A stretch of 64,000 nucleotides of DNA, from IMG/VR virus record IMGVR_UViG_3300038426_000029, positions 17,993 to 81,992 of that record. One strand, 5' to 3'. Shown one piece after another: positions 1-64,000 of the stretch (position 1 is the first letter of the stretch; each line of letters starts with the position of its first letter). The notes below the pieces were generated by a model, which was given only the letters and a program-made list of their open reading frames with translations, ran no database searches and was not told where the DNA came from. The DNA is from a virus (lineage: Duplodnaviria > Caudoviricetes). The position numbers were made by a program, and so were the translations under genes.

Positions 1-1067
1 TGTTTTATGTATATGATTGTCGGTTCGTTTATTGGTGTTCCAATCCTGCTAACCATCCAGACATAGACGGTACTTATCTGATTTTCCTTGAAATTCTGGT
101 ATATCTTATCCGCAAGATAGAAACAGAAGTGATTATAGATTTTTCCGATGTGTGAGATTGAATTCTTACCACTTGCCGCCTCAACGCTCATGGGTCTGGA
201 CATTGAGATCAAACCAACAGGATTGTTACCTCTACCAACTTGACCAGAATCACCAGATTCGGCTGATGTTCCTGTGACGGTGAGATACAAACCATTTATT
301 CCATTATCATATCTATCCAATGTATTGAGCCTAATTGTTGGAGTATAATCTGGATAATTCTCTCTACAGAATCTAGCTATTAATCTTGTAATCTCTTCTT
401 TGTCCTTCCTATAAGCATACATATCTGTGATATATCTATCAATCATAGCCATTGCCACCGTGATGTCTAATTGTTTGCCGTTTCTGATAGTCATTACCTT
501 GATGTCCTTGCCTGAGCATGGATATTGTTTCTTGAATTCTGGTGTGTTAAGATATTTCTCAAGCCCTATTGTGAGATTTTCTGTCGGTGTGAATGGTGCA
601 TACCCTACAGCCGCAGATGTGTCGTTGGCTGGTAGAAATTCACCATTTTTAGTTCGTTCAAAAATATCATTGAGATCACCAGAGCCTTCAGCTAGGTATG
701 AAACATATTTCGGCATAGGGAACATATCTAAATTTGTCTTAAACCAGTTCTTGATTGTTTGCTCTATAACTGGGTGGATGTCCACTTTCTTCCCATCAAT
801 AATAGATGTTGCTCTATCACCCAAACATATCGTGGCTGGTTTTATGATCTTCCCACCACCAAAGGCTGGTTGTGTTTCACCAGCAAAGAGTGTTGCCTTA
901 TCAAAGTTGTGGTGCTGTTTCCAGTTCTTGAAGTATTCTACAGAGATTGCATCAACGATACTATTTATGATTGTATCTGGATGCCCAAAACCCTTACGTT
1001 CAACGATTTCAACGCTGTCATTTTCAACGTTTGTCACACGTACTGGCTCAATATTTATGTTGACCAT
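1..1067 (-). CDS. mat: Archaeal-type S-adenosylmethionine synthetase (runs off left edge; absent from ORF track)
   Basis: Manual translation from ATG 1067: VEIVERKGFGHPDT, HHNFDK, FGGG, PANDTSAAVGYAP, GTSAESGDSGQVGRGN, RPMSVEAASGKN..HIGKIYN, SRIGTPINEP. Confidence 0.93.
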   Translation of the reverse strand, partial: MVNINIEPVRVTNVENDSVEIVERKGFGHPDTIINSIVDAISVEYFKNWKQHHNFDKATLFAGETQPAFGGGKIIKPATICLGDRATSIIDGKKVDIHPVIEQTIKNWFKTNLDMFPMPKYVSYLAEGSGDLNDIFERTKNGEFLPANDTSAAVGYAPFTPTENLTIGLEKYLNTPEFKKQYPCSGKDIKVMTIRNGKQLDITVAMAMIDRYITDMYAYRKDKEEITRLIARFCRENYPDYTPTIRLNTLDRYDNGINGLYLTVTGTSAESGDSGQVGRGNNPVGLISMSRPMSVEAASGKNSISHIGKIYNHFCFYLADKIYQNFKENQISTVYVWMVSRIGTPINEPTIIYIK

Positions 1068-1122
1068 ATCGTATATGTATATAGATAATAAATATAAATG
1101 TTTGTATGTCTATGAGGAATAA

Positions 1123-1461
1123 TTATATTAATGTGTCTACATATCTCTGTATCATCTTTGTGTACACCAACATCCTTCTATCATGTCTGGTCTTACCTGT
1201 CTTGTAATGTTGAAGATAGTGGGCAAATTCATGGGAAACATCACCAGCAATTATTTGCCTATACTTGACATATTGTATCGTGTTAGGATACACGAATTTA
1301 CAGAACCTCCTATTTTGTATTTTTATGTTTGGTATAGGGACATGAAATCTCCAACACATAAAATAAGTTAATCCGATTGCCTCTATTTGAGTTATGGGCT
1401 GATCATACTTTGTGTTAGAAAGTTTATCTCTTTCAGTCCTGTAGTATACAAGACGAGTCAA
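1123..1461 (-). CDS. Small HExxH putative metallopeptidase-like protein
   Basis: SHEFAHYLQH followed by a downstream His (TRHD). Confidence 0.5.
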   Translation of the reverse strand: MTRLVYYRTERDKLSNTKYDQPITQIEAIGLTYFMCWRFHVPIPNIKIQNRRFCKFVYPNTIQYVKYRQIIAGDVSHEFAHYLQHYKTGKTRHDRRMLVYTKMIQRYVDTLI

Positions 1462-1646
1462 AGTTTGTCACTCTTGTAGGAACACCTGATACAAACATTA
1501 TCGAATGTATATCCATCAAAGAACCTACAAAGGTTACAGGTCTTTCCTATTAGAACCTGCGTACCTAATTTCGGGCACTCAACCAATGGTATCCGAATAA
1601 CTTCCAGAGATTCAAATTTTGGCTTTGGCATGTGTACCATACACAT
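1458..1646 (-). CDS. Small Cys-rich (Zn-binding) protein; true start probably 1646/1640/1631, not 1835
   Basis: CPK..CNLC..CIRC; own BRE-TATA at 1660-1676; the longer track ORF overlaps the GT gene. Confidence 0.5.
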   Translation of the reverse strand: MCMVHMPKPKFESLEVIRIPLVECPKLGTQVLIGKTCNLCRFFDGYTFDNVCIRCSYKSDKL

Positions 1647-1659
1647 AGATACATATCTC

Positions 1660-1676
1660 TTATATAAATCTTCCGA
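1660..1676 (-). promoter_or_regulatory. Archaeal BRE-TATA promoter
   Basis: TCGGAAGATTTATATAA on minus strand just upstream of the Cys-rich ORF. Confidence 0.55.
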
Positions 1677-1678
1677 AC

Positions 1679-2638
1679 CTAAGAATCTTGTATAATGGCT
1701 TTTATATATCCAATTCCGAAATAAAAGCCAAGAATGATAGCAACTCTTAGTACTGTATAATTGTGATGGTTCTTTAAATCTACACTCATAATTGTAAAAA
1801 TTAAGCCCCAGCTTCCAAAGAAAGCACCAATACAATCAATCAGTGGTCTTGTTCCAATAAAATACGGTATGAAGAAAAACACAGGACTTAGAAGAATTAA
1901 TAATGATGGCAGAGAACGGGATGGAAGATAGAAATGTTTTACCCTCAACATCCTACCCCAACTCCAACCATAGCCAAAAATTTGCTTTTGGAATTGTTTT
2001 ATTGTCTTTCTTTCGTGATGTATTACTGGTGAGTTTGGGACACCTAATAATCTATATCCTCTCTTACGTAGTCTATAATTCATCTCATAGTCTTCTGCAC
2101 CACCAATATCCTCATTAAATCCATCAACATCTGCTATTGCTTTTGTTCTATATACACTGTTATATCCGGGTAGGCTATTGACATATGTGAAATCATCATA
2201 TTTTTGCGAGTGATTAGAAGCAAGTTTCATTACAGAATTTATTGCTTGTGAAAGTTCTGAGGAAGCGTCTGGTACACAACCAGAAGATATTCCTGCAATT
2301 GGCATTTCACCAAAATTGTTTAGATCAGAAAACATCTCTTCCATATCATCTGCCCAAGTGTGTGGAACTTCCGTATCGCTGTCTAGGAAGGCAACAAGAT
2401 CGGATGTAACGTGCATGAGTCCTTGATTACAGGCAACTGCACGTTTACTTCCCTTTCCAAGAGACTTGGGTTCATCATAGATTTCACAGCCATATTTTTT
2501 GGCAATTTCCAGAGTTTTATCAGTTGAACAACCATCAACAATTATGATCCTGACAGGAATGGTTTGTTGTCTCAGTGATTTGAGACAGACTTCAAGTGTT
2601 CCTTCAGAATTTTTTGTGGGTATAATTACATCAATCAT
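1679..2638 (-). CDS. GT2 glycosyltransferase with C-terminal TM helices
   Basis: VIIPTKN, IIIVDGCSTD, FLDSD, GGAED, hydrophobic C-terminus. Confidence 0.9.
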   Translation of the reverse strand: MIDVIIPTKNSEGTLEVCLKSLRQQTIPVRIIIVDGCSTDKTLEIAKKYGCEIYDEPKSLGKGSKRAVACNQGLMHVTSDLVAFLDSDTEVPHTWADDMEEMFSDLNNFGEMPIAGISSGCVPDASSELSQAINSVMKLASNHSQKYDDFTYVNSLPGYNSVYRTKAIADVDGFNEDIGGAEDYEMNYRLRKRGYRLLGVPNSPVIHHERKTIKQFQKQIFGYGWSWGRMLRVKHFYLPSRSLPSLLILLSPVFFFIPYFIGTRPLIDCIGAFFGSWGLIFTIMSVDLKNHHNYTVLRVAIILGFYFGIGYIKAIIQDS

Positions 2639-2639
2639 T

Positions 2640-2789
2640 TTAATCAGTCACATCTGGTGTTATCATAAAAGCCGCACAACCAAAGCCAAAAGAAATTTGT
2701 ACTATAATAACCGAATTAACTAATATACCAGCCATAACACCAATTGCTGAAATAATAGTTGTTTTAATTATCCATTGATACCATTTCAT
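2640..2789 (-). CDS. Small membrane protein (49 aa)
   Basis: TGATG overlap with dgkA stop; hydrophobic. Confidence 0.5.
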   Translation of the reverse strand: MKWYQWIIKTTIISAIGVMAGILVNSVIIVQISFGFGCAAFMITPDVTD

Positions 2790-3136
2790 CACAAATACAC
2801 CAACAACTTTGGTATGAATATTATACATCCCACGAAGAATGTAAATATTGTGAATAGTAAAACAGCACCAGAACTAATATCCTTAATAATTTTTATTTGT
2901 GGATTGGGATTTGGATCAATCATGTTGCATATTGCTTCTACGCAAGTATTCATCATTTCTAGTGCCATTAACATAGATGAACATATAAGAACAGCTATCC
3001 ATTCCATTGGAGATGCACCAAACATAAAACACATAATAAATGTAATGGTTGTAAACGTAAGCAATAATAGTAGTTTGCTATTCACCAATGCTAACAATAT
3101 TCCGTTTAATCCGTATTTGAACATACAATACTCCAC
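2789..3136 (-). CDS. dgkA: Prokaryotic diacylglycerol/undecaprenol kinase family
   Basis: LEMMNTCVEAICNMID...KIIKDISSGAVL, three TM segments. Confidence 0.85.
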   Translation of the reverse strand: MEYCMFKYGLNGILLALVNSKLLLLLTFTTITFIMCFMFGASPMEWIAVLICSSMLMALEMMNTCVEAICNMIDPNPNPQIKIIKDISSGAVLLFTIFTFFVGCIIFIPKLLVYL

Positions 3137-3519
3137 CAGTTTTTAAGTCTATATATTAAAGACAGAGACATAACACCATTATAATGATTAAATATTATAT
3201 CCAAAAAAATATGTATGAAATATCCAGCACCAAAATAAACAATATATTGATTATGAATAAAAAACATCAAACCAATAACAATTAACATAAATTCATAACT
3301 ATGAAGAGGCAATATATAATGTGGTCTATCTGCAAGACCATCTGAGAGTTCTCTAAGTGAATATGTTGGTTTCCTATACCTGAGATAATAATCGAAACAA
3401 TGATCAAAATCTATCAACACACCACCAATAAAGAATGGAATTAAAAGATATAGATTATCCTTCGGTGCAAAGAATAGGAAAATTGCTATTATGATTATTG
3501 CATGGTGTGAGAAGTACAA
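3106..3519 (-). CDS. Membrane metal-dependent hydrolase-like (YdjM-like) protein
   Basis: HH near N-terminus, GGVLIDFDH, PLHS, HIFLD. Confidence 0.6.
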   Translation of the reverse strand: MYFSHHAIIIIAIFLFFAPKDNLYLLIPFFIGGVLIDFDHCFDYYLRYRKPTYSLRELSDGLADRPHYILPLHSYEFMLIVIGLMFFIHNQYIVYFGAGYFIHIFLDIIFNHYNGVMSLSLIYRLKNWWSIVCSNTD

Positions 3520-3524
3520 ATAAG

Positions 3525-4388
3525 TTATACACCCTTCATAATTTCCATAGTTAGTGTAATGCCCATTTCCAAATCGTGAAGTGGCACAAACCCAAGTTTC
3601 ACAATTTTATCTATATTGTACCAAGACCTTTTTAGATCAAAAGCAGACATCTCATATGGAACAAAAACTATTTTAGCATCCGTTTGTCTGGATATAATTT
3701 CTGCAACATCAAGCACACTTGACTCAACACCTGTACCAATATTGTATGTTTCACCACGTATGCCATCTTCTAACACAAGTTGAAGCCCATCAAGGGCATC
3801 ATCTATGTAGATCATATCCCTTGTTTGCTTACCATCACCATAAACTGTGAGAGGTTCACCTTTTAATGCCTTGTTGATGAAAATGTTTACTGGTCCCTCA
3901 GTTCTATTCGGTCCATAGACACTACTGAAACGGATAATCCTTGCATTTACATTCTTCGTAATAACCCATTTTCTTAGGTATTGTTCTGCGGCATACTTGG
4001 ATATTCCATAGTTGCTGACAGGTATACACATTGAATATTCTGAGTGTGGTACATTTGAAAGTCCATAAACAGCACCAGAAGAGGTGTAGACCATCGGAAT
4101 ATCTGTACCTTCCAAACATTTTAGAAGGTTGATCATCCCAAACTCGTTTATCTTTATGTCCATTTCTGGATTTTGTTCTCCGGGTTTGAGAAAGGCTTGG
4201 GCACAAATATGATAGACCTGATCTGGATCAAATTTATAAAAAACATCCATCAACCTATCACCATCTGTGATGTCATATCTTTCATCGTGTTTTATGTCGT
4301 AATTAAAGACATCGTGACCTTGGCTCTTTAGTCTTTCGACTAGAGCATTTCCTACAAATCCAGAACCGCCTGTTACAAGTATTCTCAA
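3525..4388 (-). CDS. NAD-dependent NDP-sugar epimerase/dehydratase; likely TTG start at 4388
   Basis: RILVTGGSGFVG, TSSGAVYG, YGISK (YxxxK), GDGKQTRD; TTGA overlap with upstream stop. Confidence 0.92.
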   Translation of the reverse strand: MRILVTGGSGFVGNALVERLKSQGHDVFNYDIKHDERYDITDGDRLMDVFYKFDPDQVYHICAQAFLKPGEQNPEMDIKINEFGMINLLKCLEGTDIPMVYTSSGAVYGLSNVPHSEYSMCIPVSNYGISKYAAEQYLRKWVITKNVNARIIRFSSVYGPNRTEGPVNIFINKALKGEPLTVYGDGKQTRDMIYIDDALDGLQLVLEDGIRGETYNIGTGVESSVLDVAEIISRQTDAKIVFVPYEMSAFDLKRSWYNIDKIVKLGFVPLHDLEMGITLTMEIMKGV

Positions 4389-5185
4389 TATATTTTCATC
4401 CTCACTTTTAATGCAACTTCCTCTGCCACAGGACAGGAACATGCATACTTTTTATAATATTTGTTTTGGTAAACCGTCTTTGGATAGTAACCATCCTTTG
4501 GACTGAGCATACCCAATTCAGATTCGATAGCTATTTTGTGTAAACGCAAGTTTGTCAGACCTATGAAGGCACATAACCTTGGCATCTTGTAGTTGTAGCC
4601 TTCCATGACTTTTTCACCGTTCTCATCGAATCCATGATTGCGAATCATTCTAGCTTTTTTATCTATGTCAGGATCGTCTGTAACCAAAGCACCACCCTCA
4701 AATGTCCACAGGTTTTTTGAGGCATAAAAACTGAATGTGCCAACATCACCAATTGAACCTGCCCTTCTACCATCCTTGACTTTTGCACCAAAGGCTTGAG
4801 AGGCATCTTCAATGAACTTCACGGCTGAGTTGTCACAAATCTTCCTGATTTCGAGAAGGTTTTCTGTATTACCAAAGAGATCGACATTGAGAATCGTGCT
4901 AATACGATTGTTTTCTTCCAGCTTTTTCTGTACAAGTTCTGGATCAAGACATAGAGTTTTTCTATCTATATCAACGAATATAGGCTTTCTACCTATCTGA
5001 AGAATTGGGTCAACGGTTGCTATGAATGTAAAGGGTGTGGTTATTACATCTGCCCAAGTGTCAGATGCAATTAAAGCAGTATGAATGGCAGATGTTCCAT
5101 TTGAAACAGCAACGACATATTTAGTACCAATATATTTGGCAATCTCTTCCTCAAATAGCTTGATAACGTCATCAAACTCGTTCAA
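4385..5185 (-). CDS. DegT/DnrJ/EryC1/StrS PLP sugar aminotransferase (short, 266 aa)
   Basis: VSNGTSA, TFIAT, IEDASQAFGA, SFYASKNL..EGG, GYNYKM. Confidence 0.9.
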   Translation of the reverse strand: MNEFDDVIKLFEEEIAKYIGTKYVVAVSNGTSAIHTALIASDTWADVITTPFTFIATVDPILQIGRKPIFVDIDRKTLCLDPELVQKKLEENNRISTILNVDLFGNTENLLEIRKICDNSAVKFIEDASQAFGAKVKDGRRAGSIGDVGTFSFYASKNLWTFEGGALVTDDPDIDKKARMIRNHGFDENGEKVMEGYNYKMPRLCAFIGLTNLRLHKIAIESELGMLSPKDGYYPKTVYQNKYYKKYACSCPVAEEVALKVRMKIY

Positions 5186-5622
5186 TGTGATTCCTCATAT
5201 ATTTTCTTTTTAGCAAAGTATTTATTAATATCATATTTATATTTTGCTGGATTTCCAAAGTAAACCCCCTTATTATAGAGGGATTTTGTGACAACAGCAG
5301 ACCCACCAACAACAATTCCACTGGAAACTCTTATACCCGGAAATATTGTGCAACTACCGCCAAGTACAACATCATCTTCAATTGTTGGGGGTAAATTCTT
5401 ACTACTTGGTGGATATTTGTCATTTAAGAATGTAACGTTTGGACCGATAAAAACCCTGTTACCAATTTTAGTTCCGTTTGGTATTGATACTCTACATTGA
5501 ATGTTGCAATCTTCACCAATCTCAACATCTGTACCGATGTCACAAAAAGCACCGATTTTTGTTCCCTTTCCTATAGATTTTGCCCTATTCACCGTTGGCT
5601 CATAGATAATAGGATCAGACAT
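5182..5622 (-). CDS. Hexapeptide-repeat sugar N-acetyltransferase (WbpD/FdtC-like)
   Basis: IGxxxxIG repeats, FIGPNVTFLNDKYP, GNPAK. Confidence 0.85.
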   Translation of the reverse strand: MSDPIIYEPTVNRAKSIGKGTKIGAFCDIGTDVEIGEDCNIQCRVSIPNGTKIGNRVFIGPNVTFLNDKYPPSSKNLPPTIEDDVVLGGSCTIFPGIRVSSGIVVGGSAVVTKSLYNKGVYFGNPAKYKYDINKYFAKKKIYEESH

Positions 5623-5670
5623 TGATTTACACCAATATTACGTTGTGGTTGATTTATAAATGTTATGGAC

Positions 5671-5687
5671 ACCGAAACACTTATAAA
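5671..5687 (+). promoter_or_regulatory. Archaeal BRE-TATA promoter (divergent from minus-strand operon)
   Basis: ACCGAAACACTTATAAA; same motif recurs elsewhere in the window. Confidence 0.7.
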
Positions 5688-5748
5688 CTCTCCTAAAAAC
5701 AGTTCTGTGGGAATCCCCGTCTAAACGGAATCCTAAAGGTAAAACAAA

Positions 5749-6087
5749 ATGTCAAATAACGATTTTGATTTTCCATATTTCTCTGAAATTATGGATAATG
5801 AAGAAACAAAGGTATATGATGAGGTTTGCAAGTTGCCAACACTCAAACTTTTTGAAGAGTTTGACAAGACTATGGAAAATAGTGAGAACATCAAAAACAG
5901 AACTAGATATGATGTTATCAGAGGTGTGATAGCTGATAGGTTGGGACTTTTCCACAGGGATGTTGCTGGTCCTGCCATTGCTGGTGAAATAGCTGAGGCT
6001 AATGATAAAATAGAAGAGTTAGATCGTAAGTTCAAAAACCACAGACATGATACATCCAAGTCCTATTCAGGCAAATCAGAGTGGTGA
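5749..6087 (+). CDS. Hypothetical protein with C-terminal coiled coil
   Basis: Own promoter, plausible composition. Confidence 0.6.
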   Translation: MSNNDFDFPYFSEIMDNEETKVYDEVCKLPTLKLFEEFDKTMENSENIKNRTRYDVIRGVIADRLGLFHRDVAGPAIAGEIAEANDKIEELDRKFKNHRHDTSKSYSGKSEW

Positions 6088-6090
6088 CGG

Positions 6091-6255
6091 TTGGAAAAAA
6101 CAGCACTTTACTGGATTGATAAAGCCATAAAAATAATCCTGTTCGTTCCAATTTTTATTATTTTACTTTTTGCTGATTATATGTTCTATCCAAATCAACA
6201 GCGATATGATGTGGTTGAGGTATTGAAAGAGTGGTGGAATCAGACACCACAGTGA
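6091..6255 (+). CDS. Small membrane protein (54 aa, TTG start; not in track)
   Basis: GGTGA SD 3 nt upstream; MEKTALYWIDKAIKIILFVPIFIILLFADY... Confidence 0.5.
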   Translation: MEKTALYWIDKAIKIILFVPIFIILLFADYMFYPNQQRYDVVEVLKEWWNQTPQ

Positions 6256-6258
6256 TAA

Positions 6259-6849
6259 TCACCACCTGTGCATTATTGATACATTTACACTTCTCTGATG
6301 CTCAAAAACGTTTTTGCCAACAAATCCATTAGCTATGAATTTATCAACAAGATACCCAGTATGAACCTCTATCACACATGGTGTGTGGTAATTTTTGAGT
6401 ATGTCACCATCAAGTAAACCGCCCTCATAACCTTCTATGTCCATCTCCATAAAATGGTGGGGTATTGAGAGCATATCAACTGAAAATGGTTTGCCTATAA
6501 CGATGATGGGGTGAGTTTGGGCATTTTCTTTGAGGTATTTTAATGCAACAGGTTCCATTTCGACAGCTATTACCTGTTTAGCACCAAGTTCTTCTATATA
6601 GAATTTGGAAGTTTCTCCACACCCTGCACCAACATTTAGAACAGTTTTGCCAACTAGGGAAAATGGAGGTTTATAAAGTTTTCTCCATACAGGAAGTTCC
6701 CTATAATATAAATTCTCGAATTCTGGTGAAAAAGACCAGCCTTTCAAACTAGACCTGCGGAACAACATCTTCCAAGGTATGGGTTGCCCATATGCAGTAA
6801 GATGAAGGGGCAATCCTGTATATTTAATTCCTAATTTATTTGTTTTCAT
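6259..6849 (-). CDS. Class I SAM-dependent methyltransferase-like
   Basis: VLNVGAGCG, VIAVE, MDIEG. Confidence 0.7.
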   Translation of the reverse strand: MKTNKLGIKYTGLPLHLTAYGQPIPWKMLFRRSSLKGWSFSPEFENLYYRELPVWRKLYKPPFSLVGKTVLNVGAGCGETSKFYIEELGAKQVIAVEMEPVALKYLKENAQTHPIIVIGKPFSVDMLSIPHHFMEMDIEGYEGGLLDGDILKNYHTPCVIEVHTGYLVDKFIANGFVGKNVFEHQRSVNVSIMHRW

Positions 6850-6973
6850 TTATTTTACTTCCGCTTTCCGCTTTAATTTCCGCTTTACGCTTCCGGTTCC
6901 GAGTTCACGCTTGGTTGGTTCCAATCAACTAGCATTTTTATGTAGTATATATAAATAGAAGTGTTTATAAATG

Positions 6974-7675
6974 TTATTCTTTTTTACAGACAATTACTTT
7001 GTCATAACAGAATTCGGTTAAGAACCTATTTTTATATGTCTTGTTTTCTACCTTATTATATAGGGATGTACTCACTTTTATTATATTATCAGGTCTTGAA
7101 TTTTTTCCGAATATGGCTTTGTAAAATATAGAAAGTAGTCTAGGTATAAAATTTAGGTTATATCCATATAATTGTTCTATTTTGAATTTATTTAGCATAC
7201 TTTTAGCTTGTGTGTTTGTATAATAGTGTGTTTTTTGGTTATATTCTGAATATTGTGATTGTAAGTTATTGGTATAAGTATTGATTTTTAATAAATTTTC
7301 AAGGTCTATCAATAGTCTGTAGGCAGATAATGATGATTGAAAACTAATCACCAAAAATGAGCCTTTTTTTAAGACTCTGTAAAATTCATCAATCGCTTTT
7401 TGATCTTTTTCAACATATCCAATAACCAAAATACAGAAAACAAAATCAAATGTATTGTCTCTAAATGGCAAATTTTCTATAGAAGACTGTATAAAAGGTA
7501 TATTTTCAATATCTTTTGGCACTAAAACATCAACTGGAATAACGGAATAACCCATATTCATCAGATATTTTGTATATTTTAAATCACCAGCACCAGCATC
7601 CAGAATAATATCTGAAGATTTTGCTAATTCTAACAGTTTCTTTAATGATGGATTTCCTATAATATTAATCAACAC
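6974..7675 (-). CDS. Class I SAM methyltransferase (type 11)
   Basis: ILDAGAG, LPFRDNTFDFV, RVLKKG. Confidence 0.88.
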   Translation of the reverse strand: MLINIIGNPSLKKLLELAKSSDIILDAGAGDLKYTKYLMNMGYSVIPVDVLVPKDIENIPFIQSSIENLPFRDNTFDFVFCILVIGYVEKDQKAIDEFYRVLKKGSFLVISFQSSLSAYRLLIDLENLLKINTYTNNLQSQYSEYNQKTHYYTNTQAKSMLNKFKIEQLYGYNLNFIPRLLSIFYKAIFGKNSRPDNIIKVSTSLYNKVENKTYKNRFLTEFCYDKVIVCKKE

Positions 7676-8307
7676 CTTAATTTATTTACTTTCCATGCAA
7701 TAATAGTTCTTAATATACTTTTATTGTGTGGTTTAAAAAAGTTTATAATGGTCATAACACTAGATACAATCATATACTCTAAACCACTCCAATAAATCCT
7801 GTTTATTATCTTTGTATTAAAACCAAGTTTCTTAAAGTCTGTATCATACCATATAGATTTGTGATAATCAATAACATCATCACCCACTCTCGATAATGTA
7901 TTACCATATGGACATACAAATATAACAAGTTTGGCTTTATCTCTAAGATATTCAATCATTTTTAATACTTTTTCTTTATCCTCAATATGTTCTATAACTT
8001 CTGTACATATTATAATATCTAAATCTTTTATGATATTCTCTGGATATGGTATATTTATGGCATCATATAGATATACCTCTCTGATAAATGGCATCCACTT
8101 TTTTGCAAAATCTACATTGATTGGGTCTACATCTATACCAACAATATATGGTTCTCCACTAATTTTCTGGTTTCGATTTGCAAAAGACACTATTGTATGT
8201 GAAATCTGCCCACAACCAAAGCCAATATCCAGAATACGTGCCCCCTGAATATTTGCTGGTAATAAGTCAAGAATCGAATCTATATCGTGAAATGTACCAT
8301 GTGCCAT
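7669..8307 (-). CDS. Class I SAM methyltransferase
   Basis: ILDIGFGCG, VGIDVD, CTEVIEH. Confidence 0.85.
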   Translation of the reverse strand: MAHGTFHDIDSILDLLPANIQGARILDIGFGCGQISHTIVSFANRNQKISGEPYIVGIDVDPINVDFAKKWMPFIREVYLYDAINIPYPENIIKDLDIIICTEVIEHIEDKEKVLKMIEYLRDKAKLVIFVCPYGNTLSRVGDDVIDYHKSIWYDTDFKKLGFNTKIINRIYWSGLEYMIVSSVMTIINFFKPHNKSILRTIIAWKVNKLRC

Positions 8308-8312
8308 TTACA

Positions 8313-8828
8313 TCATCCACTTGATTGCTGTTTTTCCTTACTTTTTTCTTTTGTTTCATAAATGAAATCAATATATGTACTAATTCTATATGGTCTATCA
8401 ATGTGCCAAATTGGTAGTTCACCCTCTTTTAATATTGGTTTGTGTCCTTCATAATAATCTACATCATAGTGCCAAGTATCCATACTCTGAGTTAATGGTG
8501 GTTCCCATAGCCTTTTTCTATCTGGTCCACGCTTACCGATGTGAATGTGCCTTCTAACATCTTTTTCGTGTTCCCTCAGATATATCACAGATCGTGGTTT
8601 GACTTTAGACACATCATCACGTATTCCGAACACAGTTTCCACACCAAGCATCTGATTGAGTTTAGATACAGTCTCAACATATTTATCCGTTTCGGTATAA
8701 ACTTCCTCAACATACTTTGGTCTTAAATGAAGTACCCTACATACAGAATAAACAATGAGTTTTATGCCCCTTTGCATAGCATATATGTAGTCCAAGTCTG
8801 GATTGTCCCAATCGAATAGAACTTTCAT
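8313..8828 (-). CDS. Hypothetical protein, possibly a degenerate polysaccharide-deacetylase-like fold
   Basis: DWDNPD, HIH, WH motifs; position in glycan operon; weak. Confidence 0.4.
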   Translation of the reverse strand: MKVLFDWDNPDLDYIYAMQRGIKLIVYSVCRVLHLRPKYVEEVYTETDKYVETVSKLNQMLGVETVFGIRDDVSKVKPRSVIYLREHEKDVRRHIHIGKRGPDRKRLWEPPLTQSMDTWHYDVDYYEGHKPILKEGELPIWHIDRPYRISTYIDFIYETKEKSKEKQQSSG

Positions 8829-9907
8829 ACTACATTCATCCTTAAAAGTTCATTAATAATTCTTTTTGAAGCATCACGAATTATCAAACCTGAGAATTTC
8901 TGAAATACACTTTTTTGTGCTATATGAATACCATCTATGATCTTTTGTGGATCGGAACCAACAAGACGATTTGCACCCGCTTTTATTGTCCATTCCCATT
9001 CAGTATTCTCTCTCAAAGTTACACATGGAGTACCTAACCAAAATGCTTCCTTCTGCAAACCACCAGAATCTGTGATCACCACACTAGCATCTTGAACGAG
9101 ACTTAACATTTCAAAGTATGGTAATGGGTCTACTATATTAATGTTTTGTAAATTAATACCCAAAAGTTCCAAATTTTTCCTAGTGTGTGGGTGACAGGGG
9201 AAAATAACATTCATATGTGATTCTATGATGGAATTAATTATTGATTTTAATTTATCTAAATCATCAACATTAGATTCTCTATGCAGAGTTAAAACACAAT
9301 ACGTTTTTTCAACAAGACCAAAAAACATTCTTGCTGTTCTTGCTTGATCAATATCTAATTTATGTTGAATTATACTTTCATACATAGTATCACCTGCAAG
9401 TTCTATTTTATCACTTGATATTCCTTCATTTAAGAGATTGGTGATACAATCTGTTGAAACAGCACATAACATAGATGATATATGATCTACAATACGTCTA
9501 TTAACTTCTTCGGGCATAGTCATATCTCCACTTCTAGCACCCGACTCAACATGAACAACGGGAATAGACATCTTTACTGCTGATAAAGCACCTGCTAATG
9601 TCGAGTTTGTATCACCCGGAACAAGAACAATATCGGGTTTCAAACTATTATATGCATCTTCCAAACCACACATCATTTTCGTTATTTGCTGTACAGGTGA
9701 ACACGAACCAACACCCAAGTTTACAACAGGATCAGGAAGGGATAATTCGTTGAAAAATTCCTTTGACATTTCATAATCGTAGTGTTGTCCAGTATGTACT
9801 ATAAACATCTCAATTTCTTTATGCTTTCCAGCTTCGTTTATTATGGGTGCAGACTTGATTATCTGTGGTCTGGTTCCTATGACCAGAGCAATTTTTAATT
9901 TTTTCAT
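8825..9907 (-). CDS. wecB: UDP-N-acetylglucosamine 2-epimerase (non-hydrolysing)
   Basis: GTRPQIIK, HTGQHYD, GDTNS, HVESGARS, PEEVNR, TLHRESN, TDSGGLQKEA. Confidence 0.95.
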   Translation of the reverse strand: MKKLKIALVIGTRPQIIKSAPIINEAGKHKEIEMFIVHTGQHYDYEMSKEFFNELSLPDPVVNLGVGSCSPVQQITKMMCGLEDAYNSLKPDIVLVPGDTNSTLAGALSAVKMSIPVVHVESGARSGDMTMPEEVNRRIVDHISSMLCAVSTDCITNLLNEGISSDKIELAGDTMYESIIQHKLDIDQARTARMFFGLVEKTYCVLTLHRESNVDDLDKLKSIINSIIESHMNVIFPCHPHTRKNLELLGINLQNINIVDPLPYFEMLSLVQDASVVITDSGGLQKEAFWLGTPCVTLRENTEWEWTIKAGANRLVGSDPQKIIDGIHIAQKSVFQKFSGLIIRDASKRIINELLRMNVV

Positions 9908-10902
9908 TTCAACCATTTCTTTCCATATCCAAATTCTGGTTTATTCTTGTTTTTAATTAAAATCCATAGCTGTTTATACTCTCCAATACTCTCCAAAAAC
10001 TGGAATACTAACAAATTTAGGCTCAATTTTCCGTGAGATACAATTACACCATAGCACAATCCAAATATGGACAATGCCAAGGTTAATCCAAATAAGGTTG
10101 CTGACGGAATAGAACCTATGGCTAAACTAAGCAGAATCATAATAATTGAAAATAAAAAGCCAGTTCTTAATAATACACCAAAAAAGTGATGTTTACATAA
10201 CAAACAATAACGCCAACCATATTTATAAAAAAACCTGAAAAAAGTACCTGTTTTTAGGGCTTTGGTTATATTTCTCATTCCATATATACCAAAATGGTAT
10301 CCTTCCGAGCCACAATCAGCACCTATTTTTCCTGCCTGTGATAAACGTATAACTAAATCAAAGTCTTGACCACGTGTAAATAATGGATCAAAACCACCAA
10401 CTTCAATAGCATCCTTTCTCCTAAATGCAATTATTCCAGATAGTGGATCAGCACCATTTGTGTATTTCAGTTCTGTCGAAGCTGGAATTTTCTCTGGATC
10501 AACCTCAGATATTTTACTTGGATTCTCTGGTGTGCCCGAATTACATAAATAAGACAAATTTTCATTACTGACAAAAAAGCCCATCATTCTTTCTACCCAA
10601 TGTTTTGACTTGATTCCATCTGAACTTGCCCAGAGAATTATATCCCCCTTAGCTTTTGATAGTGATAGACTCATAGCATAACCTGTACCTATGCCCTCTC
10701 TATCATAGCACAGTCTAACAGGCACACTACATTTTTTCTGAAAGTCTAATATTAATTCCTCTGTTTTATCTTCACTTTTACCTATGCAAACCACATATTC
10801 ATCTGGTTGAACTACCTGTTCTAACAACATCTTTAATGAATATGGTAGACACCACTCTGCATTACGGGTCGGAAGAACAACAGAGGACATCATTTTTTTC
10901 AC
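9904..10902 (-). CDS. GT2 glycosyltransferase with C-terminal TM helices
   Basis: VVLPTRN, GGFD, GQDFDL; hydrophobic tail. Confidence 0.8.
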   Translation of the reverse strand: MKKMMSSVVLPTRNAEWCLPYSLKMLLEQVVQPDEYVVCIGKSEDKTEELILDFQKKCSVPVRLCYDREGIGTGYAMSLSLSKAKGDIILWASSDGIKSKHWVERMMGFFVSNENLSYLCNSGTPENPSKISEVDPEKIPASTELKYTNGADPLSGIIAFRRKDAIEVGGFDPLFTRGQDFDLVIRLSQAGKIGADCGSEGYHFGIYGMRNITKALKTGTFFRFFYKYGWRYCLLCKHHFFGVLLRTGFLFSIIMILLSLAIGSIPSATLFGLTLALSIFGLCYGVIVSHGKLSLNLLVFQFLESIGEYKQLWILIKNKNKPEFGYGKKWLK

Positions 10903-11564
10903 TTCTTATATATTAATAATGGGTCTTTCTTGTCCAGATGCACCAATAAACGGTGTGTACCTAATAATAGAGCAAAATCCAATTTCAATTTTAGTAATAT
11001 TCCTGCTGTGAGAGATTCTACAAATAGCTTTCGCTTGGACATTGAGATAAAAACCGTATCTGGTACAAGACTGATCAAGTCTTTCTCAGTGAAATGATAT
11101 GGGTGTATCTGATCAAACTCATTCATTATTGGTTTGACAATGGGTGAGAAAATATTTGAAAAAATATAAATTCTATTTGTGGAAACACGAATCATTTCAT
11201 TTAGTGCTTTTTGCGGATGTTCGGTGTGGTCTAACATATTCATGGCATAACAATCTCTAAAATGGTTATCCTCAAAAGGTAGGTTTTCAGCATTTGCTTG
11301 AATAAAATTCTTTCCATATTGGCTAAAATCTAGTGAATCTGTCCCAATTATTTTATCCGAAAATCTCCAAAAGCCATCAGAACCACACCCAACTTCTATA
11401 TTTAAGCCATCAAAATCTTTCAACTCAATTAGGTCTGCCCAAAACTTGAAACTATATGGAACCCCCCATTTCTGTGGTTTATTTTCCTCATTATATTTTC
11501 TTTCTAACTCTTGTGAATGTTCCCATTTGTTTTTTATTACTCTTTCTATCAAATCTGTATTCAT
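10899..11564 (-). CDS. Class I SAM methyltransferase (type 11)
   Basis: IEVGCG, AENLPFEDNHF, LDH, EMIRV. Confidence 0.85.
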   Translation of the reverse strand: MNTDLIERVIKNKWEHSQELERKYNEENKPQKWGVPYSFKFWADLIELKDFDGLNIEVGCGSDGFWRFSDKIIGTDSLDFSQYGKNFIQANAENLPFEDNHFRDCYAMNMLDHTEHPQKALNEMIRVSTNRIYIFSNIFSPIVKPIMNEFDQIHPYHFTEKDLISLVPDTVFISMSKRKLFVESLTAGILLKLKLDFALLLGTHRLLVHLDKKDPLLIYKK

Positions 11565-11590
11565 ATCATTCTCTCCTTATTTTCACCATA

Positions 11591-13162
11591 CTATCCATCT
11601 ATACTTGTTCCTATCCATTTATAAATCTTTATGTTTTTATACTCTTCAACTAATTTCCAATCAGGTAAGTCTTTCCAAATATCTGGAATTGGTTGATTGA
11701 TTTGAACTGTTCTATACTTGGTTTTGAAGAAAAAGAAAGCAGATTTCTCCATTCTAGGACTCAGAATGATATATTTAAAAAATGGTGGTATTATCTCTAC
11801 GGTTGTGGTTTCATTTGCATTTATTGTTGTTTTTGTCGTAGATACAGTTAAGTTCAAATTTACTTCAATTCTTTGATTTTCTATAGTATAAAAACTATCC
11901 TGTAGCAACGGTAATCTGAGGTCTGAAGAGTAAAATATAAGTGAATTTTTCATTGGTACATCTGTCCACCATTCGGTAAAATTATATGTATTGTGTATAA
12001 TTGAACTGTGTCCTAAGAATTCATATTCATCCGATGTCATTGCATTATTAATATATAACATAGTATTAGCACCATTTATAGATGTTAATATCATAGTTGT
12101 AATAATAATTAATATAAAAATAATAGACAATATTGTTTTAAATTTGCTAATTAGTAAAGAAGTAAAGAATGATAATGGTAAAATAAAATAAAAAATTACT
12201 CTTGTTGGTGCAATTAGATATGGTGAATAGAATAACCAACTAACGACAAATAATAAAATACAACCAAATAAATATTCAAACATAATATTTATCTTTGGTT
12301 TATATAACAATATTGATATTAATGATAATATAACCATAACAACACTACCAAAGAAAATAGACACACCAAGTAATAAATCAGATATGGAGTATAAAAATAT
12401 ATTAGATAATTTGAATTGTGATGACATTGAACTAGGTAGAATAAAATATGTCATTACTTGATGTGGATTTAATGATGAAATCAAAAATAAAACAACCAGA
12501 CATAACACAACGGCTACATAAACTTTGTGTCTATAGTTTCCATTTAAGAAAATATCTAACAATACCAAGCCTATAATAAAAACTGCTGGTAATATGTGTG
12601 TATACATTGATATTACTATAAACACTAAGAAACCACAAAAGAATTTTATTTTGCTGTTTCTTTGTTCTTTATCTTTTGTATTTAAATACATATAAAGAGC
12701 AAGCATTGCAAAAAAGAAACCTAACGATTCTGTACTATTGAATATGCTCGATCTATATATCATATTTTCACTAAATGTCCATAGTGTTGTTGCTACAAGT
12801 GCTACTTTCTGGGTTGATATTTTTCTTAGTATATAATAAATAGGAATTATTGTCAATCCACCGATGATTGGGTTTACATATTGGCATAAAATTGTTGGAT
12901 CAATGTGTGTTATTAAGTAGATAAAATATACTAAGTATTGTTCTAAAACAGGTTGATAACCAAGGCGAAAGGTTGTACCTGTTTTTATTAAGTCAAGAAT
13001 TGTGTATACATATCCTTCCTCTTCAATAATCCAACGTGGTATGAGATAAAGATGCGGATATGATCTGTAAAAAATACCTGCAATAGATAATATAAATAGC
13101 CATATGCTAGTTTTGCTGATTTTAGCCTTAGTCTCTTCTAAAAAACAAAACATTTTGTTCAT
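11591..13162 (-). CDS. Polytopic membrane protein, GT-C-fold glycosyltransferase-like
   Basis: About 11-13 TM segments, acidic EEE after TM1, YQPV loop, soluble C-terminal domain. Confidence 0.6.
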   Translation of the reverse strand: MNKMFCFLEETKAKISKTSIWLFILSIAGIFYRSYPHLYLIPRWIIEEEGYVYTILDLIKTGTTFRLGYQPVLEQYLVYFIYLITHIDPTILCQYVNPIIGGLTIIPIYYILRKISTQKVALVATTLWTFSENMIYRSSIFNSTESLGFFFAMLALYMYLNTKDKEQRNSKIKFFCGFLVFIVISMYTHILPAVFIIGLVLLDIFLNGNYRHKVYVAVVLCLVVLFLISSLNPHQVMTYFILPSSMSSQFKLSNIFLYSISDLLLGVSIFFGSVVMVILSLISILLYKPKINIMFEYLFGCILLFVVSWLFYSPYLIAPTRVIFYFILPLSFFTSLLISKFKTILSIIFILIIITTMILTSINGANTMLYINNAMTSDEYEFLGHSSIIHNTYNFTEWWTDVPMKNSLIFYSSDLRLPLLQDSFYTIENQRIEVNLNLTVSTTKTTINANETTTVEIIPPFFKYIILSPRMEKSAFFFFKTKYRTVQINQPIPDIWKDLPDWKLVEEYKNIKIYKWIGTSIDG

Positions 13163-13772
13163 TTAAATATGTTCCTCTTCTGTCAATGATTGTAAACCCA
13201 TTTCTTGTAACATTGTCTATGAAATAACTCATAGGGAATGAATATTCATGTACACCCTGCTGACTAAAGTGTTCCCAACCCCAATTAAGTAGACCACCAA
13301 AGAAAGAAAAATGGTTTGGTTGAACTATCATTAACCACTTATCTGAGATTCGGCAACCTTCTTTTATGAACGGTAGTGGGTCTTTAAAATGTTCCCACAA
13401 ACCCTCAGAAAACATAAAATCAAACTTTCTATCTGGATAGCCTGTATTGGAACCATCTTTTCTGAAAACATCTACATTTTCTGTTAATCCATGTAGTTCT
13501 GATTTTCTCATTGCATGTGATGATATGTCTATTCCGATTGAGTTTTTAAAACCTATATCTCGCAAGAGTAGTAATGTTTCCCCACTTCCACAACCTACAT
13601 CAATTGCTGATAGTTCTTTAGATATTGATTTTAACATTTTTCTTATTATTCCCATTCTCTGGACACGAAGGAATTTACCAATAATGGAACTGTGTTCATG
13701 TATATCGGCTGATTTTATCCATTCCTCTTCCCATAACCTTGCAACATCTTCAATAGACATACCAACCATCAC
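13128..13772 (-). CDS. Class I SAM methyltransferase
   Basis: IDVGCGSG, GIDIS, FDFMFSEGLWEH. Confidence 0.88.
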   Translation of the reverse strand: MMVGMSIEDVARLWEEEWIKSADIHEHSSIIGKFLRVQRMGIIRKMLKSISKELSAIDVGCGSGETLLLLRDIGFKNSIGIDISSHAMRKSELHGLTENVDVFRKDGSNTGYPDRKFDFMFSEGLWEHFKDPLPFIKEGCRISDKWLMIVQPNHFSFFGGLLNWGWEHFSQQGVHEYSFPMSYFIDNVTRNGFTIIDRRGTYLNEQNVLFFRRD

Positions 13773-14485
13773 CTTACACTATCAACGATGGAATATAGTG
13801 GTGCTTTGACTTTCTTCACTACTCCAAGCCTAAAATAATAAATATTACTGTTTTTACCAGACGAAAATTCCTTAAATGCTGGTGTGTGTAATACATCATC
13901 TGAAAGCAATATACCACCAGATTTCAGATATTTCCAAGCGGTATTGTATTCAAATGACATAACTTCGTAACTATGTTCACTATCATGTAAGAACATATCT
14001 ATTGAACCTAGTCTATCCAACAGAGGAACCAAAACATCACTGCTAAGACCACGCACTATTTCCCATCTATCCTTTAGTTCATCTGGAACAAACCAACCAA
14101 TTTTCTTACCTGTTTCACTTGAGTTACGATCACCTGCCAATCTACCTATACCTAAACAAAACTCATCTGGGTCAATAGAGTATAATTTTCCCATGTTATT
14201 ATCGTGAAGTGCCCTTAATATAAAATAAGAGGAAAAGCCGCTATTAATACCCGTTTCAACAACTATTTCTGGTTTATATTCTCTGACTAGAGCATATATA
14301 TACTCACAACAATCATACCAAACAGGTCCACAATCTCCTAACATATATCTATAATTAAAATCACTAACAACACACTTGAATTTAGACGTTAATCTGTATG
14401 TTCTGGGTTTGGTGACAATATAAGATGCAAGAACAAGTGGATTTGATAATAGATACTTTGTTTTTATTTTATTCATTGTATTCAC
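13769..14485 (-). CDS. Class I SAM methyltransferase (Methyltransf_24-like)
   Basis: PEIVVETG, LYSID, DMFLHDSEHSY, GGILLSDD. Confidence 0.85.
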   Translation of the reverse strand: MNTMNKIKTKYLLSNPLVLASYIVTKPRTYRLTSKFKCVVSDFNYRYMLGDCGPVWYDCCEYIYALVREYKPEIVVETGINSGFSSYFILRALHDNNMGKLYSIDPDEFCLGIGRLAGDRNSSETGKKIGWFVPDELKDRWEIVRGLSSDVLVPLLDRLGSIDMFLHDSEHSYEVMSFEYNTAWKYLKSGGILLSDDVLHTPAFKEFSSGKNSNIYYFRLGVVKKVKAPLYSIVDSVR

Positions 14486-14497
14486 CTTTTCTTGTTT

Positions 14498-15199
14498 TTA
14501 AAGAGTTGAAAAACATTTTTGTATTGCACCCTCATAATCACTATCCATCTTGTTTTCTTTATGATATAAGATACTACATATTTCACATATCTTTGAATCT
14601 TCCATATTCCACCATTCAGATTTAAGCAACATATCTATGGTCTTTTGTGAAAACCTATATTTAATAACCTTCGCTGGAACACCAACAACAACCGCATATG
14701 GTGGAACATCCTTGGTGACAACAGCACCAGCACCGATAACAGCACCTGTGGATATATTTACAGGTGGCAGAATTATCACATTTGAACCTATCCAAACATC
14801 ATTTCCAATTGTAATTAGATTACTTTCTTGGAGATATTCTTCAGCTAACTCTTTTTCAATAAAACCATATTTACGTTCGGTTGTTATTGGGTGTGTAGTA
14901 AATCTGTGGATTGGATGATCATATCCAGCAAGAACCAAATTACGTGCTATTGCACAGAAATTTCCTATGCTTTTAAGTGTATGATATTCAGAATTAAGTA
15001 ACTGTATAACACCATATGTATATCTGCCTATTTCTATGTTAAAATACTTCTTATAAAAATATATCACTAATCTTTGATCTTTATATTTTCTATTCAAAAA
15101 CCCCAGAATGGATACAATAAATACTGGTGGAATTGACTTTTTATGTAATATATATAGAACACTTAGTATGTGTTTTTCTGTGGTTGTTATATCATTCAA
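14498..15199 (-). CDS. CatB/Vat-like O-acetyltransferase; probable TTG start 15199
   Basis: IGRYTYG, IGNFCAIA, IGNDVWIG, GAVIGAGAVVTKDVPPYAVVVGVPAKVIKYRF. Confidence 0.85.
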   Translation of the reverse strand: MNDITTTEKHILSVLYILHKKSIPPVFIVSILGFLNRKYKDQRLVIYFYKKYFNIEIGRYTYGVIQLLNSEYHTLKSIGNFCAIARNLVLAGYDHPIHRFTTHPITTERKYGFIEKELAEEYLQESNLITIGNDVWIGSNVIILPPVNISTGAVIGAGAVVTKDVPPYAVVVGVPAKVIKYRFSQKTIDMLLKSEWWNMEDSKICEICSILYHKENKMDSDYEGAIQKCFSTL

Positions 15200-16547
15200 A
15201 TAAGAATCCCACCATACCTTTGGCATCGTTGAAAACATTAACCCACTCTCTTGGGTTTGTGGCAACATTCCACCAGAACTTTGGGTTTTTGATATAGAAT
15301 TCGTTAAAACAGTATTGCTCCCATTTCTTCATTTCCTCAAAGTTCATCATATACGTTCCCGGCATGTCTTGATGTGCCTTTCTAACATCAACTATAGTCG
15401 TGTTTGGATACTCCTGCAATTGTGCCACATTAATACGGGTAGCACCGTTATCCTTTATCCATTTGACCATATATCTTATATCAGCTTTCGACATCCAAGG
15501 GAAGATCATAAAACTAGAGGAAGTCCAGAGCTTGAGCTTGTTGACATCCTTGATAAATTGTGCTTCCTGTTTGACTGTAATATCCTTTTTCATCTCATCT
15601 AAATAGCTCTGAATTGGAACTTCATAGCCAACGTGCAAAGTCCGGCAACCAGCATCTTTCATCAGTCTCAGTGTATCATAATCCTTATCAGCACGTGAAT
15701 AGCAACCCCAACACAATTTGAGTCCTTCACTGAGCATTGTAAGACTGATTTCCCTTGCCCTTGATCCAATAAGTGTTGAATCTTGAAAGAAAAGTTGTTT
15801 GATCTGTGGAAGTTCATTTTTGACATACCAAAGTTCTTCCATCACATTCTTGATGCTACGCTGTACATAACGCTTTGGATGTAAGAGATCACAACCATTT
15901 GTCCAACTACAAAACGCACAACGGTGAGGGCAACTTAAAGCTGAAAATAAATCAATAAACGGATACCTGAAACTTGTCTGATGATAATCAAAAAAGTCTA
16001 AGTGTTCAGCATAAACCTTTGTAACGAAAGGCATCCAATCAAATTCTTCCTGTGTATACGGTTCAGCCTGTGGATTGAAGAGAATATCTTTACCTTCTCT
16101 ATATTTTAGACCTTGTATTAATCTCTTTGGCTCATCTGTATAAAGGTCTTGTAACGTGTATTCAAAATTTCCGAAAGTCATTTCATTAACGTTTGGGCAT
16201 TTATCTAGAGCATCGGGCATATGAGCAGACCAAGGACCAACGAGAGTTACATGGTAATCCTTACCCAATTCATTAGCGAATGAAAGATCGGATTCTGCCG
16301 TATCATATGCCCAGAAATAGGCTATGGCTTCTGGTTTCAGACTATTAACAAGAAACTTAACGTCTAAACACGAATCTTTTTTCACAGAAGCATCATATAA
16401 ATAACATTCATGTCCAAATTTCTCTAGTGTTCCAGTAGCATACGCAAGATGGATAGGATACCATGATTGTGTACTAATCTTTGATTTACGAACTAGCCTT
16501 CCCGTTCTTATTGCTTCTCCCGGTGGGTTCAATAAAAGAACTTTCAA
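15192..16547 (-). CDS. B12-binding radical SAM protein (HpnJ/class B-like)
   Basis: N-terminal LLLNPP..YPIHLAY..DA cobalamin-binding domain; CPHRCAFC; FFQDS; VGYE. Confidence 0.88.
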   Translation of the reverse strand: MKVLLLNPPGEAIRTGRLVRKSKISTQSWYPIHLAYATGTLEKFGHECYLYDASVKKDSCLDVKFLVNSLKPEAIAYFWAYDTAESDLSFANELGKDYHVTLVGPWSAHMPDALDKCPNVNEMTFGNFEYTLQDLYTDEPKRLIQGLKYREGKDILFNPQAEPYTQEEFDWMPFVTKVYAEHLDFFDYHQTSFRYPFIDLFSALSCPHRCAFCSWTNGCDLLHPKRYVQRSIKNVMEELWYVKNELPQIKQLFFQDSTLIGSRAREISLTMLSEGLKLCWGCYSRADKDYDTLRLMKDAGCRTLHVGYEVPIQSYLDEMKKDITVKQEAQFIKDVNKLKLWTSSSFMIFPWMSKADIRYMVKWIKDNGATRINVAQLQEYPNTTIVDVRKAHQDMPGTYMMNFEEMKKWEQYCFNEFYIKNPKFWWNVATNPREWVNVFNDAKGMVGFLFE

Positions 16548-16912
16548 TTTTTACCTTTCTCCTTTCCAAAGTGTATTTCCCAAAAAATCCAAATCCAAAC
16601 ACCACTAGTATATGCACCAAATCCTATAAGGACAAGAGATGTTAATCTTAACCAAGGCACAAAATATGTAATTGCAGAAATTGTTAAAAGCCCACAACCA
16701 ATGACAAATTCTTTGATTGTTGGTGGTTCAAGATTGTACTCATCATTACGAAATATAAAATAAATAAGGATAAAACCCAAACCACCTATTGTTAATAAAA
16801 ACGTACCTAAATGTTTCTCTGGACTTATAAAATCTACAATTCCAGCAACCAATATGAGTATAGAAAACATATATAATGATACTGGATTTGGTGGATCACC
16901 TACGATACTCAA
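16544..16912 (-). CDS. 4-TM membrane protein
   Basis: Hydrophobic; in operon. Confidence 0.6.
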   Translation of the reverse strand: MSIVGDPPNPVSLYMFSILILVAGIVDFISPEKHLGTFLLTIGGLGFILIYFIFRNDEYNLEPPTIKEFVIGCGLLTISAITYFVPWLRLTSLVLIGFGAYTSGVWIWIFWEIHFGKEKGKN

Positions 16913-17016
16913 TTAGTAAACCTTCCTATAGCCATGAGTATGATTATTACAATAATCAATATTAATGCTGAAAACCATGTAAAAAGTGGGTCGATTTTTC
17001 TATTTTCAAATACCAT
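16909..17016 (-). CDS. 35-aa single-TM peptide (not in track)
   Basis: MVFENRKIDPLFTWFSALILIIVIIILMAIGRFTN fills the operon gap. Confidence 0.45.
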   Translation of the reverse strand: MVFENRKIDPLFTWFSALILIIVIIILMAIGRFTN

Positions 17017-17018
17017 AT

Positions 17019-17972
17019 TTATAAACTCTCCCAAGCTGGGGGGATTTTTGCATCTGGTTCCACATAATACTTGAAAAGTTCATCCAACACAGTTGAGACA
17101 TTCTTCTCTGGTTTCCAGCCGAAACGTTTGTATATTTTTTCAATATTTAGCGTAGATTCTAGCACATATCCATTTGGTGCAAACGGTGTCTTGGAATAAT
17201 CAAGTTTATAACCATATTTTGTGGCTGTCCTTGCAACAATTTCCGCTATTGTCGAACCACTTACCTCCATCCCCATCGAGACATTATATGTATTCTCAAA
17301 CGGTTCACAGGTCTGCATGTATATGGCAGATATTAATGCCCTACAAATATCATGTACGGATATTAAATCTCTATAGGCTTTTCCGTTGTTGAATAGTTCT
17401 ATTGGAATACCATGCACAGCACAGTAAACAAGCCTATTAGGGAAGGTTCTGCCTCTTATTCCAATAACCGTTCCGAATCTATAGATCACATACTCTATAC
17501 CAGACTTCCTAATTTCCTCTTCACAAACCCACTTTGAATAGCCATACGGACTTGAGATTTGAATGGGATGTATCTCTCTCATTCTCCTGCCTTGACCATA
17601 TATATTAGCCGAAGAGGAAAATATAATTTTCTCTGGTCGAATTTTTGAAAGAACGTTATATGTTGCAACCGTGTTATTATAGAAGCAATTATCTGCCTCT
17701 GCTAACCAGCCCTGATCACCCTTGACTTTTGACCAAGGAGAACCTGCCAAATGAATAACAGCCCTTGGTTTCTCATTTATATATTTGAATTCTGGATCGG
17801 CTAAATCTTCCACAATATATTCAACATCATCGAACATTTTGTCAGGTGGTCTTTTGTCAATAGATATTATTTTAACATCATAGTATTTTTTATATTTCTC
17901 AACCAACATATCCAAGAGGTTTGACCCGATAAATCCTGATCCACCCGTAACAATTAAAGTAAAGTCGGTCAT
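17019..17972 (-). CDS. NAD-dependent NDP-sugar epimerase/dehydratase
   Basis: IVTGGSGFIG, HLAG, SSSANIYG, YGYSK. Confidence 0.9.
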   Translation of the reverse strand: MTDFTLIVTGGSGFIGSNLLDMLVEKYKKYYDVKIISIDKRPPDKMFDDVEYIVEDLADPEFKYINEKPRAVIHLAGSPWSKVKGDQGWLAEADNCFYNNTVATYNVLSKIRPEKIIFSSSANIYGQGRRMREIHPIQISSPYGYSKWVCEEEIRKSGIEYVIYRFGTVIGIRGRTFPNRLVYCAVHGIPIELFNNGKAYRDLISVHDICRALISAIYMQTCEPFENTYNVSMGMEVSGSTIAEIVARTATKYGYKLDYSKTPFAPNGYVLESTLNIEKIYKRFGWKPEKNVSTVLDELFKYYVEPDAKIPPAWESL

Positions 17973-18217
17973 TTGATGTTTAATTCCTTAAAACCAATTT
18001 TTTCACAAAACTTAAATAAAATATAACCATACATAAAAATGAATGGTATTGAAATAAACCCGCAAACAATTTCAACAGCATCATTAGTTATAAGCATTGT
18101 ATTAAATAATTCTTGCGATCCAACAAACAATCCACCCAAAAAAGATACCGTTAATATAGCAAAGGCAGTAGAAACAGTTATAAATAAAATAAAATAAAAA
18201 TCGTTAATTTTGCTCAT
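17969..18217 (-). CDS. Small 2-TM protein
   Basis: Hydrophobic; overlapping stop/start. Confidence 0.55.
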   Translation of the reverse strand: MSKINDFYFILFITVSTAFAILTVSFLGGLFVGSQELFNTMLITNDAVEIVCGFISIPFIFMYGYILFKFCEKIGFKELNIK

Positions 18218-19413
18218 TTGACATTCAACTCTTTCACTAATCTACGTTGCATACTGATTATAAATGTTATGGTTCCCAGCATCAGAGAAGCTATAAAACT
18301 TATACCACAGATGAGTGCCATAGATATATTGAGTTTGAATGTTTCGAGATATAAACCTGTCGTGTATAGACCAGAGAATAATGATGTTAAGAATAAGATG
18401 GCTGTTGGTATTCCAATATATGTGTAGGGTCTATTCCATACAGCACCCCAGAATATTATCTCAATGAGTGTCAGACCCTGATATATAAATTTTGTGGGAT
18501 GTTCTGGTTTGTTATAAGTGACATTACATGGCACATCTGTTATGTTTAAACCCTTCTCTCTTGCCCTATTAATTATCTCAAGGGATGCTTCCATTCCATC
18601 TGCTGTCAAATGTAGCCTATCAATTGCAAATTTATTATATGCCCTGAAACCGCACTGAGTATCACCAATACCATAGATCATATTAATTCCCTGAACAACA
18701 ACTCTTCTATGGTAAGGCATATTATTTGTTACTGAAAACCTATTACCAACAACAATATCTGAATCTTGAATTTTATCTAAAAACTTTGGAATTTCATTAG
18801 GATCATGCTGTCCATCTCCATCAAGCGTAATGAGGACATCATAATCATTAACCTTAGCATATTTGAAGATTTCTTGTAAAGCTCTGCCATATCCAGACCA
18901 ATCAAATTCTAGAACCTTAGCACCATAAGATTTTGCAAGAAAAGCTGTTCCATCTGTTGATCCATTGGAAACAACAAGAACATCACCATATTTCTTGGAC
19001 TCTTTTACTACATCTTTAATGTTATCCTGTTCATTATATGCAGGAATACCAATCAGGATATTATGACCTAATGGAAACTTCACTTTTAGTGTATTATCTA
19101 ATAGTGCCATTTCCTCTGGATCGGTTGATTCTGCATCACAGGCAACAAAATGATAGTGTTCTGGTATTGAGCAGTGTGTAGAATCACAGAAATACCAAGG
19201 CTTGATACCGACATACTTGTTCATGTATTCTATGAGCTTGGCTTTGACACGTATCTGTTCTTCAAAAGTAGGTTTATCAGAGTGTCTAATTATGCTGGAC
19301 ATCAGACGAATTTTATGCCCTTTCTTATCTTTAGTTTCCACAACATATACTAATTCATCTGTGTAAATAAGTTTTTCTCGTTGAGGAATAGTACAGAGTG
19401 AACATTCAGACAT
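18214..19413 (-). CDS. HIT-like domain fused to DPM1/GtrB-like GT2 with C-terminal TMs
   Basis: N-terminal CSLC...EHYHFV; then IGIPAYNE, ITLDGDGQHDP, DTQCGFRAY. Confidence 0.8.
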   Translation of the reverse strand: MSECSLCTIPQREKLIYTDELVYVVETKDKKGHKIRLMSSIIRHSDKPTFEEQIRVKAKLIEYMNKYVGIKPWYFCDSTHCSIPEHYHFVACDAESTDPEEMALLDNTLKVKFPLGHNILIGIPAYNEQDNIKDVVKESKKYGDVLVVSNGSTDGTAFLAKSYGAKVLEFDWSGYGRALQEIFKYAKVNDYDVLITLDGDGQHDPNEIPKFLDKIQDSDIVVGNRFSVTNNMPYHRRVVVQGINMIYGIGDTQCGFRAYNKFAIDRLHLTADGMEASLEIINRAREKGLNITDVPCNVTYNKPEHPTKFIYQGLTLIEIIFWGAVWNRPYTYIGIPTAILFLTSLFSGLYTTGLYLETFKLNISMALICGISFIASLMLGTITFIISMQRRLVKELNVK

Positions 19414-19414
19414 T

Positions 19415-19675
19415 TTAATTACCTCTCAAAATTGAATTCTTTGAGAAATAATCATCATATACCACCAAAATTATTGTATATAAAATCGTTATAATAAGAA
19501 TTGTTTGTATTATTGGGTTATAACTTAAAGCACACAGTGTCCTAGCAGGTTCGGTTTGTATCACAGCCGTTGTATAACCCATTGGACAAAAAACCATGAA
19601 ACAAAAAAGAATAGAAATTACATCTACATAGACAGATATATGAAATATTTGTTTTTTGTCTATGTTGATTGACAT
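19415..19675 (-). CDS. Small 2-TM protein
   Basis: Hydrophobic; in operon. Confidence 0.55.
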   Translation of the reverse strand: MSINIDKKQIFHISVYVDVISILFCFMVFCPMGYTTAVIQTEPARTLCALSYNPIIQTILIITILYTIILVVYDDYFSKNSILRGN

Positions 19676-19681
19676 TTTATC

Positions 19682-20359
19682 TTACACAACTGGTTTTAAA
19701 GCTGTTTTCCATTTTTCAGTGAATTCTTTTACAGCTTCCTCTGTTTTGGGATGTTTGTACATCTCATTTAGGACTTTGTACGGAACTGTTACAATATCAG
19801 CACCGCTATCCATACAGACCTGAACATCCTCTGGACTTCTGATACTTCCACAGATTAGGAGTGGTCTATCACCACTACCAAATCTCTGTAAATATTCGGC
19901 TGTTATTCTGATCTGTTCCTTTGCGTAATCAAAGTTCTTGAAATCAATCATTCTCCTGTAGAAAAGGGAGATATAATATGGTTCTGACTCAAGACCAATG
20001 ATAGCCTGATAAGCAGACATTAGACATGTTAGATTTACTGGAATATGTTTTCTTTTTAAAGCATTTATTAATTCTGATGTGCGAGTATCAATCATAGGTA
20101 CTTTTACTACTACCTTTTCCATACAACACATATAGTATTCTGTTGCTTCATCAACAAGTTTATCTATAGATAAAAATGGATCAATCAACTCAACAGATAC
20201 ATCATATATATCATATTGACATATATCATGTATCATCTTCTGTATGTCTTTCACACCAGATTTTGCCATTAGACTTGGGTTGGTTGTAATACCATCACAT
20301 AAACCAAGGCTAAGAATCTCATCTATCTCTTTCAAGTCTGCCGAATCTAAGTATAATAT
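19682..20359 (-). CDS. tal: Transaldolase/fructose-6-phosphate aldolase (TalC type); N-terminus extends upstream of the track start
   Basis: ILYLDSA, GITTNPSL, VVVKVP (Schiff-base Lys), VNLT, GSIR, GADIVTVP, HPKT. Confidence 0.92.
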   Translation of the reverse strand: MLYLDSADLKEIDEILSLGLCDGITTNPSLMAKSGVKDIQKMIHDICQYDIYDVSVELIDPFLSIDKLVDEATEYYMCCMEKVVVKVPMIDTRTSELINALKRKHIPVNLTCLMSAYQAIIGLESEPYYISLFYRRMIDFKNFDYAKEQIRITAEYLQRFGSGDRPLLICGSIRSPEDVQVCMDSGADIVTVPYKVLNEMYKHPKTEEAVKEFTEKWKTALKPVV

Positions 20360-20754
20360 AGCCCAACATCCTCCATATACGTTTTTAACATTTCTTCATT
20401 TATCTCAGTCTTTTTGTTCAGTTTAGTAATCATATCTATAGCAGTTAGAACTGTTATTTTTTCGTGTCTAGCTAGATATAGTGCGACCACAAACGCTGAA
20501 CGAGACTTACCTTCACGACAATGAATTAGTATTCTCTTTCTTTTATTAACTTGTTCTCTAATCTTCTTCAAGACTAGATTATAGTGCTTAATAGGATTGT
20601 GACCATCCACTAGATGGAACTTATAATCCTCAAATCCTGTATCACTTCCACCCACATTTATAACGAAACAAATATTATTACTTCTAAGATCGTCTAAAGT
20701 ATATTTATCGTTTCCTATAAATATATCTTCTGTTATTTTTGTTATCGACATCAT
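20347..20754 (-). CDS. Dual-specificity (Cys-based) phosphatase
   Basis: IHCREGKSRS (HCxxGxxRS), LVDG acid loop. Confidence 0.88.
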   Translation of the reverse strand: MMSITKITEDIFIGNDKYTLDDLRSNNICFVINVGGSDTGFEDYKFHLVDGHNPIKHYNLVLKKIREQVNKRKRILIHCREGKSRSAFVVALYLARHEKITVLTAIDMITKLNKKTEINEEMLKTYMEDVGLYYT

Positions 20755-21320
20755 GTTACCTTCAATACATTTATTTCCGATACTAATGCATGTGCTAAGA
20801 CACTATGTATTCCCTCAACTATATAAGGATTTCTTGTATCTACACAGAGTGAAATATCACATAACTCTTTTAAATTACCACCATTATTGCCTATAAAAGC
20901 ATATCTATAACCGTGCATAGATTTAAAATACTTTGCTAAATTAAACAAATTAGAACTCCACAACTCATCATTCGGACTCTTGCCACTTGAACCATTCACA
21001 CTAGCCATAATGAGAATGTCACCATTCTTGATCCTACCCTTGACAACGGAAGAGTAAACATCATCCCAACCATCATCATTTATCTTGGCTGTGAGGGAGG
21101 GGACATTATCTGTTATGCAGATTGCTTGTATTCCAAGGTTTGTAAGGTCTGATGCTAAGTGACTCATCGTTGCTGACGAACCACCATTACCAACTAACCA
21201 CACCGTAGCATTAAAACGGTGTGCCCTGATGAAAATTGCATTTGCAATATCTTTTATAAGAATTATATTCGTTTCTGGTAAATATTTTACAACTTCATCA
21301 ATTACCTGTCTAGCTGTCAC
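20751..21320 (-). CDS. gmhA: Phosphoheptose (sedoheptulose-7-P) isomerase, SIS domain
   Basis: GNGGS, HLASD, TAKINDDG, GG.LKELCD, EGIH. Confidence 0.85.
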   Translation of the reverse strand: MTARQVIDEVVKYLPETNIILIKDIANAIFIRAHRFNATVWLVGNGGSSATMSHLASDLTNLGIQAICITDNVPSLTAKINDDGWDDVYSSVVKGRIKNGDILIMASVNGSSGKSPNDELWSSNLFNLAKYFKSMHGYRYAFIGNNGGNLKELCDISLCVDTRNPYIVEGIHSVLAHALVSEINVLKVT

Positions 21321-22251
21321 CTGCTATCACCTCTGAGCCTGTATATGTCATTTTGAATGGAACATATGCCCTACTCTCGAAACAACCAGACTGAAGAATT
21401 TTTGTTCTTGTTTTATTATCTGGAATAACTACCATGAGGAATCCACCACTACCTGCACCGACTAATTTTCCACCAATAGCACCGTTTTGTCTCAATTCAT
21501 CATAGAGATTATCTATCTCTGGTGTAGACATCTCAGGTGAAATTGTCTTTTTAATTTTCCAGTGATCATCCATAAGTTCACCAAGTTTTTGATAATCCAG
21601 ATTCATAATAGCCTTAGCGGATTCTCTACCAATCTCTTCAATATCTTTAAGTTGCCGTGTGGATTCCTTTACAGTATTGAGTATCCTTCCCGAATCACGT
21701 ATATTTGAGGTATAAATTAACATTAAGTGGTTTGTAAGTTCTGGTTCTGTGAGAATTATATCATCAACTTTACCATCCCTACCAATCATATAAACTCTAG
21801 TTCCACCAAAAGAAGCCGAATATTGATCCTGCTTTCCGATGGGTCTTGAAAGATTGTTCCGTTCAATGGAATATGCCTGTTCAGCCAAGTCGGTTTTACT
21901 TATTGTAGGATTAAATGCCTTTATTGCACCAACTGTGAAAGCACCAGAAGAACCTAATCCTGAACTTCCGGGTAGATCAGCAAATGTGATAAATTCCTGA
22001 TTCTGCCATATGTTAAACTTCTTGAATATCTCCCTGATTATTGGATGTTGAATATCTCGATTGCCTTTAGTAATTTCTAGATTTGAATAAACTATTCTAA
22101 GTTCTTTCTCAAACCTAGTGTTTATAGCTATATATATGTATTTGTCGATTGTAGCTGAAATCCAGAAACCACCGTTTTCTTGATAGTATTCTGGTATGTC
22201 TGTTCCACCACCCCCAAGTGTTATACGTAAAGGTGTTCTTGTAATGATCAT
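21310..22251 (-). CDS. hddA: GHMP kinase, D-glycero-D-manno-heptose-7-P kinase family
   Basis: RTPLRITLGGGGTD, PGSSGLGSSG, GKQDQY, GGKLVGAGSGGF. Confidence 0.9.
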   Translation of the reverse strand: MIITRTPLRITLGGGGTDIPEYYQENGGFWISATIDKYIYIAINTRFEKELRIVYSNLEITKGNRDIQHPIIREIFKKFNIWQNQEFITFADLPGSSGLGSSGAFTVGAIKAFNPTISKTDLAEQAYSIERNNLSRPIGKQDQYSASFGGTRVYMIGRDGKVDDIILTEPELTNHLMLIYTSNIRDSGRILNTVKESTRQLKDIEEIGRESAKAIMNLDYQKLGELMDDHWKIKKTISPEMSTPEIDNLYDELRQNGAIGGKLVGAGSGGFLMVVIPDNKTRTKILQSGCFESRAYVPFKMTYTGSEVIAGDS

Positions 22252-22880
22252 ACTAAACGACCACCACTGGTTTTTGGCACATGAAATATAAGTGAATAAT
22301 GTGTTTGTAAATCATTCATCTTTTTCTTTTTACAATTTCCTACCTCAAAAATCATAACATCACCATTTTGCTTTTTTGCATAAACATCTACAGCATAACG
22401 ATGTCCATTAATTGTTATAAATCTCTCTGTTTCTACAACCATACCAAGAGAACGTATTTCGTTTGCTATTTTATTTTTTATAGTTTTATGTTCATCAGAC
22501 TCTCTTGAAATATTAAGATATTTAGCATCATTTTCAAAATATATATGAAGTTTATTACTAATTGAATCTAATGTTTTTTGTGAATAGACATTTGTTTTTC
22601 CTTTATTCCAAGGAATGTGCCCTATATTAGCATCACTAATTCTTTTTACACTTTCATTATTATACTTAGTTTTACCAATATTCCAAACGGTTCGTTCACC
22701 ATTTTCATATAATTTTTTTAAACTTTTAGATGTCTTTTCTTTTTGTTCTTCTGAAACACACATACCTTTCTTAGTTTTTGATATATTATCCCCCCATTCC
22801 CTGCTTCTGGGCTTTCCATTAAACGGATGTATGTGTACCTTGCCACACTTACGGCAGAGTCCATAGTTATGTCCTTTCAC
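22248..22880 (-). CDS. NUMOD3-like + PD-(D/E)xK-like putative endonuclease, copy 1 (divergent)
   Basis: WNIG/PWNKG repeats; ERFITINGHRYAVDVYA...FEVGNC. Confidence 0.65.
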   Translation of the reverse strand: MKGHNYGLCRKCGKVHIHPFNGKPRSREWGDNISKTKKGMCVSEEQKEKTSKSLKKLYENGERTVWNIGKTKYNNESVKRISDANIGHIPWNKGKTNVYSQKTLDSISNKLHIYFENDAKYLNISRESDEHKTIKNKIANEIRSLGMVVETERFITINGHRYAVDVYAKKQNGDVMIFEVGNCKKKKMNDLQTHYSLIFHVPKTSGGRLV

Positions 22881-22922
22881 TTTTTAAATCACCAGAAACA
22901 ACACATTCTAACAATAGACATT

Positions 22923-23594
22923 CTATTTAGATTTCTCCATAGGTTTCGATTTATTAACACAATATAGTACTATCAAGATGTTTATAAACCTGTTGATCAT
23001 AAAATAAGGTGAATTCCAATAACTAGCTATAATACTACTATTCTCTGTTGGAACTGGTGATCTAAAATATAAGAATAATATTGAAATGATAACACCAGAT
23101 AAAACAGCAATTATTGTTTTTCTATCACTTTTCCATCCACAGGTAATATATATGAAAAGAACAAACAAAAGACCAACAAGCTGTAAGAAAATATCTATCA
23201 CAAATCCTTTTTGAAGTACGTTATATATAATTGTTGGTGCTTCCCAGAAAAATCTTCCTACACCAACAGACACAACCGAAATAGCAAATGCTTGTGGGAA
23301 GTCCCATTTTCTATCAACCATAAGGTACATTATAAATGAAAGACCAATAAAACCATAAAAAGATATTAAATATGTTATAGAAGTAGCATTTAATATATAT
23401 GTTAAATATGATCCATTAGACTGTATAAATGTATAAAATACTTGCATAAATAGTGTAAATAAAAGACCAATATACAAAAATATATATATTTTGTTTAACT
23501 TTGATGTTTTATAGTAGTAGAACATTATTGCAAAAGCAGGAAGTATCCACATCACAAAATATGCTAATAGTGACATTAAAGTTGCTTCATCCAT
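22923..23594 (-). CDS. Polytopic membrane protein (array member)
   Basis: About 6 TM. Confidence 0.7.
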   Translation of the reverse strand: MDEATLMSLLAYFVMWILPAFAIMFYYYKTSKLNKIYIFLYIGLLFTLFMQVFYTFIQSNGSYLTYILNATSITYLISFYGFIGLSFIMYLMVDRKWDFPQAFAISVVSVGVGRFFWEAPTIIYNVLQKGFVIDIFLQLVGLLFVLFIYITCGWKSDRKTIIAVLSGVIISILFLYFRSPVPTENSSIIASYWNSPYFMINRFINILIVLYCVNKSKPMEKSK

Positions 23595-23596
23595 TT

Positions 23597-24265
23597 TTAA
23601 AACCTTGGTGATTCAATTTTATAATTTTCTTCTTTACCATGCTCAACTAGGTAGTAAAATAGGAAGAACGTTGTTGTACGCATAAACAGCCAAAAGACAT
23701 TGGCGTTTGGATCATAATTATAGGAACTACCGACGGCAAAGTGTGTCCAGAAACCATTAATCCACAAAGCAAGATAACCAATTCCCTGTAAAAGTAGAAG
23801 CCCTACTGTCTTTAGTTTATCAGAAATACTCAACTTTTTCTTCAATATTGGATAGTGTTTATTCAAAATTAGAAGAATCCAGTAAAACCACACAATTACG
23901 GTCACATCCGTGATGAACATGATATTCCAAACACCATTTATTGCAAAGTTATTGAAGTCCCATAGAAATCCACCAAAGTAACTATGTATGGCAACTATGA
24001 GAAAAGAAGCAACTATTCTAGTTATAATAGGAATATGTTTTAATACTCTTTGATACATCATAAAAGCAATTGAAAACAATATCATAGAATAACTATGAAC
24101 ATAATTAATTGTGAATGGAATCTGTGATACTGCATATATACTTTTGGTCTGTAAAATAGGAATGGTACAATATATAATGATCAAAATTGGAATAACCCAA
24201 GTCACTATAACATTTATATTTTTACTTAGTTTTGGGTTGTTCATGTTTCTTCGTTCGTTCCTCAT
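23597..24265 (-). CDS. Polytopic membrane protein (array member)
   Basis: About 6 TM; YDPNANVFW resembles the TPxPHxWLW motif of neighbours. Confidence 0.7.
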   Translation of the reverse strand: MRNERRNMNNPKLSKNINVIVTWVIPILIIIYCTIPILQTKSIYAVSQIPFTINYVHSYSMILFSIAFMMYQRVLKHIPIITRIVASFLIVAIHSYFGGFLWDFNNFAINGVWNIMFITDVTVIVWFYWILLILNKHYPILKKKLSISDKLKTVGLLLLQGIGYLALWINGFWTHFAVGSSYNYDPNANVFWLFMRTTTFFLFYYLVEHGKEENYKIESPRF

Positions 24266-24773
24266 GTTGCTTTTTGTTAAGTATCATTGGGTATAGGAAC
24301 CATACGCCAAGTCCCTTGTTAATCATCCACAGCCAATCATGTGGATTTGGTGTTGTCATACCAGAAGCCAACCAAGCACGTACTAGTGGATAGTAACCTG
24401 TAAATGTGAAGATATAAAATGTTGAAAGTTCAATCAAATATAAAGCAATGCTCAGTTTGGTTAGATGTATGAATTTAAACAAATAATTACAGACAATAAG
24501 TGCTACAAACAATCCGATAACCACAACAATATACTGCATAAAATAGGAATTTATATTTGTCTCATATGTCATATACTGCCAAATGGATTCATAAAGATCA
24601 TTTCCAAAAGCACCCAATAAATAAGCTAACATAAGGGCATAGACAATGTTTGTATATCTAGATATTTTATAGAAAGCCACAAAACAGAAAACTGCATATG
24701 TTACAAATGACCAAACGTGAAGCTGATAACCACCAATATGAACTTCTAATAATAAAAGATTATAAATCCACAA
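24222..24773 (-). CDS. Polytopic membrane protein, paralog of 24785-25345
   Basis: Shared HVWS, VAFYKIS, ND.YE.IW, TP.PH.WLWMINKGLG. Confidence 0.75.
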   Translation of the reverse strand: MWIYNLLLLEVHIGGYQLHVWSFVTYAVFCFVAFYKISRYTNIVYALMLAYLLGAFGNDLYESIWQYMTYETNINSYFMQYIVVVIGLFVALIVCNYLFKFIHLTKLSIALYLIELSTFYIFTFTGYYPLVRAWLASGMTTPNPHDWLWMINKGLGVWFLYPMILNKKQHEERTKKHEQPKTK

Positions 24774-24784
24774 CCAGAAGTCGA

Positions 24785-25345
24785 TTATTGACGTTTTCTC
24801 TTTCCCCCCTTCAATCTTAAATTTCGCTGTTCCTTACTCAATATAAGCGGATATAAAGCAAAAGCACCCAAACCCTTATTGATCATCCATAACCAATTAT
24901 GTGGGTCTGGTGTTTGTCCACCAGACAAGAACCAAGGTCTAAGTACCTCATAATGCCCTGTGAAATATAATACAAAAAATGAAAGAATTTCAAGAGAAAT
25001 TAAAATAACAAAAGTTTTATTTATTCTTAAAAATACTGTTTTTCTATTAACGACAAACAAAAGGACAACAAGAGAACTTAGAATTATCATATCTTGTGGT
25101 ATTAACACTGTTCTGGATGGAATCTGTGCAAAGGCTGTCCAGATAGTTTCATAAAAATCATTTGCTATTATACCAACTAAAAGAGTTAATAATGCACTAA
25201 TAACAATATTATAATACTTGGAGATTTTATAAAATGCAACTAAACAAAAGGCAATATATACAACCAAAGACCACACGTGGATATTACCAAGAGAAGGTAT
25301 TGTGGAAAGTAAAAAAAGATAAAATTCTTCAAACATTAGAGCCAT
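24785..25345 (-). CDS. Polytopic membrane protein, paralog of 24222-24773
   Basis: Same shared motifs. Confidence 0.75.
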   Translation of the reverse strand: MALMFEEFYLFLLSTIPSLGNIHVWSLVVYIAFCLVAFYKISKYYNIVISALLTLLVGIIANDFYETIWTAFAQIPSRTVLIPQDMIILSSLVVLLFVVNRKTVFLRINKTFVILISLEILSFFVLYFTGHYEVLRPWFLSGGQTPDPHNWLWMINKGLGAFALYPLILSKEQRNLRLKGGKRKRQ

Positions 25346-25752
25346 TGCCCTTTATTCTTTCTCTTGGGTGCTAATCCTGTTAAGTATCCTAATGCACCAA
25401 CTGTTAATGAATAGTTCCAGAAAGCGGCAACCAGAATTGCACAAATATCCGCTATAATTAATGGTAAAATACTAACAAGAGATGAAAGAACTAAATAATT
25501 TACGGCAGTTCCACCTATACCACAAATAATAGCATAATTACCAAAACTCCAAATTTTCTTATAAAAACTTGCAATTGGACCTGAATCATCAGAAATCTTA
25601 TCCAAACCGAGAAGAATTAATCTAGACATTGGGTTGTCAATTGTTTGTGTAGATTCATTTACCTCAATAACCTTCTTATTCTCAGCTACTTTGAGTTGTG
25701 ACTTTAAGTTTTCAACTTGTTGCTTGAGTAATTCTAATTCTGTTGTTGACAT
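25336..25752 (-). CDS. GtrA-like polyprenyl-P-sugar flippase with N-terminal coiled coil
   Basis: GIGGTAVNYLVL...ADICAILVAAFWNYSL. Confidence 0.65.
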   Translation of the reverse strand: MSTTELELLKQQVENLKSQLKVAENKKVIEVNESTQTIDNPMSRLILLGLDKISDDSGPIASFYKKIWSFGNYAIICGIGGTAVNYLVLSSLVSILPLIIADICAILVAAFWNYSLTVGALGYLTGLAPKRKNKGQWL

Positions 25753-25767
25753 TAAAAAACCTTCAGT

Positions 25768-25884
25768 TTATGCCTTAGATAATTGTTTCCTTAACTTTGC
25801 CAAACGTACTCTAGCAACAACCTCCCAGATGAATATACCACCTAGCATTGATGCCGCTACAGTAAATATGAAATCTGTTTCTAT
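25768..25884 (-). CDS. 38-aa signal-anchor peptide, apparent ATA start (not in track)
   Basis: GAGGTGA SD, ATAG overlap with upstream stop; (M)ETDFIFTVAASMLGGIFIWEVVARVRLAKLRKQLSKA. Confidence 0.45.
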   Translation of the reverse strand: METDFIFTVAASMLGGIFIWEVVARVRLAKLRKQLSKA

Positions 25885-26018
25885 TGTCTTTTCACCTCTT
25901 TTTTCTTTTCTTCCTCAGATACTGCTTTCTCTAAAGCGGTTTTAATAAAAGAATGGATGTTGATTCCAAGTTTGGATATTCTTATAACTAGCTCGTCTGG
26001 TATATAATATGTTCCCAT
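25881..26018 (-). CDS. Ribbon-helix-helix / CcdA-like small DNA-binding protein (not in track)
   Basis: MGTYYIPDELVIRISKLGINIHSFIKTALEKAVSEEEK. Confidence 0.6.
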   Translation of the reverse strand: MGTYYIPDELVIRISKLGINIHSFIKTALEKAVSEEEKKKEVKRQ

Positions 26019-26081
26019 CTTACAATCGTGTTATAATAATAATAACATAGATATATAAATGTTATGTTTTCCCTGACTTTT

Positions 26082-26399
26082 TTAGAATACAGATATTATA
26101 GACTCAAACATGCTTTTCTTTTTCTTTTGTGGTGTTGGTTTCTTCTTTGATGTGAGTGGCTTTACAATAGCACTTCCTATTCTAACAGCCCTGTTACCCT
26201 TGATGTTGGTTTCTATCCACATATCTGCTTTTACTTTGCTTGTTTCTACATACGGTTTGAATTTTCTTTCTGTATGTATTGCTGTCTTAACCAGTGGCTT
26301 GACAAGACCCCTCATCCGTTTTGGTGATCTAACATAAACTTGAGCAAGAGTCTGTGTAGCTTGTTCACCCAATTCATCTATTCTATTTCTTTTAGACAT
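26082..26399 (-). CDS. Basic hypothetical protein
   Basis: K-rich; TATA upstream. Confidence 0.6.
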   Translation of the reverse strand: MSKRNRIDELGEQATQTLAQVYVRSPKRMRGLVKPLVKTAIHTERKFKPYVETSKVKADMWIETNIKGNRAVRIGSAIVKPLTSKKKPTPQKKKKSMFESIISVF

Positions 26400-26520
26400 G
26401 GTTGATCATACTATATATGTGTTTATAAAGGTTATGTTAATGTATATTTGTTAACGGTTGATCATTACTGTTAAACCATAATCCTTATATAATAGTCTCG
26501 TACACTATGGATTGATTGAA

Positions 26521-27228
26521 ATGCCAAAGAAAGGAGAACACCCATCAGATGTAACAAGAAAACTACAGAGTGAGGCTAAGAAAGGTAAGCATCTCTCAGA
26601 CACAACAAAAAAGCTATTAAGTGAGATTAATAAAGGTGAGAATAACCCCATGTTTGGTGTGACAGGTGAAAAATGCCCTGCGTTTGGTATACATTTAACT
26701 GGTGAGAAAACCTCTATGTTTGGCAAACATCACACAAAGGAAACAAAAAAACTAATTGGTGATGCTAATAGAGGTGAAAAAAGTCCTATGTTTGGTAAAA
26801 CTGGTGGGTTATGCCCTAATTATGGCAGACATCACACGCAAGAGGAAAGAGTAAAAATAAGTGTAGCACACCAACTACGTGTTCATCACACCAAAGGTGG
26901 AGGTACATCCCACCTAGTTACTATAGCACTCATTAGTAGTCGATTAGAGAGTCTGGGATGGAAAGTTGAAAGTTGGTGTACAACAGGAGAGAGATTTATC
27001 ACGATAGATAAACACAAATACTCACCTGATATTTATGCTACAAAGGATAATAATAATCCAATTTTGGTTGAGGTTGGAAGTTGCACAACACAAAAACTAT
27101 GCCACTTAATGTCCCATTATCCTGTGGTATTACATGTGTCAAAGCTGAAAATGGAGTTAGAATTTCAATTCTCTAAGAATGAAATGTCCACACTATATAA
27201 ATGGAATTTATTTAACAGGCTACTTTAA
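26521..27228 (+). CDS. NUMOD3-repeat + PD-(D/E)xK-like putative homing endonuclease, copy 2
   Basis: GEKxPMFGKHHT repeats; SPDIYA..ILVEVGSC. Confidence 0.75.
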   Translation: MPKKGEHPSDVTRKLQSEAKKGKHLSDTTKKLLSEINKGENNPMFGVTGEKCPAFGIHLTGEKTSMFGKHHTKETKKLIGDANRGEKSPMFGKTGGLCPNYGRHHTQEERVKISVAHQLRVHHTKGGGTSHLVTIALISSRLESLGWKVESWCTTGERFITIDKHKYSPDIYATKDNNNPILVEVGSCTTQKLCHLMSHYPVVLHVSKLKMELEFQFSKNEMSTLYKWNLFNRLL

Positions 27229-27319
27229 CTACTTAATCTCAAATGTTTGCTAAACATACCATCTATTAGGCTTGTCCTATTATTTTCGTCTTTTATTTCT
27301 CTAGGTATGTTTAATCACA

Positions 27320-30300
27320 CTATATACTTGAAAAGAGGCGTGTGAAGAAACCCGATAAGTAACCAAATATCCATCTGATCCAGTCGGACACAACGGAGTA
27401 TATAAACATAGCGAAACCTGTCAACACGTTTATGAGTCCGTACAATGTTTGGAAGTCATTAAGTGCAAGTGAAAGTAAACCTATACCCATTGTCTCCTGC
27501 CGAGAATCTAGGCTTTGTATCCAAACAATGAAGATAACAAATGGCATAAAGATTATCAAATTAGTACCACCAAAGAGGTTCCAAATGTTTCCTAAACCAA
27601 AACTGATACTACCTACAACATTACCGCCATAGGTTATAGCTGTACTAGTACCATTCAAAAGATTTATCATTATAGTAACAAGTGCAATTATAAAACTTCC
27701 CATTATTGAAATCCAAGTAAATAGGAACACTGCGAAGTTAAAGAACATCGTTCCCAACGTTGTAACAAATGACACCATCATAGTTATTGACGCCACGAAC
27801 CATATACCAATAGATGTTATCATAGCCCAAATAGCCACTACACCGCCACCAATACCAAAAAGGTTGAATACTGGCTGAAGTAATATGGTAAGTGGGCTTA
27901 GGCTTGGAACAAAGTTTGCAGTAACATAGACTGTTAATGTGGCGTTGTTTGCCGAAGGACCAGCAACAAATGGTAATAACATAAACAGTTTAAGATGATA
28001 TGTCTGATTGCCAGTGGCTAAGTAAGGAGTGAAAACAACCTGATATGTACCATTTACGATAGCAGGGTCTTGGGCAACTAAAGTCTTATTCCAAACCTCC
28101 ACTCTAGTAAATTGTGCATCTGGTGGTGAAACCATAACTGTATACAGATTAATGTTTGCAGGAGAAATTTCATAAAAAACACCACCTGTTATGGCTATCT
28201 GAACACCTAGAAAGACCTGTGGTGTTGTTGTCGTTATGGTTGCAACTAAATCGGATATAACATCACAATAGGCTGTTTGCATTTTAATTATGCCTGAAGA
28301 ACCAGCACCATTCACAGCCTCAAGATATAAGTCTAAATCAGCCGTAGTTGGGAAATTCCATTTTGTTTCAATCTTGAATGTTGCCGTTCCAAGTGTGCCT
28401 GATTTAGCCCAGACACAGTGTGCAGTGTCAAGATTTATTATTGTTGAGTTGGAAATTATTGACCAAACAGGAACAGTATTTAGGCTTGCACCATGAACCT
28501 TGAAATAAATCTGTGCCCCTTTCATAGCTGTAATATATATATCCGTGACATCATTGGGTGAATTTACTGTGGTTGTAGATGCTACAAAAGTGTAATACTT
28601 ATCCATGCTATAAATATTCCTGAACGTTGAAATTCCAGCACTCAAGTCTGGTACTACCAGATAATTTAGTGTTGGTTCATCACCTGTCAAAAGACCATTT
28701 ACTACAATTGTGTATGGTGGTCCAGCACCTGTCATCCAACCTACACCTGTTGGTGAGAAAGATTGATAAACAGATATTATCGGTGTTCCTGTTGTTATAC
28801 CAGAACTAGTAATACCTACTGTAACACCACTCCATGAAGATGTTGAATTTCTATATATATTGTAATATATTTTGTCCGTTACTGGATCATTCATCCAAAT
28901 AACAGAGATATCCTCATAGCTATTTCTTGAGATTGTTGGTGATGGTGCTGTACCCAAGGAAGTATATAGAATTGTTTCTGCTGTGATAGCCCCCATTTCA
29001 CCACTATAAAAATCTGAATCTATTTTGTTTGTCGATGTTGTATAAGCAATAAAAACATCATTATCTTTATTGACACAACTGAATGATGAGAATGATTTCA
29101 GAGAATATGAGGTTTGAGAAACAGTATTAAATACAGATGTTCTTAAACACAACATATAATTGCTAATTGAAGTTGCACTACTATCACTATCAAAACAAAC
29201 ATCAAATATACCTGTTGTAAAGATAAGTTTGGCACTCTTACCACCCACTGATGGAAGTAGATATGATATTGTACTCATAGTATTTATGTCTATTTTTGTC
29301 AATACTGGTGTTGTATAATTATATACAGTATATAGATATGTACCATCATTTACTATGGATGTTGGATTTGCATGATAACTAGGAAGAACAGACCAATTAG
29401 CTACGGTTAACATAAATGGTGTTATATTTATCTTTACGATCTTTGAATCTACACCAATGTATATGAAACTACCATATGCCGAACTACTATAAACATTCGC
29501 ACCATAACCTGCACCACTCCATGTGCCTGTGGTGGATAATGTTGTAGTATTCATCTGTATAGCCGCACAATTTGATGCTTGTGACATACTTATATAGACA
29601 TTACCATCTGCGGCATCATACATAATCGTGTTTGTACCTACATAAATATAGCTTGTCACATCCTTGGAATCATATGTCATAGTAGATTCGAGAATTTTCA
29701 CTACAACAAGATGATTAGTTGCCATATTTCTTGCTAATGCATACAAATATGTGCCATCTGAACACAAGCCAAGAGCATAATCAAGATTATAACTTGGGTC
29801 TGCTTTGTATGATTGTGCTGTTTTCATTGTTACCGCATTTACTTTAGTTATTACTAAGTTTCCGTATCCTTCACAGCCAATATATAAGAAACCAGCATCA
29901 TATACCAGTGTATTATTTGCGGGAAGTGTTGAATTATATTGCCAAACATCAACGGGGAAAAGACCATCTACGGTTAGTTTTTTAATGACTAATGGACTTT
30001 GATATAGTGATTCATAAAGGTACGTTCCATCACTAACTGCATTATTAAGTGAATTTTCCGTGTTGGTAGAATTAAATAAGACATTCTGAATTTCATAACC
30101 AGAATCAAGAAAACCATAAGAACTTGTACTTACCACAAAACTTGTGACAGACTTCCCACCAACAAAGGATACTGGTGATGTTAATTGCTTATCTTTAGCA
30201 ACATTTATAATAGTTTTGGTTGATGTGTGATCACCATATACAACCGTACAGTTGAGTTGTAATGTATGAGATGGGTCTGTTTGATATGTAATACCAATAT

Positions 30301-31570
30301 TATTTAGTTCTGTTGAACTTAGCGGTGATGTAAAATTGTAATATATAATATCTCTTCCTGTTATTGGGTCTGTGGTATAATACCAGCTATTAACATACGA
30401 GTGCCAAACAAATATTGCAGGTAGAGTTTTTATATAATTTAGTGTGCCAACACCACCATAGTAATCATCCCCACCATATCTATCATGTGATGCTATACCA
30501 TCAACATAATATTCTAAGTCTGAACTAAAGTTTTCCCACATGGTAGCATCATTATAAGTGATCTTGGTTATCACTTTTGCATTTGAAATACCATGTTCCG
30601 CATTATATTTGTAAATAGCACCTAAAACATCACCATTAAGTGGCACTTGTATTGTGAGAGTTGTACCATCAGAATAATAAATTATAAATGTTCCATAAAC
30701 AGGTCCACTACCAGTAGAATACATGGTGGCTGATGCTGTAAAGGTACTTATGCTATTCAACTGGATCAAACAATTTTCTGACTGAGAACTATATCCACTA
30801 TCAAAAACAATACTTGAAAGTGTCTTTATACCCTGTTCAAGAATTGAACCAAGTGGTTCTCCATCTAAACCATATGCAGAGTTAAAAGACTTAGTTTTTA
30901 GTGGTGTAGAATCGCTCCCATAAGCAACGATGACATGACCATCAACTGTTGGTGTTGGGCAAACACCATATTGTACAAAAGCAAGTGATCTCTCAAGTTC
31001 TATTGGCATAGGGTATCCAACTGTGCCATTGTCACGGTCACTTCTCATAACATATGCGGCTGTATATGTAGCATTTCCACCTATAACACCGTTTGAGTTA
31101 CAATAACCAATCCATAAATATCCAGCAGTATCTATGCAAACTGATGGTGCTGTTACATAGTAATTATTTGTTTTTATTTTTGTCTCAGAGATTAACCAAA
31201 CAATACTACCATTCGTTTGTGTTATTCCATAACGATAGTATAATACACCTGCGGTGGTCACACGTACATAAGCAACATACGGACCATTAGAAAACACAGA
31301 AAATAGATTACCAGAAGCAACACCTGTCACAGCAGTATAAATTGTGTTAAATGTGATATAGTCTGGTGTGGATGTCCATTTCATGTCTATGCCATCTGAA
31401 TAGAAGTACCAAGTCAGACCTGAAGCATTAAAAGTGTGTCTTTGGAAGTTATATCCAAAAGCCGTTGGTGATGTTGTTGTGATTGATGGGGTAGAGTGTG
31501 CAATCTGTTGTGGCATAATAAATGCACTCATAATGAAAATGAGTAACACAACTAAAGATTTAAACTTCAT
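27320..31570 (-). CDS. Large secreted/membrane-anchored beta-rich protein (candidate spike/adhesin)
   Basis: N-terminal signal peptide, repeated DGTYLY propeller-like blades, T/S-rich, C-terminal TM helices. Confidence 0.75.
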   Translation of the reverse strand: MKFKSLVVLLIFIMSAFIMPQQIAHSTPSITTTSPTAFGYNFQRHTFNASGLTWYFYSDGIDMKWTSTPDYITFNTIYTAVTGVASGNLFSVFSNGPYVAYVRVTTAGVLYYRYGITQTNGSIVWLISETKIKTNNYYVTAPSVCIDTAGYLWIGYCNSNGVIGGNATYTAAYVMRSDRDNGTVGYPMPIELERSLAFVQYGVCPTPTVDGHVIVAYGSDSTPLKTKSFNSAYGLDGEPLGSILEQGIKTLSSIVFDSGYSSQSENCLIQLNSISTFTASATMYSTGSGPVYGTFIIYYSDGTTLTIQVPLNGDVLGAIYKYNAEHGISNAKVITKITYNDATMWENFSSDLEYYVDGIASHDRYGGDDYYGGVGTLNYIKTLPAIFVWHSYVNSWYYTTDPITGRDIIYYNFTSPLSSTELNNIGITYQTDPSHTLQLNCTVVYGDHTSTKTIINVAKDKQLTSPVSFVGGKSVTSFVVSTSSYGFLDSGYEIQNVLFNSTNTENSLNNAVSDGTYLYESLYQSPLVIKKLTVDGLFPVDVWQYNSTLPANNTLVYDAGFLYIGCEGYGNLVITKVNAVTMKTAQSYKADPSYNLDYALGLCSDGTYLYALARNMATNHLVVVKILESTMTYDSKDVTSYIYVGTNTIMYDAADGNVYISMSQASNCAAIQMNTTTLSTTGTWSGAGYGANVYSSSAYGSFIYIGVDSKIVKINITPFMLTVANWSVLPSYHANPTSIVNDGTYLYTVYNYTTPVLTKIDINTMSTISYLLPSVGGKSAKLIFTTGIFDVCFDSDSSATSISNYMLCLRTSVFNTVSQTSYSLKSFSSFSCVNKDNDVFIAYTTSTNKIDSDFYSGEMGAITAETILYTSLGTAPSPTISRNSYEDISVIWMNDPVTDKIYYNIYRNSTSSWSGVTVGITSSGITTGTPIISVYQSFSPTGVGWMTGAGPPYTIVVNGLLTGDEPTLNYLVVPDLSAGISTFRNIYSMDKYYTFVASTTTVNSPNDVTDIYITAMKGAQIYFKVHGASLNTVPVWSIISNSTIINLDTAHCVWAKSGTLGTATFKIETKWNFPTTADLDLYLEAVNGAGSSGIIKMQTAYCDVISDLVATITTTTPQVFLGVQIAITGGVFYEISPANINLYTVMVSPPDAQFTRVEVWNKTLVAQDPAIVNGTYQVVFTPYLATGNQTYHLKLFMLLPFVAGPSANNATLTVYVTANFVPSLSPLTILLQPVFNLFGIGGGVVAIWAMITSIGIWFVASITMMVSFVTTLGTMFFNFAVFLFTWISIMGSFIIALVTIMINLLNGTSTAITYGGNVVGSISFGLGNIWNLFGGTNLIIFMPFVIFIVWIQSLDSRQETMGIGLLSLALNDFQTLYGLINVLTGFAMFIYSVVSDWIRWIFGYLSGFFTRLFSSI

Positions 31571-31829
31571 ATTATCTACCACAGGTTTAACGGTATGATC
31601 TGTATATTATTTACACTAAATATATATAAATGTTAGTATAAAAAACAACATTCAAAATACCACCTATATCATAGCTTTTTCACAACATTTTAAAAAGACA
31701 TATATAGATTATATTAAAAATATTTTTATGAAAAAACCATCAATAATAAGTAATATTGTTTACATATAAATGTTATTATAATATCTAGATAAATATATTT
31801 CTACTATTTACTAGTTTTATATAAGATAA

Positions 31830-32675
31830 TCACACCATCCAACGATAAAATTTATGCCAATTAACTAAGTCTCTAATATCAATAGGTTTTAGTTCCATTT
31901 TCATTTTTGGGACTTGCAACACTATTGGATATTTGATCATAAGATTGCATAGTTTCTGTGTAGAACAATCCCCAACCTCAACTAGAATGATATCATTACC
32001 CTTCTTGGCATAGATGTCGGGTACATAATTATATTTATCTATTCTAACAAATCTCTCTCCCGTTGTAGTCCAACTCTGTACTGCCCACCCTAATCTCTCC
32101 AATTGATTACTAATGAGTGATATCGTAACCAAATGAGATGTTTTTCCACCTCTATTATGTTTTTCTTTTAATGGTGCTTTTTCTCTCATTTTTTCTCTTG
32201 ATGCCTCTGATTGGTGTTTTCCCTTCATAGGAGAAGGTCTACCCTTATTTGCCACACTTAATTTTATTTTTGTTGCCTCTGATGGATGTTTACCATAATT
32301 AGGACATAACACACCTATCTTGCCTTTTTGTGCGTTTCCGATTTTTATTCTTGTTGCTTCCGAGTGGTGTTTGCCAAACATTGGATTTTTATCACCAGTT
32401 CTACCAAACGCAGGGCATTTTTCACCTATCCTACCAAACATAGGGTTACTTTCACCTTTATGACCTTTTTTCATATTTGTCTCTTTAGAGTAATGTTTAC
32501 CTGAATTGGCACTACCAATTTTCACTTTGGTTTCTGGTGTGAGATGTTTACCATAATTAGGTGCTTTCTCACCTGTCCTACCCATACTTTTCTTGGTCTT
32601 ACTTATTTTTATTTTTGTTGCTTCTGAGAGATGTTGTTGTGGCATTTCATCAACATCAGAAAGTAACCATTCCAT
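31830..32675 (-). CDS. NUMOD3-repeat + PD-(D/E)xK-like putative homing endonuclease, copy 3
   Basis: PNYGKH..E.TK repeats; VPDIYA..ILVEVGDC. Confidence 0.75.
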   Translation of the reverse strand: MEWLLSDVDEMPQQHLSEATKIKISKTKKSMGRTGEKAPNYGKHLTPETKVKIGSANSGKHYSKETNMKKGHKGESNPMFGRIGEKCPAFGRTGDKNPMFGKHHSEATRIKIGNAQKGKIGVLCPNYGKHPSEATKIKLSVANKGRPSPMKGKHQSEASREKMREKAPLKEKHNRGGKTSHLVTISLISNQLERLGWAVQSWTTTGERFVRIDKYNYVPDIYAKKGNDIILVEVGDCSTQKLCNLMIKYPIVLQVPKMKMELKPIDIRDLVNWHKFYRWMV

Positions 32676-32702
32676 TTCAATCAATTAATAGATATAAAAC
32701 TA

Positions 32703-32719
32703 TTATATAAGGTTTGTGG
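32703..32719 (-). promoter_or_regulatory. BRE-TATA promoter (CCACAAA class)
   Basis: CCACAAACCTTATATAA upstream of endonuclease copy 3. Confidence 0.6.
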
Positions 32720-32721
32720 AT

Positions 32722-33072
32722 TTATTCTTTGTGTTTGGAAGGATCGTATTTTACATCTGAACGTAGCTTTCTATAGTATATATAATATCCATCTCCCTGT
32801 TTTTTACCACCATTATAACCAACCTTGTAAACAAAAGTTTTACCCTTAAAAATTCCTGTTCCACCCGATTTATTCTTTTCCAATAACCATTTTGGTATTT
32901 CATCTGGATATGAATTTGGCATACCATAAGTTCCTATTCTCTCCCAATGCGTTTTTAGATACTTTTCATTTTCTTTGTCTTCTTTTTCTTTTTGCCTAAT
33001 TGCTCTCTCTTTTGATTTCTCTTTTTGATTGATCTCTCTCGCTTTCATTTTCTGTTTCAGGCTTTCAAACAT
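32722..33072 (-). CDS. Hypothetical protein, charged helical N-terminus
   Basis: Own promoter AACCACAAACTTTAAATA at 33103-33120. Confidence 0.65.
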   Translation of the reverse strand: MFESLKQKMKAREINQKEKSKERAIRQKEKEDKENEKYLKTHWERIGTYGMPNSYPDEIPKWLLEKNKSGGTGIFKGKTFVYKVGYNGGKKQGDGYYIYYRKLRSDVKYDPSKHKE

Positions 33073-33308
33073 TTTGTATCATATAAAGATGTGCATCATA
33101 ACTATTTAAAGTTTGTGGTTTTTAATTACCTAAATAAGTATAATTCATTCGTAAACTCTGTAGATTTAAATGCATTTTATCAAATATAATATGAATAATT
33201 TTTAAACAGTTTCATAATCTATTTTATATAGAAAAGAACCGTTTTTATTTATTAATCACTAATTAGATAGTTAAATAATCATTTTATATATAAGTATTAT
33301 TATAAATT

Positions 33309-36300
33309 CTAAAATAATACATTCGTACTCTTCACATTTGGCATTTTTACTATACTAACCTGTTTTGGTATCTCTAATGATCCTCTCTTGTTCCATGTAT
33401 TTCCGAGTGCTTCTCTAAATGTACGTGCAGAAACTTCTTTTTCATTTTCGTTATCCATGAATGTATATGTCACTTTAAACTTTGATATGCTTTTTGATGG
33501 CTTATCCGCATAGTCTTTATCTGTTGGCTTTGCTGGTGCGGGAAGTTTCAAAGATGGATATTCTTTTTCTTCATATGACTGAGATGATGGTGAGGGTTCA
33601 CTTGGTTCTGATAATTCAGATATAGATGAAAGTTCACTTGGTTCTGATGTTTCTGACACAGATGAAATTTTACTTTGCTCAGAAATATTACTTACCTCAG
33701 ATATTGAGCTTATATCTGATGGTGATTTTGCTGATTCTACTGAACTTATATATTTCTCTACCTGATTTGAACTTACCTTTTCTGATGCAGATTCTATAGA
33801 ACTTATACTATCTTCTGATTGCACAGATTTAATAGAAGATGCTATTTTTGAACTAATTCTTTCAGATAGATTACTCTTCACAGACTCTGGTACAGAATTA
33901 TATATCTTAGAAACTTGCTCTGGACTAGAAATATCAACAAGTTTCTCTATTGTAGGTGCAGATAAAGCATTAATCGCAGAATCTAACTGTGTGGCTGATA
34001 GTTTCCCACTTGAAATAATAGTAGATAAATCATTTATTTGTGACGTTGATAATTTTATAGAGCCTGTGGTTGCTGAGATGCTATAATCGGTTGATAAAAC
34101 AGCATTGAGTGTTGGTATATACATTGTGTTTGCCTTAATACTAGAAGAACCCGAATCAAGATTCACAATTTTGCTAATTGCATCTTCTGTAACAGTACCT
34201 GCATTACCAATTGGTTGCATCATCTGTAGTGGGACAATTCTACCGTTTATATTGACCCACAACTGATCACCAACTTTTATGAATTTCTGCCCCGGTCCAA
34301 TGATTATTTGTGATTCCATCCCCTGTTCTGAGGGCATAACACCGACATACTGTCCTGATCTATCCAGTATATCCTGATAAAGTTTTCCTAAGTCTTTACG
34401 ATCCATCTTACTTATAAAATCTTCATTGGTAACATCATCAATTCCAATTGAGATTACGCTTGCCTTAGCAAATGGGTTGACAAAAGCACTTGGCAAAGCT
34501 ACCTCTTCTGCTTGTCCTATACCAGAAAATGCAGTACTCCAACTATGTGATGCCCAAAGTAATGGTGCATCTCCACCTGTAACACCGACTTTTGCTAGAC
34601 TTGCAACTAATTGTGGGTCTTGGGTTCCTGAATATACAATAACTTTCCCCTCCTGTTCCAGTTCAGGTGGTGTATAGTTCACACTTAGCATCTTGAAGTT
34701 TTCTGGTGTTGCTTTCATTCGTTGTTCTTCAAAGCCCGGATACTTAGCCCTGCCCTCTATAACATTTGCCTCTGCAACTTCATATGCACTTAGTGGTTGT
34801 CCTTTTGTTAGCTTCATTTGAATATAGTTAAAAGGTGTATCACTATATGAGAATCCTACTTGGAAACCTTTTATACCACCAAGGAAAGCAGAAGAATCTA
34901 CAGCAAATTGACCCAACCAATCTTCTGCCCCTTTTGTCTGTAGCACTTTTTCAAGTCTATCATATTCATATGCGGCAAGACCAGCCGTTCCTGCTATAGT
35001 AACCAGTGGCATTTGTGTAATTGCCGCTAATTGATTTAATGTATCCATCTCAGTAACACCAAGTGATAGTTTGTCCATACCAATTGTTATAGCATTTTTA
35101 AGTTGACCTGTAAGTGTTGGTGCTTTAGTTGTAATACTTTCAACCGTAAGAGGTATAACTTTTCCCTCTTCATCAGTCACTAATTGTGTAGCCTCATCAA
35201 TAATACCTAGTTTTGTTAAACCTGCTTTTATTGTAGAAAGAATACTTGATGGTAAACTTGCCCCTGTTGCTGTTGTTAATGCCATACCACCCCTTTCAGC
35301 CAAACCACCAATTGCGGGAATTTTAGCTACAAGTTTACCTGCCGCACCATAAGCAAAACCAAGAACAGCACCTTCAACCATAGATGTGAAGTATATTTCT
35401 GCACCCTCTGTAGCATATCCCATTGCCTTGCCAACAATTACCTTGTCTGGTGTAAGCCCTCTATCCTCTAAATCTTTATATGTAAAGGTTTCCTGTTCAG
35501 GAAGAACTTGGAATAAATAGTTTGATCCATCTGCCTTTCTTGGTAGTAAATTTAAGAATGGTGACAGTTGTTTTTCTGTAGCTTCTGCAATTATAGCCTC
35601 TGCCTGTAAAACTCCCTTGGGATTGTACTCACCATTTTGACCTTTTATTGCCGAAAATGCCGGATAAAGCATATCCAACGCAACTTTTAAATCATTTGAT
35701 TGTGCATACTCAGGTGCTTGTGATGCAAGTTGCCATAATTTATTGCTGAGAACATCTACATTCGCTTTAATTTGTGTCTCAGATAAACCTTCAATATATC
35801 TATGTAATTCATCAGGTGTCTTAAATTGCATCTCTGTTGCGTCTATTTTATTTGCTGTAGAACTCTTTGCACTTGTATCAAACTTCTGTATAGTAGAACC
35901 CTCTGCTGGACTTAAAATCAATGTGCTTGCGGCTTTTGTATTAATATCTACTATAAACTTTTGCATATCATCATAATTATTAAATATTTGTGTTTTTTTA
36001 ACCCCATTATCCGTGTAATTAAGTGTCCAAGAAGTCTTTGCTATAGATGCTGTTTGAAGTGATGATATAAGTTGTGTTTTCGACTTGGTATAAGTATCAA
36101 AGTTTTTCTTATATGTATCTAAGTCTGTTGGTGCTGTTGAAAGTGCCATTTTTAAATCATTCATATCTTTAATATATGCTTGTTTACCCGTTCCATTTTT
36201 GGTAGATTTATATGAAGAAAAATCATATTCATCCCATTTATGTAGTTTTACTATATCATTATATTGTGCTAGTGCATCATTTCCATCTTTAATAAAAGTT

Positions 36301-36791
36301 GTATATGATGCTACATTTTTATCATACTCAGCCGTATTAACTTTAAGAAGAGTTGTTTCTAATCCAGCCCTAATTTTTGGATCACTTCTACCAAATTCTG
36401 TTGGGGCGGCTTGTGGGCTATCTCCTATAGCAAGTGCTAAAGGATTTGATGTTAGTTTTAATCTACTTTGTTCAATCATATTCTGTGAATTGTCTATCTT
36501 TGCCATTATTGATGATACTGGTGGTATTACTTTTACTGGTGTTGAAGATATTACTGGTTTTATTGATGTTATTGATGTGTTGTGTACATTTACCCTATTT
36601 ATTGCATCAACATAATTTGATGGTACGATAGTTGCTTTTTGGGCTTGTATTGGTGTCGATACTATTACTGGTTTTGGTTGTATTCTAGTTTGTTCTATAA
36701 CATTTTGTTGAATTAATGCTTGTGATCTATTCAATTCTTGTGTACGTAATGCTTGTGCTTGTTGCTCTGATTGTTGATATTCTTCTGACAT
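33309..36791 (-). CDS. 1160-aa candidate virion protein (Q-rich start, A/G-rich hydrophobic middle, Ser/Glu/Pro-rich tail)
   Basis: Compositional zoning; SEPS-type repeats; lies in putative structural block. Confidence 0.7.
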   Translation of the reverse strand: MSEEYQQSEQQAQALRTQELNRSQALIQQNVIEQTRIQPKPVIVSTPIQAQKATIVPSNYVDAINRVNVHNTSITSIKPVISSTPVKVIPPVSSIMAKIDNSQNMIEQSRLKLTSNPLALAIGDSPQAAPTEFGRSDPKIRAGLETTLLKVNTAEYDKNVASYTTFIKDGNDALAQYNDIVKLHKWDEYDFSSYKSTKNGTGKQAYIKDMNDLKMALSTAPTDLDTYKKNFDTYTKSKTQLISSLQTASIAKTSWTLNYTDNGVKKTQIFNNYDDMQKFIVDINTKAASTLILSPAEGSTIQKFDTSAKSSTANKIDATEMQFKTPDELHRYIEGLSETQIKANVDVLSNKLWQLASQAPEYAQSNDLKVALDMLYPAFSAIKGQNGEYNPKGVLQAEAIIAEATEKQLSPFLNLLPRKADGSNYLFQVLPEQETFTYKDLEDRGLTPDKVIVGKAMGYATEGAEIYFTSMVEGAVLGFAYGAAGKLVAKIPAIGGLAERGGMALTTATGASLPSSILSTIKAGLTKLGIIDEATQLVTDEEGKVIPLTVESITTKAPTLTGQLKNAITIGMDKLSLGVTEMDTLNQLAAITQMPLVTIAGTAGLAAYEYDRLEKVLQTKGAEDWLGQFAVDSSAFLGGIKGFQVGFSYSDTPFNYIQMKLTKGQPLSAYEVAEANVIEGRAKYPGFEEQRMKATPENFKMLSVNYTPPELEQEGKVIVYSGTQDPQLVASLAKVGVTGGDAPLLWASHSWSTAFSGIGQAEEVALPSAFVNPFAKASVISIGIDDVTNEDFISKMDRKDLGKLYQDILDRSGQYVGVMPSEQGMESQIIIGPGQKFIKVGDQLWVNINGRIVPLQMMQPIGNAGTVTEDAISKIVNLDSGSSSIKANTMYIPTLNAVLSTDYSISATTGSIKLSTSQINDLSTIISSGKLSATQLDSAINALSAPTIEKLVDISSPEQVSKIYNSVPESVKSNLSERISSKIASSIKSVQSEDSISSIESASEKVSSNQVEKYISSVESAKSPSDISSISEVSNISEQSKISSVSETSEPSELSSISELSEPSEPSPSSQSYEEKEYPSLKLPAPAKPTDKDYADKPSKSISKFKVTYTFMDNENEKEVSARTFREALGNTWNKRGSLEIPKQVSIVKMPNVKSTNVLF

Positions 36792-36887
36792 ATATTAGTC
36801 ACTACCACCAAATTTAGAAATATGATATATATGATCTAGGATCGGTGTAATACCTACTACACATATATCATATATACGCATTTTTAA

Positions 36888-37031
36888 TTACTTCTTTACT
36901 TTCATTGCGTTCTTCTTTTGTGACGCAATTATCTTCTTTGCTATCTCTGGTGTTGTTGTTAGATAACCAATCGGTGTAACAACCGTGACCAACTTTGGCT
37001 TACTTGTAGCCGTTGCCTTATTCTTTACCAT
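36888..37031 (-). CDS. 47-aa basic protein (not in track)
   Basis: GGAGGTGA SD; MVKNKATATSKPKLVTVVTPIGYL... Confidence 0.55.
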   Translation of the reverse strand: MVKNKATATSKPKLVTVVTPIGYLTTTPEIAKKIIASQKKNAMKVKK

Positions 37032-37060
37032 TTTTACTTTTTCACCTCCGTAGTCTAAGG

Positions 37061-37366
37061 TTATACCTTACGTAGAGTAATACGTCTGATTTGCCTATCA
37101 GCATATCCTATACCAACTGGTAGTGCTGTCAAATAAGTTTTCTCCTTTAAAATAACCTCTTTAGTATTATCATCTGCATATTTTATAAGCATGTTGAATC
37201 CACCTTTATCTGTACCATTTACTTTTTTCCCTAGGACTTTTCCTGATAGCTTGGGTGTTTTTACTACTACTTTTGCCTCTCCACTACCTCTAAGATAATC
37301 ATTTACCACAGTGCCTGTTTGACGCTTATATCTGTGAACCGTGTGTTCAATTGGAGATTTTCTCAT
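37061..37366 (-). CDS. Small basic protein with SPxxHxVxxYxxxxG..RG motif
   Basis: N-terminus resembles 48015-48527. Confidence 0.65.
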   Translation of the reverse strand: MRKSPIEHTVHRYKRQTGTVVNDYLRGSGEAKVVVKTPKLSGKVLGKKVNGTDKGGFNMLIKYADDNTKEVILKEKTYLTALPVGIGYADRQIRRITLRKV

Positions 37367-37486
37367 TTTTCAGACACCTCAGACTACTCTATCATAATGT
37401 TCTGTTCGTTCTTATATAAATGTTATGATAAGATACTCATAGAAAGATATATATGTTGGTAATAGGCACATATGGTAGTGAATATC

Positions 37487-37645
37487 ATGCTAACGGATTA
37501 TATTTGCCCATACTGTGGCAATCCATCATTGAGTATGGAAGCCGTTAGAAAACATGTAAAAAAGAAGCACCCAGAAAATTTGGAAGATTTTAATAGGAAA
37601 TTTTATCCAGACATTTCTGATAAATTTAAAAAACCAAAAGCATAA
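37487..37645 (+). CDS. C2H2 zinc-finger protein (not in track)
   Basis: YICPYCG...RKHVKKKHPE; TATA at ~37447-37455. Confidence 0.7.
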   Translation: MLTDYICPYCGNPSLSMEAVRKHVKKKHPENLEDFNRKFYPDISDKFKKPKA

Positions 37646-37684
37646 TCTTTTTATACTCACCTCACACTTATATCTTTGATTATA

Positions 37685-37852
37685 ATGGCAAAGGGAATGA
37701 GCATTGACACACTTTACTTCATTGGTCTAATTTTTATTTCAATAGCTTCTGGTTTCAACGGTGGGCTTGACTCCCTCTTTTACACGTTTGGTACTGGTGT
37801 CTTTGGATATATTGCATTAAAAATAATAGCAAAATATCTTGGGTGGAAATGA
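37685..37852 (+). CDS. 55-aa 2-TM protein (not in track)
   Basis: MAKGMSIDTLYFIGLIFISIASG... Confidence 0.5.
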   Translation: MAKGMSIDTLYFIGLIFISIASGFNGGLDSLFYTFGTGVFGYIALKIIAKYLGWK

Positions 37853-37854
37853 AA

Positions 37855-38748
37855 TTACTTTTTTTCTAATATAGTTTGATTGTAGACATTAGTAAATATT
37901 TTCACACATTTGTTCATATTCATATAATTATTTATAAATGATATACCAGATGTATTAAGTTGTTTTACATTTTCTAGCTCTCTCATATGTTTATACACCA
38001 TGTCATAATCGGTGGCATATAAACAATTTGGAAATTTGTATGACCAGATCACATATCTTCCTCTAGCCAATGCCTCTTGAACCATTTTTGATAAAGCATC
38101 ATGTTTGGTTATTCTGAGAAGAACAGTTGTTCGAGAATATATTTCATCCATGTCCTCAACATTAACATGACCTAAATATTCAATATTTGGTGCTTTCAAC
38201 ACATCCCTCTTGCCAAGAATAATAAATTTATATGGCATTGAAACTAACCTTCTCACTATCTCAAGACCATAAAAATATTCTCTATTTCCAAAATATACAA
38301 GTGCTGTTGGTGTTTCTGGTAATGGACCTATCTTCTTTGCCCTAATATTCCATGATGGTATGGGAGCAAACTCAGCCACAACCCCCTTTTCTTTTAATTC
38401 ATTTACTAACCAAGGTGCATGAACAAGATTTTTATCTATTAATTTAGAACAAATTAACACTATTTTTTTATCCGAATCCATGACATCTGATCCAATCCAA
38501 TAAAACAATATTTTTTTACCAATAATCTTAAAAAATACAAATAAAAAAATCCAAAACATGCCCTCTATACCATTAAGTTTAGCAGACATAATTTGAACAA
38601 TATCTGCACTTAACAAATTCTTAATATTTTCTTTAATACCAGTACCTACAAAATTGAAACTCAAATTTGGAATATTACTTAATAATGAGGTTAAACCATA
38701 TTTTCTTCCTTTCGCTTTTGGATTACTGTATACCAATATTCTAATCAT
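37855..38748 (-). CDS. GT-B (GT4-like) glycosyltransferase
   Basis: LGHVNVEDM..IYSR..VLL..HDALSKMVQEALARG. Confidence 0.75.
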   Translation of the reverse strand: MIRILVYSNPKAKGRKYGLTSLLSNIPNLSFNFVGTGIKENIKNLLSADIVQIMSAKLNGIEGMFWIFLFVFFKIIGKKILFYWIGSDVMDSDKKIVLICSKLIDKNLVHAPWLVNELKEKGVVAEFAPIPSWNIRAKKIGPLPETPTALVYFGNREYFYGLEIVRRLVSMPYKFIILGKRDVLKAPNIEYLGHVNVEDMDEIYSRTTVLLRITKHDALSKMVQEALARGRYVIWSYKFPNCLYATDYDMVYKHMRELENVKQLNTSGISFINNYMNMNKCVKIFTNVYNQTILEKK

Positions 38749-38774
38749 AATTATCTAGTATAAATTAAGTTTAC

Positions 38775-39143
38775 TTAAACCTCTTCACCCAGTTCTTCCA
38801 TAGCTTCCTGTTTCCAATCTCTCTTAGTTATATTACGTTGTGTCCAACTTGTTGGTTTTGCGGCTTCAATCTCAGACTCAACGTTAACCGAACCACCACG
38901 AGAAACCTGTTCCATACGGATGATGTCACGCCTACCACGACCACCGAAACCAACATTTAGGTTTAAGTACCAATCCAAGACAGTTGCCCAACTTGGAGAA
39001 TTCTTAGCCCTGACAGCCGCATAAAGAACAGCCCCCATCTTGTTGTGTTTCAGGACAGTTAGCCTTCTCATATCTACACGACCCATTTCTAGGTCGATTG
39101 GGTCTGTACCCAACTGTGGTGATAAACTTTCTTGTTCTGCCAT
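38775..39143 (-). CDS. Hypothetical protein (candidate morphogenesis gene)
   Basis: In operon with membrane proteins. Confidence 0.65.
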   Translation of the reverse strand: MAEQESLSPQLGTDPIDLEMGRVDMRRLTVLKHNKMGAVLYAAVRAKNSPSWATVLDWYLNLNVGFGGRGRRDIIRMEQVSRGGSVNVESEIEAAKPTSWTQRNITKRDWKQEAMEELGEEV

Positions 39144-39157
39144 TTTACATTACCTCT

Positions 39158-39832
39158 TTAATGTGCTACTCTCAACCAACCTTGATTGACCATGATATAT
39201 ACTGCCAAAGCACCAATACCAACACCAATAAGAATCTGCTGGAAATCGAACTTACTCTTTTTCTGCTGATCCATAGCATCTTCAGCCAATATCTTCAGGA
39301 TTGCTTCGTCATCCTTCTCTCTAAGTGCCTCAGAGGAAATATTTGGCATATCTTCCCCTTCATACGCTTCGATTGCGATTGTAAGACCCCATCGGGTGTC
39401 CTCAACCAACTTCCTATTGGATTTTGGCATCCTTTCATATTTGTCATCTCCCCAAAGTATGCGTAATGCCCTGTCGATTGTTGTGGGTTCGGGTGCTGTA
39501 TTTTCGGGTGTTCTAATGTCTGCTGTATATCCAACTCCCTCAATAGCAAAGAACTTGGTTACGTTTGGGAAAACATATCCGGGTGCAACTTTATAGAATT
39601 TACGTGGGACATCTTCGATTGTCTTACAGTATAGCCAGTGTGCTGTTTCCTTCAAAATAGGAATCTCTAAGGCTCTCTTTTCTCCGGGTCTGATTAGAAC
39701 TAGTGTCTTTTTGGTTCCACTACCACCTTTTGACATGATATTAGTGTAATAGTAATATACACCAAGACCACCCAAGACAACTAATAATCCCATCACTCCA
39801 TATGGAGAGAACAACATATCTACTACAGACAT
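39158..39832 (-). CDS. Protein with N- and C-terminal TM anchors
   Basis: Hydrophobic termini. Confidence 0.7.
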   Translation of the reverse strand: MSVVDMLFSPYGVMGLLVVLGGLGVYYYYTNIMSKGGSGTKKTLVLIRPGEKRALEIPILKETAHWLYCKTIEDVPRKFYKVAPGYVFPNVTKFFAIEGVGYTADIRTPENTAPEPTTIDRALRILWGDDKYERMPKSNRKLVEDTRWGLTIAIEAYEGEDMPNISSEALREKDDEAILKILAEDAMDQQKKSKFDFQQILIGVGIGALAVYIMVNQGWLRVAH

Positions 39833-40002
39833 TACTTTTCAACTCCTACATTCTTTGCTTTCCGTTTCATATAACTATCTCTTGATGATATTCTCCATGC
39901 TTCGTGTACAGGATCATTATACTTTATTTTAACACCACGTTTGTGTTCTGGTTCTGGATGACAATCTTTATAGCATCCACATTCTAAACAACATATAGAC
40001 AT
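39832..40002 (-). CDS. 56-aa Cys/His protein (not in track)
   Basis: MSICCLECGCYKDCH; fills gap, overlaps next start. Confidence 0.45.
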   Translation of the reverse strand: MSICCLECGCYKDCHPEPEHKRGVKIKYNDPVHEAWRISSRDSYMKRKAKNVGVEK

Positions 40003-40003
40003 T

Positions 40004-40531
40004 TTAATCAGCCCATTTCTCCGTTTTTTGCGGTCCAGTTATAATCAGATAATCAATGAATATGATCATTGTCAGGAAACAAATAATTGCTGGTATCGGT
40101 GAGTCTCTAAGTACGAATATCAAAAGACCTGTAAAGCAGAGCAAAAGAACCGTTGCTATAAGCCTCTTGACAACCATAGGACCGGGAAAAGTTCTATCTA
40201 AGTTTGGAATAAACCTTGCTTTCTGTGGCTTATCTTCATCCCATTTTTCTTCCTGTTTTGGTTTCCTTGATTTTTCTGACTTTAATTCGGGTTCTGGTTT
40301 TGGTTCTACTTTTGTTTCTACTACTGGTTGTTTCACTACTTGTTCTACTGGTTGTTTCACAGATGAAATATCTATTACTACATCATCAAAATTTCTATTT
40401 TTCCTCTTTATCCTTTTTCCTCTTTGCTCTCTTGGCTTTCTAGGTGGAAATAGAATAGACTTTACCTTTTTTATTATTTTTTGTGAAAGAGTCCATTCCT
40501 CATCCTCTTTCCATTCATCGTCAGAACTCAA
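40004..40531 (-). CDS. Charged protein with C-terminal TM hairpin
   Basis: K/E/P-rich then two hydrophobic helices. Confidence 0.65.
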   Translation of the reverse strand: MSSDDEWKEDEEWTLSQKIIKKVKSILFPPRKPREQRGKRIKRKNRNFDDVVIDISSVKQPVEQVVKQPVVETKVEPKPEPELKSEKSRKPKQEEKWDEDKPQKARFIPNLDRTFPGPMVVKRLIATVLLLCFTGLLIFVLRDSPIPAIICFLTMIIFIDYLIITGPQKTEKWAD

Positions 40532-40788
40532 ATTAATCTATATATATTAGAGTGTAGACATTTATAAACATTACTACTACTATTTATCTATTCGTAACAT
40601 ATAAATATGCCTATATGCCTATATACATATATGACTAAGAAGAATGATGATCCAACTACTGTTTGTATTACCAATGATGTTTGGTGCATAATGAATAGTC
40701 TCAAAAGAAATCCAAGAGAATCGCCAAACGATGTTTTTAGAGAAGCTATTCTTTTACTACAAGAGAAAAGGAAAAATGGTGTTTAAAA

Positions 40789-41790
40789 ATGGCATATAGT
40801 AGAGACTTTGAAGAAACACCTGTTGATGCAGAATTTAAACAGAAAGTCAATGTTGAGTATCTTGTACTGAAACAGATAGACCGTTGCAATAATGCCGCAC
40901 TAGAGGGAGATGAGATAAAGTTCTCAAATGCTGTTGAATCTCTCTTGGCAATGTTACCAAAGGAGAACAGACTTAGGATAGAAAATGACAAGACTAGAGA
41001 ACAATACACAGCTAAAGTTGAACAGCCTGTATATAAATATTCCTGTGGCAAACCAATGGGAACTTTGGAAAATCCGATTTTCCGTAACAAACCAACAGAT
41101 TGGAACTATGACGGTGGAGAACCTATCAGAATTTCTCCGATGGTTGAGGAAGTCGAACAGACAGACTACCAGAAATTATACAAGATAATACTCAATGAAC
41201 TACAGGATGTTGGCGTGACTTGGAAAATCGAACCGAGAGGTAATGTGGAAAAGAAGATCGACCCACCACCAATACCACTGTTAAGACTCAAGAATGGAAG
41301 TTTTGTTAGAGTATTGGTTGAAAGAGGTATTGAGGGTGTGAAGGAAGGTATAATTGTGGATAAAGAATCAGCATCACTAGAACCCACACCACCAGAACCA
41401 ATAATGGAACCAGAATCTGATGATGAAAATGAGGACATTAATGATGATGAGGATAAGGATATGAATGAACCAAAAACGTCACTAGAACCTATAAAACACG
41501 AAGTATATGAGGAAACCATTGATGAGGTAACCAAGGAATTAGAGAAAGAGGAAGATAAGGAATTTGCAGAATATAAAGTAATATTAGAAGAAAGAAAAGA
41601 TAAAAAATTAAAACAAAAAATAGATAAAGAAAAGTTTGATAACGAGACACAACAGAAATTAAAAGAAACGGAGATAGGAAATATTATATTAGTTAGTGAA
41701 GAGATACCAACTACAAATACACAACCAGAAGCAATTATGTCAAAACCAATAAAAAAGAAAAAATTAACAATGAAAAACATAGATGAATAA
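40789..41790 (+). CDS. Hypothetical protein with acidic low-complexity C-terminal half
   Basis: D/E/K-rich; co-oriented with ATPase. Confidence 0.7.
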   Translation: MAYSRDFEETPVDAEFKQKVNVEYLVLKQIDRCNNAALEGDEIKFSNAVESLLAMLPKENRLRIENDKTREQYTAKVEQPVYKYSCGKPMGTLENPIFRNKPTDWNYDGGEPIRISPMVEEVEQTDYQKLYKIILNELQDVGVTWKIEPRGNVEKKIDPPPIPLLRLKNGSFVRVLVERGIEGVKEGIIVDKESASLEPTPPEPIMEPESDDENEDINDDEDKDMNEPKTSLEPIKHEVYEETIDEVTKELEKEEDKEFAEYKVILEERKDKKLKQKIDKEKFDNETQQKLKETEIGNIILVSEEIPTTNTQPEAIMSKPIKKKKLTMKNIDE

Positions 41791-41792
41791 AC

Positions 41793-42887
41793 ATGAGTAC
41801 AAAATCTAAAAGAATTTTTAAAAGAACCACAATAAGAAAAGTTGGTGGTGATGAATTCGTTGATCCACCAAAGGGGTACAAGGGTGCAAATCGTTGGACA
41901 AATTGGCATGGGGTCAGGGCTGAGTTTGGTTCGGGTTATGGCACTTTCTTGCTCGATGAGCTACAGGAAAAAAGGGATAATATTGAGGCTTGTATTGTTG
42001 TCGTAACAGGCGGTGGTGGAAAAGGGAAAACCTATTTCACTCTGAGACTTGCAGAAATTTTAGACCCTAAGTTCGATGTAGACGTTCAAGTTCCATTTGG
42101 TCCAGATGAATTCATGGAACTGATTGGTCCAGATAGTCCTTTGGGTATTGGCAGGGTAATAGTGGTCGATGAAAGTCAATTTGCGATCTCTAGCCGGGAC
42201 TGGTATGCAGACATTCAGAAGGACTTGATGAAGCAACTTGAGGCTATTCGTTCAAAGGGATTCATAATCTTCATAGTCTGTTTGTCAGAGGCAACTCTAG
42301 ATGTTATAGCAAGATCGTGGGTCATAACACATAAAATACATCTAATGAAAAGAGGTAGAGCTAGAGTGTATTCATATCAAACCGGACCTTTTTCTACGAA
42401 GCCTTATCCCCGAACAATCAGCAAGGATGAGAAAATGACACTTCCGGGTGCGGAATACTGTGAACACTCTTCGTGTTTAAAATGCCCATACTCTGGTGTA
42501 GCACAGCCACAATGGAAACTTAGAAACAGATGGGAAGAACTAAATACACCATTATGTCAAACAATAAGAGCTTTATATGAGAGGAAAAAGAAATTCTTCC
42601 TGACAGAGATGGCTGAGATCGCCAATGAGAAGAGAAGGGAAGCCCAAATGAAAAAGACACAGCTTTCTGATATAGTTGCCACATTGAAAGAACATACTAC
42701 TATGCTCAGAAAGACCAAGAGAAACCGCATAGACATAAACTCTGCGTCTGCCATAATACGCCAATTTCTGGGAAGTGGGATTCCAGACAATTTTGTTAAA
42801 AAGGCGTGTAGAGAACTGGATGTAGATACCGATACGATGGACACGGTGCAGATGTTAAATTATTTAGTCAAACCAAAAGAAAAATAG
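41793..42887 (+). CDS. P-loop ATPase, FtsK/HerA/A32-like (candidate genome-packaging ATPase)
   Basis: Walker A TGGGGKGKT, Walker B VIVVDE, SSRDW..Q, IRSKG, LDVIAR. Confidence 0.75.
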   Translation: MSTKSKRIFKRTTIRKVGGDEFVDPPKGYKGANRWTNWHGVRAEFGSGYGTFLLDELQEKRDNIEACIVVVTGGGGKGKTYFTLRLAEILDPKFDVDVQVPFGPDEFMELIGPDSPLGIGRVIVVDESQFAISSRDWYADIQKDLMKQLEAIRSKGFIIFIVCLSEATLDVIARSWVITHKIHLMKRGRARVYSYQTGPFSTKPYPRTISKDEKMTLPGAEYCEHSSCLKCPYSGVAQPQWKLRNRWEELNTPLCQTIRALYERKKKFFLTEMAEIANEKRREAQMKKTQLSDIVATLKEHTTMLRKTKRNRIDINSASAIIRQFLGSGIPDNFVKKACRELDVDTDTMDTVQMLNYLVKPKEK

Positions 42888-42926
42888 AATGATCTATCCC
42901 AAAAATTTTTGTAATACAGGAGATTT

Positions 42927-42946
42927 TTAGTTTTTTGTTTTTTTCA
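42927..42946 (+). terminator. Oligo-T archaeal terminator after ATPase
   Basis: ttagttttttgtttttttc run ~40 nt past the stop. Confidence 0.4.
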
Positions 42947-43114
42947 CAGAAAGGATGCCAGCATATACTATATTATATAGCCTGTCATACAAGACAATCG
43001 CATACTCATAAACTATGGTTATATATCAGTATATTTATGAGAGTAGGTAACTCTCATAAATTTTACGTAACATATAAAAAGGCTCGATTTGGTATATAAT
43101 ACAGGGTTATAATC

Positions 43115-43825
43115 ATGGATCACAGAAGTGTAGAAACGTTCAGGCTGGATATTGGGGGCTGGAAAGGATGGGAGTGGTTTGATGCTATTTACAATAAATG
43201 TAAAAATTTGGAACAAAAGGCAATTTTAATAGGGCTTTTAAAAACAGGTTCGAGAAGTAATGAATTAAACAAATTAACTAAACAAATGGTAGATGTGGAT
43301 ACCTATAAAGAAAAAGGTAAAGAAATGATTCTTATAAAGTCACAACCACTAGAGAAACAAAAAAAGGCTATACAATTAGTTGATAAAGATGGTAAATATA
43401 TGTATGATGGAATGAGAAGGCTATACAGATTTGAGCATATTGAGGGATGGAGAACTTATGCGTTCCCAAAGAATGAAAAATACTCTAAACAATTTTTAAA
43501 ATTTGTCGATCAAGTAGAAAACCCAAAAGATCAGGTATTTCCATTTACTTACAGCCAAATCTATTATAGAATTTGTACCATTGGGATGGAGTTACCAGAA
43601 GGTGTTCCTATGAAGGATTGGGCATATCATTTGGATGAAGGGTGTGGGCTGTTCCCGCATGAATTACGAAGTATTCGTGCCTGTCAACTTTTGAGGGATT
43701 ATGAGTATAACAACCAGAAATTACGTAAGTTCTTTGGATGGGCAGAAGATAGCCCAATGCCTGATCACTACATGGAACTAACAGCAGATGACTTGATACC
43801 ATCACCTGAACGTATGCCTAAGTGA
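43115..43825 (+). CDS. Tyrosine recombinase/integrase catalytic domain
   Basis: KTGSRSNEL (R), PHELRSIR (HxxR), FGW, MPDHY (Y). Confidence 0.85.
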   Translation: MDHRSVETFRLDIGGWKGWEWFDAIYNKCKNLEQKAILIGLLKTGSRSNELNKLTKQMVDVDTYKEKGKEMILIKSQPLEKQKKAIQLVDKDGKYMYDGMRRLYRFEHIEGWRTYAFPKNEKYSKQFLKFVDQVENPKDQVFPFTYSQIYYRICTIGMELPEGVPMKDWAYHLDEGCGLFPHELRSIRACQLLRDYEYNNQKLRKFFGWAEDSPMPDHYMELTADDLIPSPERMPK

Positions 43826-43905
43826 TGAGGTTGAAATCTTTCATATAAAAAAAGATATAGTAAGACTTATATAGTAGTTTTACACTCTGTAGGGTGATTG
43901 AAATT

Positions 43906-44862
43906 ATGAAGAAAGGAGAGAAGATGTCTGATGAGCAGAAATTAAAAATGAGTGAAACACGTAAACGTAGAGGTGTTGCATCTGGTGAGAAAAACCCAAT
44001 GTATGGTAGGTCTGGGATATTAAGCCCTGTGTATGGTAAGTCGCAAACACCAGAGCATAAGAAAAAAATAGGTGACGCACAAAAAGGTGAAAAAAACCAT
44101 ATGTTTGATAAAAAAGGGACGTTAAATCCTAACTATGGTAAACACCCATCAGAAGCTACAAGAAAAAAACAAAGTGAAGGAGGAAGGGGCAAACATAGTG
44201 GTAAGAATAACCCTATGTGGGGTAAAAAACGCACACCAGAGTGGTGTATACAACACAGTAAGGATATGAAAGGTAGATTTTCTGGTGAGAAAAATCCATT
44301 TTATGGCAAGAAACACACACCAGAGACTATAAAATATTTAAGTGACATTACATCTGGTGAGAACCATCCCCAATATGGTAAACATAGATTACCAAATACT
44401 GTAAAAAAAATAAGTGAAAAAAATAAAGGCAGACCCTCTCCAATGAAAGGAAATACCTCCCCCATGTTCGGTAAACATCACACACCAGAGTCAATAATAA
44501 AAATGAGTAAATCCCAACAATTACGAACCGACCACAACAAAGGTGGAAATACACCACACACAGTCACCATAGCCCTCATTAGTAGCCAACTTGAAAGGCT
44601 TGGTTGGAAAGTACAAAGCTGGTCTACCACAGGTGAGAGATTTGTTATAATAAACGGACACAGATACTCACCAGACATCTATGCTACAAGAGGTAATGAA
44701 ATACTGATAATTGAGGTTGGGGGTTGTGATAATCCAGAAAAACTACCTGATCTTATGACCAAATACGCCATTGTATTACAAGTACCCAAAATGTCGGTGG
44801 AACTCAGACCTATTGATCTTAAAGATTTAGTTAATTGGCAACACTTCAGCCACAACTTTTAA
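43906..44862 (+). CDS. NUMOD3-repeat + PD-(D/E)xK-like putative homing endonuclease, copy 4
   Basis: GEKNPMYG/FYGKKHTPE repeats; SPDIYA..IIEVGGC; GGTGAT SD. Confidence 0.75.
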   Translation: MKKGEKMSDEQKLKMSETRKRRGVASGEKNPMYGRSGILSPVYGKSQTPEHKKKIGDAQKGEKNHMFDKKGTLNPNYGKHPSEATRKKQSEGGRGKHSGKNNPMWGKKRTPEWCIQHSKDMKGRFSGEKNPFYGKKHTPETIKYLSDITSGENHPQYGKHRLPNTVKKISEKNKGRPSPMKGNTSPMFGKHHTPESIIKMSKSQQLRTDHNKGGNTPHTVTIALISSQLERLGWKVQSWSTTGERFVIINGHRYSPDIYATRGNEILIIEVGGCDNPEKLPDLMTKYAIVLQVPKMSVELRPIDLKDLVNWQHFSHNF

Positions 44863-44982
44863 TCACTCCCAATTCATATAATAGAAAAAGCATTTTCAAG
44901 ATATATTTAATATTTCTAGTATCAAAAAACTACTTGTGATAGATCGAAAGATATATAAACATTTCTAAAGTACATAATACCA

Positions 44983-45471
44983 ATGAACAAGAATACCTTA
45001 GATGTAATGTTCTCAAAGAAGTCCGATAACTGGGAAACCCCCCAAGATTTCTATGATGGACTGAACAAAGAATACCATTTTACCCTAGACCCATGTGCCA
45101 TAAAAGAGAACGCAAAATGCCCAAAATTCTACACAATCGAAGATGATGGTCTAATTCAGAATTGGAAAGATGAAATAGTATTCGTAAATCCACCTTATGG
45201 AGATATATCGAGTTGGGTAAGTAAGTGTTATTATGAATATACTCTTTATAATGCAACTGTTATCCTGTTAATTCCTGCTAGAACAGATACAAAATATTTT
45301 CAAGAATATTGTCTGAGATGTACAAGCCTTGGGTTTGTTGAGGGTAGACTGACATTTGGAAATTGTGAATCACCAGCACCATTTCCATCGGTTATTGTGG
45401 TGTTTGATCCAAAGGAAAAAGATAAAACACAAAAACTATTTCGGATAAACCGACGGGGCATCCGAATTTAG
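44983..45471 (+). CDS. Phage-type DNA N6-adenine methyltransferase
   Basis: DNWETPQ, FTLDPCA, VFVNPPY, LIPARTDT, APFPS; promoter TCGAAAGATATATAAA at ~44944-44959. Confidence 0.9.
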   Translation: MNKNTLDVMFSKKSDNWETPQDFYDGLNKEYHFTLDPCAIKENAKCPKFYTIEDDGLIQNWKDEIVFVNPPYGDISSWVSKCYYEYTLYNATVILLIPARTDTKYFQEYCLRCTSLGFVEGRLTFGNCESPAPFPSVIVVFDPKEKDKTQKLFRINRRGIRI

Positions 45472-45482
45472 AAAATTATATA

Positions 45483-45522
45483 CCAGATGTTTATGAATAT
45501 TCCAGATGTTTATGAGTATTCC
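45483..45522 (+). repeat. 19-bp tandem duplication, intergenic
   Basis: ccagatgtttatgaatatt / ccagatgtttatgagtatt. Confidence 0.7.
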
Positions 45523-45566
45523 ACGTTTCGAGTAATTTAAAGTTATATTTTAATTATCATAAGCCT

Positions 45567-45713
45567 TTATTTTGAATGTAGTTTATGAAAATCGTCTAGC
45601 TTTAAATCCACCTCATAAATTTGTATGTCCAGCTTCTTGGCAATCTCAGCCGCAGAGAAACCTTCATCATGTAGCCTCAAAACATCGGCTTCTTTATCCT
45701 TTGTCCATATCAT
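45567..45713 (-). CDS. 48-aa HTH protein (not in track)
   Basis: MIWTKDKEADVLRLHDEGFSAAEIAKKLDI. Confidence 0.65.
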   Translation of the reverse strand: MIWTKDKEADVLRLHDEGFSAAEIAKKLDIQIYEVDLKLDDFHKLHSK

Positions 45714-45732
45714 TTTAAAACACACCACTGAC

Positions 45733-46041
45733 TTACTTTACTCTTTCCAACCAACGACACTTGGGGCACTTGAAATAGTTGTTTGTGTATCGGTATCCTT
45801 TGACAGATTTATACACCATGTTTGCCCCACACTTTGGGCAGACCTTTTTTGGTGATAGTTGTTTCTTTGGTCTGTACTTTTCTCGTTGCTTGATTCTATA
45901 TTCATCATCCACACCATCTGGATTGGTAATCTTTTGCGGGTATCTCTCACAACCATGCTTTAACTTCTTGTCATAGTTGTCATAACATTCACCGCATGGT
46001 ATTCCACAACGACTATAACCCATAACCTTTTTACTTACCAT
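45733..46041 (-). CDS. Double Zn-binding protein (C-terminal zinc ribbon)
   Basis: CGIPCGEC..C; CPKC..CPKC. Confidence 0.65.
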   Translation of the reverse strand: MVSKKVMGYSRCGIPCGECYDNYDKKLKHGCERYPQKITNPDGVDDEYRIKQREKYRPKKQLSPKKVCPKCGANMVYKSVKGYRYTNNYFKCPKCRWLERVK

Positions 46042-46201
46042 AGTGTGCCCTTCCTTGTATATAATCTTCAATATGCTCTGGATGCTTTGCTACTATATGT
46101 CTTCCATATCTGGTTTCTCCCTGTAAGACATCTATGCAATATTTACACTGGATAGGTTTGCTTCCCTTTCCCTTAACATACTTTCGACCAGTTCTGCCCA
46201 T
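46031..46201 (-). CDS. C2H2 zinc-finger protein (not in track)
   Basis: IQCKYC...RHIVAKHPEHIEDY. Confidence 0.65.
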   Translation of the reverse strand: MGRTGRKYVKGKGSKPIQCKYCIDVLQGETRYGRHIVAKHPEHIEDYIQGRAHYGK

Positions 46202-46244
46202 ACATTATCCAATAAAGTATATGTCAGGTTACTTATAAACTTTT

Positions 46245-46502
46245 CTAGTTCTCATCGGAACTGAATTTACTTGCACACTCGTCACACATGCCCTGTTTGA
46301 TATAATAATCCATAAATGGCATTTTTTTGTGACACTCAGAACAGCGTTTGTCTGGAAGTTTAAAATATGAAAGCATCTCAATGACTGGTTGATACCAGAA
46401 TTGACCAACATTCACATCGACTTCACCAAGAGCATCCATTAATGACTCACAGGCATGAACATCATGCAGACTTGGTTTAAATTTTATTTTACGATCCACC
46501 AA
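46245..46502 (-). CDS. Small Zn-finger protein
   Basis: CSEC..CDEC. Confidence 0.6.
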   Translation of the reverse strand: MVDRKIKFKPSLHDVHACESLMDALGEVDVNVGQFWYQPVIEMLSYFKLPDKRCSECHKKMPFMDYYIKQGMCDECASKFSSDEN

Positions 46503-46534
46503 TATCTCTCAAAATACACAGCTATCTGTGTTGC

Positions 46535-46813
46535 TTATAAGCCTTTTGTTTTTCGGCTGAGAAATTCCCAACCATCCATATTTTTGTCAATCAGGTTAAG
46601 CCAACGACCATCGACCCTTGACCAACCAGTACCATAACCAACCTGTATTGTGATGAATGGTTTTCTACCTTTTATGATATTATACCTTGCTTCAACACGT
46701 GTATGCTTGGGTATGTCTTTGAACTTTTTTAATGTGAGGGCAGTGCCTAGATTTTCATATGTTACCTTTACAAGTTTGTGATTCTTATAAAAAGAATACT
46801 CAGGCATCTTCAA
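46535..46813 (-). CDS. Small basic protein
   Basis: K/R-rich; operonic. Confidence 0.6.
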   Translation of the reverse strand: MKMPEYSFYKNHKLVKVTYENLGTALTLKKFKDIPKHTRVEARYNIIKGRKPFITIQVGYGTGWSRVDGRWLNLIDKNMDGWEFLSRKTKGL

Positions 46814-47053
46814 TCACATTTTATATTCTGTTCTAGTATTTGTATCTTTCGGCTTGTGTGTGAACCTGAAATACTTTTCCCTGTTTTTCTTCAACGGACC
46901 AGAGTGTTTCTTGAGGTTGGACTTGGCTATTTTCGGTGTTTGATCTCTGACTTTCCCCGCCTTGGTAATTGAACCGTGCGTTCCCCGACCACCCTTCTTA
47001 CCAGAAGATTGCTGTGCCTTTTCTAGCTTTTTATTTAATTTGGTTTCGGACAT
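46814..47053 (-). CDS. rps30e: Ribosomal protein eS30 homolog with basic N-terminal extension
   Basis: THGSITKAGKVRDQTPKIAK...NREKYFRF matches eS30 consensus HGSLx(K/R)AGKVRxQTPK. Confidence 0.88.
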   Translation of the reverse strand: MSETKLNKKLEKAQQSSGKKGGRGTHGSITKAGKVRDQTPKIAKSNLKKHSGPLKKNREKYFRFTHKPKDTNTRTEYKM

Positions 47054-47241
47054 TACCTCTTACCCCTACCATGTCCTGTTGGTTCATAACAATCCCCAAC
47101 CCATTTAACATAATGTATTCCACCATCTTTAGATTCAATCCATATATTACCATTATAAGGGTCTTGATAAACTGTTCGTTTTATCATTTTACCATTAAAA
47201 AAAATATTCTTTTTACCTATTTTTCTTATTTTTTCTATCAT
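47053..47241 (-). CDS. Small basic protein
   Basis: TAATG overlap with rps30e start. Confidence 0.6.
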   Translation of the reverse strand: MIEKIRKIGKKNIFFNGKMIKRTVYQDPYNGNIWIESKDGGIHYVKWVGDCYEPTGHGRGKR

Positions 47242-47439
47242 TTATTTTCCCGTCCTCAGCCACTTATTGTAGTTTTTGGTTTCCTTGTAGTAAACACCAT
47301 ACCCTTTCTTGGTACGCTTTACCTTTATACCAACATAGGTCTTATGTTTCATAACACCATGCTTGGTTTTTCTTAGACTCTTTGCATGTTCATCGGCTTC
47401 TTTTTTGGTTTCCCAAACATACGCTAATTTATATGACAT
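47242..47439 (-). CDS. Small basic protein, family A
   Basis: Y...W.TKKEA...A..LR...Y.VY pattern. Confidence 0.6.
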   Translation of the reverse strand: MSYKLAYVWETKKEADEHAKSLRKTKHGVMKHKTYVGIKVKRTKKGYGVYYKETKNYNKWLRTGK

Positions 47440-47443
47440 TTTT

Positions 47444-47716
47444 TCACCTCTTTTCCCATTCTGCTTTTCCAGTTTTCTGGTTATATACCTTGGTTGGTCT
47501 GTGCCTGTACAATACATAAACCTTGATTCCCTTCTCCTTTGTTGGGAAGGTTTTTACTATGGTTTTGTGCCCACGTTTTCTATCAGACTCTGCCCATTCT
47601 AGAGCATGTGGTCTGTATGTGCTATGAGATGACATAACCTCATAACGTTTACCTCTGTAGATAATATATTCTGGAATTTCGAGTTTCATACCGCGTGCAA
47701 TAATTGTGTGTGTCAT
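47444..47716 (-). CDS. Small basic protein, family A
   Basis: YRGKRY...A...A...RKRG....VY.LYR. Confidence 0.6.
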   Translation of the reverse strand: MTHTIIARGMKLEIPEYIIYRGKRYEVMSSHSTYRPHALEWAESDRKRGHKTIVKTFPTKEKGIKVYVLYRHRPTKVYNQKTGKAEWEKR

Positions 47717-47832
47717 TTACTTTTTACCACTTTTTTCTTACTCTTTCGTTTTCTGGTTTTTTTCTTCTTAGGAAATGCCATCCTAAACCCTTTTTTAGCA
47801 GAATCTCCAAATGCTTTGAATATCTCTGCCAT
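47713..47832 (-). CDS. 39-aa lysine-rich peptide (not in track)
   Basis: ...FPKKKKTRKRKSKKKVVKSK; ATGA overlap. Confidence 0.5.
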   Translation of the reverse strand: MAEIFKAFGDSAKKGFRMAFPKKKKTRKRKSKKKVVKSK

Positions 47833-47833
47833 T

Positions 47834-48013
47834 TTACTTTTCTCTCCAATAAACTACGTATTTATGATCTTCAACCACAATACGTGCTAAATCTCCATAA
47901 TCATGCAAATGTTTTACGCTTTTCTCTGCAAGTTTCCTTGTAGGATATGCTTCATGGAACTTATAAGGCTTTCCATTAAAATCCTTATATGGAAATTTAG
48001 ACTCTAGTTTCAT
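47834..48013 (-). CDS. Small basic protein, family A (not in track)
   Basis: FNGKPYKFHEAYPTRKLAEKSVKHLHDYGDLARIV..YVVYWREK. Confidence 0.65.
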   Translation of the reverse strand: MKLESKFPYKDFNGKPYKFHEAYPTRKLAEKSVKHLHDYGDLARIVVEDHKYVVYWREK

Positions 48014-48014
48014 T

Positions 48015-48527
48015 TTACTTTTTTTCCCTTAAGTTTACTTTCCAAACCTTTACCTTCACAGTCTTTGTTTTAGCAAGACCAGCACCCATGAAACCATGTG
48101 GGAAATATTGGAAAGTCTGATTCTTCCATCCTGCTGGTTTCATTCTTGAGGCTTTTATATAGAAGGCGGGTCCACCTGAAGATTGAACAAACCCCCTGTC
48201 CCACCAAGGTGCAGGAGATGGGTTGAATGTTACCATGTACTCTGATTTACTTTTACCAATTGCTCCCTCTATAACGCCATATGAAGTTGATCTAACAAGC
48301 ATATCCTGAGAATTGATTGGCTTAACTACATCTCCGGGCATTGGTTTACTTCCACCAATACGCTTTGTCTTTTTAGAGTCTAAGTATAGTGGGTTTTTCT
48401 CCATTTTTTTATAGCTACCCATACGTATACCAAAGCTACCTCTGGTGTGTGGGCTTATCTTTTTCCCACTCTTTGTCTTATAACCGCTTACAATGTGTCT
48501 AAGTGGTGGACTTCTTTTTGTTACCAT
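48015..48527 (-). CDS. Basic protein with SPxxHxVxxY..G..H.RG N-terminal motif
   Basis: Motif shared with 37061-37366. Confidence 0.65.
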   Translation of the reverse strand: MVTKRSPPLRHIVSGYKTKSGKKISPHTRGSFGIRMGSYKKMEKNPLYLDSKKTKRIGGSKPMPGDVVKPINSQDMLVRSTSYGVIEGAIGKSKSEYMVTFNPSPAPWWDRGFVQSSGGPAFYIKASRMKPAGWKNQTFQYFPHGFMGAGLAKTKTVKVKVWKVNLREKK

Positions 48528-48545
48528 TTTTGTCTTTTCCTCACC

Positions 48546-48749
48546 CTACTTTTTTCTTCTGTTTTTGGAAATGTATGACTTTTTACCTTCTTGTGCAAGT
48601 AGTGTTTTCCAAATATAGTTAGCTTTCCGAGCCTGTGCTGGTTTCAAACGATGTCCAAACAGAATACCATACAAACCTTCACTTCCTAGATAGTATCTAT
48701 AATCAGCATCTATAGAAATACCTTTTCTACGAATATACTTTGTTACCAT
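48546..48749 (-). CDS. Small basic protein
   Basis: Operonic TAAAAATG spacing. Confidence 0.55.
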   Translation of the reverse strand: MVTKYIRRKGISIDADYRYYLGSEGLYGILFGHRLKPAQARKANYIWKTLLAQEGKKSYISKNRRKK

Positions 48750-48751
48750 TT

Positions 48752-49126
48752 TTAGTCTTTTCCTCTCTTCCTTCTCCAAACACCATATCCGTGTGGATGT
48801 TTTATCAGCTTGTAGTTACCCCTTCCATAAATGTCCTTACCCATCTTGACAGCTTGCGTTTTTAGGGGTGCTGAACCAGCCATCTCAAATCGTGTACCCT
48901 TGAGGATACGATCTGTAGTTGAGTGATGAATGTAGATAGCATATACTGTTTCTCTAGCATATGGAATCTTCTTAATGTAAATCATAGACTCTTTGAAAAG
49001 TTTGCGATCTTTACCTATTCTCTTTGCATCTGACATGGACTTTGCGTTCCATTCATGCCTGTAAATTAACCCGTTATGGGTTACTTCTTTGGGAATCTTC
49101 CCACCAGTTTGATATATAAATACCAT
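48752..49126 (-). CDS. Basic protein with two family A units
   Basis: HNGLIY...AK..G..VY.IY and A.K.QA..MG...YGVWRRK. Confidence 0.6.
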   Translation of the reverse strand: MVFIYQTGGKIPKEVTHNGLIYRHEWNAKSMSDAKRIGKDRKLFKESMIYIKKIPYARETVYAIYIHHSTTDRILKGTRFEMAGSAPLKTQAVKMGKDIYGRGNYKLIKHPHGYGVWRRKRGKD

Positions 49127-49127
49127 T

Positions 49128-49214
49128 TTACTTAGACATCCTCTGCTTTTTTCTTCTTCTAGCTTTCTTTGCCCTACTTTTGTCACCCTTCCGTGACATT
49201 CCTCTATTTTTCAT
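49128..49214 (-). CDS. 28-aa protamine-like peptide (not in track)
   Basis: MKNRGMSRKGDKSRAKKARRRKKQRMSK exactly fills the operon gap. Confidence 0.45.
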   Translation of the reverse strand: MKNRGMSRKGDKSRAKKARRRKKQRMSK

Positions 49215-49216
49215 TA

Positions 49217-49381
49217 TTACTTCTTTCTCCTTGTTTTTTTAACCTTCTTTTTTACTGATTTTATTTTGGGAATTGGTATGGGTTTGTTTTTTATGGTAGT
49301 TACCTGTAAAACAGGTGATTGTTTTGGCACAAACAACTTATTTAAAGTTGTTGGTTGTGTTGCTAACATACCTTTTGGCAT
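49217..49381 (-). CDS. 54-aa basic peptide (not in track)
   Basis: P/T-rich then KKKVKKTRRKK. Confidence 0.5.
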   Translation of the reverse strand: MPKGMLATQPTTLNKLFVPKQSPVLQVTTIKNKPIPIPKIKSVKKKVKKTRRKK

Positions 49382-49383
49382 TT

Positions 49384-49575
49384 TTACTTTTTCCTCCTAT
49401 ATACATCAAATACAGACTTACCATCATCAGTCTTGCGTTCAGCAACGATAGCTTGATATTTTCCAGATTCCATAATTTCTATTACCCTAAGTGCTGAGTT
49501 TTGTTTTTTTCTGAAAGTGGAATCATATCTGTAGAATTTACGTCTATATGTGGCTGTTAATGGATGATCTTGCAT
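49384..49575 (-). CDS. Small basic protein, family A
   Basis: YRRKFY...F.KK..A......G.YQAIV...VFDVYRRKK; GAGGGTGA SD. Confidence 0.6.
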   Translation of the reverse strand: MQDHPLTATYRRKFYRYDSTFRKKQNSALRVIEIMESGKYQAIVAERKTDDGKSVFDVYRRKK

Positions 49576-49681
49576 TTACTTTTTCACCCTCACGTAAATT
49601 ACATAACGCTTTCCCAATTTAATCAATATAGTATTGTGTTCAGTAGTATTTAAATGTTATGATATAAAAACCACGATGAGG

Positions 49682-49798
49682 TTAATGAAAAATAAGTAAG
49701 TAAGCTACAACCAGAGCTACAATAGTAAAAATAACAACCATTACACTTACAGCAATCACGATGCCTTCAATAGCACTTTTGATAATATCATCAGACAT
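49682..49798 (-). CDS. 38-aa very hydrophobic peptide (not in track)
   Basis: MSDDIIKSAIEGIVIAVSVMVVIFTIVALVVAYLLIFH; promoter ACCACAAACTTTATA at ~49830-49844. Confidence 0.5.
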   Translation of the reverse strand: MSDDIIKSAIEGIVIAVSVMVVIFTIVALVVAYLLIFH

Positions 49799-49865
49799 GT
49801 TGATCATATATAAAATATATGCAGTTACCTATAAAGTTTGTGGTAATTAATATAAAAAATGGATT

Positions 49866-50186
49866 TTAATCTAAAACTAGACCTAACAGAACACAGGAAC
49901 CACAATGTTTCTTGGTATCGTGAGATACCTTACTCCATTTCCAGACAGTGATTTTTCTGTAATGGCTGGATGGAATTTCTGATCTAACCATCTTACCAGT
50001 CGGTACGATGTGACCATACATACTCAGGTATCTAAAGAAACCACCAATACTAAAGGTTTCATTGTCAAGATACTGTTCAAGTCCAAGTTCCCTAAAATCA
50101 TCGGATGTGATTGTAGGTTGATCCTTTGTCTTTGTGTAAAAAACCTTACCCAACAAACTATAGTTGTTTTGAATAATCTTATTCAT
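49866..50186 (-). CDS. Hypothetical protein, possible winged-helix DNA binder
   Basis: Own promoter; SH.RKI.VWKW tail. Confidence 0.6.
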   Translation of the reverse strand: MNKIIQNNYSLLGKVFYTKTKDQPTITSDDFRELGLEQYLDNETFSIGGFFRYLSMYGHIVPTGKMVRSEIPSSHYRKITVWKWSKVSHDTKKHCGSCVLLGLVLD

Positions 50187-50215
50187 TGTTTATCAAACCA
50201 TAATATTTAACAACA

Positions 50216-50233
50216 TATATAAACATTTCGGTT
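50216..50233 (-). promoter_or_regulatory. BRE-TATA promoter
   Basis: AACCGAAATGTTTATATA. Confidence 0.7.
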
Positions 50234-50270
50234 TAGAAAAAAAAAACAAAAACTGGAAAGATTACGGCAG

Positions 50271-50423
50271 TTATTTCTTCTTTGCTCTCCTTGTTTTCCA
50301 AGCCTTTTTAGCTGTGTTGCTTCTTGCATTGTGTCGAATTGTTTCCCAAGCCTTCTTAGCCGCATTGCTTCTTGCGATATGCTTATCTGGAAGGATTACT
50401 TTTGGTTTTCCCATATTGACCAT
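50271..50423 (-). CDS. 50-aa basic peptide with duplicated ARSNxAKKAWxT motif (not in track)
   Basis: Own promoter and oligo-T tract downstream. Confidence 0.6.
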   Translation of the reverse strand: MVNMGKPKVILPDKHIARSNAAKKAWETIRHNARSNTAKKAWKTRRAKKK

Positions 50424-50442
50424 ATGCGAATGTACATGTGAG

Positions 50443-50460
50443 TATATAAGTGTTTCGGTT
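50443..50460 (-). promoter_or_regulatory. BRE-TATA promoter
   Basis: AACCGAAACACTTATATA. Confidence 0.7.
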
Positions 50461-50527
50461 GCCCATCTAATGCCAAGATTGAGAAAGACAAAGGTTTAAA
50501 TACTAAACTTATATTTAACTATCGTTT

Positions 50528-51262
50528 ATGTTAAACCAGATTATTAATGGTGATTGTTTTGAAATAATGTGTTCAATACCAGCTAATAGCATAGATTTAA
50601 TTATATTTGATCCACCTTATAATATTGGTAGTGATTCAAAACTCACTATGATTGGCAACAATCCAATGTCTACAAATGTTGCTTGGGGAGATGATGGGTT
50701 TGTCGATACTTTTAACAAAGAAGATTATAATGATATAATGGAAAAATCGGCTGTAGAATTTTCACGTATTCTGAAACAAGATGGTTCTGTTATTGTTTTT
50801 TATAATAGAGGATACGATGAGTGGCTTTCACCACTAAAACTGGCGTTTAAATATAGAAATCTTTTTGCATTTATAAAAAGAAATCCTGTACCGCACATAC
50901 GTAAAAATAATTACAGAAGTGGTTTCGAGTTAGCAATGTGGCTAAGTAGGGAGAAATACAAACTGAATTTCTTTAGCCAAGATGAAATGATAAATGTTTT
51001 TTATGGAAATATTGGTGAAAAAGAGACAGAACATCCAACAGAAAAATATAGGTGGATGATTCAACCACTTATAGAAAGACATAGTAAAGTTGGAGATTTA
51101 ATTTTAGACCCTATGTGTGGTTCAGGAACGACTTGTGTAATTGCCAAAGAGTTGGGTAGGAATTTTATAGGAATTGAATTAGATAAGAATTATTATGAGA
51201 TGGCGTTAAAAAGGGTAAATTTAACCATTGCAGATGATACAGCCTCTTTTTTTAATGACTAA
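50528..51262 (+). CDS. DNA N4-C/N6-A methyltransferase (beta class)
   Basis: IFDPPY, HPTEK, ILDPMCGSGTT, GIELD. Confidence 0.92.
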   Translation: MLNQIINGDCFEIMCSIPANSIDLIIFDPPYNIGSDSKLTMIGNNPMSTNVAWGDDGFVDTFNKEDYNDIMEKSAVEFSRILKQDGSVIVFYNRGYDEWLSPLKLAFKYRNLFAFIKRNPVPHIRKNNYRSGFELAMWLSREKYKLNFFSQDEMINVFYGNIGEKETEHPTEKYRWMIQPLIERHSKVGDLILDPMCGSGTTCVIAKELGRNFIGIELDKNYYEMALKRVNLTIADDTASFFND

Positions 51263-52322
51263 ATATAGAAAACCTTTTATACTACATAATACCACCTATG
51301 TCTGGATCGATATGAATAAAGAAAATGTAATCAGAGAAATACCAAAGAAAGATGTGTATGTATTACCATCTGAGATAAATATTACTTATTTTAAAAATCT
51401 CAGATCAAAACCCGAAATTGAAACACTAAAACAAAGTGTTTTGAGGTGTGGTATAGAAAGACCCATCATTGTTGTAAAAGATAAATTTGGTAATTTTTAC
51501 GCATTAGATGGTGTAACAAAAACACTTATAGCAAGGGAAGTTGAAAAAGGTTTACACCTCAAACCAGATGGCACACCATATACCTTGGAAGATATTAATT
51601 GGAGAATATTAGTTGACAAAAAGCCGTTTGAGGAATATGATGAAATATCTATTGGGAAGGCAAAATTAAGATATAATTTAAGCACACCAAATAAACTAGA
51701 TGATCCCGGTAACTTTGTTTATAGTACAATTGCACCAAAAATTGCTATTGATACATTTGGTAAACCACTCGATGATCTATCCAGAAAGGAACGACATTTT
51801 GTAATAAATGCGGCTAAACAAGACCTGTTAGCAGATGGTACTTTTAGTGAAAATTACATAAATAAATCAGTAAAATTAGCCGTTCAAAAAGGGCTAAGAA
51901 ATGTTGATGAAGAAATGGAAGAGATCATTAGTGAGGGTAAAATAAAAGACTCAAATATTCTCTCTCAACTTCAAAAAGTACCAAAGTCACCGCAAAAGAA
52001 AGAAATAGTAAATATTATAAGAAATATGGTATACCGTGATGGTAAAAAAGAAGATGTTAAACAAACACAGGACATACGTAACACATTGGAATTTTTGAGA
52101 CAAAATTATGCAAGAAAAAAGTTTCCATTAGAAGATTATGCAAACGAGTTTAGAAAAAGACTACCTATACAACATACACTCAAAAATAAGTTAATTACAA
52201 ACATACCCAAAGAATTGTTAGACAATATATTTAAACGTGCAAAGGAAACAAAGCGAACACGTAGCGAAGTTATAATTGAAGCACTCGACTACTACTTTAA
52301 TAAATATATACCAACCAACTAA
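51255..52322 (+). CDS. ParB/Srx-like N-terminal domain + C-terminal ribbon-helix-helix
   Basis: LKQSV...GIERPIIV...LDGVTK; IPKELL..I..RA...RTRSEVIIEAL. Confidence 0.65.
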   Translation: MTKYRKPFILHNTTYVWIDMNKENVIREIPKKDVYVLPSEINITYFKNLRSKPEIETLKQSVLRCGIERPIIVVKDKFGNFYALDGVTKTLIAREVEKGLHLKPDGTPYTLEDINWRILVDKKPFEEYDEISIGKAKLRYNLSTPNKLDDPGNFVYSTIAPKIAIDTFGKPLDDLSRKERHFVINAAKQDLLADGTFSENYINKSVKLAVQKGLRNVDEEMEEIISEGKIKDSNILSQLQKVPKSPQKKEIVNIIRNMVYRDGKKEDVKQTQDIRNTLEFLRQNYARKKFPLEDYANEFRKRLPIQHTLKNKLITNIPKELLDNIFKRAKETKRTRSEVIIEALDYYFNKYIPTN

Positions 52323-52346
52323 AAATTTCAAAATATTTAATATTTA

Positions 52347-53174
52347 TTATATTATATCTATCATAATTCGCTCTCTATTAGGTATGTATTTATTCAGAAT
52401 TTTTAATTTAGTGATTACAATTATATAGTCACCATGATTTGTTTTTAAAGCATAAGCATTATAACCAATATCTCTAAAATGATAAATAATAATTTCCACC
52501 AGATCATATAAAGCACCTTTACCTGTTGGATATGGATGACCATATATTGAAACATTATTTTTATTACCATACATACTTGTTGGCAATCCACAGAGACTTG
52601 AAAGAAACCAGATTGTACTATTACTATGTTTCACAACCTCTTCCATAAAGGGTGAATGTGCTTTTTCTATTCCACAAGCATCCCAAACAGAACAATCAGC
52701 ATATTTTCCCAAATTATCAAAAGATATTTCACCTATAAATCGTGACTTAGTAATATCTGGGTTTACCCAAAACGTAAGTTTTTTTTGACTTTTCATTTCA
52801 CTTACATCATTACCACAAGCAAAAACAAAAAACCCAAAACTTAGAGCCAAACCAGCCGTTGACAATAAAGTATCAGAACGTTTGCAACATAAATCTCTAA
52901 ATGTTCCGTATGATTTAAGACCAGAATCAACTAGGATATGTAATATATATTTGAGTATATTATATTTATCTATATTCTCTTCTCCGCTATATGGTTTTAT
53001 TTTTGGCAATCCTTTCATACTTATAAACGGTACTAGGTCTGTGCTAATTGGTTTACCACCGCATTTGTCCAGTAATCTAATGTTTAGCTTTTCTTTATCT
53101 AAAGTATGTCGTGATGGCATATTTTCATATGGCTTGTATTTATACGGTTCTTCCCACGTTATCAAAGATGGCAA
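52347..53174 (-). CDS. Hypothetical protein
   Basis: Own promoter GATCGAAAAACTTTTATA at ~53209-53226. Confidence 0.65.
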   Translation of the reverse strand: MPSLITWEEPYKYKPYENMPSRHTLDKEKLNIRLLDKCGGKPISTDLVPFISMKGLPKIKPYSGEENIDKYNILKYILHILVDSGLKSYGTFRDLCCKRSDTLLSTAGLALSFGFFVFACGNDVSEMKSQKKLTFWVNPDITKSRFIGEISFDNLGKYADCSVWDACGIEKAHSPFMEEVVKHSNSTIWFLSSLCGLPTSMYGNKNNVSIYGHPYPTGKGALYDLVEIIIYHFRDIGYNAYALKTNHGDYIIVITKLKILNKYIPNRERIMIDII

Positions 53175-53227
53175 CTTCTATATCACCTTGAACATATATA
53201 ATATGTAGTATAAAAGTTTTTCGATCA

Positions 53228-54595
53228 CTACTGATCTCCCACCTGCTGAGACAGAGATTTTTCGTAACTTTCTCTACTTAATATTGGGTATGATTTTACC
53301 ACACGGTCTAACTCAGCCTTGAACCTATAGTTTATGTTATTTTCAATGAGATATGTTATGAGTGTTGGTACATACACTCTGTAAGATTCGAGTTGGAATC
53401 CCATATAGTTTGCGACACCAACTATCCAACGGTCAACAAAAGGATGTAGTTGTTTTATGATTTCAAGTGGGTCTGTATGTCCTATGATCCAAGGCTCAAT
53501 TGAAACGAGTGTCTTTATTCCCATTTCCTTGGCTTTTTTCAACACCCTAACCTTCTCCGATGGTAAACTAGAATTTGGTTCATATTTCTTATATGTTATA
53601 TCATCCAGAGAGGTTATAGTGAAGCCAACTTCAACATTTTTATACTGAGATATGAGATCAAAATCATCTTCAACATCAGACGATTTTGTGAGAATTAATA
53701 TGTGGTGTTTAGATTTGAGCATAACTTGTAAGACTTCTCTAGCCCATTTCAACGTCTTGTTTAAAGGTTGATATGCATCACATGTGGAACAAAAGAAGAA
53801 AACTCCGGGTGGAATACCCTCTAGAGCCTTTTCCAAAGCAACCAAATCTAGATTTCGCTTTTTAGGTTCATTCCACACTTCTACCCACTTGAAACGATCA
53901 TTCATTAGTTTTGCATAACAGTATGTGCAATTGTGGAAACAGCCCTCATAGATATTGATGCCATAATCACACCACTCAACACCACTATCAAAGTTGAATT
54001 TTTTTATAAGGTTGTCTTTCTTATCTTTCTCTCCTTTCTCCTTTGTTTTCTTCACTTTTTTATAAGCACCAGAAATTGATGTTTCACCACTATACATATC
54101 TTTTTTAACTTCGTCTGTAGCATTTTCAATAACATACAATGCTCTCTGTGCTGTGGCTGGACTCATACCAACTTTTTCTGCTAAAAGTTCTCTTGTATTT
54201 CCAATTGGTGTATCACTTGATACACCTCTTATATCTACATGTTCTTGGCGTGTCTTTCGTAACCATTCAATATAATTTGATTCGACTTTTAATTTTTGTG
54301 CTGGCGTGAGTTGCCGTCTTAGAAGATTATCGTTCTTAGCATATTCCATTATTTCCTCAAAATCCTTGAATTCCTCCAAAATATAAGGAAATTCCTTTCC
54401 TAGCTTTGTGGCAAGTGTATGACGTTTATCACCACATACAATCGTACCCTTATACTCTTCAGGTGAATTAGCAACAACACCTTTAACCAAAATGCCACGT
54501 TTCTGAATATCTTTTTCTAACTCATCATATATTTCTCTTTCATCTAAACCAGCAAACAAACTACGAATTGTTTGATTAACCTTTAGTTCAATCAT
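53228..54595 (-). CDS. ParB-like domain fused to SPL-family radical SAM domain
   Basis: LEKDI..G..IVCGDKR..NLLRRQLT; GCFHNCTYCYA, DAYQP, ILTKS, VSIEP. Confidence 0.8.
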   Translation of the reverse strand: MIELKVNQTIRSLFAGLDEREIYDELEKDIQKRGILVKGVVANSPEEYKGTIVCGDKRHTLATKLGKEFPYILEEFKDFEEIMEYAKNDNLLRRQLTPAQKLKVESNYIEWLRKTRQEHVDIRGVSSDTPIGNTRELLAEKVGMSPATAQRALYVIENATDEVKKDMYSGETSISGAYKKVKKTKEKGEKDKKDNLIKKFNFDSGVEWCDYGINIYEGCFHNCTYCYAKLMNDRFKWVEVWNEPKKRNLDLVALEKALEGIPPGVFFFCSTCDAYQPLNKTLKWAREVLQVMLKSKHHILILTKSSDVEDDFDLISQYKNVEVGFTITSLDDITYKKYEPNSSLPSEKVRVLKKAKEMGIKTLVSIEPWIIGHTDPLEIIKQLHPFVDRWIVGVANYMGFQLESYRVYVPTLITYLIENNINYRFKAELDRVVKSYPILSRESYEKSLSQQVGDQ

Positions 54596-54618
54596 TGAAA
54601 CATATAAGCATCATAGTT

Positions 54619-54637
54619 ATTTATAAGCATTTCGGTT
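54619..54637 (-). promoter_or_regulatory. BRE-TATA promoter
   Basis: AACCGAAATGCTTATAAAT. Confidence 0.7.
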
Positions 54638-54654
54638 GTTTGCCTAATATTTTA

Positions 54655-54867
54655 TTAAAAAAGCTCATCAAAAAAGATGAGTATTACACTATCTAAGCCT
54701 AGAGAAAGTCCAAGAGTAATAAGGAAGCCACCAACACCACGTTCATAGGTATTGGCAAAAACCATAGCGTTGGTATAAGTGCCAATACCCGGCATTTCAT
54801 ACCACATACCAAAGAGGAAGATATCTATCCCCAACATCATAAGGATTGGAATTATTTTTCGATCCAT
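54655..54867 (-). CDS. Small 2-TM protein
   Basis: Hydrophobic. Confidence 0.55.
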   Translation of the reverse strand: MDRKIIPILMMLGIDIFLFGMWYEMPGIGTYTNAMVFANTYERGVGGFLITLGLSLGLDSVILIFFDELF

Positions 54868-54965
54868 TTTGCATCACACACTACAACGGCTGTGGTGTAT
54901 ATAAGAGTTTCGGTTTCATAACCACAACCTTTTTAAGCAAGGTTGATAATGCAATATACGATATA

Positions 54966-55271
54966 ATGACAACTAGAAAAACAGTATCTTTGATGTGGGA
55001 AACAGATTCCTATGATGACCAACCAAAAAGAAAAATTTGGCGTAGAGTTGCATATTCACATGCTATATCCTATGAAGATGCTCTATATAAATTACTTCCA
55101 AAATTATCCCAACATTGGGGATTACCACTTGAGGATAGATATTTTCTAGTTTGGGGATTATCACCAAACTATGAAAACATTACTGATGTTTCTAAGGCTG
55201 TTGTCAATAGATTAAAGAAAAATGCCGAAAGATCAGCTAAAAGGATGATGAAAGTACTTGAAAAGAGTTAG
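54966..55271 (+). CDS. Hypothetical protein (probable start 54966)
   Basis: In-frame ATG downstream of a TTTTTAA box. Confidence 0.5.
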   Translation: MTTRKTVSLMWETDSYDDQPKRKIWRRVAYSHAISYEDALYKLLPKLSQHWGLPLEDRYFLVWGLSPNYENITDVSKAVVNRLKKNAERSAKRMMKVLEKS

Positions 55272-55455
55272 AATTTATAAGGGAAAGAAGTACACCTGTG
55301 ACCCGTATTATTCCAAGTCCGTGAGGTTGTGGATTTGTACACTCCGTGATGCTGAGACAGACGATGAGGTTGCAAAGGAATCTGGTTACGGAATGACCAT
55401 GCACGAAGCTATTGATGATGCTTTCTACAAATTAAGAAATATGCCTTTGGGTTAA
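55258..55455 (+). CDS. Hypothetical protein
   Basis: Overlaps upstream stop. Confidence 0.5.
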   Translation: MKRVRIYKGKKYTCDPYYSKSVRLWICTLRDAETDDEVAKESGYGMTMHEAIDDAFYKLRNMPLG

Positions 55456-55475
55456 TTTTTTTATAAACATTTATA

Positions 55476-55778
55476 TTAGGGCAACCACCAAGCACCCTTA
55501 TTATGATAGAGTTTATCATAGCTCTTTGAAACCTCCCAATTCTCTAAGTCTGCAATAACAGAATGTAATGATTCGTGCCCTATGACATCTACTAAACGAT
55601 CAAAGAAATTAACATCAAATAGTCTGTCACCATTTGCTTTTACAAAATTTACTGGCTTATCCACATCTACACCAGAAAGAGATAACCAAATTGACTTGTA
55701 ACCATCCTCTTTCCTTAGACATACAAAACCAAAATCTTCTGGTTTACGTTTATAGATTGTGAAATTATCACATACCAT
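55476..55778 (-). CDS. Small HExxH protein
   Basis: DVIGHESLHSVI. Confidence 0.55.
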   Translation of the reverse strand: MVCDNFTIYKRKPEDFGFVCLRKEDGYKSIWLSLSGVDVDKPVNFVKANGDRLFDVNFFDRLVDVIGHESLHSVIADLENWEVSKSYDKLYHNKGAWWLP

Positions 55779-55799
55779 TTTTAGACACCACGAATTAAT

Positions 55800-55928
55800 T
55801 TATGTTTTTTGATACTCATCAACAACCAAATAAGCCAAACTCTCTGATTCAGGACATCTCTCGCAATATCGGAGATGTTTATTCACAATTTTCCACTTAT
55901 GACCAAGTATTAAACATACTATATTCAT
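55800..55928 (-). CDS. 42-aa DUF1660-like Cys/His peptide (not in track)
   Basis: CLILGHKW....YCERC. Confidence 0.55.
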   Translation of the reverse strand: MNIVCLILGHKWKIVNKHLRYCERCPESESLAYLVVDEYQKT

Positions 55929-56092
55929 TCCCACACACTCTTCCCAGTTATATCATCTAATGTAGGATATATTACAGTGATATAAAAACCTTCCGATATT
56001 AGTAGTTATCTTATATAAATATAATATAATTCTGGGGTTTCTACTCCATCTACGCTTCCACTTTCTACTCCTATTGTATGATATAACCTATA

Positions 56093-56114
56093 AACCGAAA
56101 CACTTTTATATAAG
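56093..56114 (+). promoter_or_regulatory. BRE-TATA promoter of collagen gene 1
   Basis: AACCGAAACACTTTTATATAAG. Confidence 0.7.
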
Positions 56115-56142
56115 TTCGGTATTTTCATATACGGTAGAAAAC

Positions 56143-56952
<810 letters not shown>

Positions 56953-57003
56953 ACCATCTATCTTCCCTTTTTTATTTTTATTATCATATAAATATTTCTA
57001 ACC

Positions 57004-57021
57004 AACCACAAAGTTTATAAA
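57004..57021 (+). promoter_or_regulatory. BRE-TATA promoter of collagen gene 2
   Basis: AACCACAAAGTTTATAAA. Confidence 0.65.
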
Positions 57022-57053
57022 TGAGAACGGTTTTCATATATAACTGATAGAAG

Positions 57054-57911
57054 ATGTTTAACAAACTAAGTTTAGGAATGTTTATTATACTTATACTAGG
57101 CGTAATGTCTCTGGGTTTAGCTTCAGCTACACCATCACCTACGATCATGTTGAATCCATCTACAGGTGTGACAACAACAATTATGGGTTCTGGATTCCAA
57201 GCCAACCAGACTATCAAAATATATTGGAACACAACACAGATGGTTACAATTCCATATAACATCACCTCTGACTCTCTGGGTGGTTTTGTATGCATGGTCA
57301 CTGCTCTAGATCAAATGGGTGGGAACTTTACAATTACTGCTGTAGATACTGCCCTCACTTCTGATACAACTTCAGCAAACTTCACCGTGCCTATTCTAAA
57401 AGGTGTTACAGGTTCTAACGGTACAAATGGATCAACATGGTATAGTAGTGCTACAATACCAAATGTAAATTCAACAGGTGTAAATGGTGATTTCTGCCTC
57501 TATACAGGAAATTCAACTGTTTATGAGAAAATATCTGGTTCATGGGTTTTCACAGCAAACATTAGAGGATTAATAGGTAGAACTGGTGCTACAGGTGCTA
57601 GAGGTGCAACAGGAGCCACCGGAGCCAAAGGTGCTACTGGTACAACTGGACCTGTTGGACCAATAGGTGTTACAGGAACTACAGGAACAATAGGTAAAAC
57701 TGGTCCTATTGGTGAAACGGGTGCTACGGGTTTACAAGGACCAAAAGGTGACACAGGCACAACAGGTTCAATAGGAGCAAAGGGTGACACAGGTGCTACA
57801 GGGGCTACGGGTGAAAATGCAGACTTAACCTTAGTATATGCCTCTCTAGTATTGGGTGCTGGGGCTATAATCGGTGTACTCTACCTAAACCACAGAGAAA
57901 ATGGATATTAA
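57054..57911 (+). CDS. Ig-like domain + collagen-like (28 Gly-X-Y) membrane-anchored protein
   Basis: Signal peptide, GSGF..N..I.IYW beta domain, 8 N-x-S/T sequons, C-terminal TM. Confidence 0.88.
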
Positions 57912-57916
57912 AAAAT

Positions 57917-58447
57917 TTACTCAATAATGATGTGATGTGTCTCTTTACCTATATTTTTAGCATAGTTCATTGCCCACATTCCCCCAGACCATTTTCTTCC
58001 TTTTGGGTCGAGGCAATAAAGAACATCACACATTTCTGCTACCTCTATGTTTCTAGACTTATATCCCTTCATTTTTTTAGTATTATAGTGACACGTTTCA
58101 TCTGGGTATATTTTACTCAACATTGTTGGTTTCTCAACATCTTCAAACTGGTTAATTTCTGGATATTTTATATCTTTAGGAATTCCTAAACTATCAGCTA
58201 TAATTTCTGCCCATTCATCTATCCCACCACAGAATTTGATTTTTTCATTTTCAGAAGTTGCACCACCACAGCCACCAGAAACTAGAGTTATATCTGTCCT
58301 ATCCTTATATTCACCATCATATCCAGTAGGATCAATTTTTCTTGGTGTTTCATCAATAAGAATTTCTCTGATCTTTTTTACAGCTTTTGTTCTCTGATTC
58401 GGTGTCCACTCACCACCTTCTGATCCAACAATTGCAACATTTCTCAT
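57917..58447 (-). CDS. SLOG-superfamily (YspA-like) protein
   Basis: VAIVGS, LVSGG..GGID.WAE, SRN, SGG..A.NYAK..GK. Confidence 0.7.
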   Translation of the reverse strand: MRNVAIVGSEGGEWTPNQRTKAVKKIREILIDETPRKIDPTGYDGEYKDRTDITLVSGGCGGATSENEKIKFCGGIDEWAEIIADSLGIPKDIKYPEINQFEDVEKPTMLSKIYPDETCHYNTKKMKGYKSRNIEVAEMCDVLYCLDPKGRKWSGGMWAMNYAKNIGKETHHIIIE

Positions 58448-58452
58448 TGGAA

Positions 58453-59037
58453 CTACTCTTCTTGATTCCAAGTATTCTGCATATCTTTACCAGTTATAAC
58501 TGTGAATATTTGGGAACCTGTGTAGAACGGGTTGTTCTCACCAATATAGGTATCATACTTTTTGATAATCAGCTTATAATCATAAGTCTCAAAGTCAAAT
58601 ATGTGTCCTGTTTGATCTTCCATGTTAATTCTTTCACCCATCTCATAGAACGCCTTGCGTAGACCCACAGACTTACAATCTATATAGAAGATTGTTGGCT
58701 CTTTAAAATGGTGTAACATACTTTTCATGGTGTTGGCTATGAGTCCTATGCAATCTTCCATCTTGTAAAAGTCCTCACCATGCTTGAACACTCTATATGC
58801 CTTGAATTGTCTCTCACCTAGAATGAACGCCTGTACATCTACCTTTTCCTTTGAACGAACCTCAACGAGCATCGGAAGTTGATAAGCACTCCTTTTTATA
58901 TCTGTAACGATTGGCTTCATTTTACTAACATAAATTCCCCAAGCACCAAGTTTGTATGCAAGATAGTTGGGTTGTGCATTTTCGGTAACTAAAATCTTGG
59001 AAACTTCCCAATTCTTTTCGATATCAGATAGGTTCAT
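58453..59037 (-). CDS. Hypothetical protein
   Basis: 194-aa ORF, operonic. Confidence 0.6.
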   Translation of the reverse strand: MNLSDIEKNWEVSKILVTENAQPNYLAYKLGAWGIYVSKMKPIVTDIKRSAYQLPMLVEVRSKEKVDVQAFILGERQFKAYRVFKHGEDFYKMEDCIGLIANTMKSMLHHFKEPTIFYIDCKSVGLRKAFYEMGERINMEDQTGHIFDFETYDYKLIIKKYDTYIGENNPFYTGSQIFTVITGKDMQNTWNQEE

Positions 59038-59069
59038 AACTGTCGGAAGATAGGGATATATCAGAGTAT

Positions 59070-59372
59070 TTAAGGGTTTTGGTCTTTATCCCCAAACCAA
59101 GCCCATTTAGGTATCTTTCTACCTTCAGCCATGTCACTAGCAGATGTGATTTCACTATGACTAATAGCAAAATCATAATGAATATCTGTCTTTTCTAATT
59201 TTCTCTTTATAACTTGTTCTGTCAATTTATCAAAACGATCACATTCGCCTGTGGCATACATACTCCTACCACATTTTCTACAAATGTTTGTAACACTTGA
59301 TTTATATCCACATTTTGGGCATCTATATACTGGATAGAATATATTCTCCTTAGTCTCTATACTTTCTTTAAT
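59070..59372 (-). CDS. Zinc-ribbon protein; apparent ATT (59372) or ATA (59360) start upstream of the track ATG
   Basis: In-frame YRCPKC..ICRKC lies upstream of ATG 59261. Confidence 0.55.
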   Translation of the reverse strand: MKESIETKENIFYPVYRCPKCGYKSSVTNICRKCGRSMYATGECDRFDKLTEQVIKRKLEKTDIHYDFAISHSEITSASDMAEGRKIPKWAWFGDKDQNP

Positions 59373-59491
59373 ACAACATCACCCAACCTTTGTTTGTGTG
59401 CAGAAATCAATTGAGAACAGGGATGTAAAACACATTGTCTCTTATTACACCATTGCCCATAGAATTTTGATTTTAGTATGTTGCATTTCAA
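59357..59491 (-). CDS. 44-aa Cys-rich peptide, TTG start (not in track)
   Basis: KCN..WCN..QC.LHPC. Confidence 0.4.
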   Translation of the reverse strand: MKCNILKSKFYGQWCNKRQCVLHPCSQLISAHKQRLGDVVLKKV

Positions 59492-59492
59492 A

Positions 59493-62400
59493 TTAAACCC
59501 TTCCCCTTGTGCCAAGTGCCCTATCTAACATACCCAGAAGTGATCTTGCATCGTCTTTGCCTAGTAGATTATATAAGAACTTTTCGCTGAAAAAGGGTGC
59601 ATCCTCATCACCATCACTGTAATAACCACTCTCCTTGAAGTTCACACCAGCTTGGAATTCCTCTGGTTTCCACTTGTATAGTTCTTTAACAGCCTTCTCT
59701 GTACCAAACATTTCAGGATGAAGTCGTGCTAGAGTCCAACGCATTGCATCTAAACCTTCTTTCATATGATGCAGGGTATAGTATTCATCATCCTTATCCT
59801 TCCTCTTTACCTCTAGCTCTTTTGTAAGTGCTTTACCAATTTTTGGTGGTAACTCTACATATTCGCCCTCATATTCTAGCATAGTGACTTTCTTATCAGT
59901 GAATTTCGGTAGGATTCTTACTCTCTCTTCAATGTCACTCATATCATTCACCCTTGAGTTTCCTGAAATATCTTTTCGGCTTCAACCAAGTCTTGGTCGA
60001 ATACCATACCAGCTAGTTCATCGGCTATTACTTCACTTAGATCACTGCACTCATCCAAGGTGACATTCATCTTGGAAAGGTGCATAGTCTCAAAGGGATT
60101 TGTCATATGCTTGAAACAGACGGAAGCATATGCCAACAGCTTTCTATATCTTGTTTTGTCCATTTTTCATCACTTTTTCTTTCTCCTAACTTCTATAAAT
60201 TTTCCATTAACTAGATAATCGCTGATTTCATCCGAAACATATGTGATACACAGTGTTGCATTTGTGAAGAGATTTTTATTAACCTCATCATTATCTGTTG
60301 TAATTATAACATCTGGGTCGTGGTTAAAAAATATTGAGTCGAGTGTGAATAGTTTACCATTTATTCTAATTATTTTTTCATCTTCCATTTTTCATCAATC
60401 CGCATTTGACCAATCTGTATTTGCTTCTACAACGTCATATACCATACTATACAGATGTTTAAAATTGGTACGGTCATAGACTCCAAGCAGACCATCACCA
60501 TAACCATTAAGCCCATAATCAGGAATTATTATTGTCCCAATCTGATACCAACCATTCCTTATGATAAACCCATTTTGGATGTAAGTGCCTCTGGAATCTG
60601 CACCAAATATTGTTTTATATAACTTTTTCTTTAAATCTATCTCCAATCCTTGAGAGATATATTCGACACGACTAATATCATACTTGTCGTGTGGAATGAT
60701 TTTGCCATCTTTACCAATCTTGTTGAGTGTGCTACGGTTGGATAAAACAACCAAATCAGAATACTTCATTTCGTTTCACCATTTACTTTCTCAACCCAAG
60801 CATATGTTAATGCTGGGAAGTGCTTTATCTCCTTTATGTTTTCGAGCAGTACTATTTTTTCTCCTGTCTGATGGTAAACAACACCATACGTCAATATTTT
60901 TTGGTCGGCTTGTTTCCATTCTGGTGGTGCTTTTGGATTGAATAATTGCCATCTTGGTGGTCTGCCATAGAGTCCTCTATATTTTGTAAGCCACCAGCCT
61001 TGTTTGAGTTTTTCTAGAACTTCTTTGTATTTCATCTTAGATCACTTTGTTGGTCCAGTTCAAGAGACATAGTTACGTTCTTCTTGATCTTGTAGATTGC
61101 TTTAACTTCAACAATAATATCATCTTCAGCCAAGCTACCATCCTTGAGCCATTCTTGAAGTTCCTTATCATCCTCTATAAAGCACCAATCCTTGTCGTAA
61201 CTGTGCCCAAGATGGACATACTTACCAGAATCTTTTATGGTCATTTATGCTTACCATCATACCTATCCACGTAGGTAGTATTTAAATTTTTTGGTTCAAC
61301 GATTCCTCAAACATTTTACATGATGTACTTTTCCATAATAACATTTGTGTTGCTTATGATCTGCTGTGGCACAATACATACCACACAAATCACTGTAAGC
61401 AATATTACATGGCTTTTTTCTTATTTTTCCAAATAAAACATATGCTATTACACTCATCTTTGTTGTTCCTCTTCCTTGAGTCTTTTTTTCATACGCCTTT
61501 CTTTCATTTCTTTCTTGGTATGTGGCTTTGGTTTAGCATTTCTGCTTAACACTTGTCTCTCTTTCTTTGAAACACCAGACTTTCTCTCTTCTATACTCTC
61601 TGGTGTTATCTCTTTAGGTTCTCCTTTTTCACCCATTTATTTTCTCACCTCTTTACCGATACATCCCAATAAACATCATACTTCCCAAGCAAAATAAAAA
61701 TAAGCAACCTGTACCATACCACGCCAAACATATCAAAAGTTCAAACAATCTATGTTCTTTATTTTTATCTTTTAAATAATCTCTAAATGATTGATAGCAA
61801 TATAACCATGTCCAACCAATGAAAACTGTCCCAAGCATCCCCCACAATAAAAAGACGATAAAATAAGAACATCCGGTTGTCAATCAACTTCACCCTCTTC
61901 TCTCTTCAATCTAGCCATTGTATCAAAATGTAGCTCTACGATTGACCTATGTGCCTTCTGGTTTGGTGGTGTCCAAGGGGCTGTATAATATATGTAACCA
62001 TTTCTTGACAATTCGAAGAACCTACCTAATATAGTTGTGTTCGGATACTTAATTAATATTTTGTCGTTGAATTGTAATTTTTTAGCGGTTTCTAAATCCA
62101 TTTTATGTCAACCACTGCCCACTTATTAGTCTAAAACTTGCATCTTCAATGTGGAATAAATTGTCATACAATACTTCACTATCAATATCTGGATCGGTGA
62201 GATATTGCATCACGAAAAGTCGTGCTGTGTACCGATCTGGAACATTGTCAAACAATTCATTCATTTTATCATGTATTTCTCTAAGTTTGATTGATATTGT
62301 TGTATTTGGTGCTATATAGTGGTATTGTTTGTAGACCATAGAATTTGGTACTTCATCTCTTGCCCAACGTACAGAATGTATAGTTGTAATATCAACAGCC

Positions 62401-62525
62401 ATAGCCCACAATAAAGTTGGGAAGTGTTTTAAATCTGGTATGAGTTTAGCTTCACGTTTCAATTCACGAATTTCAATCACAAGTGCTAATATTTCACTAT
62501 TTCTTTTTAACATATCTTGAGACAT
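59493..62525 (-). other. Run of ~11 small co-oriented hypothetical ORFs (59493-59951, 59948-60163, 60170-60388, 60395-60769, 60766-61035, 61032-61244, 61296-61457, 61454-61636, 61653-61883, 61880-62101, 62103-62525)
   Basis: Abutting/overlapping starts and stops, GGTGA/GAGGTGA SD sites; no family recognised. Confidence 0.65.
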
Positions 62526-62530
62526 TGTTA

Positions 62531-63382
62531 TCACTCCACGATCCTAACGAAGTGATGTTCACCACCCTTGCGACAGTAGAGGCTCCCGGCGATAGGCTCC
62601 TGCGAGTCTGTTTGAAATTCTATCACAGCCTTGGGTTTTCCATCGACCATTATTGGTGGATATTTGAGTCCCAATTGTTGTTGACCACCATTCTGTCCGT
62701 GCCAATTTGTGGCATCCTCAGATTTGCATAAGTCCAGAATGATATGAAACCCACCTGACGTTTCCGTGACCATGAACTTTTTATAAGAGGAAGTATGATC
62801 CATAACATCCTTAGCGATAGTTGGGTCAAGTGTATCAACATCAACGGTACAGAAGTGTGTTCCCTTAGCCTTGTTCTTGTGCAAATCACCAAAGAAACGG
62901 GAATTCTCCATTCCAAGGGCTATATCTGAACTTTGGTCACGTGAGAGCATATGAGTGACATTATCCTTCATAAGCTGTGCAACAGCCTGATATACACTTC
63001 TTGGGCTAAGTGTAGCTAGTATGCCCATAGCCTCTTTTGGCATCCTTGGAATTGACTTCTTTTCTGTCTTTACATCATAGAAGCCGTAATGTTGTAGAAT
63101 CGCTAAGTTGTGAATTTTTGTGAAGTACCTGTCACGCCATGTGGCTCTGATCTCTCCATAGTTGAATTCATCCTGTTCGCCAACAGTATCTGGGTTGGTC
63201 ATTATAGCACGAATTATGTCCCGTTCAACTACAAGATCGCTAAGTTTGTAGCCAAGCAATTCCTTGACCTTTTTTGACCTGACACAGAGCATTGCAAGAT
63301 GTACGGTTGGTGGACTTACTGTTAAGTCTGGAAGGCGTTTTATGAATTCTTTAACATCTGATTCAACGTATTCCACAGGCAT
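62531..63382 (-). CDS. Possible archaeo-eukaryotic primase (prim-pol)-like protein
   Basis: TVDVDT (DxD) and ETSGGFH (T.sGG.H) motifs. Confidence 0.5.
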   Translation of the reverse strand: MPVEYVESDVKEFIKRLPDLTVSPPTVHLAMLCVRSKKVKELLGYKLSDLVVERDIIRAIMTNPDTVGEQDEFNYGEIRATWRDRYFTKIHNLAILQHYGFYDVKTEKKSIPRMPKEAMGILATLSPRSVYQAVAQLMKDNVTHMLSRDQSSDIALGMENSRFFGDLHKNKAKGTHFCTVDVDTLDPTIAKDVMDHTSSYKKFMVTETSGGFHIILDLCKSEDATNWHGQNGGQQQLGLKYPPIMVDGKPKAVIEFQTDSQEPIAGSLYCRKGGEHHFVRIVE

Positions 63383-63412
63383 AGCTATCACAGGCTCAAT
63401 ATGACGATGTTG

Positions 63413-63430
63413 TTTATAAGTGTTTCGGTT
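63413..63430 (-). promoter_or_regulatory. BRE-TATA promoter
   Basis: AACCGAAACACTTATAAA. Confidence 0.7.
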
Positions 63431-63821
63431 ACTTTATTATTCGTATGTGCATATAACTACTGGATTCGATTTGGTCCCACGATTCTTCTATTGAAAGATA
63501 ATCATCTTTACGATTGTAGTTTATATTTGCCTTTTTCAAAGCCATTTCTAGTTTATCTGCCGATAGGTCATTCACAAATGAAAGATGATTATTATATTTA
63601 ACTTTATAGCCTTTCACAAGTTTATATCTATAACTTGCCTCATAAATATCAGGTTCCTTGACTAATTTGGTTTTGTGTGATTTATCTAAAACTTCCATAT
63701 AATCAACACGTTCCAGTATTTCATTATCTGCAAGTACTTCTAACGGTTCACGGTAATTTGGGTGTTTCTTCCAGAATATTGGACTATCGGATAACATACA
63801 AATTGATTCAAGATCAGCCAT
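63429..63821 (-). CDS. Hypothetical protein (probable start 63821)
   Basis: ATG 1 nt after upstream stop. Confidence 0.55.
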   Translation of the reverse strand: MADLESICMLSDSPIFWKKHPNYREPLEVLADNEILERVDYMEVLDKSHKTKLVKEPDIYEASYRYKLVKGYKVKYNNHLSFVNDLSADKLEMALKKANINYNRKDDYLSIEESWDQIESSSYMHIRIIK

Positions 63822-63822
63822 T

Positions 63823-64000
63823 TTAATATACTCTCCCCTCTGAATCATGCCAACCAGCCAGTGTGATTTTCACAGGTCTAAAGCTATTACATTTTTCACA
63901 CATATCAGTATTTACCTTATTTACATGTTGACATTTAGGGCATGTCCAAGGCTTTTCATCCTCTATTTCATCAAACATATCTCTATAAACATGTGGTGGT
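63823..64000 (-). CDS. RanBP2-type zinc-finger protein (partial, starts beyond right edge; not in track)
   Basis: WTCPKCQHVNKVNTDMCEKC. Confidence 0.65.
   Translation of the reverse strand, partial: PPHVYRDMFDEIEDEKPWTCPKCQHVNKVNTDMCEKCNSFRPVKITLAGWHDSEGRVY

Follow-up and report, generated by a model that had tools for sequence, protein, structure and literature searches.

A conserved viral operon predicted to supply activated heptose for a lipid-linked glycan, with a dual-specificity phosphatase and a HIT-like domain among its genes

Heptose biosynthesis is seen as a fixed four-enzyme pathway, and it is a drug target in bacteria. The locus described here resembles the known GmhA/HddA/GmhB/HddC sets in having an adjacent, co-translated GmhA-type isomerase and GHMP alpha-anomer kinase, with an SDR and glycosyltransferases nearby. 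It differs from them by a dual-specificity phosphatase (DSP) and a HIT-like domain in the place of the HAD GmhB and the NTP_transferase HddC (as judged within 64 kb), by a built-in transaldolase (Tal), and by core enzymes that all three fall far below equivalog scores. Regarding the heptose sets of tailed viruses, what they share with our locus is the kinase and GmhA, sometimes together with Tal. Caulobacter phage Cr30 carries epimerase-GT2-heptose kinase-GmhA, while the IMG/VR loci L052 and L043 read SDR-SDR-kinase-NTP_transferase-GmhA-Tal-portal, and some viral Tal-heptose loci thus adjoin a tailed-virus portal gene. A further viral locus, L091, has the order NTP_transferase...kinase-GmhA-Tal-HIT-like-HAD-HldA-like-transketolase, with the HIT-like gene directly after Tal. 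Compared with all these, our locus has a DSP, a HIT-like domain fused to a polyprenyl-phosphate glycosyltransferase and a Tal without a canonical start, and its kinase is 32-43% identical to theirs. Cyanophages carry the auxiliary metabolic gene talC, which is read as serving general pentose-phosphate flux. Our locus also places a small TalC-type transaldolase in a virus but, unlike cyanophage talC, couples it physically to the consumers of sedoheptulose-7-P; this speaks for glycan precursor supply rather than for general pentose-phosphate flux. Our literature search returned no description of viral Tal-heptose modules.

The window, that is, the whole stretch of 64 kb that we analysed, is the searchable part of a large virus-like element of at least 194 kb whose host is probably found among sediment archaea. 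The preliminary description had reported an operon hddA-gmhA-DSP-tal followed by a glycosyltransferase and an epimerase, and we confirmed this arrangement: four minus-strand genes (22251-19682) precede a GT2 and an SDR gene (Table 1). Neighbouring frames overlap by 4 nt (orf210/kinase), 11 nt (kinase/GmhA) and 4 nt (GmhA/DSP). Six independent metagenome contigs show the same succession, kinase-GmhA-DSP-Tal-(HIT-GT2), at protein identities of 47-83%, so the operon arrangement is not due to chance. Relatives of the DSP and of the GT2 are found on long contigs, of 60-214 kb. These results support a conserved, translationally coupled module of kinase, GmhA, DSP and Tal, located within a lipid-linked glycosylation island. 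A blastn search with the operon against GenBank phages gave zero matches. The small predicted membrane protein encoded after Tal is missing from two relatives (L083 and L084).

Table 1. Features of the operon and other window features discussed in the text
Feature	Position	Strand	Length or detail
HddA-like GHMP kinase	22251-21310	minus	313 aa
GmhA-like SIS isomerase	21320-20751	minus	189 aa
DSP (Cys-based)	20754-20347	minus	135 aa
DSP/Tal overlap	20374-20347	minus	GGAGGA 20374-20369; ATA 20359-20357; DSP stop TAG 20349-20347
Transaldolase as listed	20335-19682	minus	217 aa; TTG start
Transaldolase from ATA (predicted start)	20359-19682	minus	~225 aa
Small predicted membrane protein	19675-19415	minus	86 aa
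HIT-like-GT2 ORF, whole	19413-18214	minus	399 aa
HIT-like domain	19413-19069	minus	residues 1-115 of the 399-aa protein
GT2 domain	19068-18214	minus	polyprenyl/dolichyl-phosphate glycosyltransferase
SDR epimerase/dehydratase	17972-17019	minus	317 aa
Weak GtrA-like gene	25336-25752
LbH protein	14498-15268		XAT-type acetyltransferase
ORF with compositional matches	2789-3136

The kinase matches both GHMP domains (PF00288 and PF08544), and its best NCBIfam match is HddA (NF049969), with 129 bits and an E-value of 2.7e-37, which stays under the equivalog cutoff of 600 and lies 60 bits above the runner-up family (69 bits). Its closest solved structures are heptose-7-P kinases (WcbL 4usk, with 3.4e-33, 4n3o and 3k85; E-values from 1e-33 to 1e-29), in comparison with only 1e-11 for mevalonate kinase. 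The translation contains the motifs GGGGTD, PGSSGLGSSG and GAGSGGF, and identity to the operon relatives is 62-67%. From these matches we predict a D-glycero-D-manno-heptose-7-P 1-kinase of the alpha-anomer type. The isomerase, which is the best-conserved gene of the module (72-81% identity among relatives), matches gmhA (TIGR00441) best, with 58 bits against a cutoff of 209 that it does not reach. Among its 15 matches to solved structures, the strongest 12 are phosphoheptose isomerases and two are the SIS paralog DiaA. In an alignment to B. pseudomallei GmhA, it retains GNGGS, SGKSPN, H54 and H177, and shows two substitutions, Glu68 to Asp58 and Gln175 to Val168; we take His64, Glu68, Gln175 and His183 (B. 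pseudomallei numbering) to be catalytic or metal residues. The protein is predicted to be a sedoheptulose-7-P isomerase.

The transaldolase exceeds the cutoff of TAL_FSA (PF00923; 92.4 bits, cutoff 27) and, with 98 bits, falls short of that of TIGR00875 (246). The closest solved structures are the transaldolases of T. maritima (E-value 3.5e-26) and T. acidophilum (1e-22), with FSA at 1e-8. When aligned to the T. acidophilum enzyme, Glu60, Lys86, Thr110, Phe132 and Arg135 all match. We assume that the Lys forms the Schiff base, that Glu and Phe mark the transaldolase type, as opposed to Gln and Tyr in the FSA type, and that an N-terminal Asp is catalytic. These alignments support a small enzyme of the TalC type, not of the FSA type. 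Since the three core enzymes stay far under their equivalog cutoffs (kinase 129/600, isomerase 58/209, aldolase 98/246), their substrate specificity is not secured.

Among 80 viral loci bearing this kind of kinase, kinase and GmhA occur together in 72. The preliminary description had explained the presence of Tal by its absence from many archaea, and this explanation is weakened by our results: Tal adjoins kinase and GmhA in 12 of the 80 loci, so a host without transaldolase is not needed as an explanation, and Tal also needs erythrose-4-P, which a host lacking the pentose-phosphate pathway may not supply. Given the recurrence of Tal and the transketolase found in one such virus, a boosted supply of sedoheptulose-7-P is the simpler reading.

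The phosphatase matches DSPc (PF00782) with 48.4 bits, exceeding the cutoff of 33.5, and contains an intact P-loop motif, HCREGKSRS. C79, R85 and S86 are the same in all 17 relatives, as is D50, the candidate general acid, and the P-loop as a whole (H78-C79-REGKS-R85-S86) is invariant or nearly so. Its C-terminal stretch DVGLYY is also invariant because it is dual-coding. The protein differs in fold from GmhB (HAD, DxDxT) and does not belong to that family; its nearest solved relatives are the protein phosphatases DUSP10 and VHR. Identity to the copies in the six contigs is 58-83%, and the position between GmhA and Tal is constant in all seven copies. By contrast, the sister viral module L091 reads kinase-GmhA-Tal-HIT-like-small HAD phosphatase, and a further protein, P0082, is a fusion of a HAD phosphatase with a HIT-like domain. 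A phosphatase is thus a regular component of these modules, and in our locus this component is a DSP. What the preliminary description had called a non-canonical phosphatase can now be specified as an intact DSP occupying the place that a HAD phosphatase holds in L091 and P0082. By analogy, this pattern supports a non-orthologous phosphatase that would replace the small HAD of related viral modules, and we propose that it may act as a heptose-bisphosphate phosphatase. A DSP beside the kinase was found in none of the 80 kinase-bearing viral loci, being restricted to the window's own lineage, and our literature search gave no paper that connects heptose synthesis with a DSP. Viruses often carry small DSPs, and in the single case that we inspected (HGTV-1) the gene had no sugar context.

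The statement that no HAD-type GmhB or HddC is visible was borne out within the 64 kb of this element. With Pfam, no window ORF of at least 100 aa matched an NTP_transferase or HAD family, antisense shadows of identified genes being excluded. Neither an HMM derived from 20 viral proteins of the HddC type nor a phmmer search with the L091 enzyme found an HddC in the 64 kb of the at least 194 kb. Searches of the window with viral HAD sequences were negative too, as was one seeded with a KdsC-like HAD of a cyanophage. Two candidates for a hidden nucleotidyltransferase were rejected: the LbH protein, considered as GlmU-like, is an XAT-type acetyltransferase, and orf210, upstream of the kinase, which had been considered because it was the top, non-significant match in the profile search with viral HddC-like proteins, contains NUMOD3-like repeats and is missing from a relative (L085). 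The last ORF in Table 1 gave only compositional matches in a search of solved structures.

The first 115 residues of the GT2 protein belong to an uncharacterised HIT-like family of around 116 clusters, in which H44, H86 and H88 are invariant and C4, C7, K31, H33 and R36 nearly so. When the family profile is searched against the PDB, HIT proteins take the first three places, with marginal E-values of 0.008-0.03, and an Atlas model (a language-model structure) gives TM values of 0.69-0.72 to HIT (PF01230) clusters. Pfam HIT models give no match on the window domain, and Pfam finds a weak DcpS_C match in 4 of 85 family members. The family thus resembles the HIT superfamily (Hint, Fhit, GalT, DcpS) in its CxxC...GH...H...HxH layout, its best solved matches and its Atlas model, and differs from it in being undetected by Pfam HIT models, in keeping two of the three triad histidines, with a conserved HxH and not the full HxHxH(x)x motif, in its family-specific R36 and M38, and in its new fusion partners. 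These partners are Tal (P0045), a HAD phosphatase (P0082) and GT2. P0045 is 37% identical to the window in its Tal part and 44% in its HIT-like part; when used as a query against genome contigs and viral contigs, it led to no locus. The fusions to Tal and to a HAD phosphatase indicate that the HIT-like domain belongs to the module, where it is a candidate for the nucleotide-handling step.

Hence, one could argue that the missing activation is catalysed by the HIT-like domain, acting as a nucleotidyl transferase of GalT/phosphorylase type. It would make NDP-heptose from heptose-1-P by way of a nucleotidyl-histidine intermediate and pass it straight on to the glycosyltransferase to which it is fused. 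As part of our main proposal we regard this as a tentative possibility, with the chances rather against it. It would fit the HIT-like fold with two invariant histidines in HxH, the three kinds of fusion that tie the domain to the pathway, and a window without an NTP_transferase. In L091, two heptose kinases, one HddA-like and one HldA-like (with 4e84 as its sole solved match), occur with the HIT-like gene but with only one classical nucleotidyltransferase. Both sugar-1-P nucleotidyltransferases and phosphorylases are found within the HIT superfamily, GalT and GDP-L-galactose phosphorylase being examples (PMC6354057, PMC6878703). On the other hand, HIT proteins are mostly hydrolases, and there is no full histidine triad in either alignment register, the first or the third His being missing. 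The coexistence with a classical NTP_transferase in L091 also counts against it: given this enzyme, HddC need not be replaced by the HIT-like protein, and we keep such a replacement as no more than a hypothesis.

The 399-aa protein was modelled with a pLDDT of 41 from the single sequence and, with a 12-sequence alignment (AlphaFold), of 81. The match lists of fold searches with this model were taken up by GT-A folds, and so they speak for the GT2 part. It matches DPMS (5mlz; Z 20.8, rmsd 5.5 over 261 residues) and ArnC (8vxh; Z 19.5), with a Foldseek E-value of 4e-12 to GtrB. The motif DGDGQHD is invariant, membrane helices lie at the C-terminus, and the match to AglJ (TIGR04182) reaches 108 bits and not the cutoff of 325. 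Judging from the model, the GT2 part is a polyprenyl-phosphate glycosyltransferase of the GtrB/DPMS/ArnC/AglJ type. The resemblance to phage gtrABC and archaeal AglJ/DPMS lies in the C-terminal 285 residues, which fold like GtrB, ArnC and DPMS, and, for gtrABC, in a weak GtrA-like gene and polytopic membrane proteins just upstream in the window. Unlike these systems, the window enzyme has an N-terminal HIT-like domain and sits in a sugar-phosphate operon, and its presumed sugar is heptose. The SDR matches Epimerase (PF01370, 99 bits), GalE, RmlB and, partially, a heptose-epimerase model; its translation contains GxxGxxG and YxxxK, and its substrate is likely a nucleotide-sugar.

The reading frame of Tal has to be extended beyond the listed TTG, upstream to about 20359 within the 3' end of the DSP gene, and a start at that TTG would cut off the first strand, which holds the catalytic Asp. 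This strand, ILYLD(S/T)A (ILYLDSA in the window), is conserved in frame in all seven copies, upstream of any canonical start, and no ATG, GTG or TTG precedes it in any of them. The junction stretch GATGTTGGRYTATAYTATAYTTAGAT is conserved in seven sequences. From the ATA on, substitutions are synonymous in the Tal frame, and in the codon preceding it they are non-synonymous. The ATA itself is invariant in the seven copies, with a Shine-Dalgarno-like GGAGGA or GGGAGA 9 nt upstream; SD-like motifs also precede many neighbouring genes. Where its use as a start codon has been measured, ATA initiates poorly. From the pattern of conservation we take the ATA as the presumptive start codon, and Tal would be translated from it with its own Shine-Dalgarno in the DSP end, probably coupled to DSP termination. 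The lack of a canonical start is restricted to the window's lineage, with the Tal genes of L091 and L052 using ATG or GTG, and a search for the junction DNA pattern in viral contigs and genome contigs gave no match.

One could also propose that Tal is not started at the ATA and that a DSP-Tal fusion is made by a -1 ribosomal frameshift near the DSP end. Tal is indeed in the -1 frame of the DSP, and this frame stays open for 13-28 codons upstream of the ATA with no canonical start in 7/7 copies; besides, the junction is nearly invariant in DNA and module domains do fuse in other lineages (P0045, P0082). We nevertheless consider a frameshift improbable: there is no conserved X XXY YYZ slippery heptamer, the A-run of the window being missing in relatives, and no conserved downstream RNA structure (consensus fold of -3.8 kcal/mol, one compensatory pair). 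The GGAGGA at 9 nt from the ATA fits ordinary initiation, and the codon ahead of the ATA varies non-synonymously in the Tal frame. Among homologs of at least 397 aa, a length range that excludes a DSP-Tal fusion of ~355 aa, we found no fused forms of Tal.

What the data show are family-level identities, intact catalytic motifs, a conserved gene order with overlapping frames, and the way in which phosphatase and HIT-like genes are distributed among related modules; from these we infer every substrate, as well as the order of dephosphorylation and activation. On balance, we lean towards the operon being a virus-borne route to activated D-glycero-D-manno-heptose for a lipid-linked glycan. In this route, Tal would increase the supply of sedoheptulose-7-P, from which the GmhA-like isomerase would make heptose-7-P; the HddA-like kinase would add the anomeric phosphate to give heptose-1,7-bisphosphate, and the Cys-based DSP would remove the 7-phosphate, a step that elsewhere falls to a HAD phosphatase, either GmhB or a small HAD. 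Nucleotide activation would follow, carried out by a nucleotidyltransferase outside the window or by the HIT-like domain that forms part of the next enzyme. The SDR possibly modifies the nucleotide-sugar, and the GtrB/DPMS-type GT2 would attach the sugar to polyprenyl phosphate, with transfer outside the membrane to follow. A bolder version, in which both late NDP-heptose steps are rewritten, the DSP being the heptose-bisphosphate phosphatase and a new HIT-family enzyme, fused to the glycosyltransferase, activating heptose-1-P by nucleotidyl transfer and channelling it to the lipid carrier, with Tal translated from an ATA in the phosphatase gene, seems to us distinctly unlikely as a whole.

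Somewhat unlikely, yet to be taken seriously, is that the heptose genes are real and the DSP is a protein phosphatase, or another phosphatase, riding along, with the 7-phosphatase and the nucleotidyltransferase coming from the host or the rest of the element. The protein DUSPs among its nearest solved relatives fit such a role, as does the frequency of small DSPs in viral genomes, the one inspected (HGTV-1) lacking a sugar context. No phosphatase adjoins the modules of L052 and phage Cr30, so host GmhB can evidently suffice for a virus, and some archaea have heptose pathways of their own or heptose-containing N-glycans (PMC3750248, PMC11407970). This reading sits badly with a DSP locked between GmhA and Tal by overlapping frames in 7/7 copies (58-100% identity), and with L091 and P0082, in which these partners occur with a phosphatase of a different fold. 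Even less probable, in our opinion, is that the kinase, the SIS isomerase and the aldolase have evolved towards other substrates, the product being a different sugar phosphate and not heptose. The three scores well under the equivalog cutoffs and the two substituted GmhA positions would allow it; against it, the three best-matching functions converge on sedoheptulose-7-P/heptose, and many viral loci contain all three alongside genes for transketolase and for HddC-like and HldA-like enzymes.

According to these results, the operon is a real, conserved and new version of a known pathway, the biochemistry of which we infer. If true, a different phosphatase fold in a natural heptose pathway would be a clear non-orthologous displacement, and DSPs would gain a new class of sugar-phosphate substrates. 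The HIT-like family, with three independent fusions, is a concrete candidate for a new nucleotide-sugar enzyme, and the conserved start-less Tal lends itself readily to testing non-AUG or coupled initiation in this virus group. Finally, precursor supply in the form of Tal, and once also of transketolase, is packaged with heptose genes both in some tailed viruses and in large viruses whose uncultured hosts are probably archaea; this implies a virus-directed remodelling of host or virion glycans.

The heptose operon comprises four minus-strand ORFs that overlap or nearly abut one another (see the table). The 313-aa product of the first is a GHMP kinase with HddA as its top curated family (129 bits, E 2.7e-37), 60 bits over the runner-up family yet far under the equivalog cutoff of 600. 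Among solved structures, heptose kinases lead its matches (WcbL/4usk, 4n3o and 3k85, E 1e-33 to 1e-29), with mevalonate kinases ranking after them (E 1e-11). Regarding the 189-aa SIS-domain protein, GmhA is the top family, and of 15 solved structures matched, the 12 strongest are phosphoheptose isomerases and two others are the SIS paralog DiaA; it retains the phosphate-binding loops and two His, with one Glu changed to Asp and one Gln to Val. The 135-aa dual-specificity phosphatase (DSP) scores over the Pfam cutoff and contains HCREGKSRS, with an Asp upstream of this motif. The fourth ORF encodes a small transaldolase (Tal), matching the Thermotoga and Thermoplasma transaldolases at E 1e-26 to 1e-22 vs 1e-8 for fructose-6-P aldolases; it has Glu and Phe at the sites that we take to distinguish transaldolases from FSA. 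The operon is followed by genes for a small membrane protein, for a 399-aa GT2 with an N-terminal HIT-like domain and for an SDR. These results bear out the gene content and order read in the preliminary description (kinase, GmhA, DSP and Tal, then GT2 and SDR).

All six metagenome contigs that we fetched, chosen for their DSP relatives, keep the kinase-GmhA-DSP-Tal order, and the 399-aa GT2 comes after Tal wherever they extend that far. Protein identity across the six is lowest for Tal (47-58%) and highest for GmhA (72-81%). The DSP has 16 relatives, each of 134 aa, with 58-84% identity. Given that gene order is kept over six contigs at these identities, the arrangement is under selection.

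The listed TTG start of Tal would remove the first strand with the catalytic Asp. This strand, ILYLDSAD, lies in frame just upstream of the TTG and overlaps the final DSP codons. The region from the upstream stop (13-28 codons away) to the strand lacks ATG, GTG and TTG in 7/7 copies; the next canonical start, 8-30 codons downstream, is not conserved. Where relatives carry Met, all seven copies have an ATA, with GGAGGA or GGGAGA located 9 nt 5' of it; SD-like motifs 5' of the start codon are common in neighbouring genes. From the ATA onward, the substitutions observed are synonymous in the Tal frame. The codon before it is variable in the Tal frame (A, T, V) and synonymous in the DSP frame, and the DSP tail DVGLYY is invariant owing to this dual coding with Tal. 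One could argue that a -1 frameshift yields a DSP-Tal fusion, which is possible; however, neither a slippery heptamer nor a downstream structure is conserved, and we favour initiation at ATA. Tal would then initiate at this codon, with probable coupling to DSP termination, the stop lying 10 nt downstream of it.

Window ORFs of at least 100 aa, leaving out antisense shadows of identified genes, gave no match to NTP_transferase or HAD families. The window also yielded no match to an HMM of 20 viral HddC-like proteins, or to phmmer at maximum sensitivity using the nucleotidyltransferase, small HAD, HldA-like kinase and transketolase of the viral relative L091 as queries. Hence, the earlier remark that no HAD-type GmhB or HddC is visible is true within the 64-kb window by family scans, HMM and phmmer. 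Separately, we considered the LbH protein as a nucleotidyltransferase and rejected it, as it is an XAT-type acetyltransferase, closest to xenobiotic, streptogramin and chloramphenicol acetyltransferases (CatB8, VatD and ApmA, E 1e-24 to 1e-21); its surroundings make a sugar O-acetyltransferase the presumed function.

With the kinase as query, 218 stretches were confirmed in IMG/VR, and we kept the best 80 loci. Among these best 80, GmhA was found near the kinase in 72, NTP_transferase in 18, transaldolase in 12 and DSP in none. Two viral loci (L052 and L043) carry SDR-SDR-kinase-NTP_transferase-GmhA-Tal followed by a portal gene, and Caulobacter phage Cr30 has an annotated set of epimerase-GT2-heptose kinase-GmhA; heptose gene sets were thus known from viruses already. 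The most informative relative is L091 (IMG/VR UViG_3300028920_001945), a 115.8-kb viral contig; it carries an extended heptose island at its positions 4734-13924, in the order NTP_transferase, B12 radical SAM enzyme, SDR, HddA-like (GHMP) kinase, GmhA, Tal (with an ATG start), HIT-like protein, small HAD phosphatase, PfkB kinase, radical SAM enzyme and split transketolase. The sole solved match of its PfkB kinase is the beta-heptose kinase HldA, and its Tal and HIT-like protein are each ~34% identical to their window counterparts. The PfkB kinase and transketolase are common to L091 and another viral locus, L036.

Tal and the HIT-like protein are paired with a HAD-fold phosphatase in L091, whereas in the window lineage they are paired with the DSP. 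The same small HAD is fused to a HIT-like domain in the 222-aa database protein P0082, its HAD part resembling the solved 'capsule biosynthesis protein' 9iqw (E 1.4e-9). That the DSP serves the pathway as a non-orthologous phosphatase is plausible, and the best support comes from this comparison of L091 and P0082. The DSP could instead lie outside the pathway: its nearest solved relatives are protein phosphatases, and viruses commonly carry small DSPs, the single case inspected (that of HGTV-1) being outside a sugar context. The non-canonical phosphatase proposed from the sequence has thus gained comparative evidence and is plausible, with its heptose substrate read from gene context. Calling the module self-contained was fair from S7P to the bisphosphate; an HddC replacement may serve the activation step.

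For that step, we considered the N-terminal domain of the 399-aa GT2, whose fold was predicted with a 12-sequence alignment (pLDDT 81). From about residue 115 on, the model matches dolichyl-phosphate mannose synthase (Z 20.8), ArnC and GtrB, and this part is, as modelled, a polyprenyl-phosphate glycosyltransferase. Residues 1-115 belong to a family of ~116 clusters, in most cases free-standing proteins 110-160 aa long, with invariant H44, H86 and H88 and near-invariant C4, C7, K31, H33, R36 and M38. Pfam models did not recognise this domain. The top three matches of the family profile to solved structures are all HIT proteins (E 0.008-0.03), with the CxxC, GH...H and HxH segments aligning, and the ESM Atlas model of the protein gave TM 0.69-0.72 to HIT clusters. 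P0045, a 357-aa database protein on an 8.5-kb contig, is a transaldolase with a C-terminal HIT-like domain (37% identity to the window in the Tal part and 44% in the HIT-like part); the domain is therefore part of the Tal-heptose module and not of the glycosyltransferase itself. As some HIT enzymes are sugar-1-P nucleotidyltransferases or phosphorylases, the domain can reasonably be proposed to carry out activation. L091 also has a classical nucleotidyltransferase, which argues against this role; on the other hand, it has two kinases, so that kinases and activating enzymes are still equal in number. Nucleotide activation of heptose by the HIT-like domain is accordingly a tentative assignment, with the chances leaning somewhat against it.

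The operon is contained in a glycosylation island of ~24 kb on one strand, together with an STT3/AglB-like oligosaccharyltransferase, two further GT2s, WecB, an aminotransferase, two acetyltransferases, six methyltransferases, a B12-type radical-SAM enzyme and an archaeal-type SAM synthetase. Outside the island, the window holds large family-less proteins, three NUMOD3 homing-endonuclease-like genes, DNA methyltransferases and collagen-repeat proteins; it has no tRNA or rRNA. Such gene content is consistent with a large virus-like element that has an archaeal host. DSP and GT2 occur in identical form on contigs of up to 194-214 kb, so the window is less than one third of the element. The orf210 gene is present in L081 and missing from L085, two related contigs, and in L085 a membrane protein directly abuts the kinase; orf210 is probably a mobile homing-endonuclease-like insertion and no pathway gene. 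The membrane-protein and GtrA-like genes, plus the GtrB-like GT2, resemble phage gtrABC-type lipid-carrier glycan modification. As for the DAGK_prokar ORF, it is possibly a polyprenol or dolichol kinase providing the lipid carrier; against solved structures, the ORF in the table gave compositional matches alone.

Coordinates of the operon and other window features
Feature	Position	Strand	Remarks
DAGK_prokar ORF	2789-3136 (probably)	-	Strong match (PF01219, E 2e-23), one among 26 small window ORFs
LbH protein	14498-15268	-	
Heptose operon	22251-19682	-	
Listed Tal start	20335	-	TTG
orf210	22248-22880	-	NUMOD3-like repeats (GHIPWNKGK, TVWNIGKT), weak DUF6035 match; between membrane-protein array and kinase
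Membrane-protein array	22923-25752	-	Four family-less membrane proteins plus weak GtrA-like protein (25336-25752); immediately upstream of heptose operon
NUMOD3-repeat protein (homing-endonuclease-type DNA-binding modules)	26512-27228	+	
NUMOD3-repeat protein	31830-32684	-	
NUMOD3-repeat protein	43894-44862	+	
ParB-N-like domain joined to radical-SAM/DUF5131 domain	53228-54595	-	Phage Gp37Gp68-type
Collagen-triple-helix-repeat protein	56074-56952	+	PF01391, E 1e-29
Collagen-triple-helix-repeat protein	57054-57911	+	PF01391, E 2e-14; side by side with the preceding; the pair (56074-57911) is the only place in the window with raised G+C (0.44)

It had been suggested that transaldolase is carried since many archaea lack it. 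This explanation is not needed, as the pairing of Tal with heptose genes is found in other viruses, tailed ones included. That pairing, with a transketolase in one of these viruses, points to a boost of precursor flux; Tal on its own also requires erythrose-4-P. In this uncultured virus-like element, the heptose operon represents a known pathway in a real, conserved and unusual variant, and it offers three testable oddities with predicted biochemical roles: the DSP, the HIT-like family and the transaldolase with its putative ATA start.

Follow-up and report, generated by a model that had tools for sequence, protein, structure and literature searches.

A candidate virus-type long form of ribosomal protein eS30 on a large Bathyarchaeia-associated element

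What could a virus-like element of archaea gain from its own gene for the ribosomal protein eS30, and from an altered N-terminal end of this protein? The question is raised by a window of 64,000 nt, by which we mean the whole stretch of DNA that was analysed (IMG/VR record IMGVR_UViG_3300038426_000029, positions 17,993-81,992; all coordinates count from the start of the window). An initial annotation had claimed a virus-encoded eS30 at 46814-47053. The ribosomal proteins encoded by viruses come mainly from phages and belong to bacterial types. In contrast, eS30 is a protein of eukaryote type and one of three such proteins of the small subunit which among archaea are restricted to TACK and Asgard. 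Judged by the sequence comparisons described below, we regard the gene as a real and selected variant of eS30 of a virus type, located on a large element that is associated with Bathyarchaeia.

The eS30 gene and its N-terminal head

The gene lies on the minus strand (46814..47053) and encodes 79 amino acids including the start, with an ATG start codon and a TGA stop at 46814-46816. The claim of an eS30 at this position passed the check with a profile: the Pfam family Ribosomal_S30 (PF04758) matches with 41.1 bits (E 2e-10) against a gathering score of 27, spanning residues 25-66 of the protein and profile positions 2-44 of 58. The S30e equivalog model of NCBIfam (NF006817) also matches (E 8e-13), with 48 bits short of the 75 demanded by its equivalog cut-off. 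Furthermore, 70 distinct eS30 chain sequences from the PDB match the protein (E up to 1, best E 5e-7), and these chains originate from solved eukaryotic and archaeal ribosomes.

The conserved core (codons 26-66; 46856..46978, minus strand) contains HGS-TKAGKVR-QTPK followed by the GP..NR..Y region. Its first part, H26-K41, reads HGSITKAGKVRDQTPK, and this is the core that had been noted initially. The motif H-G-S-[LI]-x-K-A-G-K-V-R-x-Q-T-P-K is kept, and its columns are invariant or nearly invariant in 21 relatives as well as in the 61 long forms introduced below; the columns without any exchange in the 21 relatives are H26, G27, K31, A32, G33, K34, V35, R36, T39, P53 and R58. The C-terminal part, the end with which ribosomal eS30 is described to line the mRNA channel (PMC8354635), is basic (KKHSGPLKKNREKY) with a helix at 53-66 in the AF2 model. 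The last residues (codons 67-79; 46817..46855, minus strand) contain an HKPKD motif, and a comparison with L003, L005, L016, L027 and L029 reveals their resemblance to the H-x-P-x-D/E tails of Bathyarchaeia eS30. We therefore consider the ORF a true eS30 homologue, with an intact rRNA-binding core.

The difference to the cellular proteins is found at the N-terminal end, where a basic head (codons 1-25; 46979..47053, minus strand) with a predicted helix at 5-12, a Gly-rich linker and a GGRGT junction replaces the cellular M-P-T/S start. As 25 residues precede the conserved His compared to three (M-P-T/S) in cellular archaeal eS30, approximately 22 residues are additional, which agrees with the basic extension of about this length described in the initial annotation. 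The archaeal signature Met-Pro-Thr/Ser before HGS (MPGS in Asgard) is absent, and position -2 is occupied by Gly. Reading the DNA directly, we found no in-frame ATG, GTG or TTG between M1 and H26, so that this gene cannot yield a short form. A GAGGT motif resembling a Shine-Dalgarno sequence (47055..47059, minus strand) is located 3 nt 5' of the ATG. The ATG itself shares bases with the stop codon of the ORF upstream (TAATG), a hint that both genes are translationally coupled. In the AF2 model a short helix (5-12) is followed by a disordered linker (14-21, pLDDT <50) and a moderately confident core, while the confidence for the head is low.

To estimate the constraint on the individual parts, Nei-Gojobori counts were made for four orthologous genes from different metagenomes (window, L083, L087 and L089). 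The dN/dS ratio was 0.04-0.12 in the head and 0.02-0.12 in the core where it could be computed, with synonymous differences of 0.4-0.85 per site (pS), which is near saturation. Purifying selection is thus as strong on the head as on the core. From this low ratio we conclude that the head is translated and selected together with the rest of the protein, and did not arise from wrong gene calling. The gene is also intact and under purifying selection in head and core (dN/dS 0.02-0.12, four orthologues), and not a decaying pick-up.

A further hint towards the function of the core arises from its variability. The per-column entropy of the core in the long forms correlates with that in cellular eS30 (r = 0.91), and the residues H, G, K, G, KVR and T occur in at least 95% of the long forms. 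The agreement with cellular eS30 argues that the same rRNA-binding pocket is still used.

One resemblance of the head to another ribosomal protein is reported here as a side observation. The basic and Gly-rich N-terminus of cellular Bathyarchaeia eS26 (KKRSSGGRSKG...; L118-L121) is similar to QQSSGKKGGRG in the head of the window protein (46979-47053), at a non-significant phmmer E of 0.26; the likeness probably reflects the shared composition of rRNA-binding tails. An eS26 homologue in the window was not found with three Bathyarchaeia eS26 queries (tblastn and phmmer).

The long-form family and its genomic contexts

The gene is part of a tight co-directional block of approximately 16 small, mostly K/R-rich orphan genes on the minus strand (45567..50186). 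This is in agreement with the operon of small basic ORFs that had been proposed, and also the stated lack of neighbouring ribosomal protein genes was confirmed: ribosomal protein families are absent from the 24 nearby ORFs scanned (37.8-54.6 kb). The small K/R-rich ORFs around eS30 (47242-49575) do not belong to a Pfam family. The same holds for the two direct neighbours, which are a 62-aa ORF upstream (47053..47241, minus strand), putatively coupled to eS30, and a basic 92-aa ORF downstream (46535..46813, minus strand), whose true start is likely the ATG at 46807.

Three metagenomic contigs (L083, L087, L089) are collinear with the eS30 part of the window, including this block. Their eS30 proteins are 75-91% identical to that of the window, and the proteins of the small-gene block are 75-96% identical. 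The downstream 92-aa ORF is kept beside eS30 in L083 (36% identity) and L089 (81% identity). The slot 5' of eS30 is occupied differently: it contains an orphan gene of 170 aa in L083 (2746-3255), L087 (1869-2381) and L089 (3638-4150), and the unrelated 62-aa ORF in the window. One gene has been replaced by another directly at the start of eS30.

Beyond these orthologues, a word-indexed search retrieved 20 relatives with a length of 63-98 aa, most of them with a similar head and the junction GGRGT-HGS. With the alignment of these relatives a HMMER search of 1.84 billion cluster representatives was performed, which yielded 982 members of the eS30 family. The sequences in hand were sorted by what precedes the conserved His, leading to 61 distinct long forms, all metagenomic, and 67 sequences with a canonical start. 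As a comparison set we used 147 cellular or canonical-start archaeal eS30 copies, all of which start with M-P-T/S-HGS, MPGS-HGS or in an equivalent short manner.

In the 61 long forms the median length of the head is 20 residues up to His. Its net charge is +4 (median), and Lys and Arg together account for 32% of the residues. The junction to the core has the form G-[RK]-G-[TS] in most sequences (GRGT in 32 of 61), or x-S-G. Gly is found at position -4 in 41 and at position -5 in 30 of the 61 long forms, and a second junction type, K-x-S-G-HGS, lacks the GG. Pro does not occur at position -2 in any of the 61. The canonical-start sequences begin with [MVIL]-P-T/S in 53 out of 67 cases and with MPGS in seven. 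All 80 cellular loci from GTDB (80/80) encode a short form with M-P-T/S, M-P-G-S or an equivalent start.

The initial annotation had suggested a survey of viral contigs. Every long-form context that could be read is virus-like or mobile-element-like, and none is situated among housekeeping genes; two viral IMG/VR contigs of 76.7 and 136 kb (L001, L002) encode a short-form eS30. Among the contigs with long forms, L086 (eS30 at 10001-10297, sequence P0018) contains a gene for an HK97-type capsid protein and Rad51, and another one a family B polymerase (PolB) with a LAGLIDADG insert together with Mom. RNA ligase, a Topo VI-A-like Toprim protein and ERCC4 accompany the long form in L092, and a B12 radical SAM protein, Dam and RNase H in L093. 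The 91-kb contig L107 carries a glycan (glycosylation) island, and a contig of 60 kb consists of orphan genes around the long form. In the 20.8-kb contig L108 the long eS30 (9510-9716) is located in a one-strand array with a CCA-adding enzyme, the peptidyl-tRNA hydrolase PTH2, NAPRTase and a gene of the isochorismatase family. Such a toolkit for translation and NAD, of the CCA-adding enzyme/PTH2/NAPRTase type, is typical of very large viruses. As the neighbours differ between the groups of contexts, long eS30 is not tied to one operon.

The element and its probable host

The window is coding to approximately 94% (rough greedy ORF call) with 35% G+C. A tRNA, an rRNA or any other Rfam family was not detected in the 64 kb, and a scan of 40 ORFs left 23 without a Pfam family. 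The gene content includes a sugar/glycan pathway island of about 24 kb with an STT3/AglB-like transferase, paralogues of a NUMOD3-repeat (homing) nuclease, two DNA methylases (Dam-family and N4/N6) and a ParB-radical-SAM fusion. A weak-scoring tyrosine recombinase (43115..43825, plus strand) has a 79% identical copy in L083 and a 78% identical one on a contig of a Bathyarchaeia MAG. Also on the plus strand (40789..42887) the gene of an acidic protein of 333 aa is paired with that of a P-loop ATPase, the latter with Walker A GGGGKGKT and Walker B VIVVDE. In the protein-language-model (Atlas) clusters nearest to the ATPase, viral sequences make up 83-100%, and AAA or Zot families are assigned to 12-17% of the members; its AF2 model from a four-sequence alignment (pLDDT 48) was too poor for a fold search. 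Scans of IMG/VR did not retrieve close relatives of the ATPase or of the 1160-aa protein of the window.

The two giant proteins (1420 and 1160 aa) and most ORFs of medium size had no match in Pfam and PHROGs, and a capsid, portal or terminase was not recognised in the window with either collection. Since no hallmark of capsid or packaging was found, we use the term large virus-like element; the status as a virus rather than another mobile element, which we consider likely, is based on gene content and relatives. One could argue that the window is a piece of the chromosome of an uncultured archaeon, or an integrated island, and that eS30 is this organism's own unusual copy. The missing hallmark genes and some genes of housekeeping type (an archaeal SAM synthetase, sugar-pathway enzymes) would fit such an explanation. 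The lack of RNA genes and Rfam matches, the 23 of 40 scanned ORFs without a Pfam family, and the presence of homing-nuclease paralogues, methylases and a recombinase speak against it, as do the long forms on contigs which encode a capsid or replication proteins of viruses. In addition, all 80 GTDB loci and every checked match among 201 Bathyarchaeia genomes are short forms. We regard a cellular origin of the window as very improbable. The DNA thus does not resemble a chromosome, and the putative host class possesses its own canonical eS30, which answers the concern that the contig might be chromosomal and this eS30 the only copy of the host.

As an observation aside, two adjacent secreted proteins of the window (56074-57911) are collagen-like with GXY repeats, in a region with a local G+C of 43.6%. 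They match many PHROGs of phage tail fibres, but only via the repeats.

The initial annotation had read eS30 as a pointer to the host lineage, and this can now be sharpened: the host of the element is probably a member of Bathyarchaeia. The closest cellular eS30 cores are almost all from this class, with 56% identity over residues 22-74 and a shared tail of the H-K-P-x-D type. The archaeal SAM synthetase of the window reaches its best score, 333 bits, with a Bathyarchaeia chromosome, compared to 280 with a genome of Thermoprotei. When 401 Bathyarchaeia genomes were searched at the DNA level, one MAG matched the recombinase region with 73-85% nucleotide identity and two others matched the ATPase region with 67%. 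Homologues of the pair of 333-aa protein and ATPase, 50-60% identical in amino acids, also occur in Bathyarchaeia MAGs.

Two of these loci were viewed together with their surroundings. The 78% identical recombinase is found at 5783-6517 of a 12.9-kb Bathyarchaeia MAG contig (L114), beside a gene resembling the primase small subunit and orphan ORFs; this contig is probably a related element that was integrated or mis-binned. In L117 (9362-11006) the homologous 333-aa/ATPase pair is flanked by genes for POR, an ACS-like protein, an amidohydrolase and AOR. Either a very small remnant of an integrated element is seen here, or the pair is cellular and was borrowed by the element.

With respect to eS30 itself, 169 out of 201 sampled Bathyarchaeia genomes had a match and none a confirmed long form. 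As Bathyarchaeia have a canonical eS30 of their own, the copy of the element is an extra and structurally different one and not the only gene of the host. One candidate for a cellular long form, an open frame of 82 aa in a Bathyarchaeia MAG (G167:C171), has a cellular context and no standard start for the long frame, and was treated as canonical. Approximately 15 Bathyarchaeia MAGs, among them G047, G125, G137, G140, G143, G146, G149, G158, G170, G182, G188, G191, G194 and G202, have two eS30 matches on different contigs (two were inspected); these could be strain mixtures, contamination or binned viral contigs.

A phylogeny had been recommended as a check as well. It placed the window next to Bathyarchaeia, in trees that are weak because eS30 offers 50 alignable columns only. 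In a tree of 242 rows, which is unresolved as a whole, the window falls into a group of 22-28 sequences, almost exclusively long forms (SH-aLRT 90), next to Bathyarchaeia. In a more careful tree of 75 rows its group contains 17 long forms with a weak support of 80/24. Other long forms of the same tree are found with Pyrodictiaceae (100/90), Asgard (95/81) and Nitrososphaerales (97/91), and from its well-supported branches we obtain at least four placements of long forms. A single clade of all long forms was not rejected by the AU test (p = 0.073). Either the head arose once and the cores were later homogenised to those of the hosts, or it arose several times.

A potential role on the ribosome

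Structural knowledge of eS30 provides an argument regarding the position of the head. The protein is located between h16 and h18, on the small subunit's shoulder (PMC8354635). In the 30S subunit of Saccharolobus solfataricus (PDB 9fhl) it lies within the mRNA entry channel and contacts h16, and its Pro2, the first residue after removal of Met, packs on h44 at G1448-A1449, near the A site; Pro2 is present in most archaeal eS30 (PMC11698992). A conserved His in the tail of eukaryotic eS30 stabilises the codon-anticodon pair in the A site, and this tail also contacts eEF2 and eIF1A, while the role of the tail in archaea is still unknown (PMC11698992).

We propose that during infection the long eS30 would be built into the 30S subunit of the host at the normal site (h16/h18, mRNA entry channel), thereby displacing the eS30 of the host. 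The long form keeps His and the core and has, in place of the Pro cap, a flexible Gly-rich junction and about 20 further basic residues, so that a positively charged peptide may be placed in the region of the A site and h44. To the benefit of viral mRNAs, this could alter the binding of aIF1A, the selection of start sites, decoding or translocation. Alternatively, it might keep the ribosomes of the infected cell working. The published 30S structures place the N-terminus of eS30 on h44 at the A site, and for this reason incorporation into the 30S subunit with an altered decoding or initiation site is the likeliest explanation. That the window gene is a functional long eS30 of virus type, from an archaeal virus-like element whose host is most likely a member of Bathyarchaeia, and that its protein alters the 30S subunit of the host, is a proposal which in our estimate stands an even chance of being correct.

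A wider version of the proposal would be that a swap to long eS30, with the head in the pocket formed by h44 and the A site, is how large viruses of archaea remodel the ribosomes of hosts from several phyla (Bathyarchaeia, Nitrososphaeria, Thermoprotei, Asgard); this we consider possible but doubtful. If it is true, specialised ribosomes of the virus would exist with altered initiation (aIF1A, leaderless compared to SD-led mRNAs) or decoding. The junction shared across host lineages would then mean that recombination with host copies took place repeatedly without loss of the head, or that the head is convergent.

The same position of the head could also serve another purpose. In human cells the late maturation of 40S is blocked if FUBI remains uncleaved at the N-terminus of eS30 (PMC8354635), and the effect of a head at the same place could therefore be to poison the ribosome and not to tune it. 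The protein would then be a host shut-off factor, a dominant-negative inhibitor of host translation which plugs the A site and h44 or blocks 30S maturation. Its N-terminus pointing at the A site and h44, the impaired maturation of human 40S with uncleaved FUBI-eS30 (PMC8354635) and the loss of the conserved Pro2 cap are in line with this. The virus needs ribosomes itself, however, and a mechanism which spares viral translation is not evident; the head is short and flexible, unlike the bulky domain of FUBI. About 60 diverse forms are conserved, on elements with pro-translation genes (CCA-adding enzyme, PTH2), which fits support or retuning of translation better, and we consider a shut-off factor unlikely. 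Less likely again is a repurposed protein acting outside of ribosomes, which would coat or condense the viral genome or bind viral RNA together with its small K/R-rich neighbours. Such a role would explain why eS30 is surrounded by small basic orphan genes in a block that is conserved, and why the protein is very basic and, according to the model, largely unstructured. A generic polyanion binder does not need the exact HGS-TKAGKVR-QTP motif, yet this motif is nearly invariant (entropy r = 0.91), and in unrelated contigs with long eS30 the neighbours are wholly different without a conserved link to a basic operon. Conservation of the core thus favours, as far as sequences can tell, a modification of the ribosome over a role in binding nucleic acids.

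Finally, the head might be a cleavable leader, cut for example near GG|RGT in analogy to FUBI-GG|KV-HGS, which releases an almost canonical eS30 and thereby raises or maintains its supply. Two features are compatible with a leader: when aligned with human FAU, KKGG-RGT-HGS of the viral protein comes to lie over MLGG-KV-HGS, and di-glycine is common in the long forms (G at -4 in 41/61, at -5 in 30/61). But the 22 residues have no ubiquitin-like fold and at most one short helix, the second junction type K-x-S-G-HGS lacks GG, and nothing points to a protease. Purifying selection over the whole head exceeds what a leader that is thrown away would be expected to show, and viruses also carry plain short forms (L001 and L002 of IMG/VR). 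We consider a leader improbable.

Ribosomal proteins encoded by phages include bS21, bL12, bS1, bL9 and others (Mizuno et al. 2019, PMC6375957), and eL40 was reported for Nucleocytoviricota (PMC11499249). The window gene has in common with these cases that a large viral, or in this case virus-like, genome carries the gene of a single, small and surface-exposed ribosomal protein, in variable contexts and with presumed incorporation into ribosomes. It differs from the known viral ribosomal proteins in being of archaeal/eukaryotic type and located at the mRNA entry channel and the A site, and from plain host copies among them in its lineage-wide N-terminal head. The only viral eS30 in the list of Mizuno et al. 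is that of FBR murine sarcoma retrovirus (PMC6375957), which is an antisense fragment of fau and not translated (PMC11499249). In archaeal viruses, L21e was the only known ribosomal protein before bL19 (Duan et al. 2024, PMC10848311). Novelty in this group had been left to a literature check, in which eS30 did not appear besides L21e and bL19; a report of a viral long eS30 was not found in the searchable literature (full text, eS30/S30e/Ribosomal_S30 combined with virus terms). Neither long nor short viral queries matched an eS30 in 50,697 GenBank records of phages and archaeal viruses.

The selected change at the A-site end of eS30 would offer a natural experiment on the eS30 tail in archaeal translation, and long eS30 represents a candidate case of specialised ribosomes made by viruses. 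As a marker gene of small size it might also help to detect large archaeal viruses that are uncultured, and to assign their hosts.

Compared to cellular archaeal eS30 (PF04758; S. solfataricus, PDB 9fhl), the window protein shares the HGS-L/I-TKAGKVR-x-QTPK core, GP..NR..Y and the basic tail. It is distinguished by the approximately 22 extra residues, by GGRGT in place of Met-Pro-Thr/Ser, by its location on a virus-like element among orphan genes and by a score below the cut-off of NF006817. FUBI-eS30 of holozoans (FAU; PMC8354635) likewise has an additional N-terminal sequence with Gly-Gly shortly before the conserved His. FUBI is a ubiquitin-like domain of 74 residues which is removed by USP36 (PMC8354635), whereas the viral head has 22 residues and no ubiquitin fold; moreover, RGT separates GG from His in the window protein, and many long forms lack GG. 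The opposite end of the protein varies as well: some eS30 homologues, such as the long form P0018 of contig L086 and the short-start sequence P0052, possess a C-terminal zinc ribbon of the type CxxC...CxxC.
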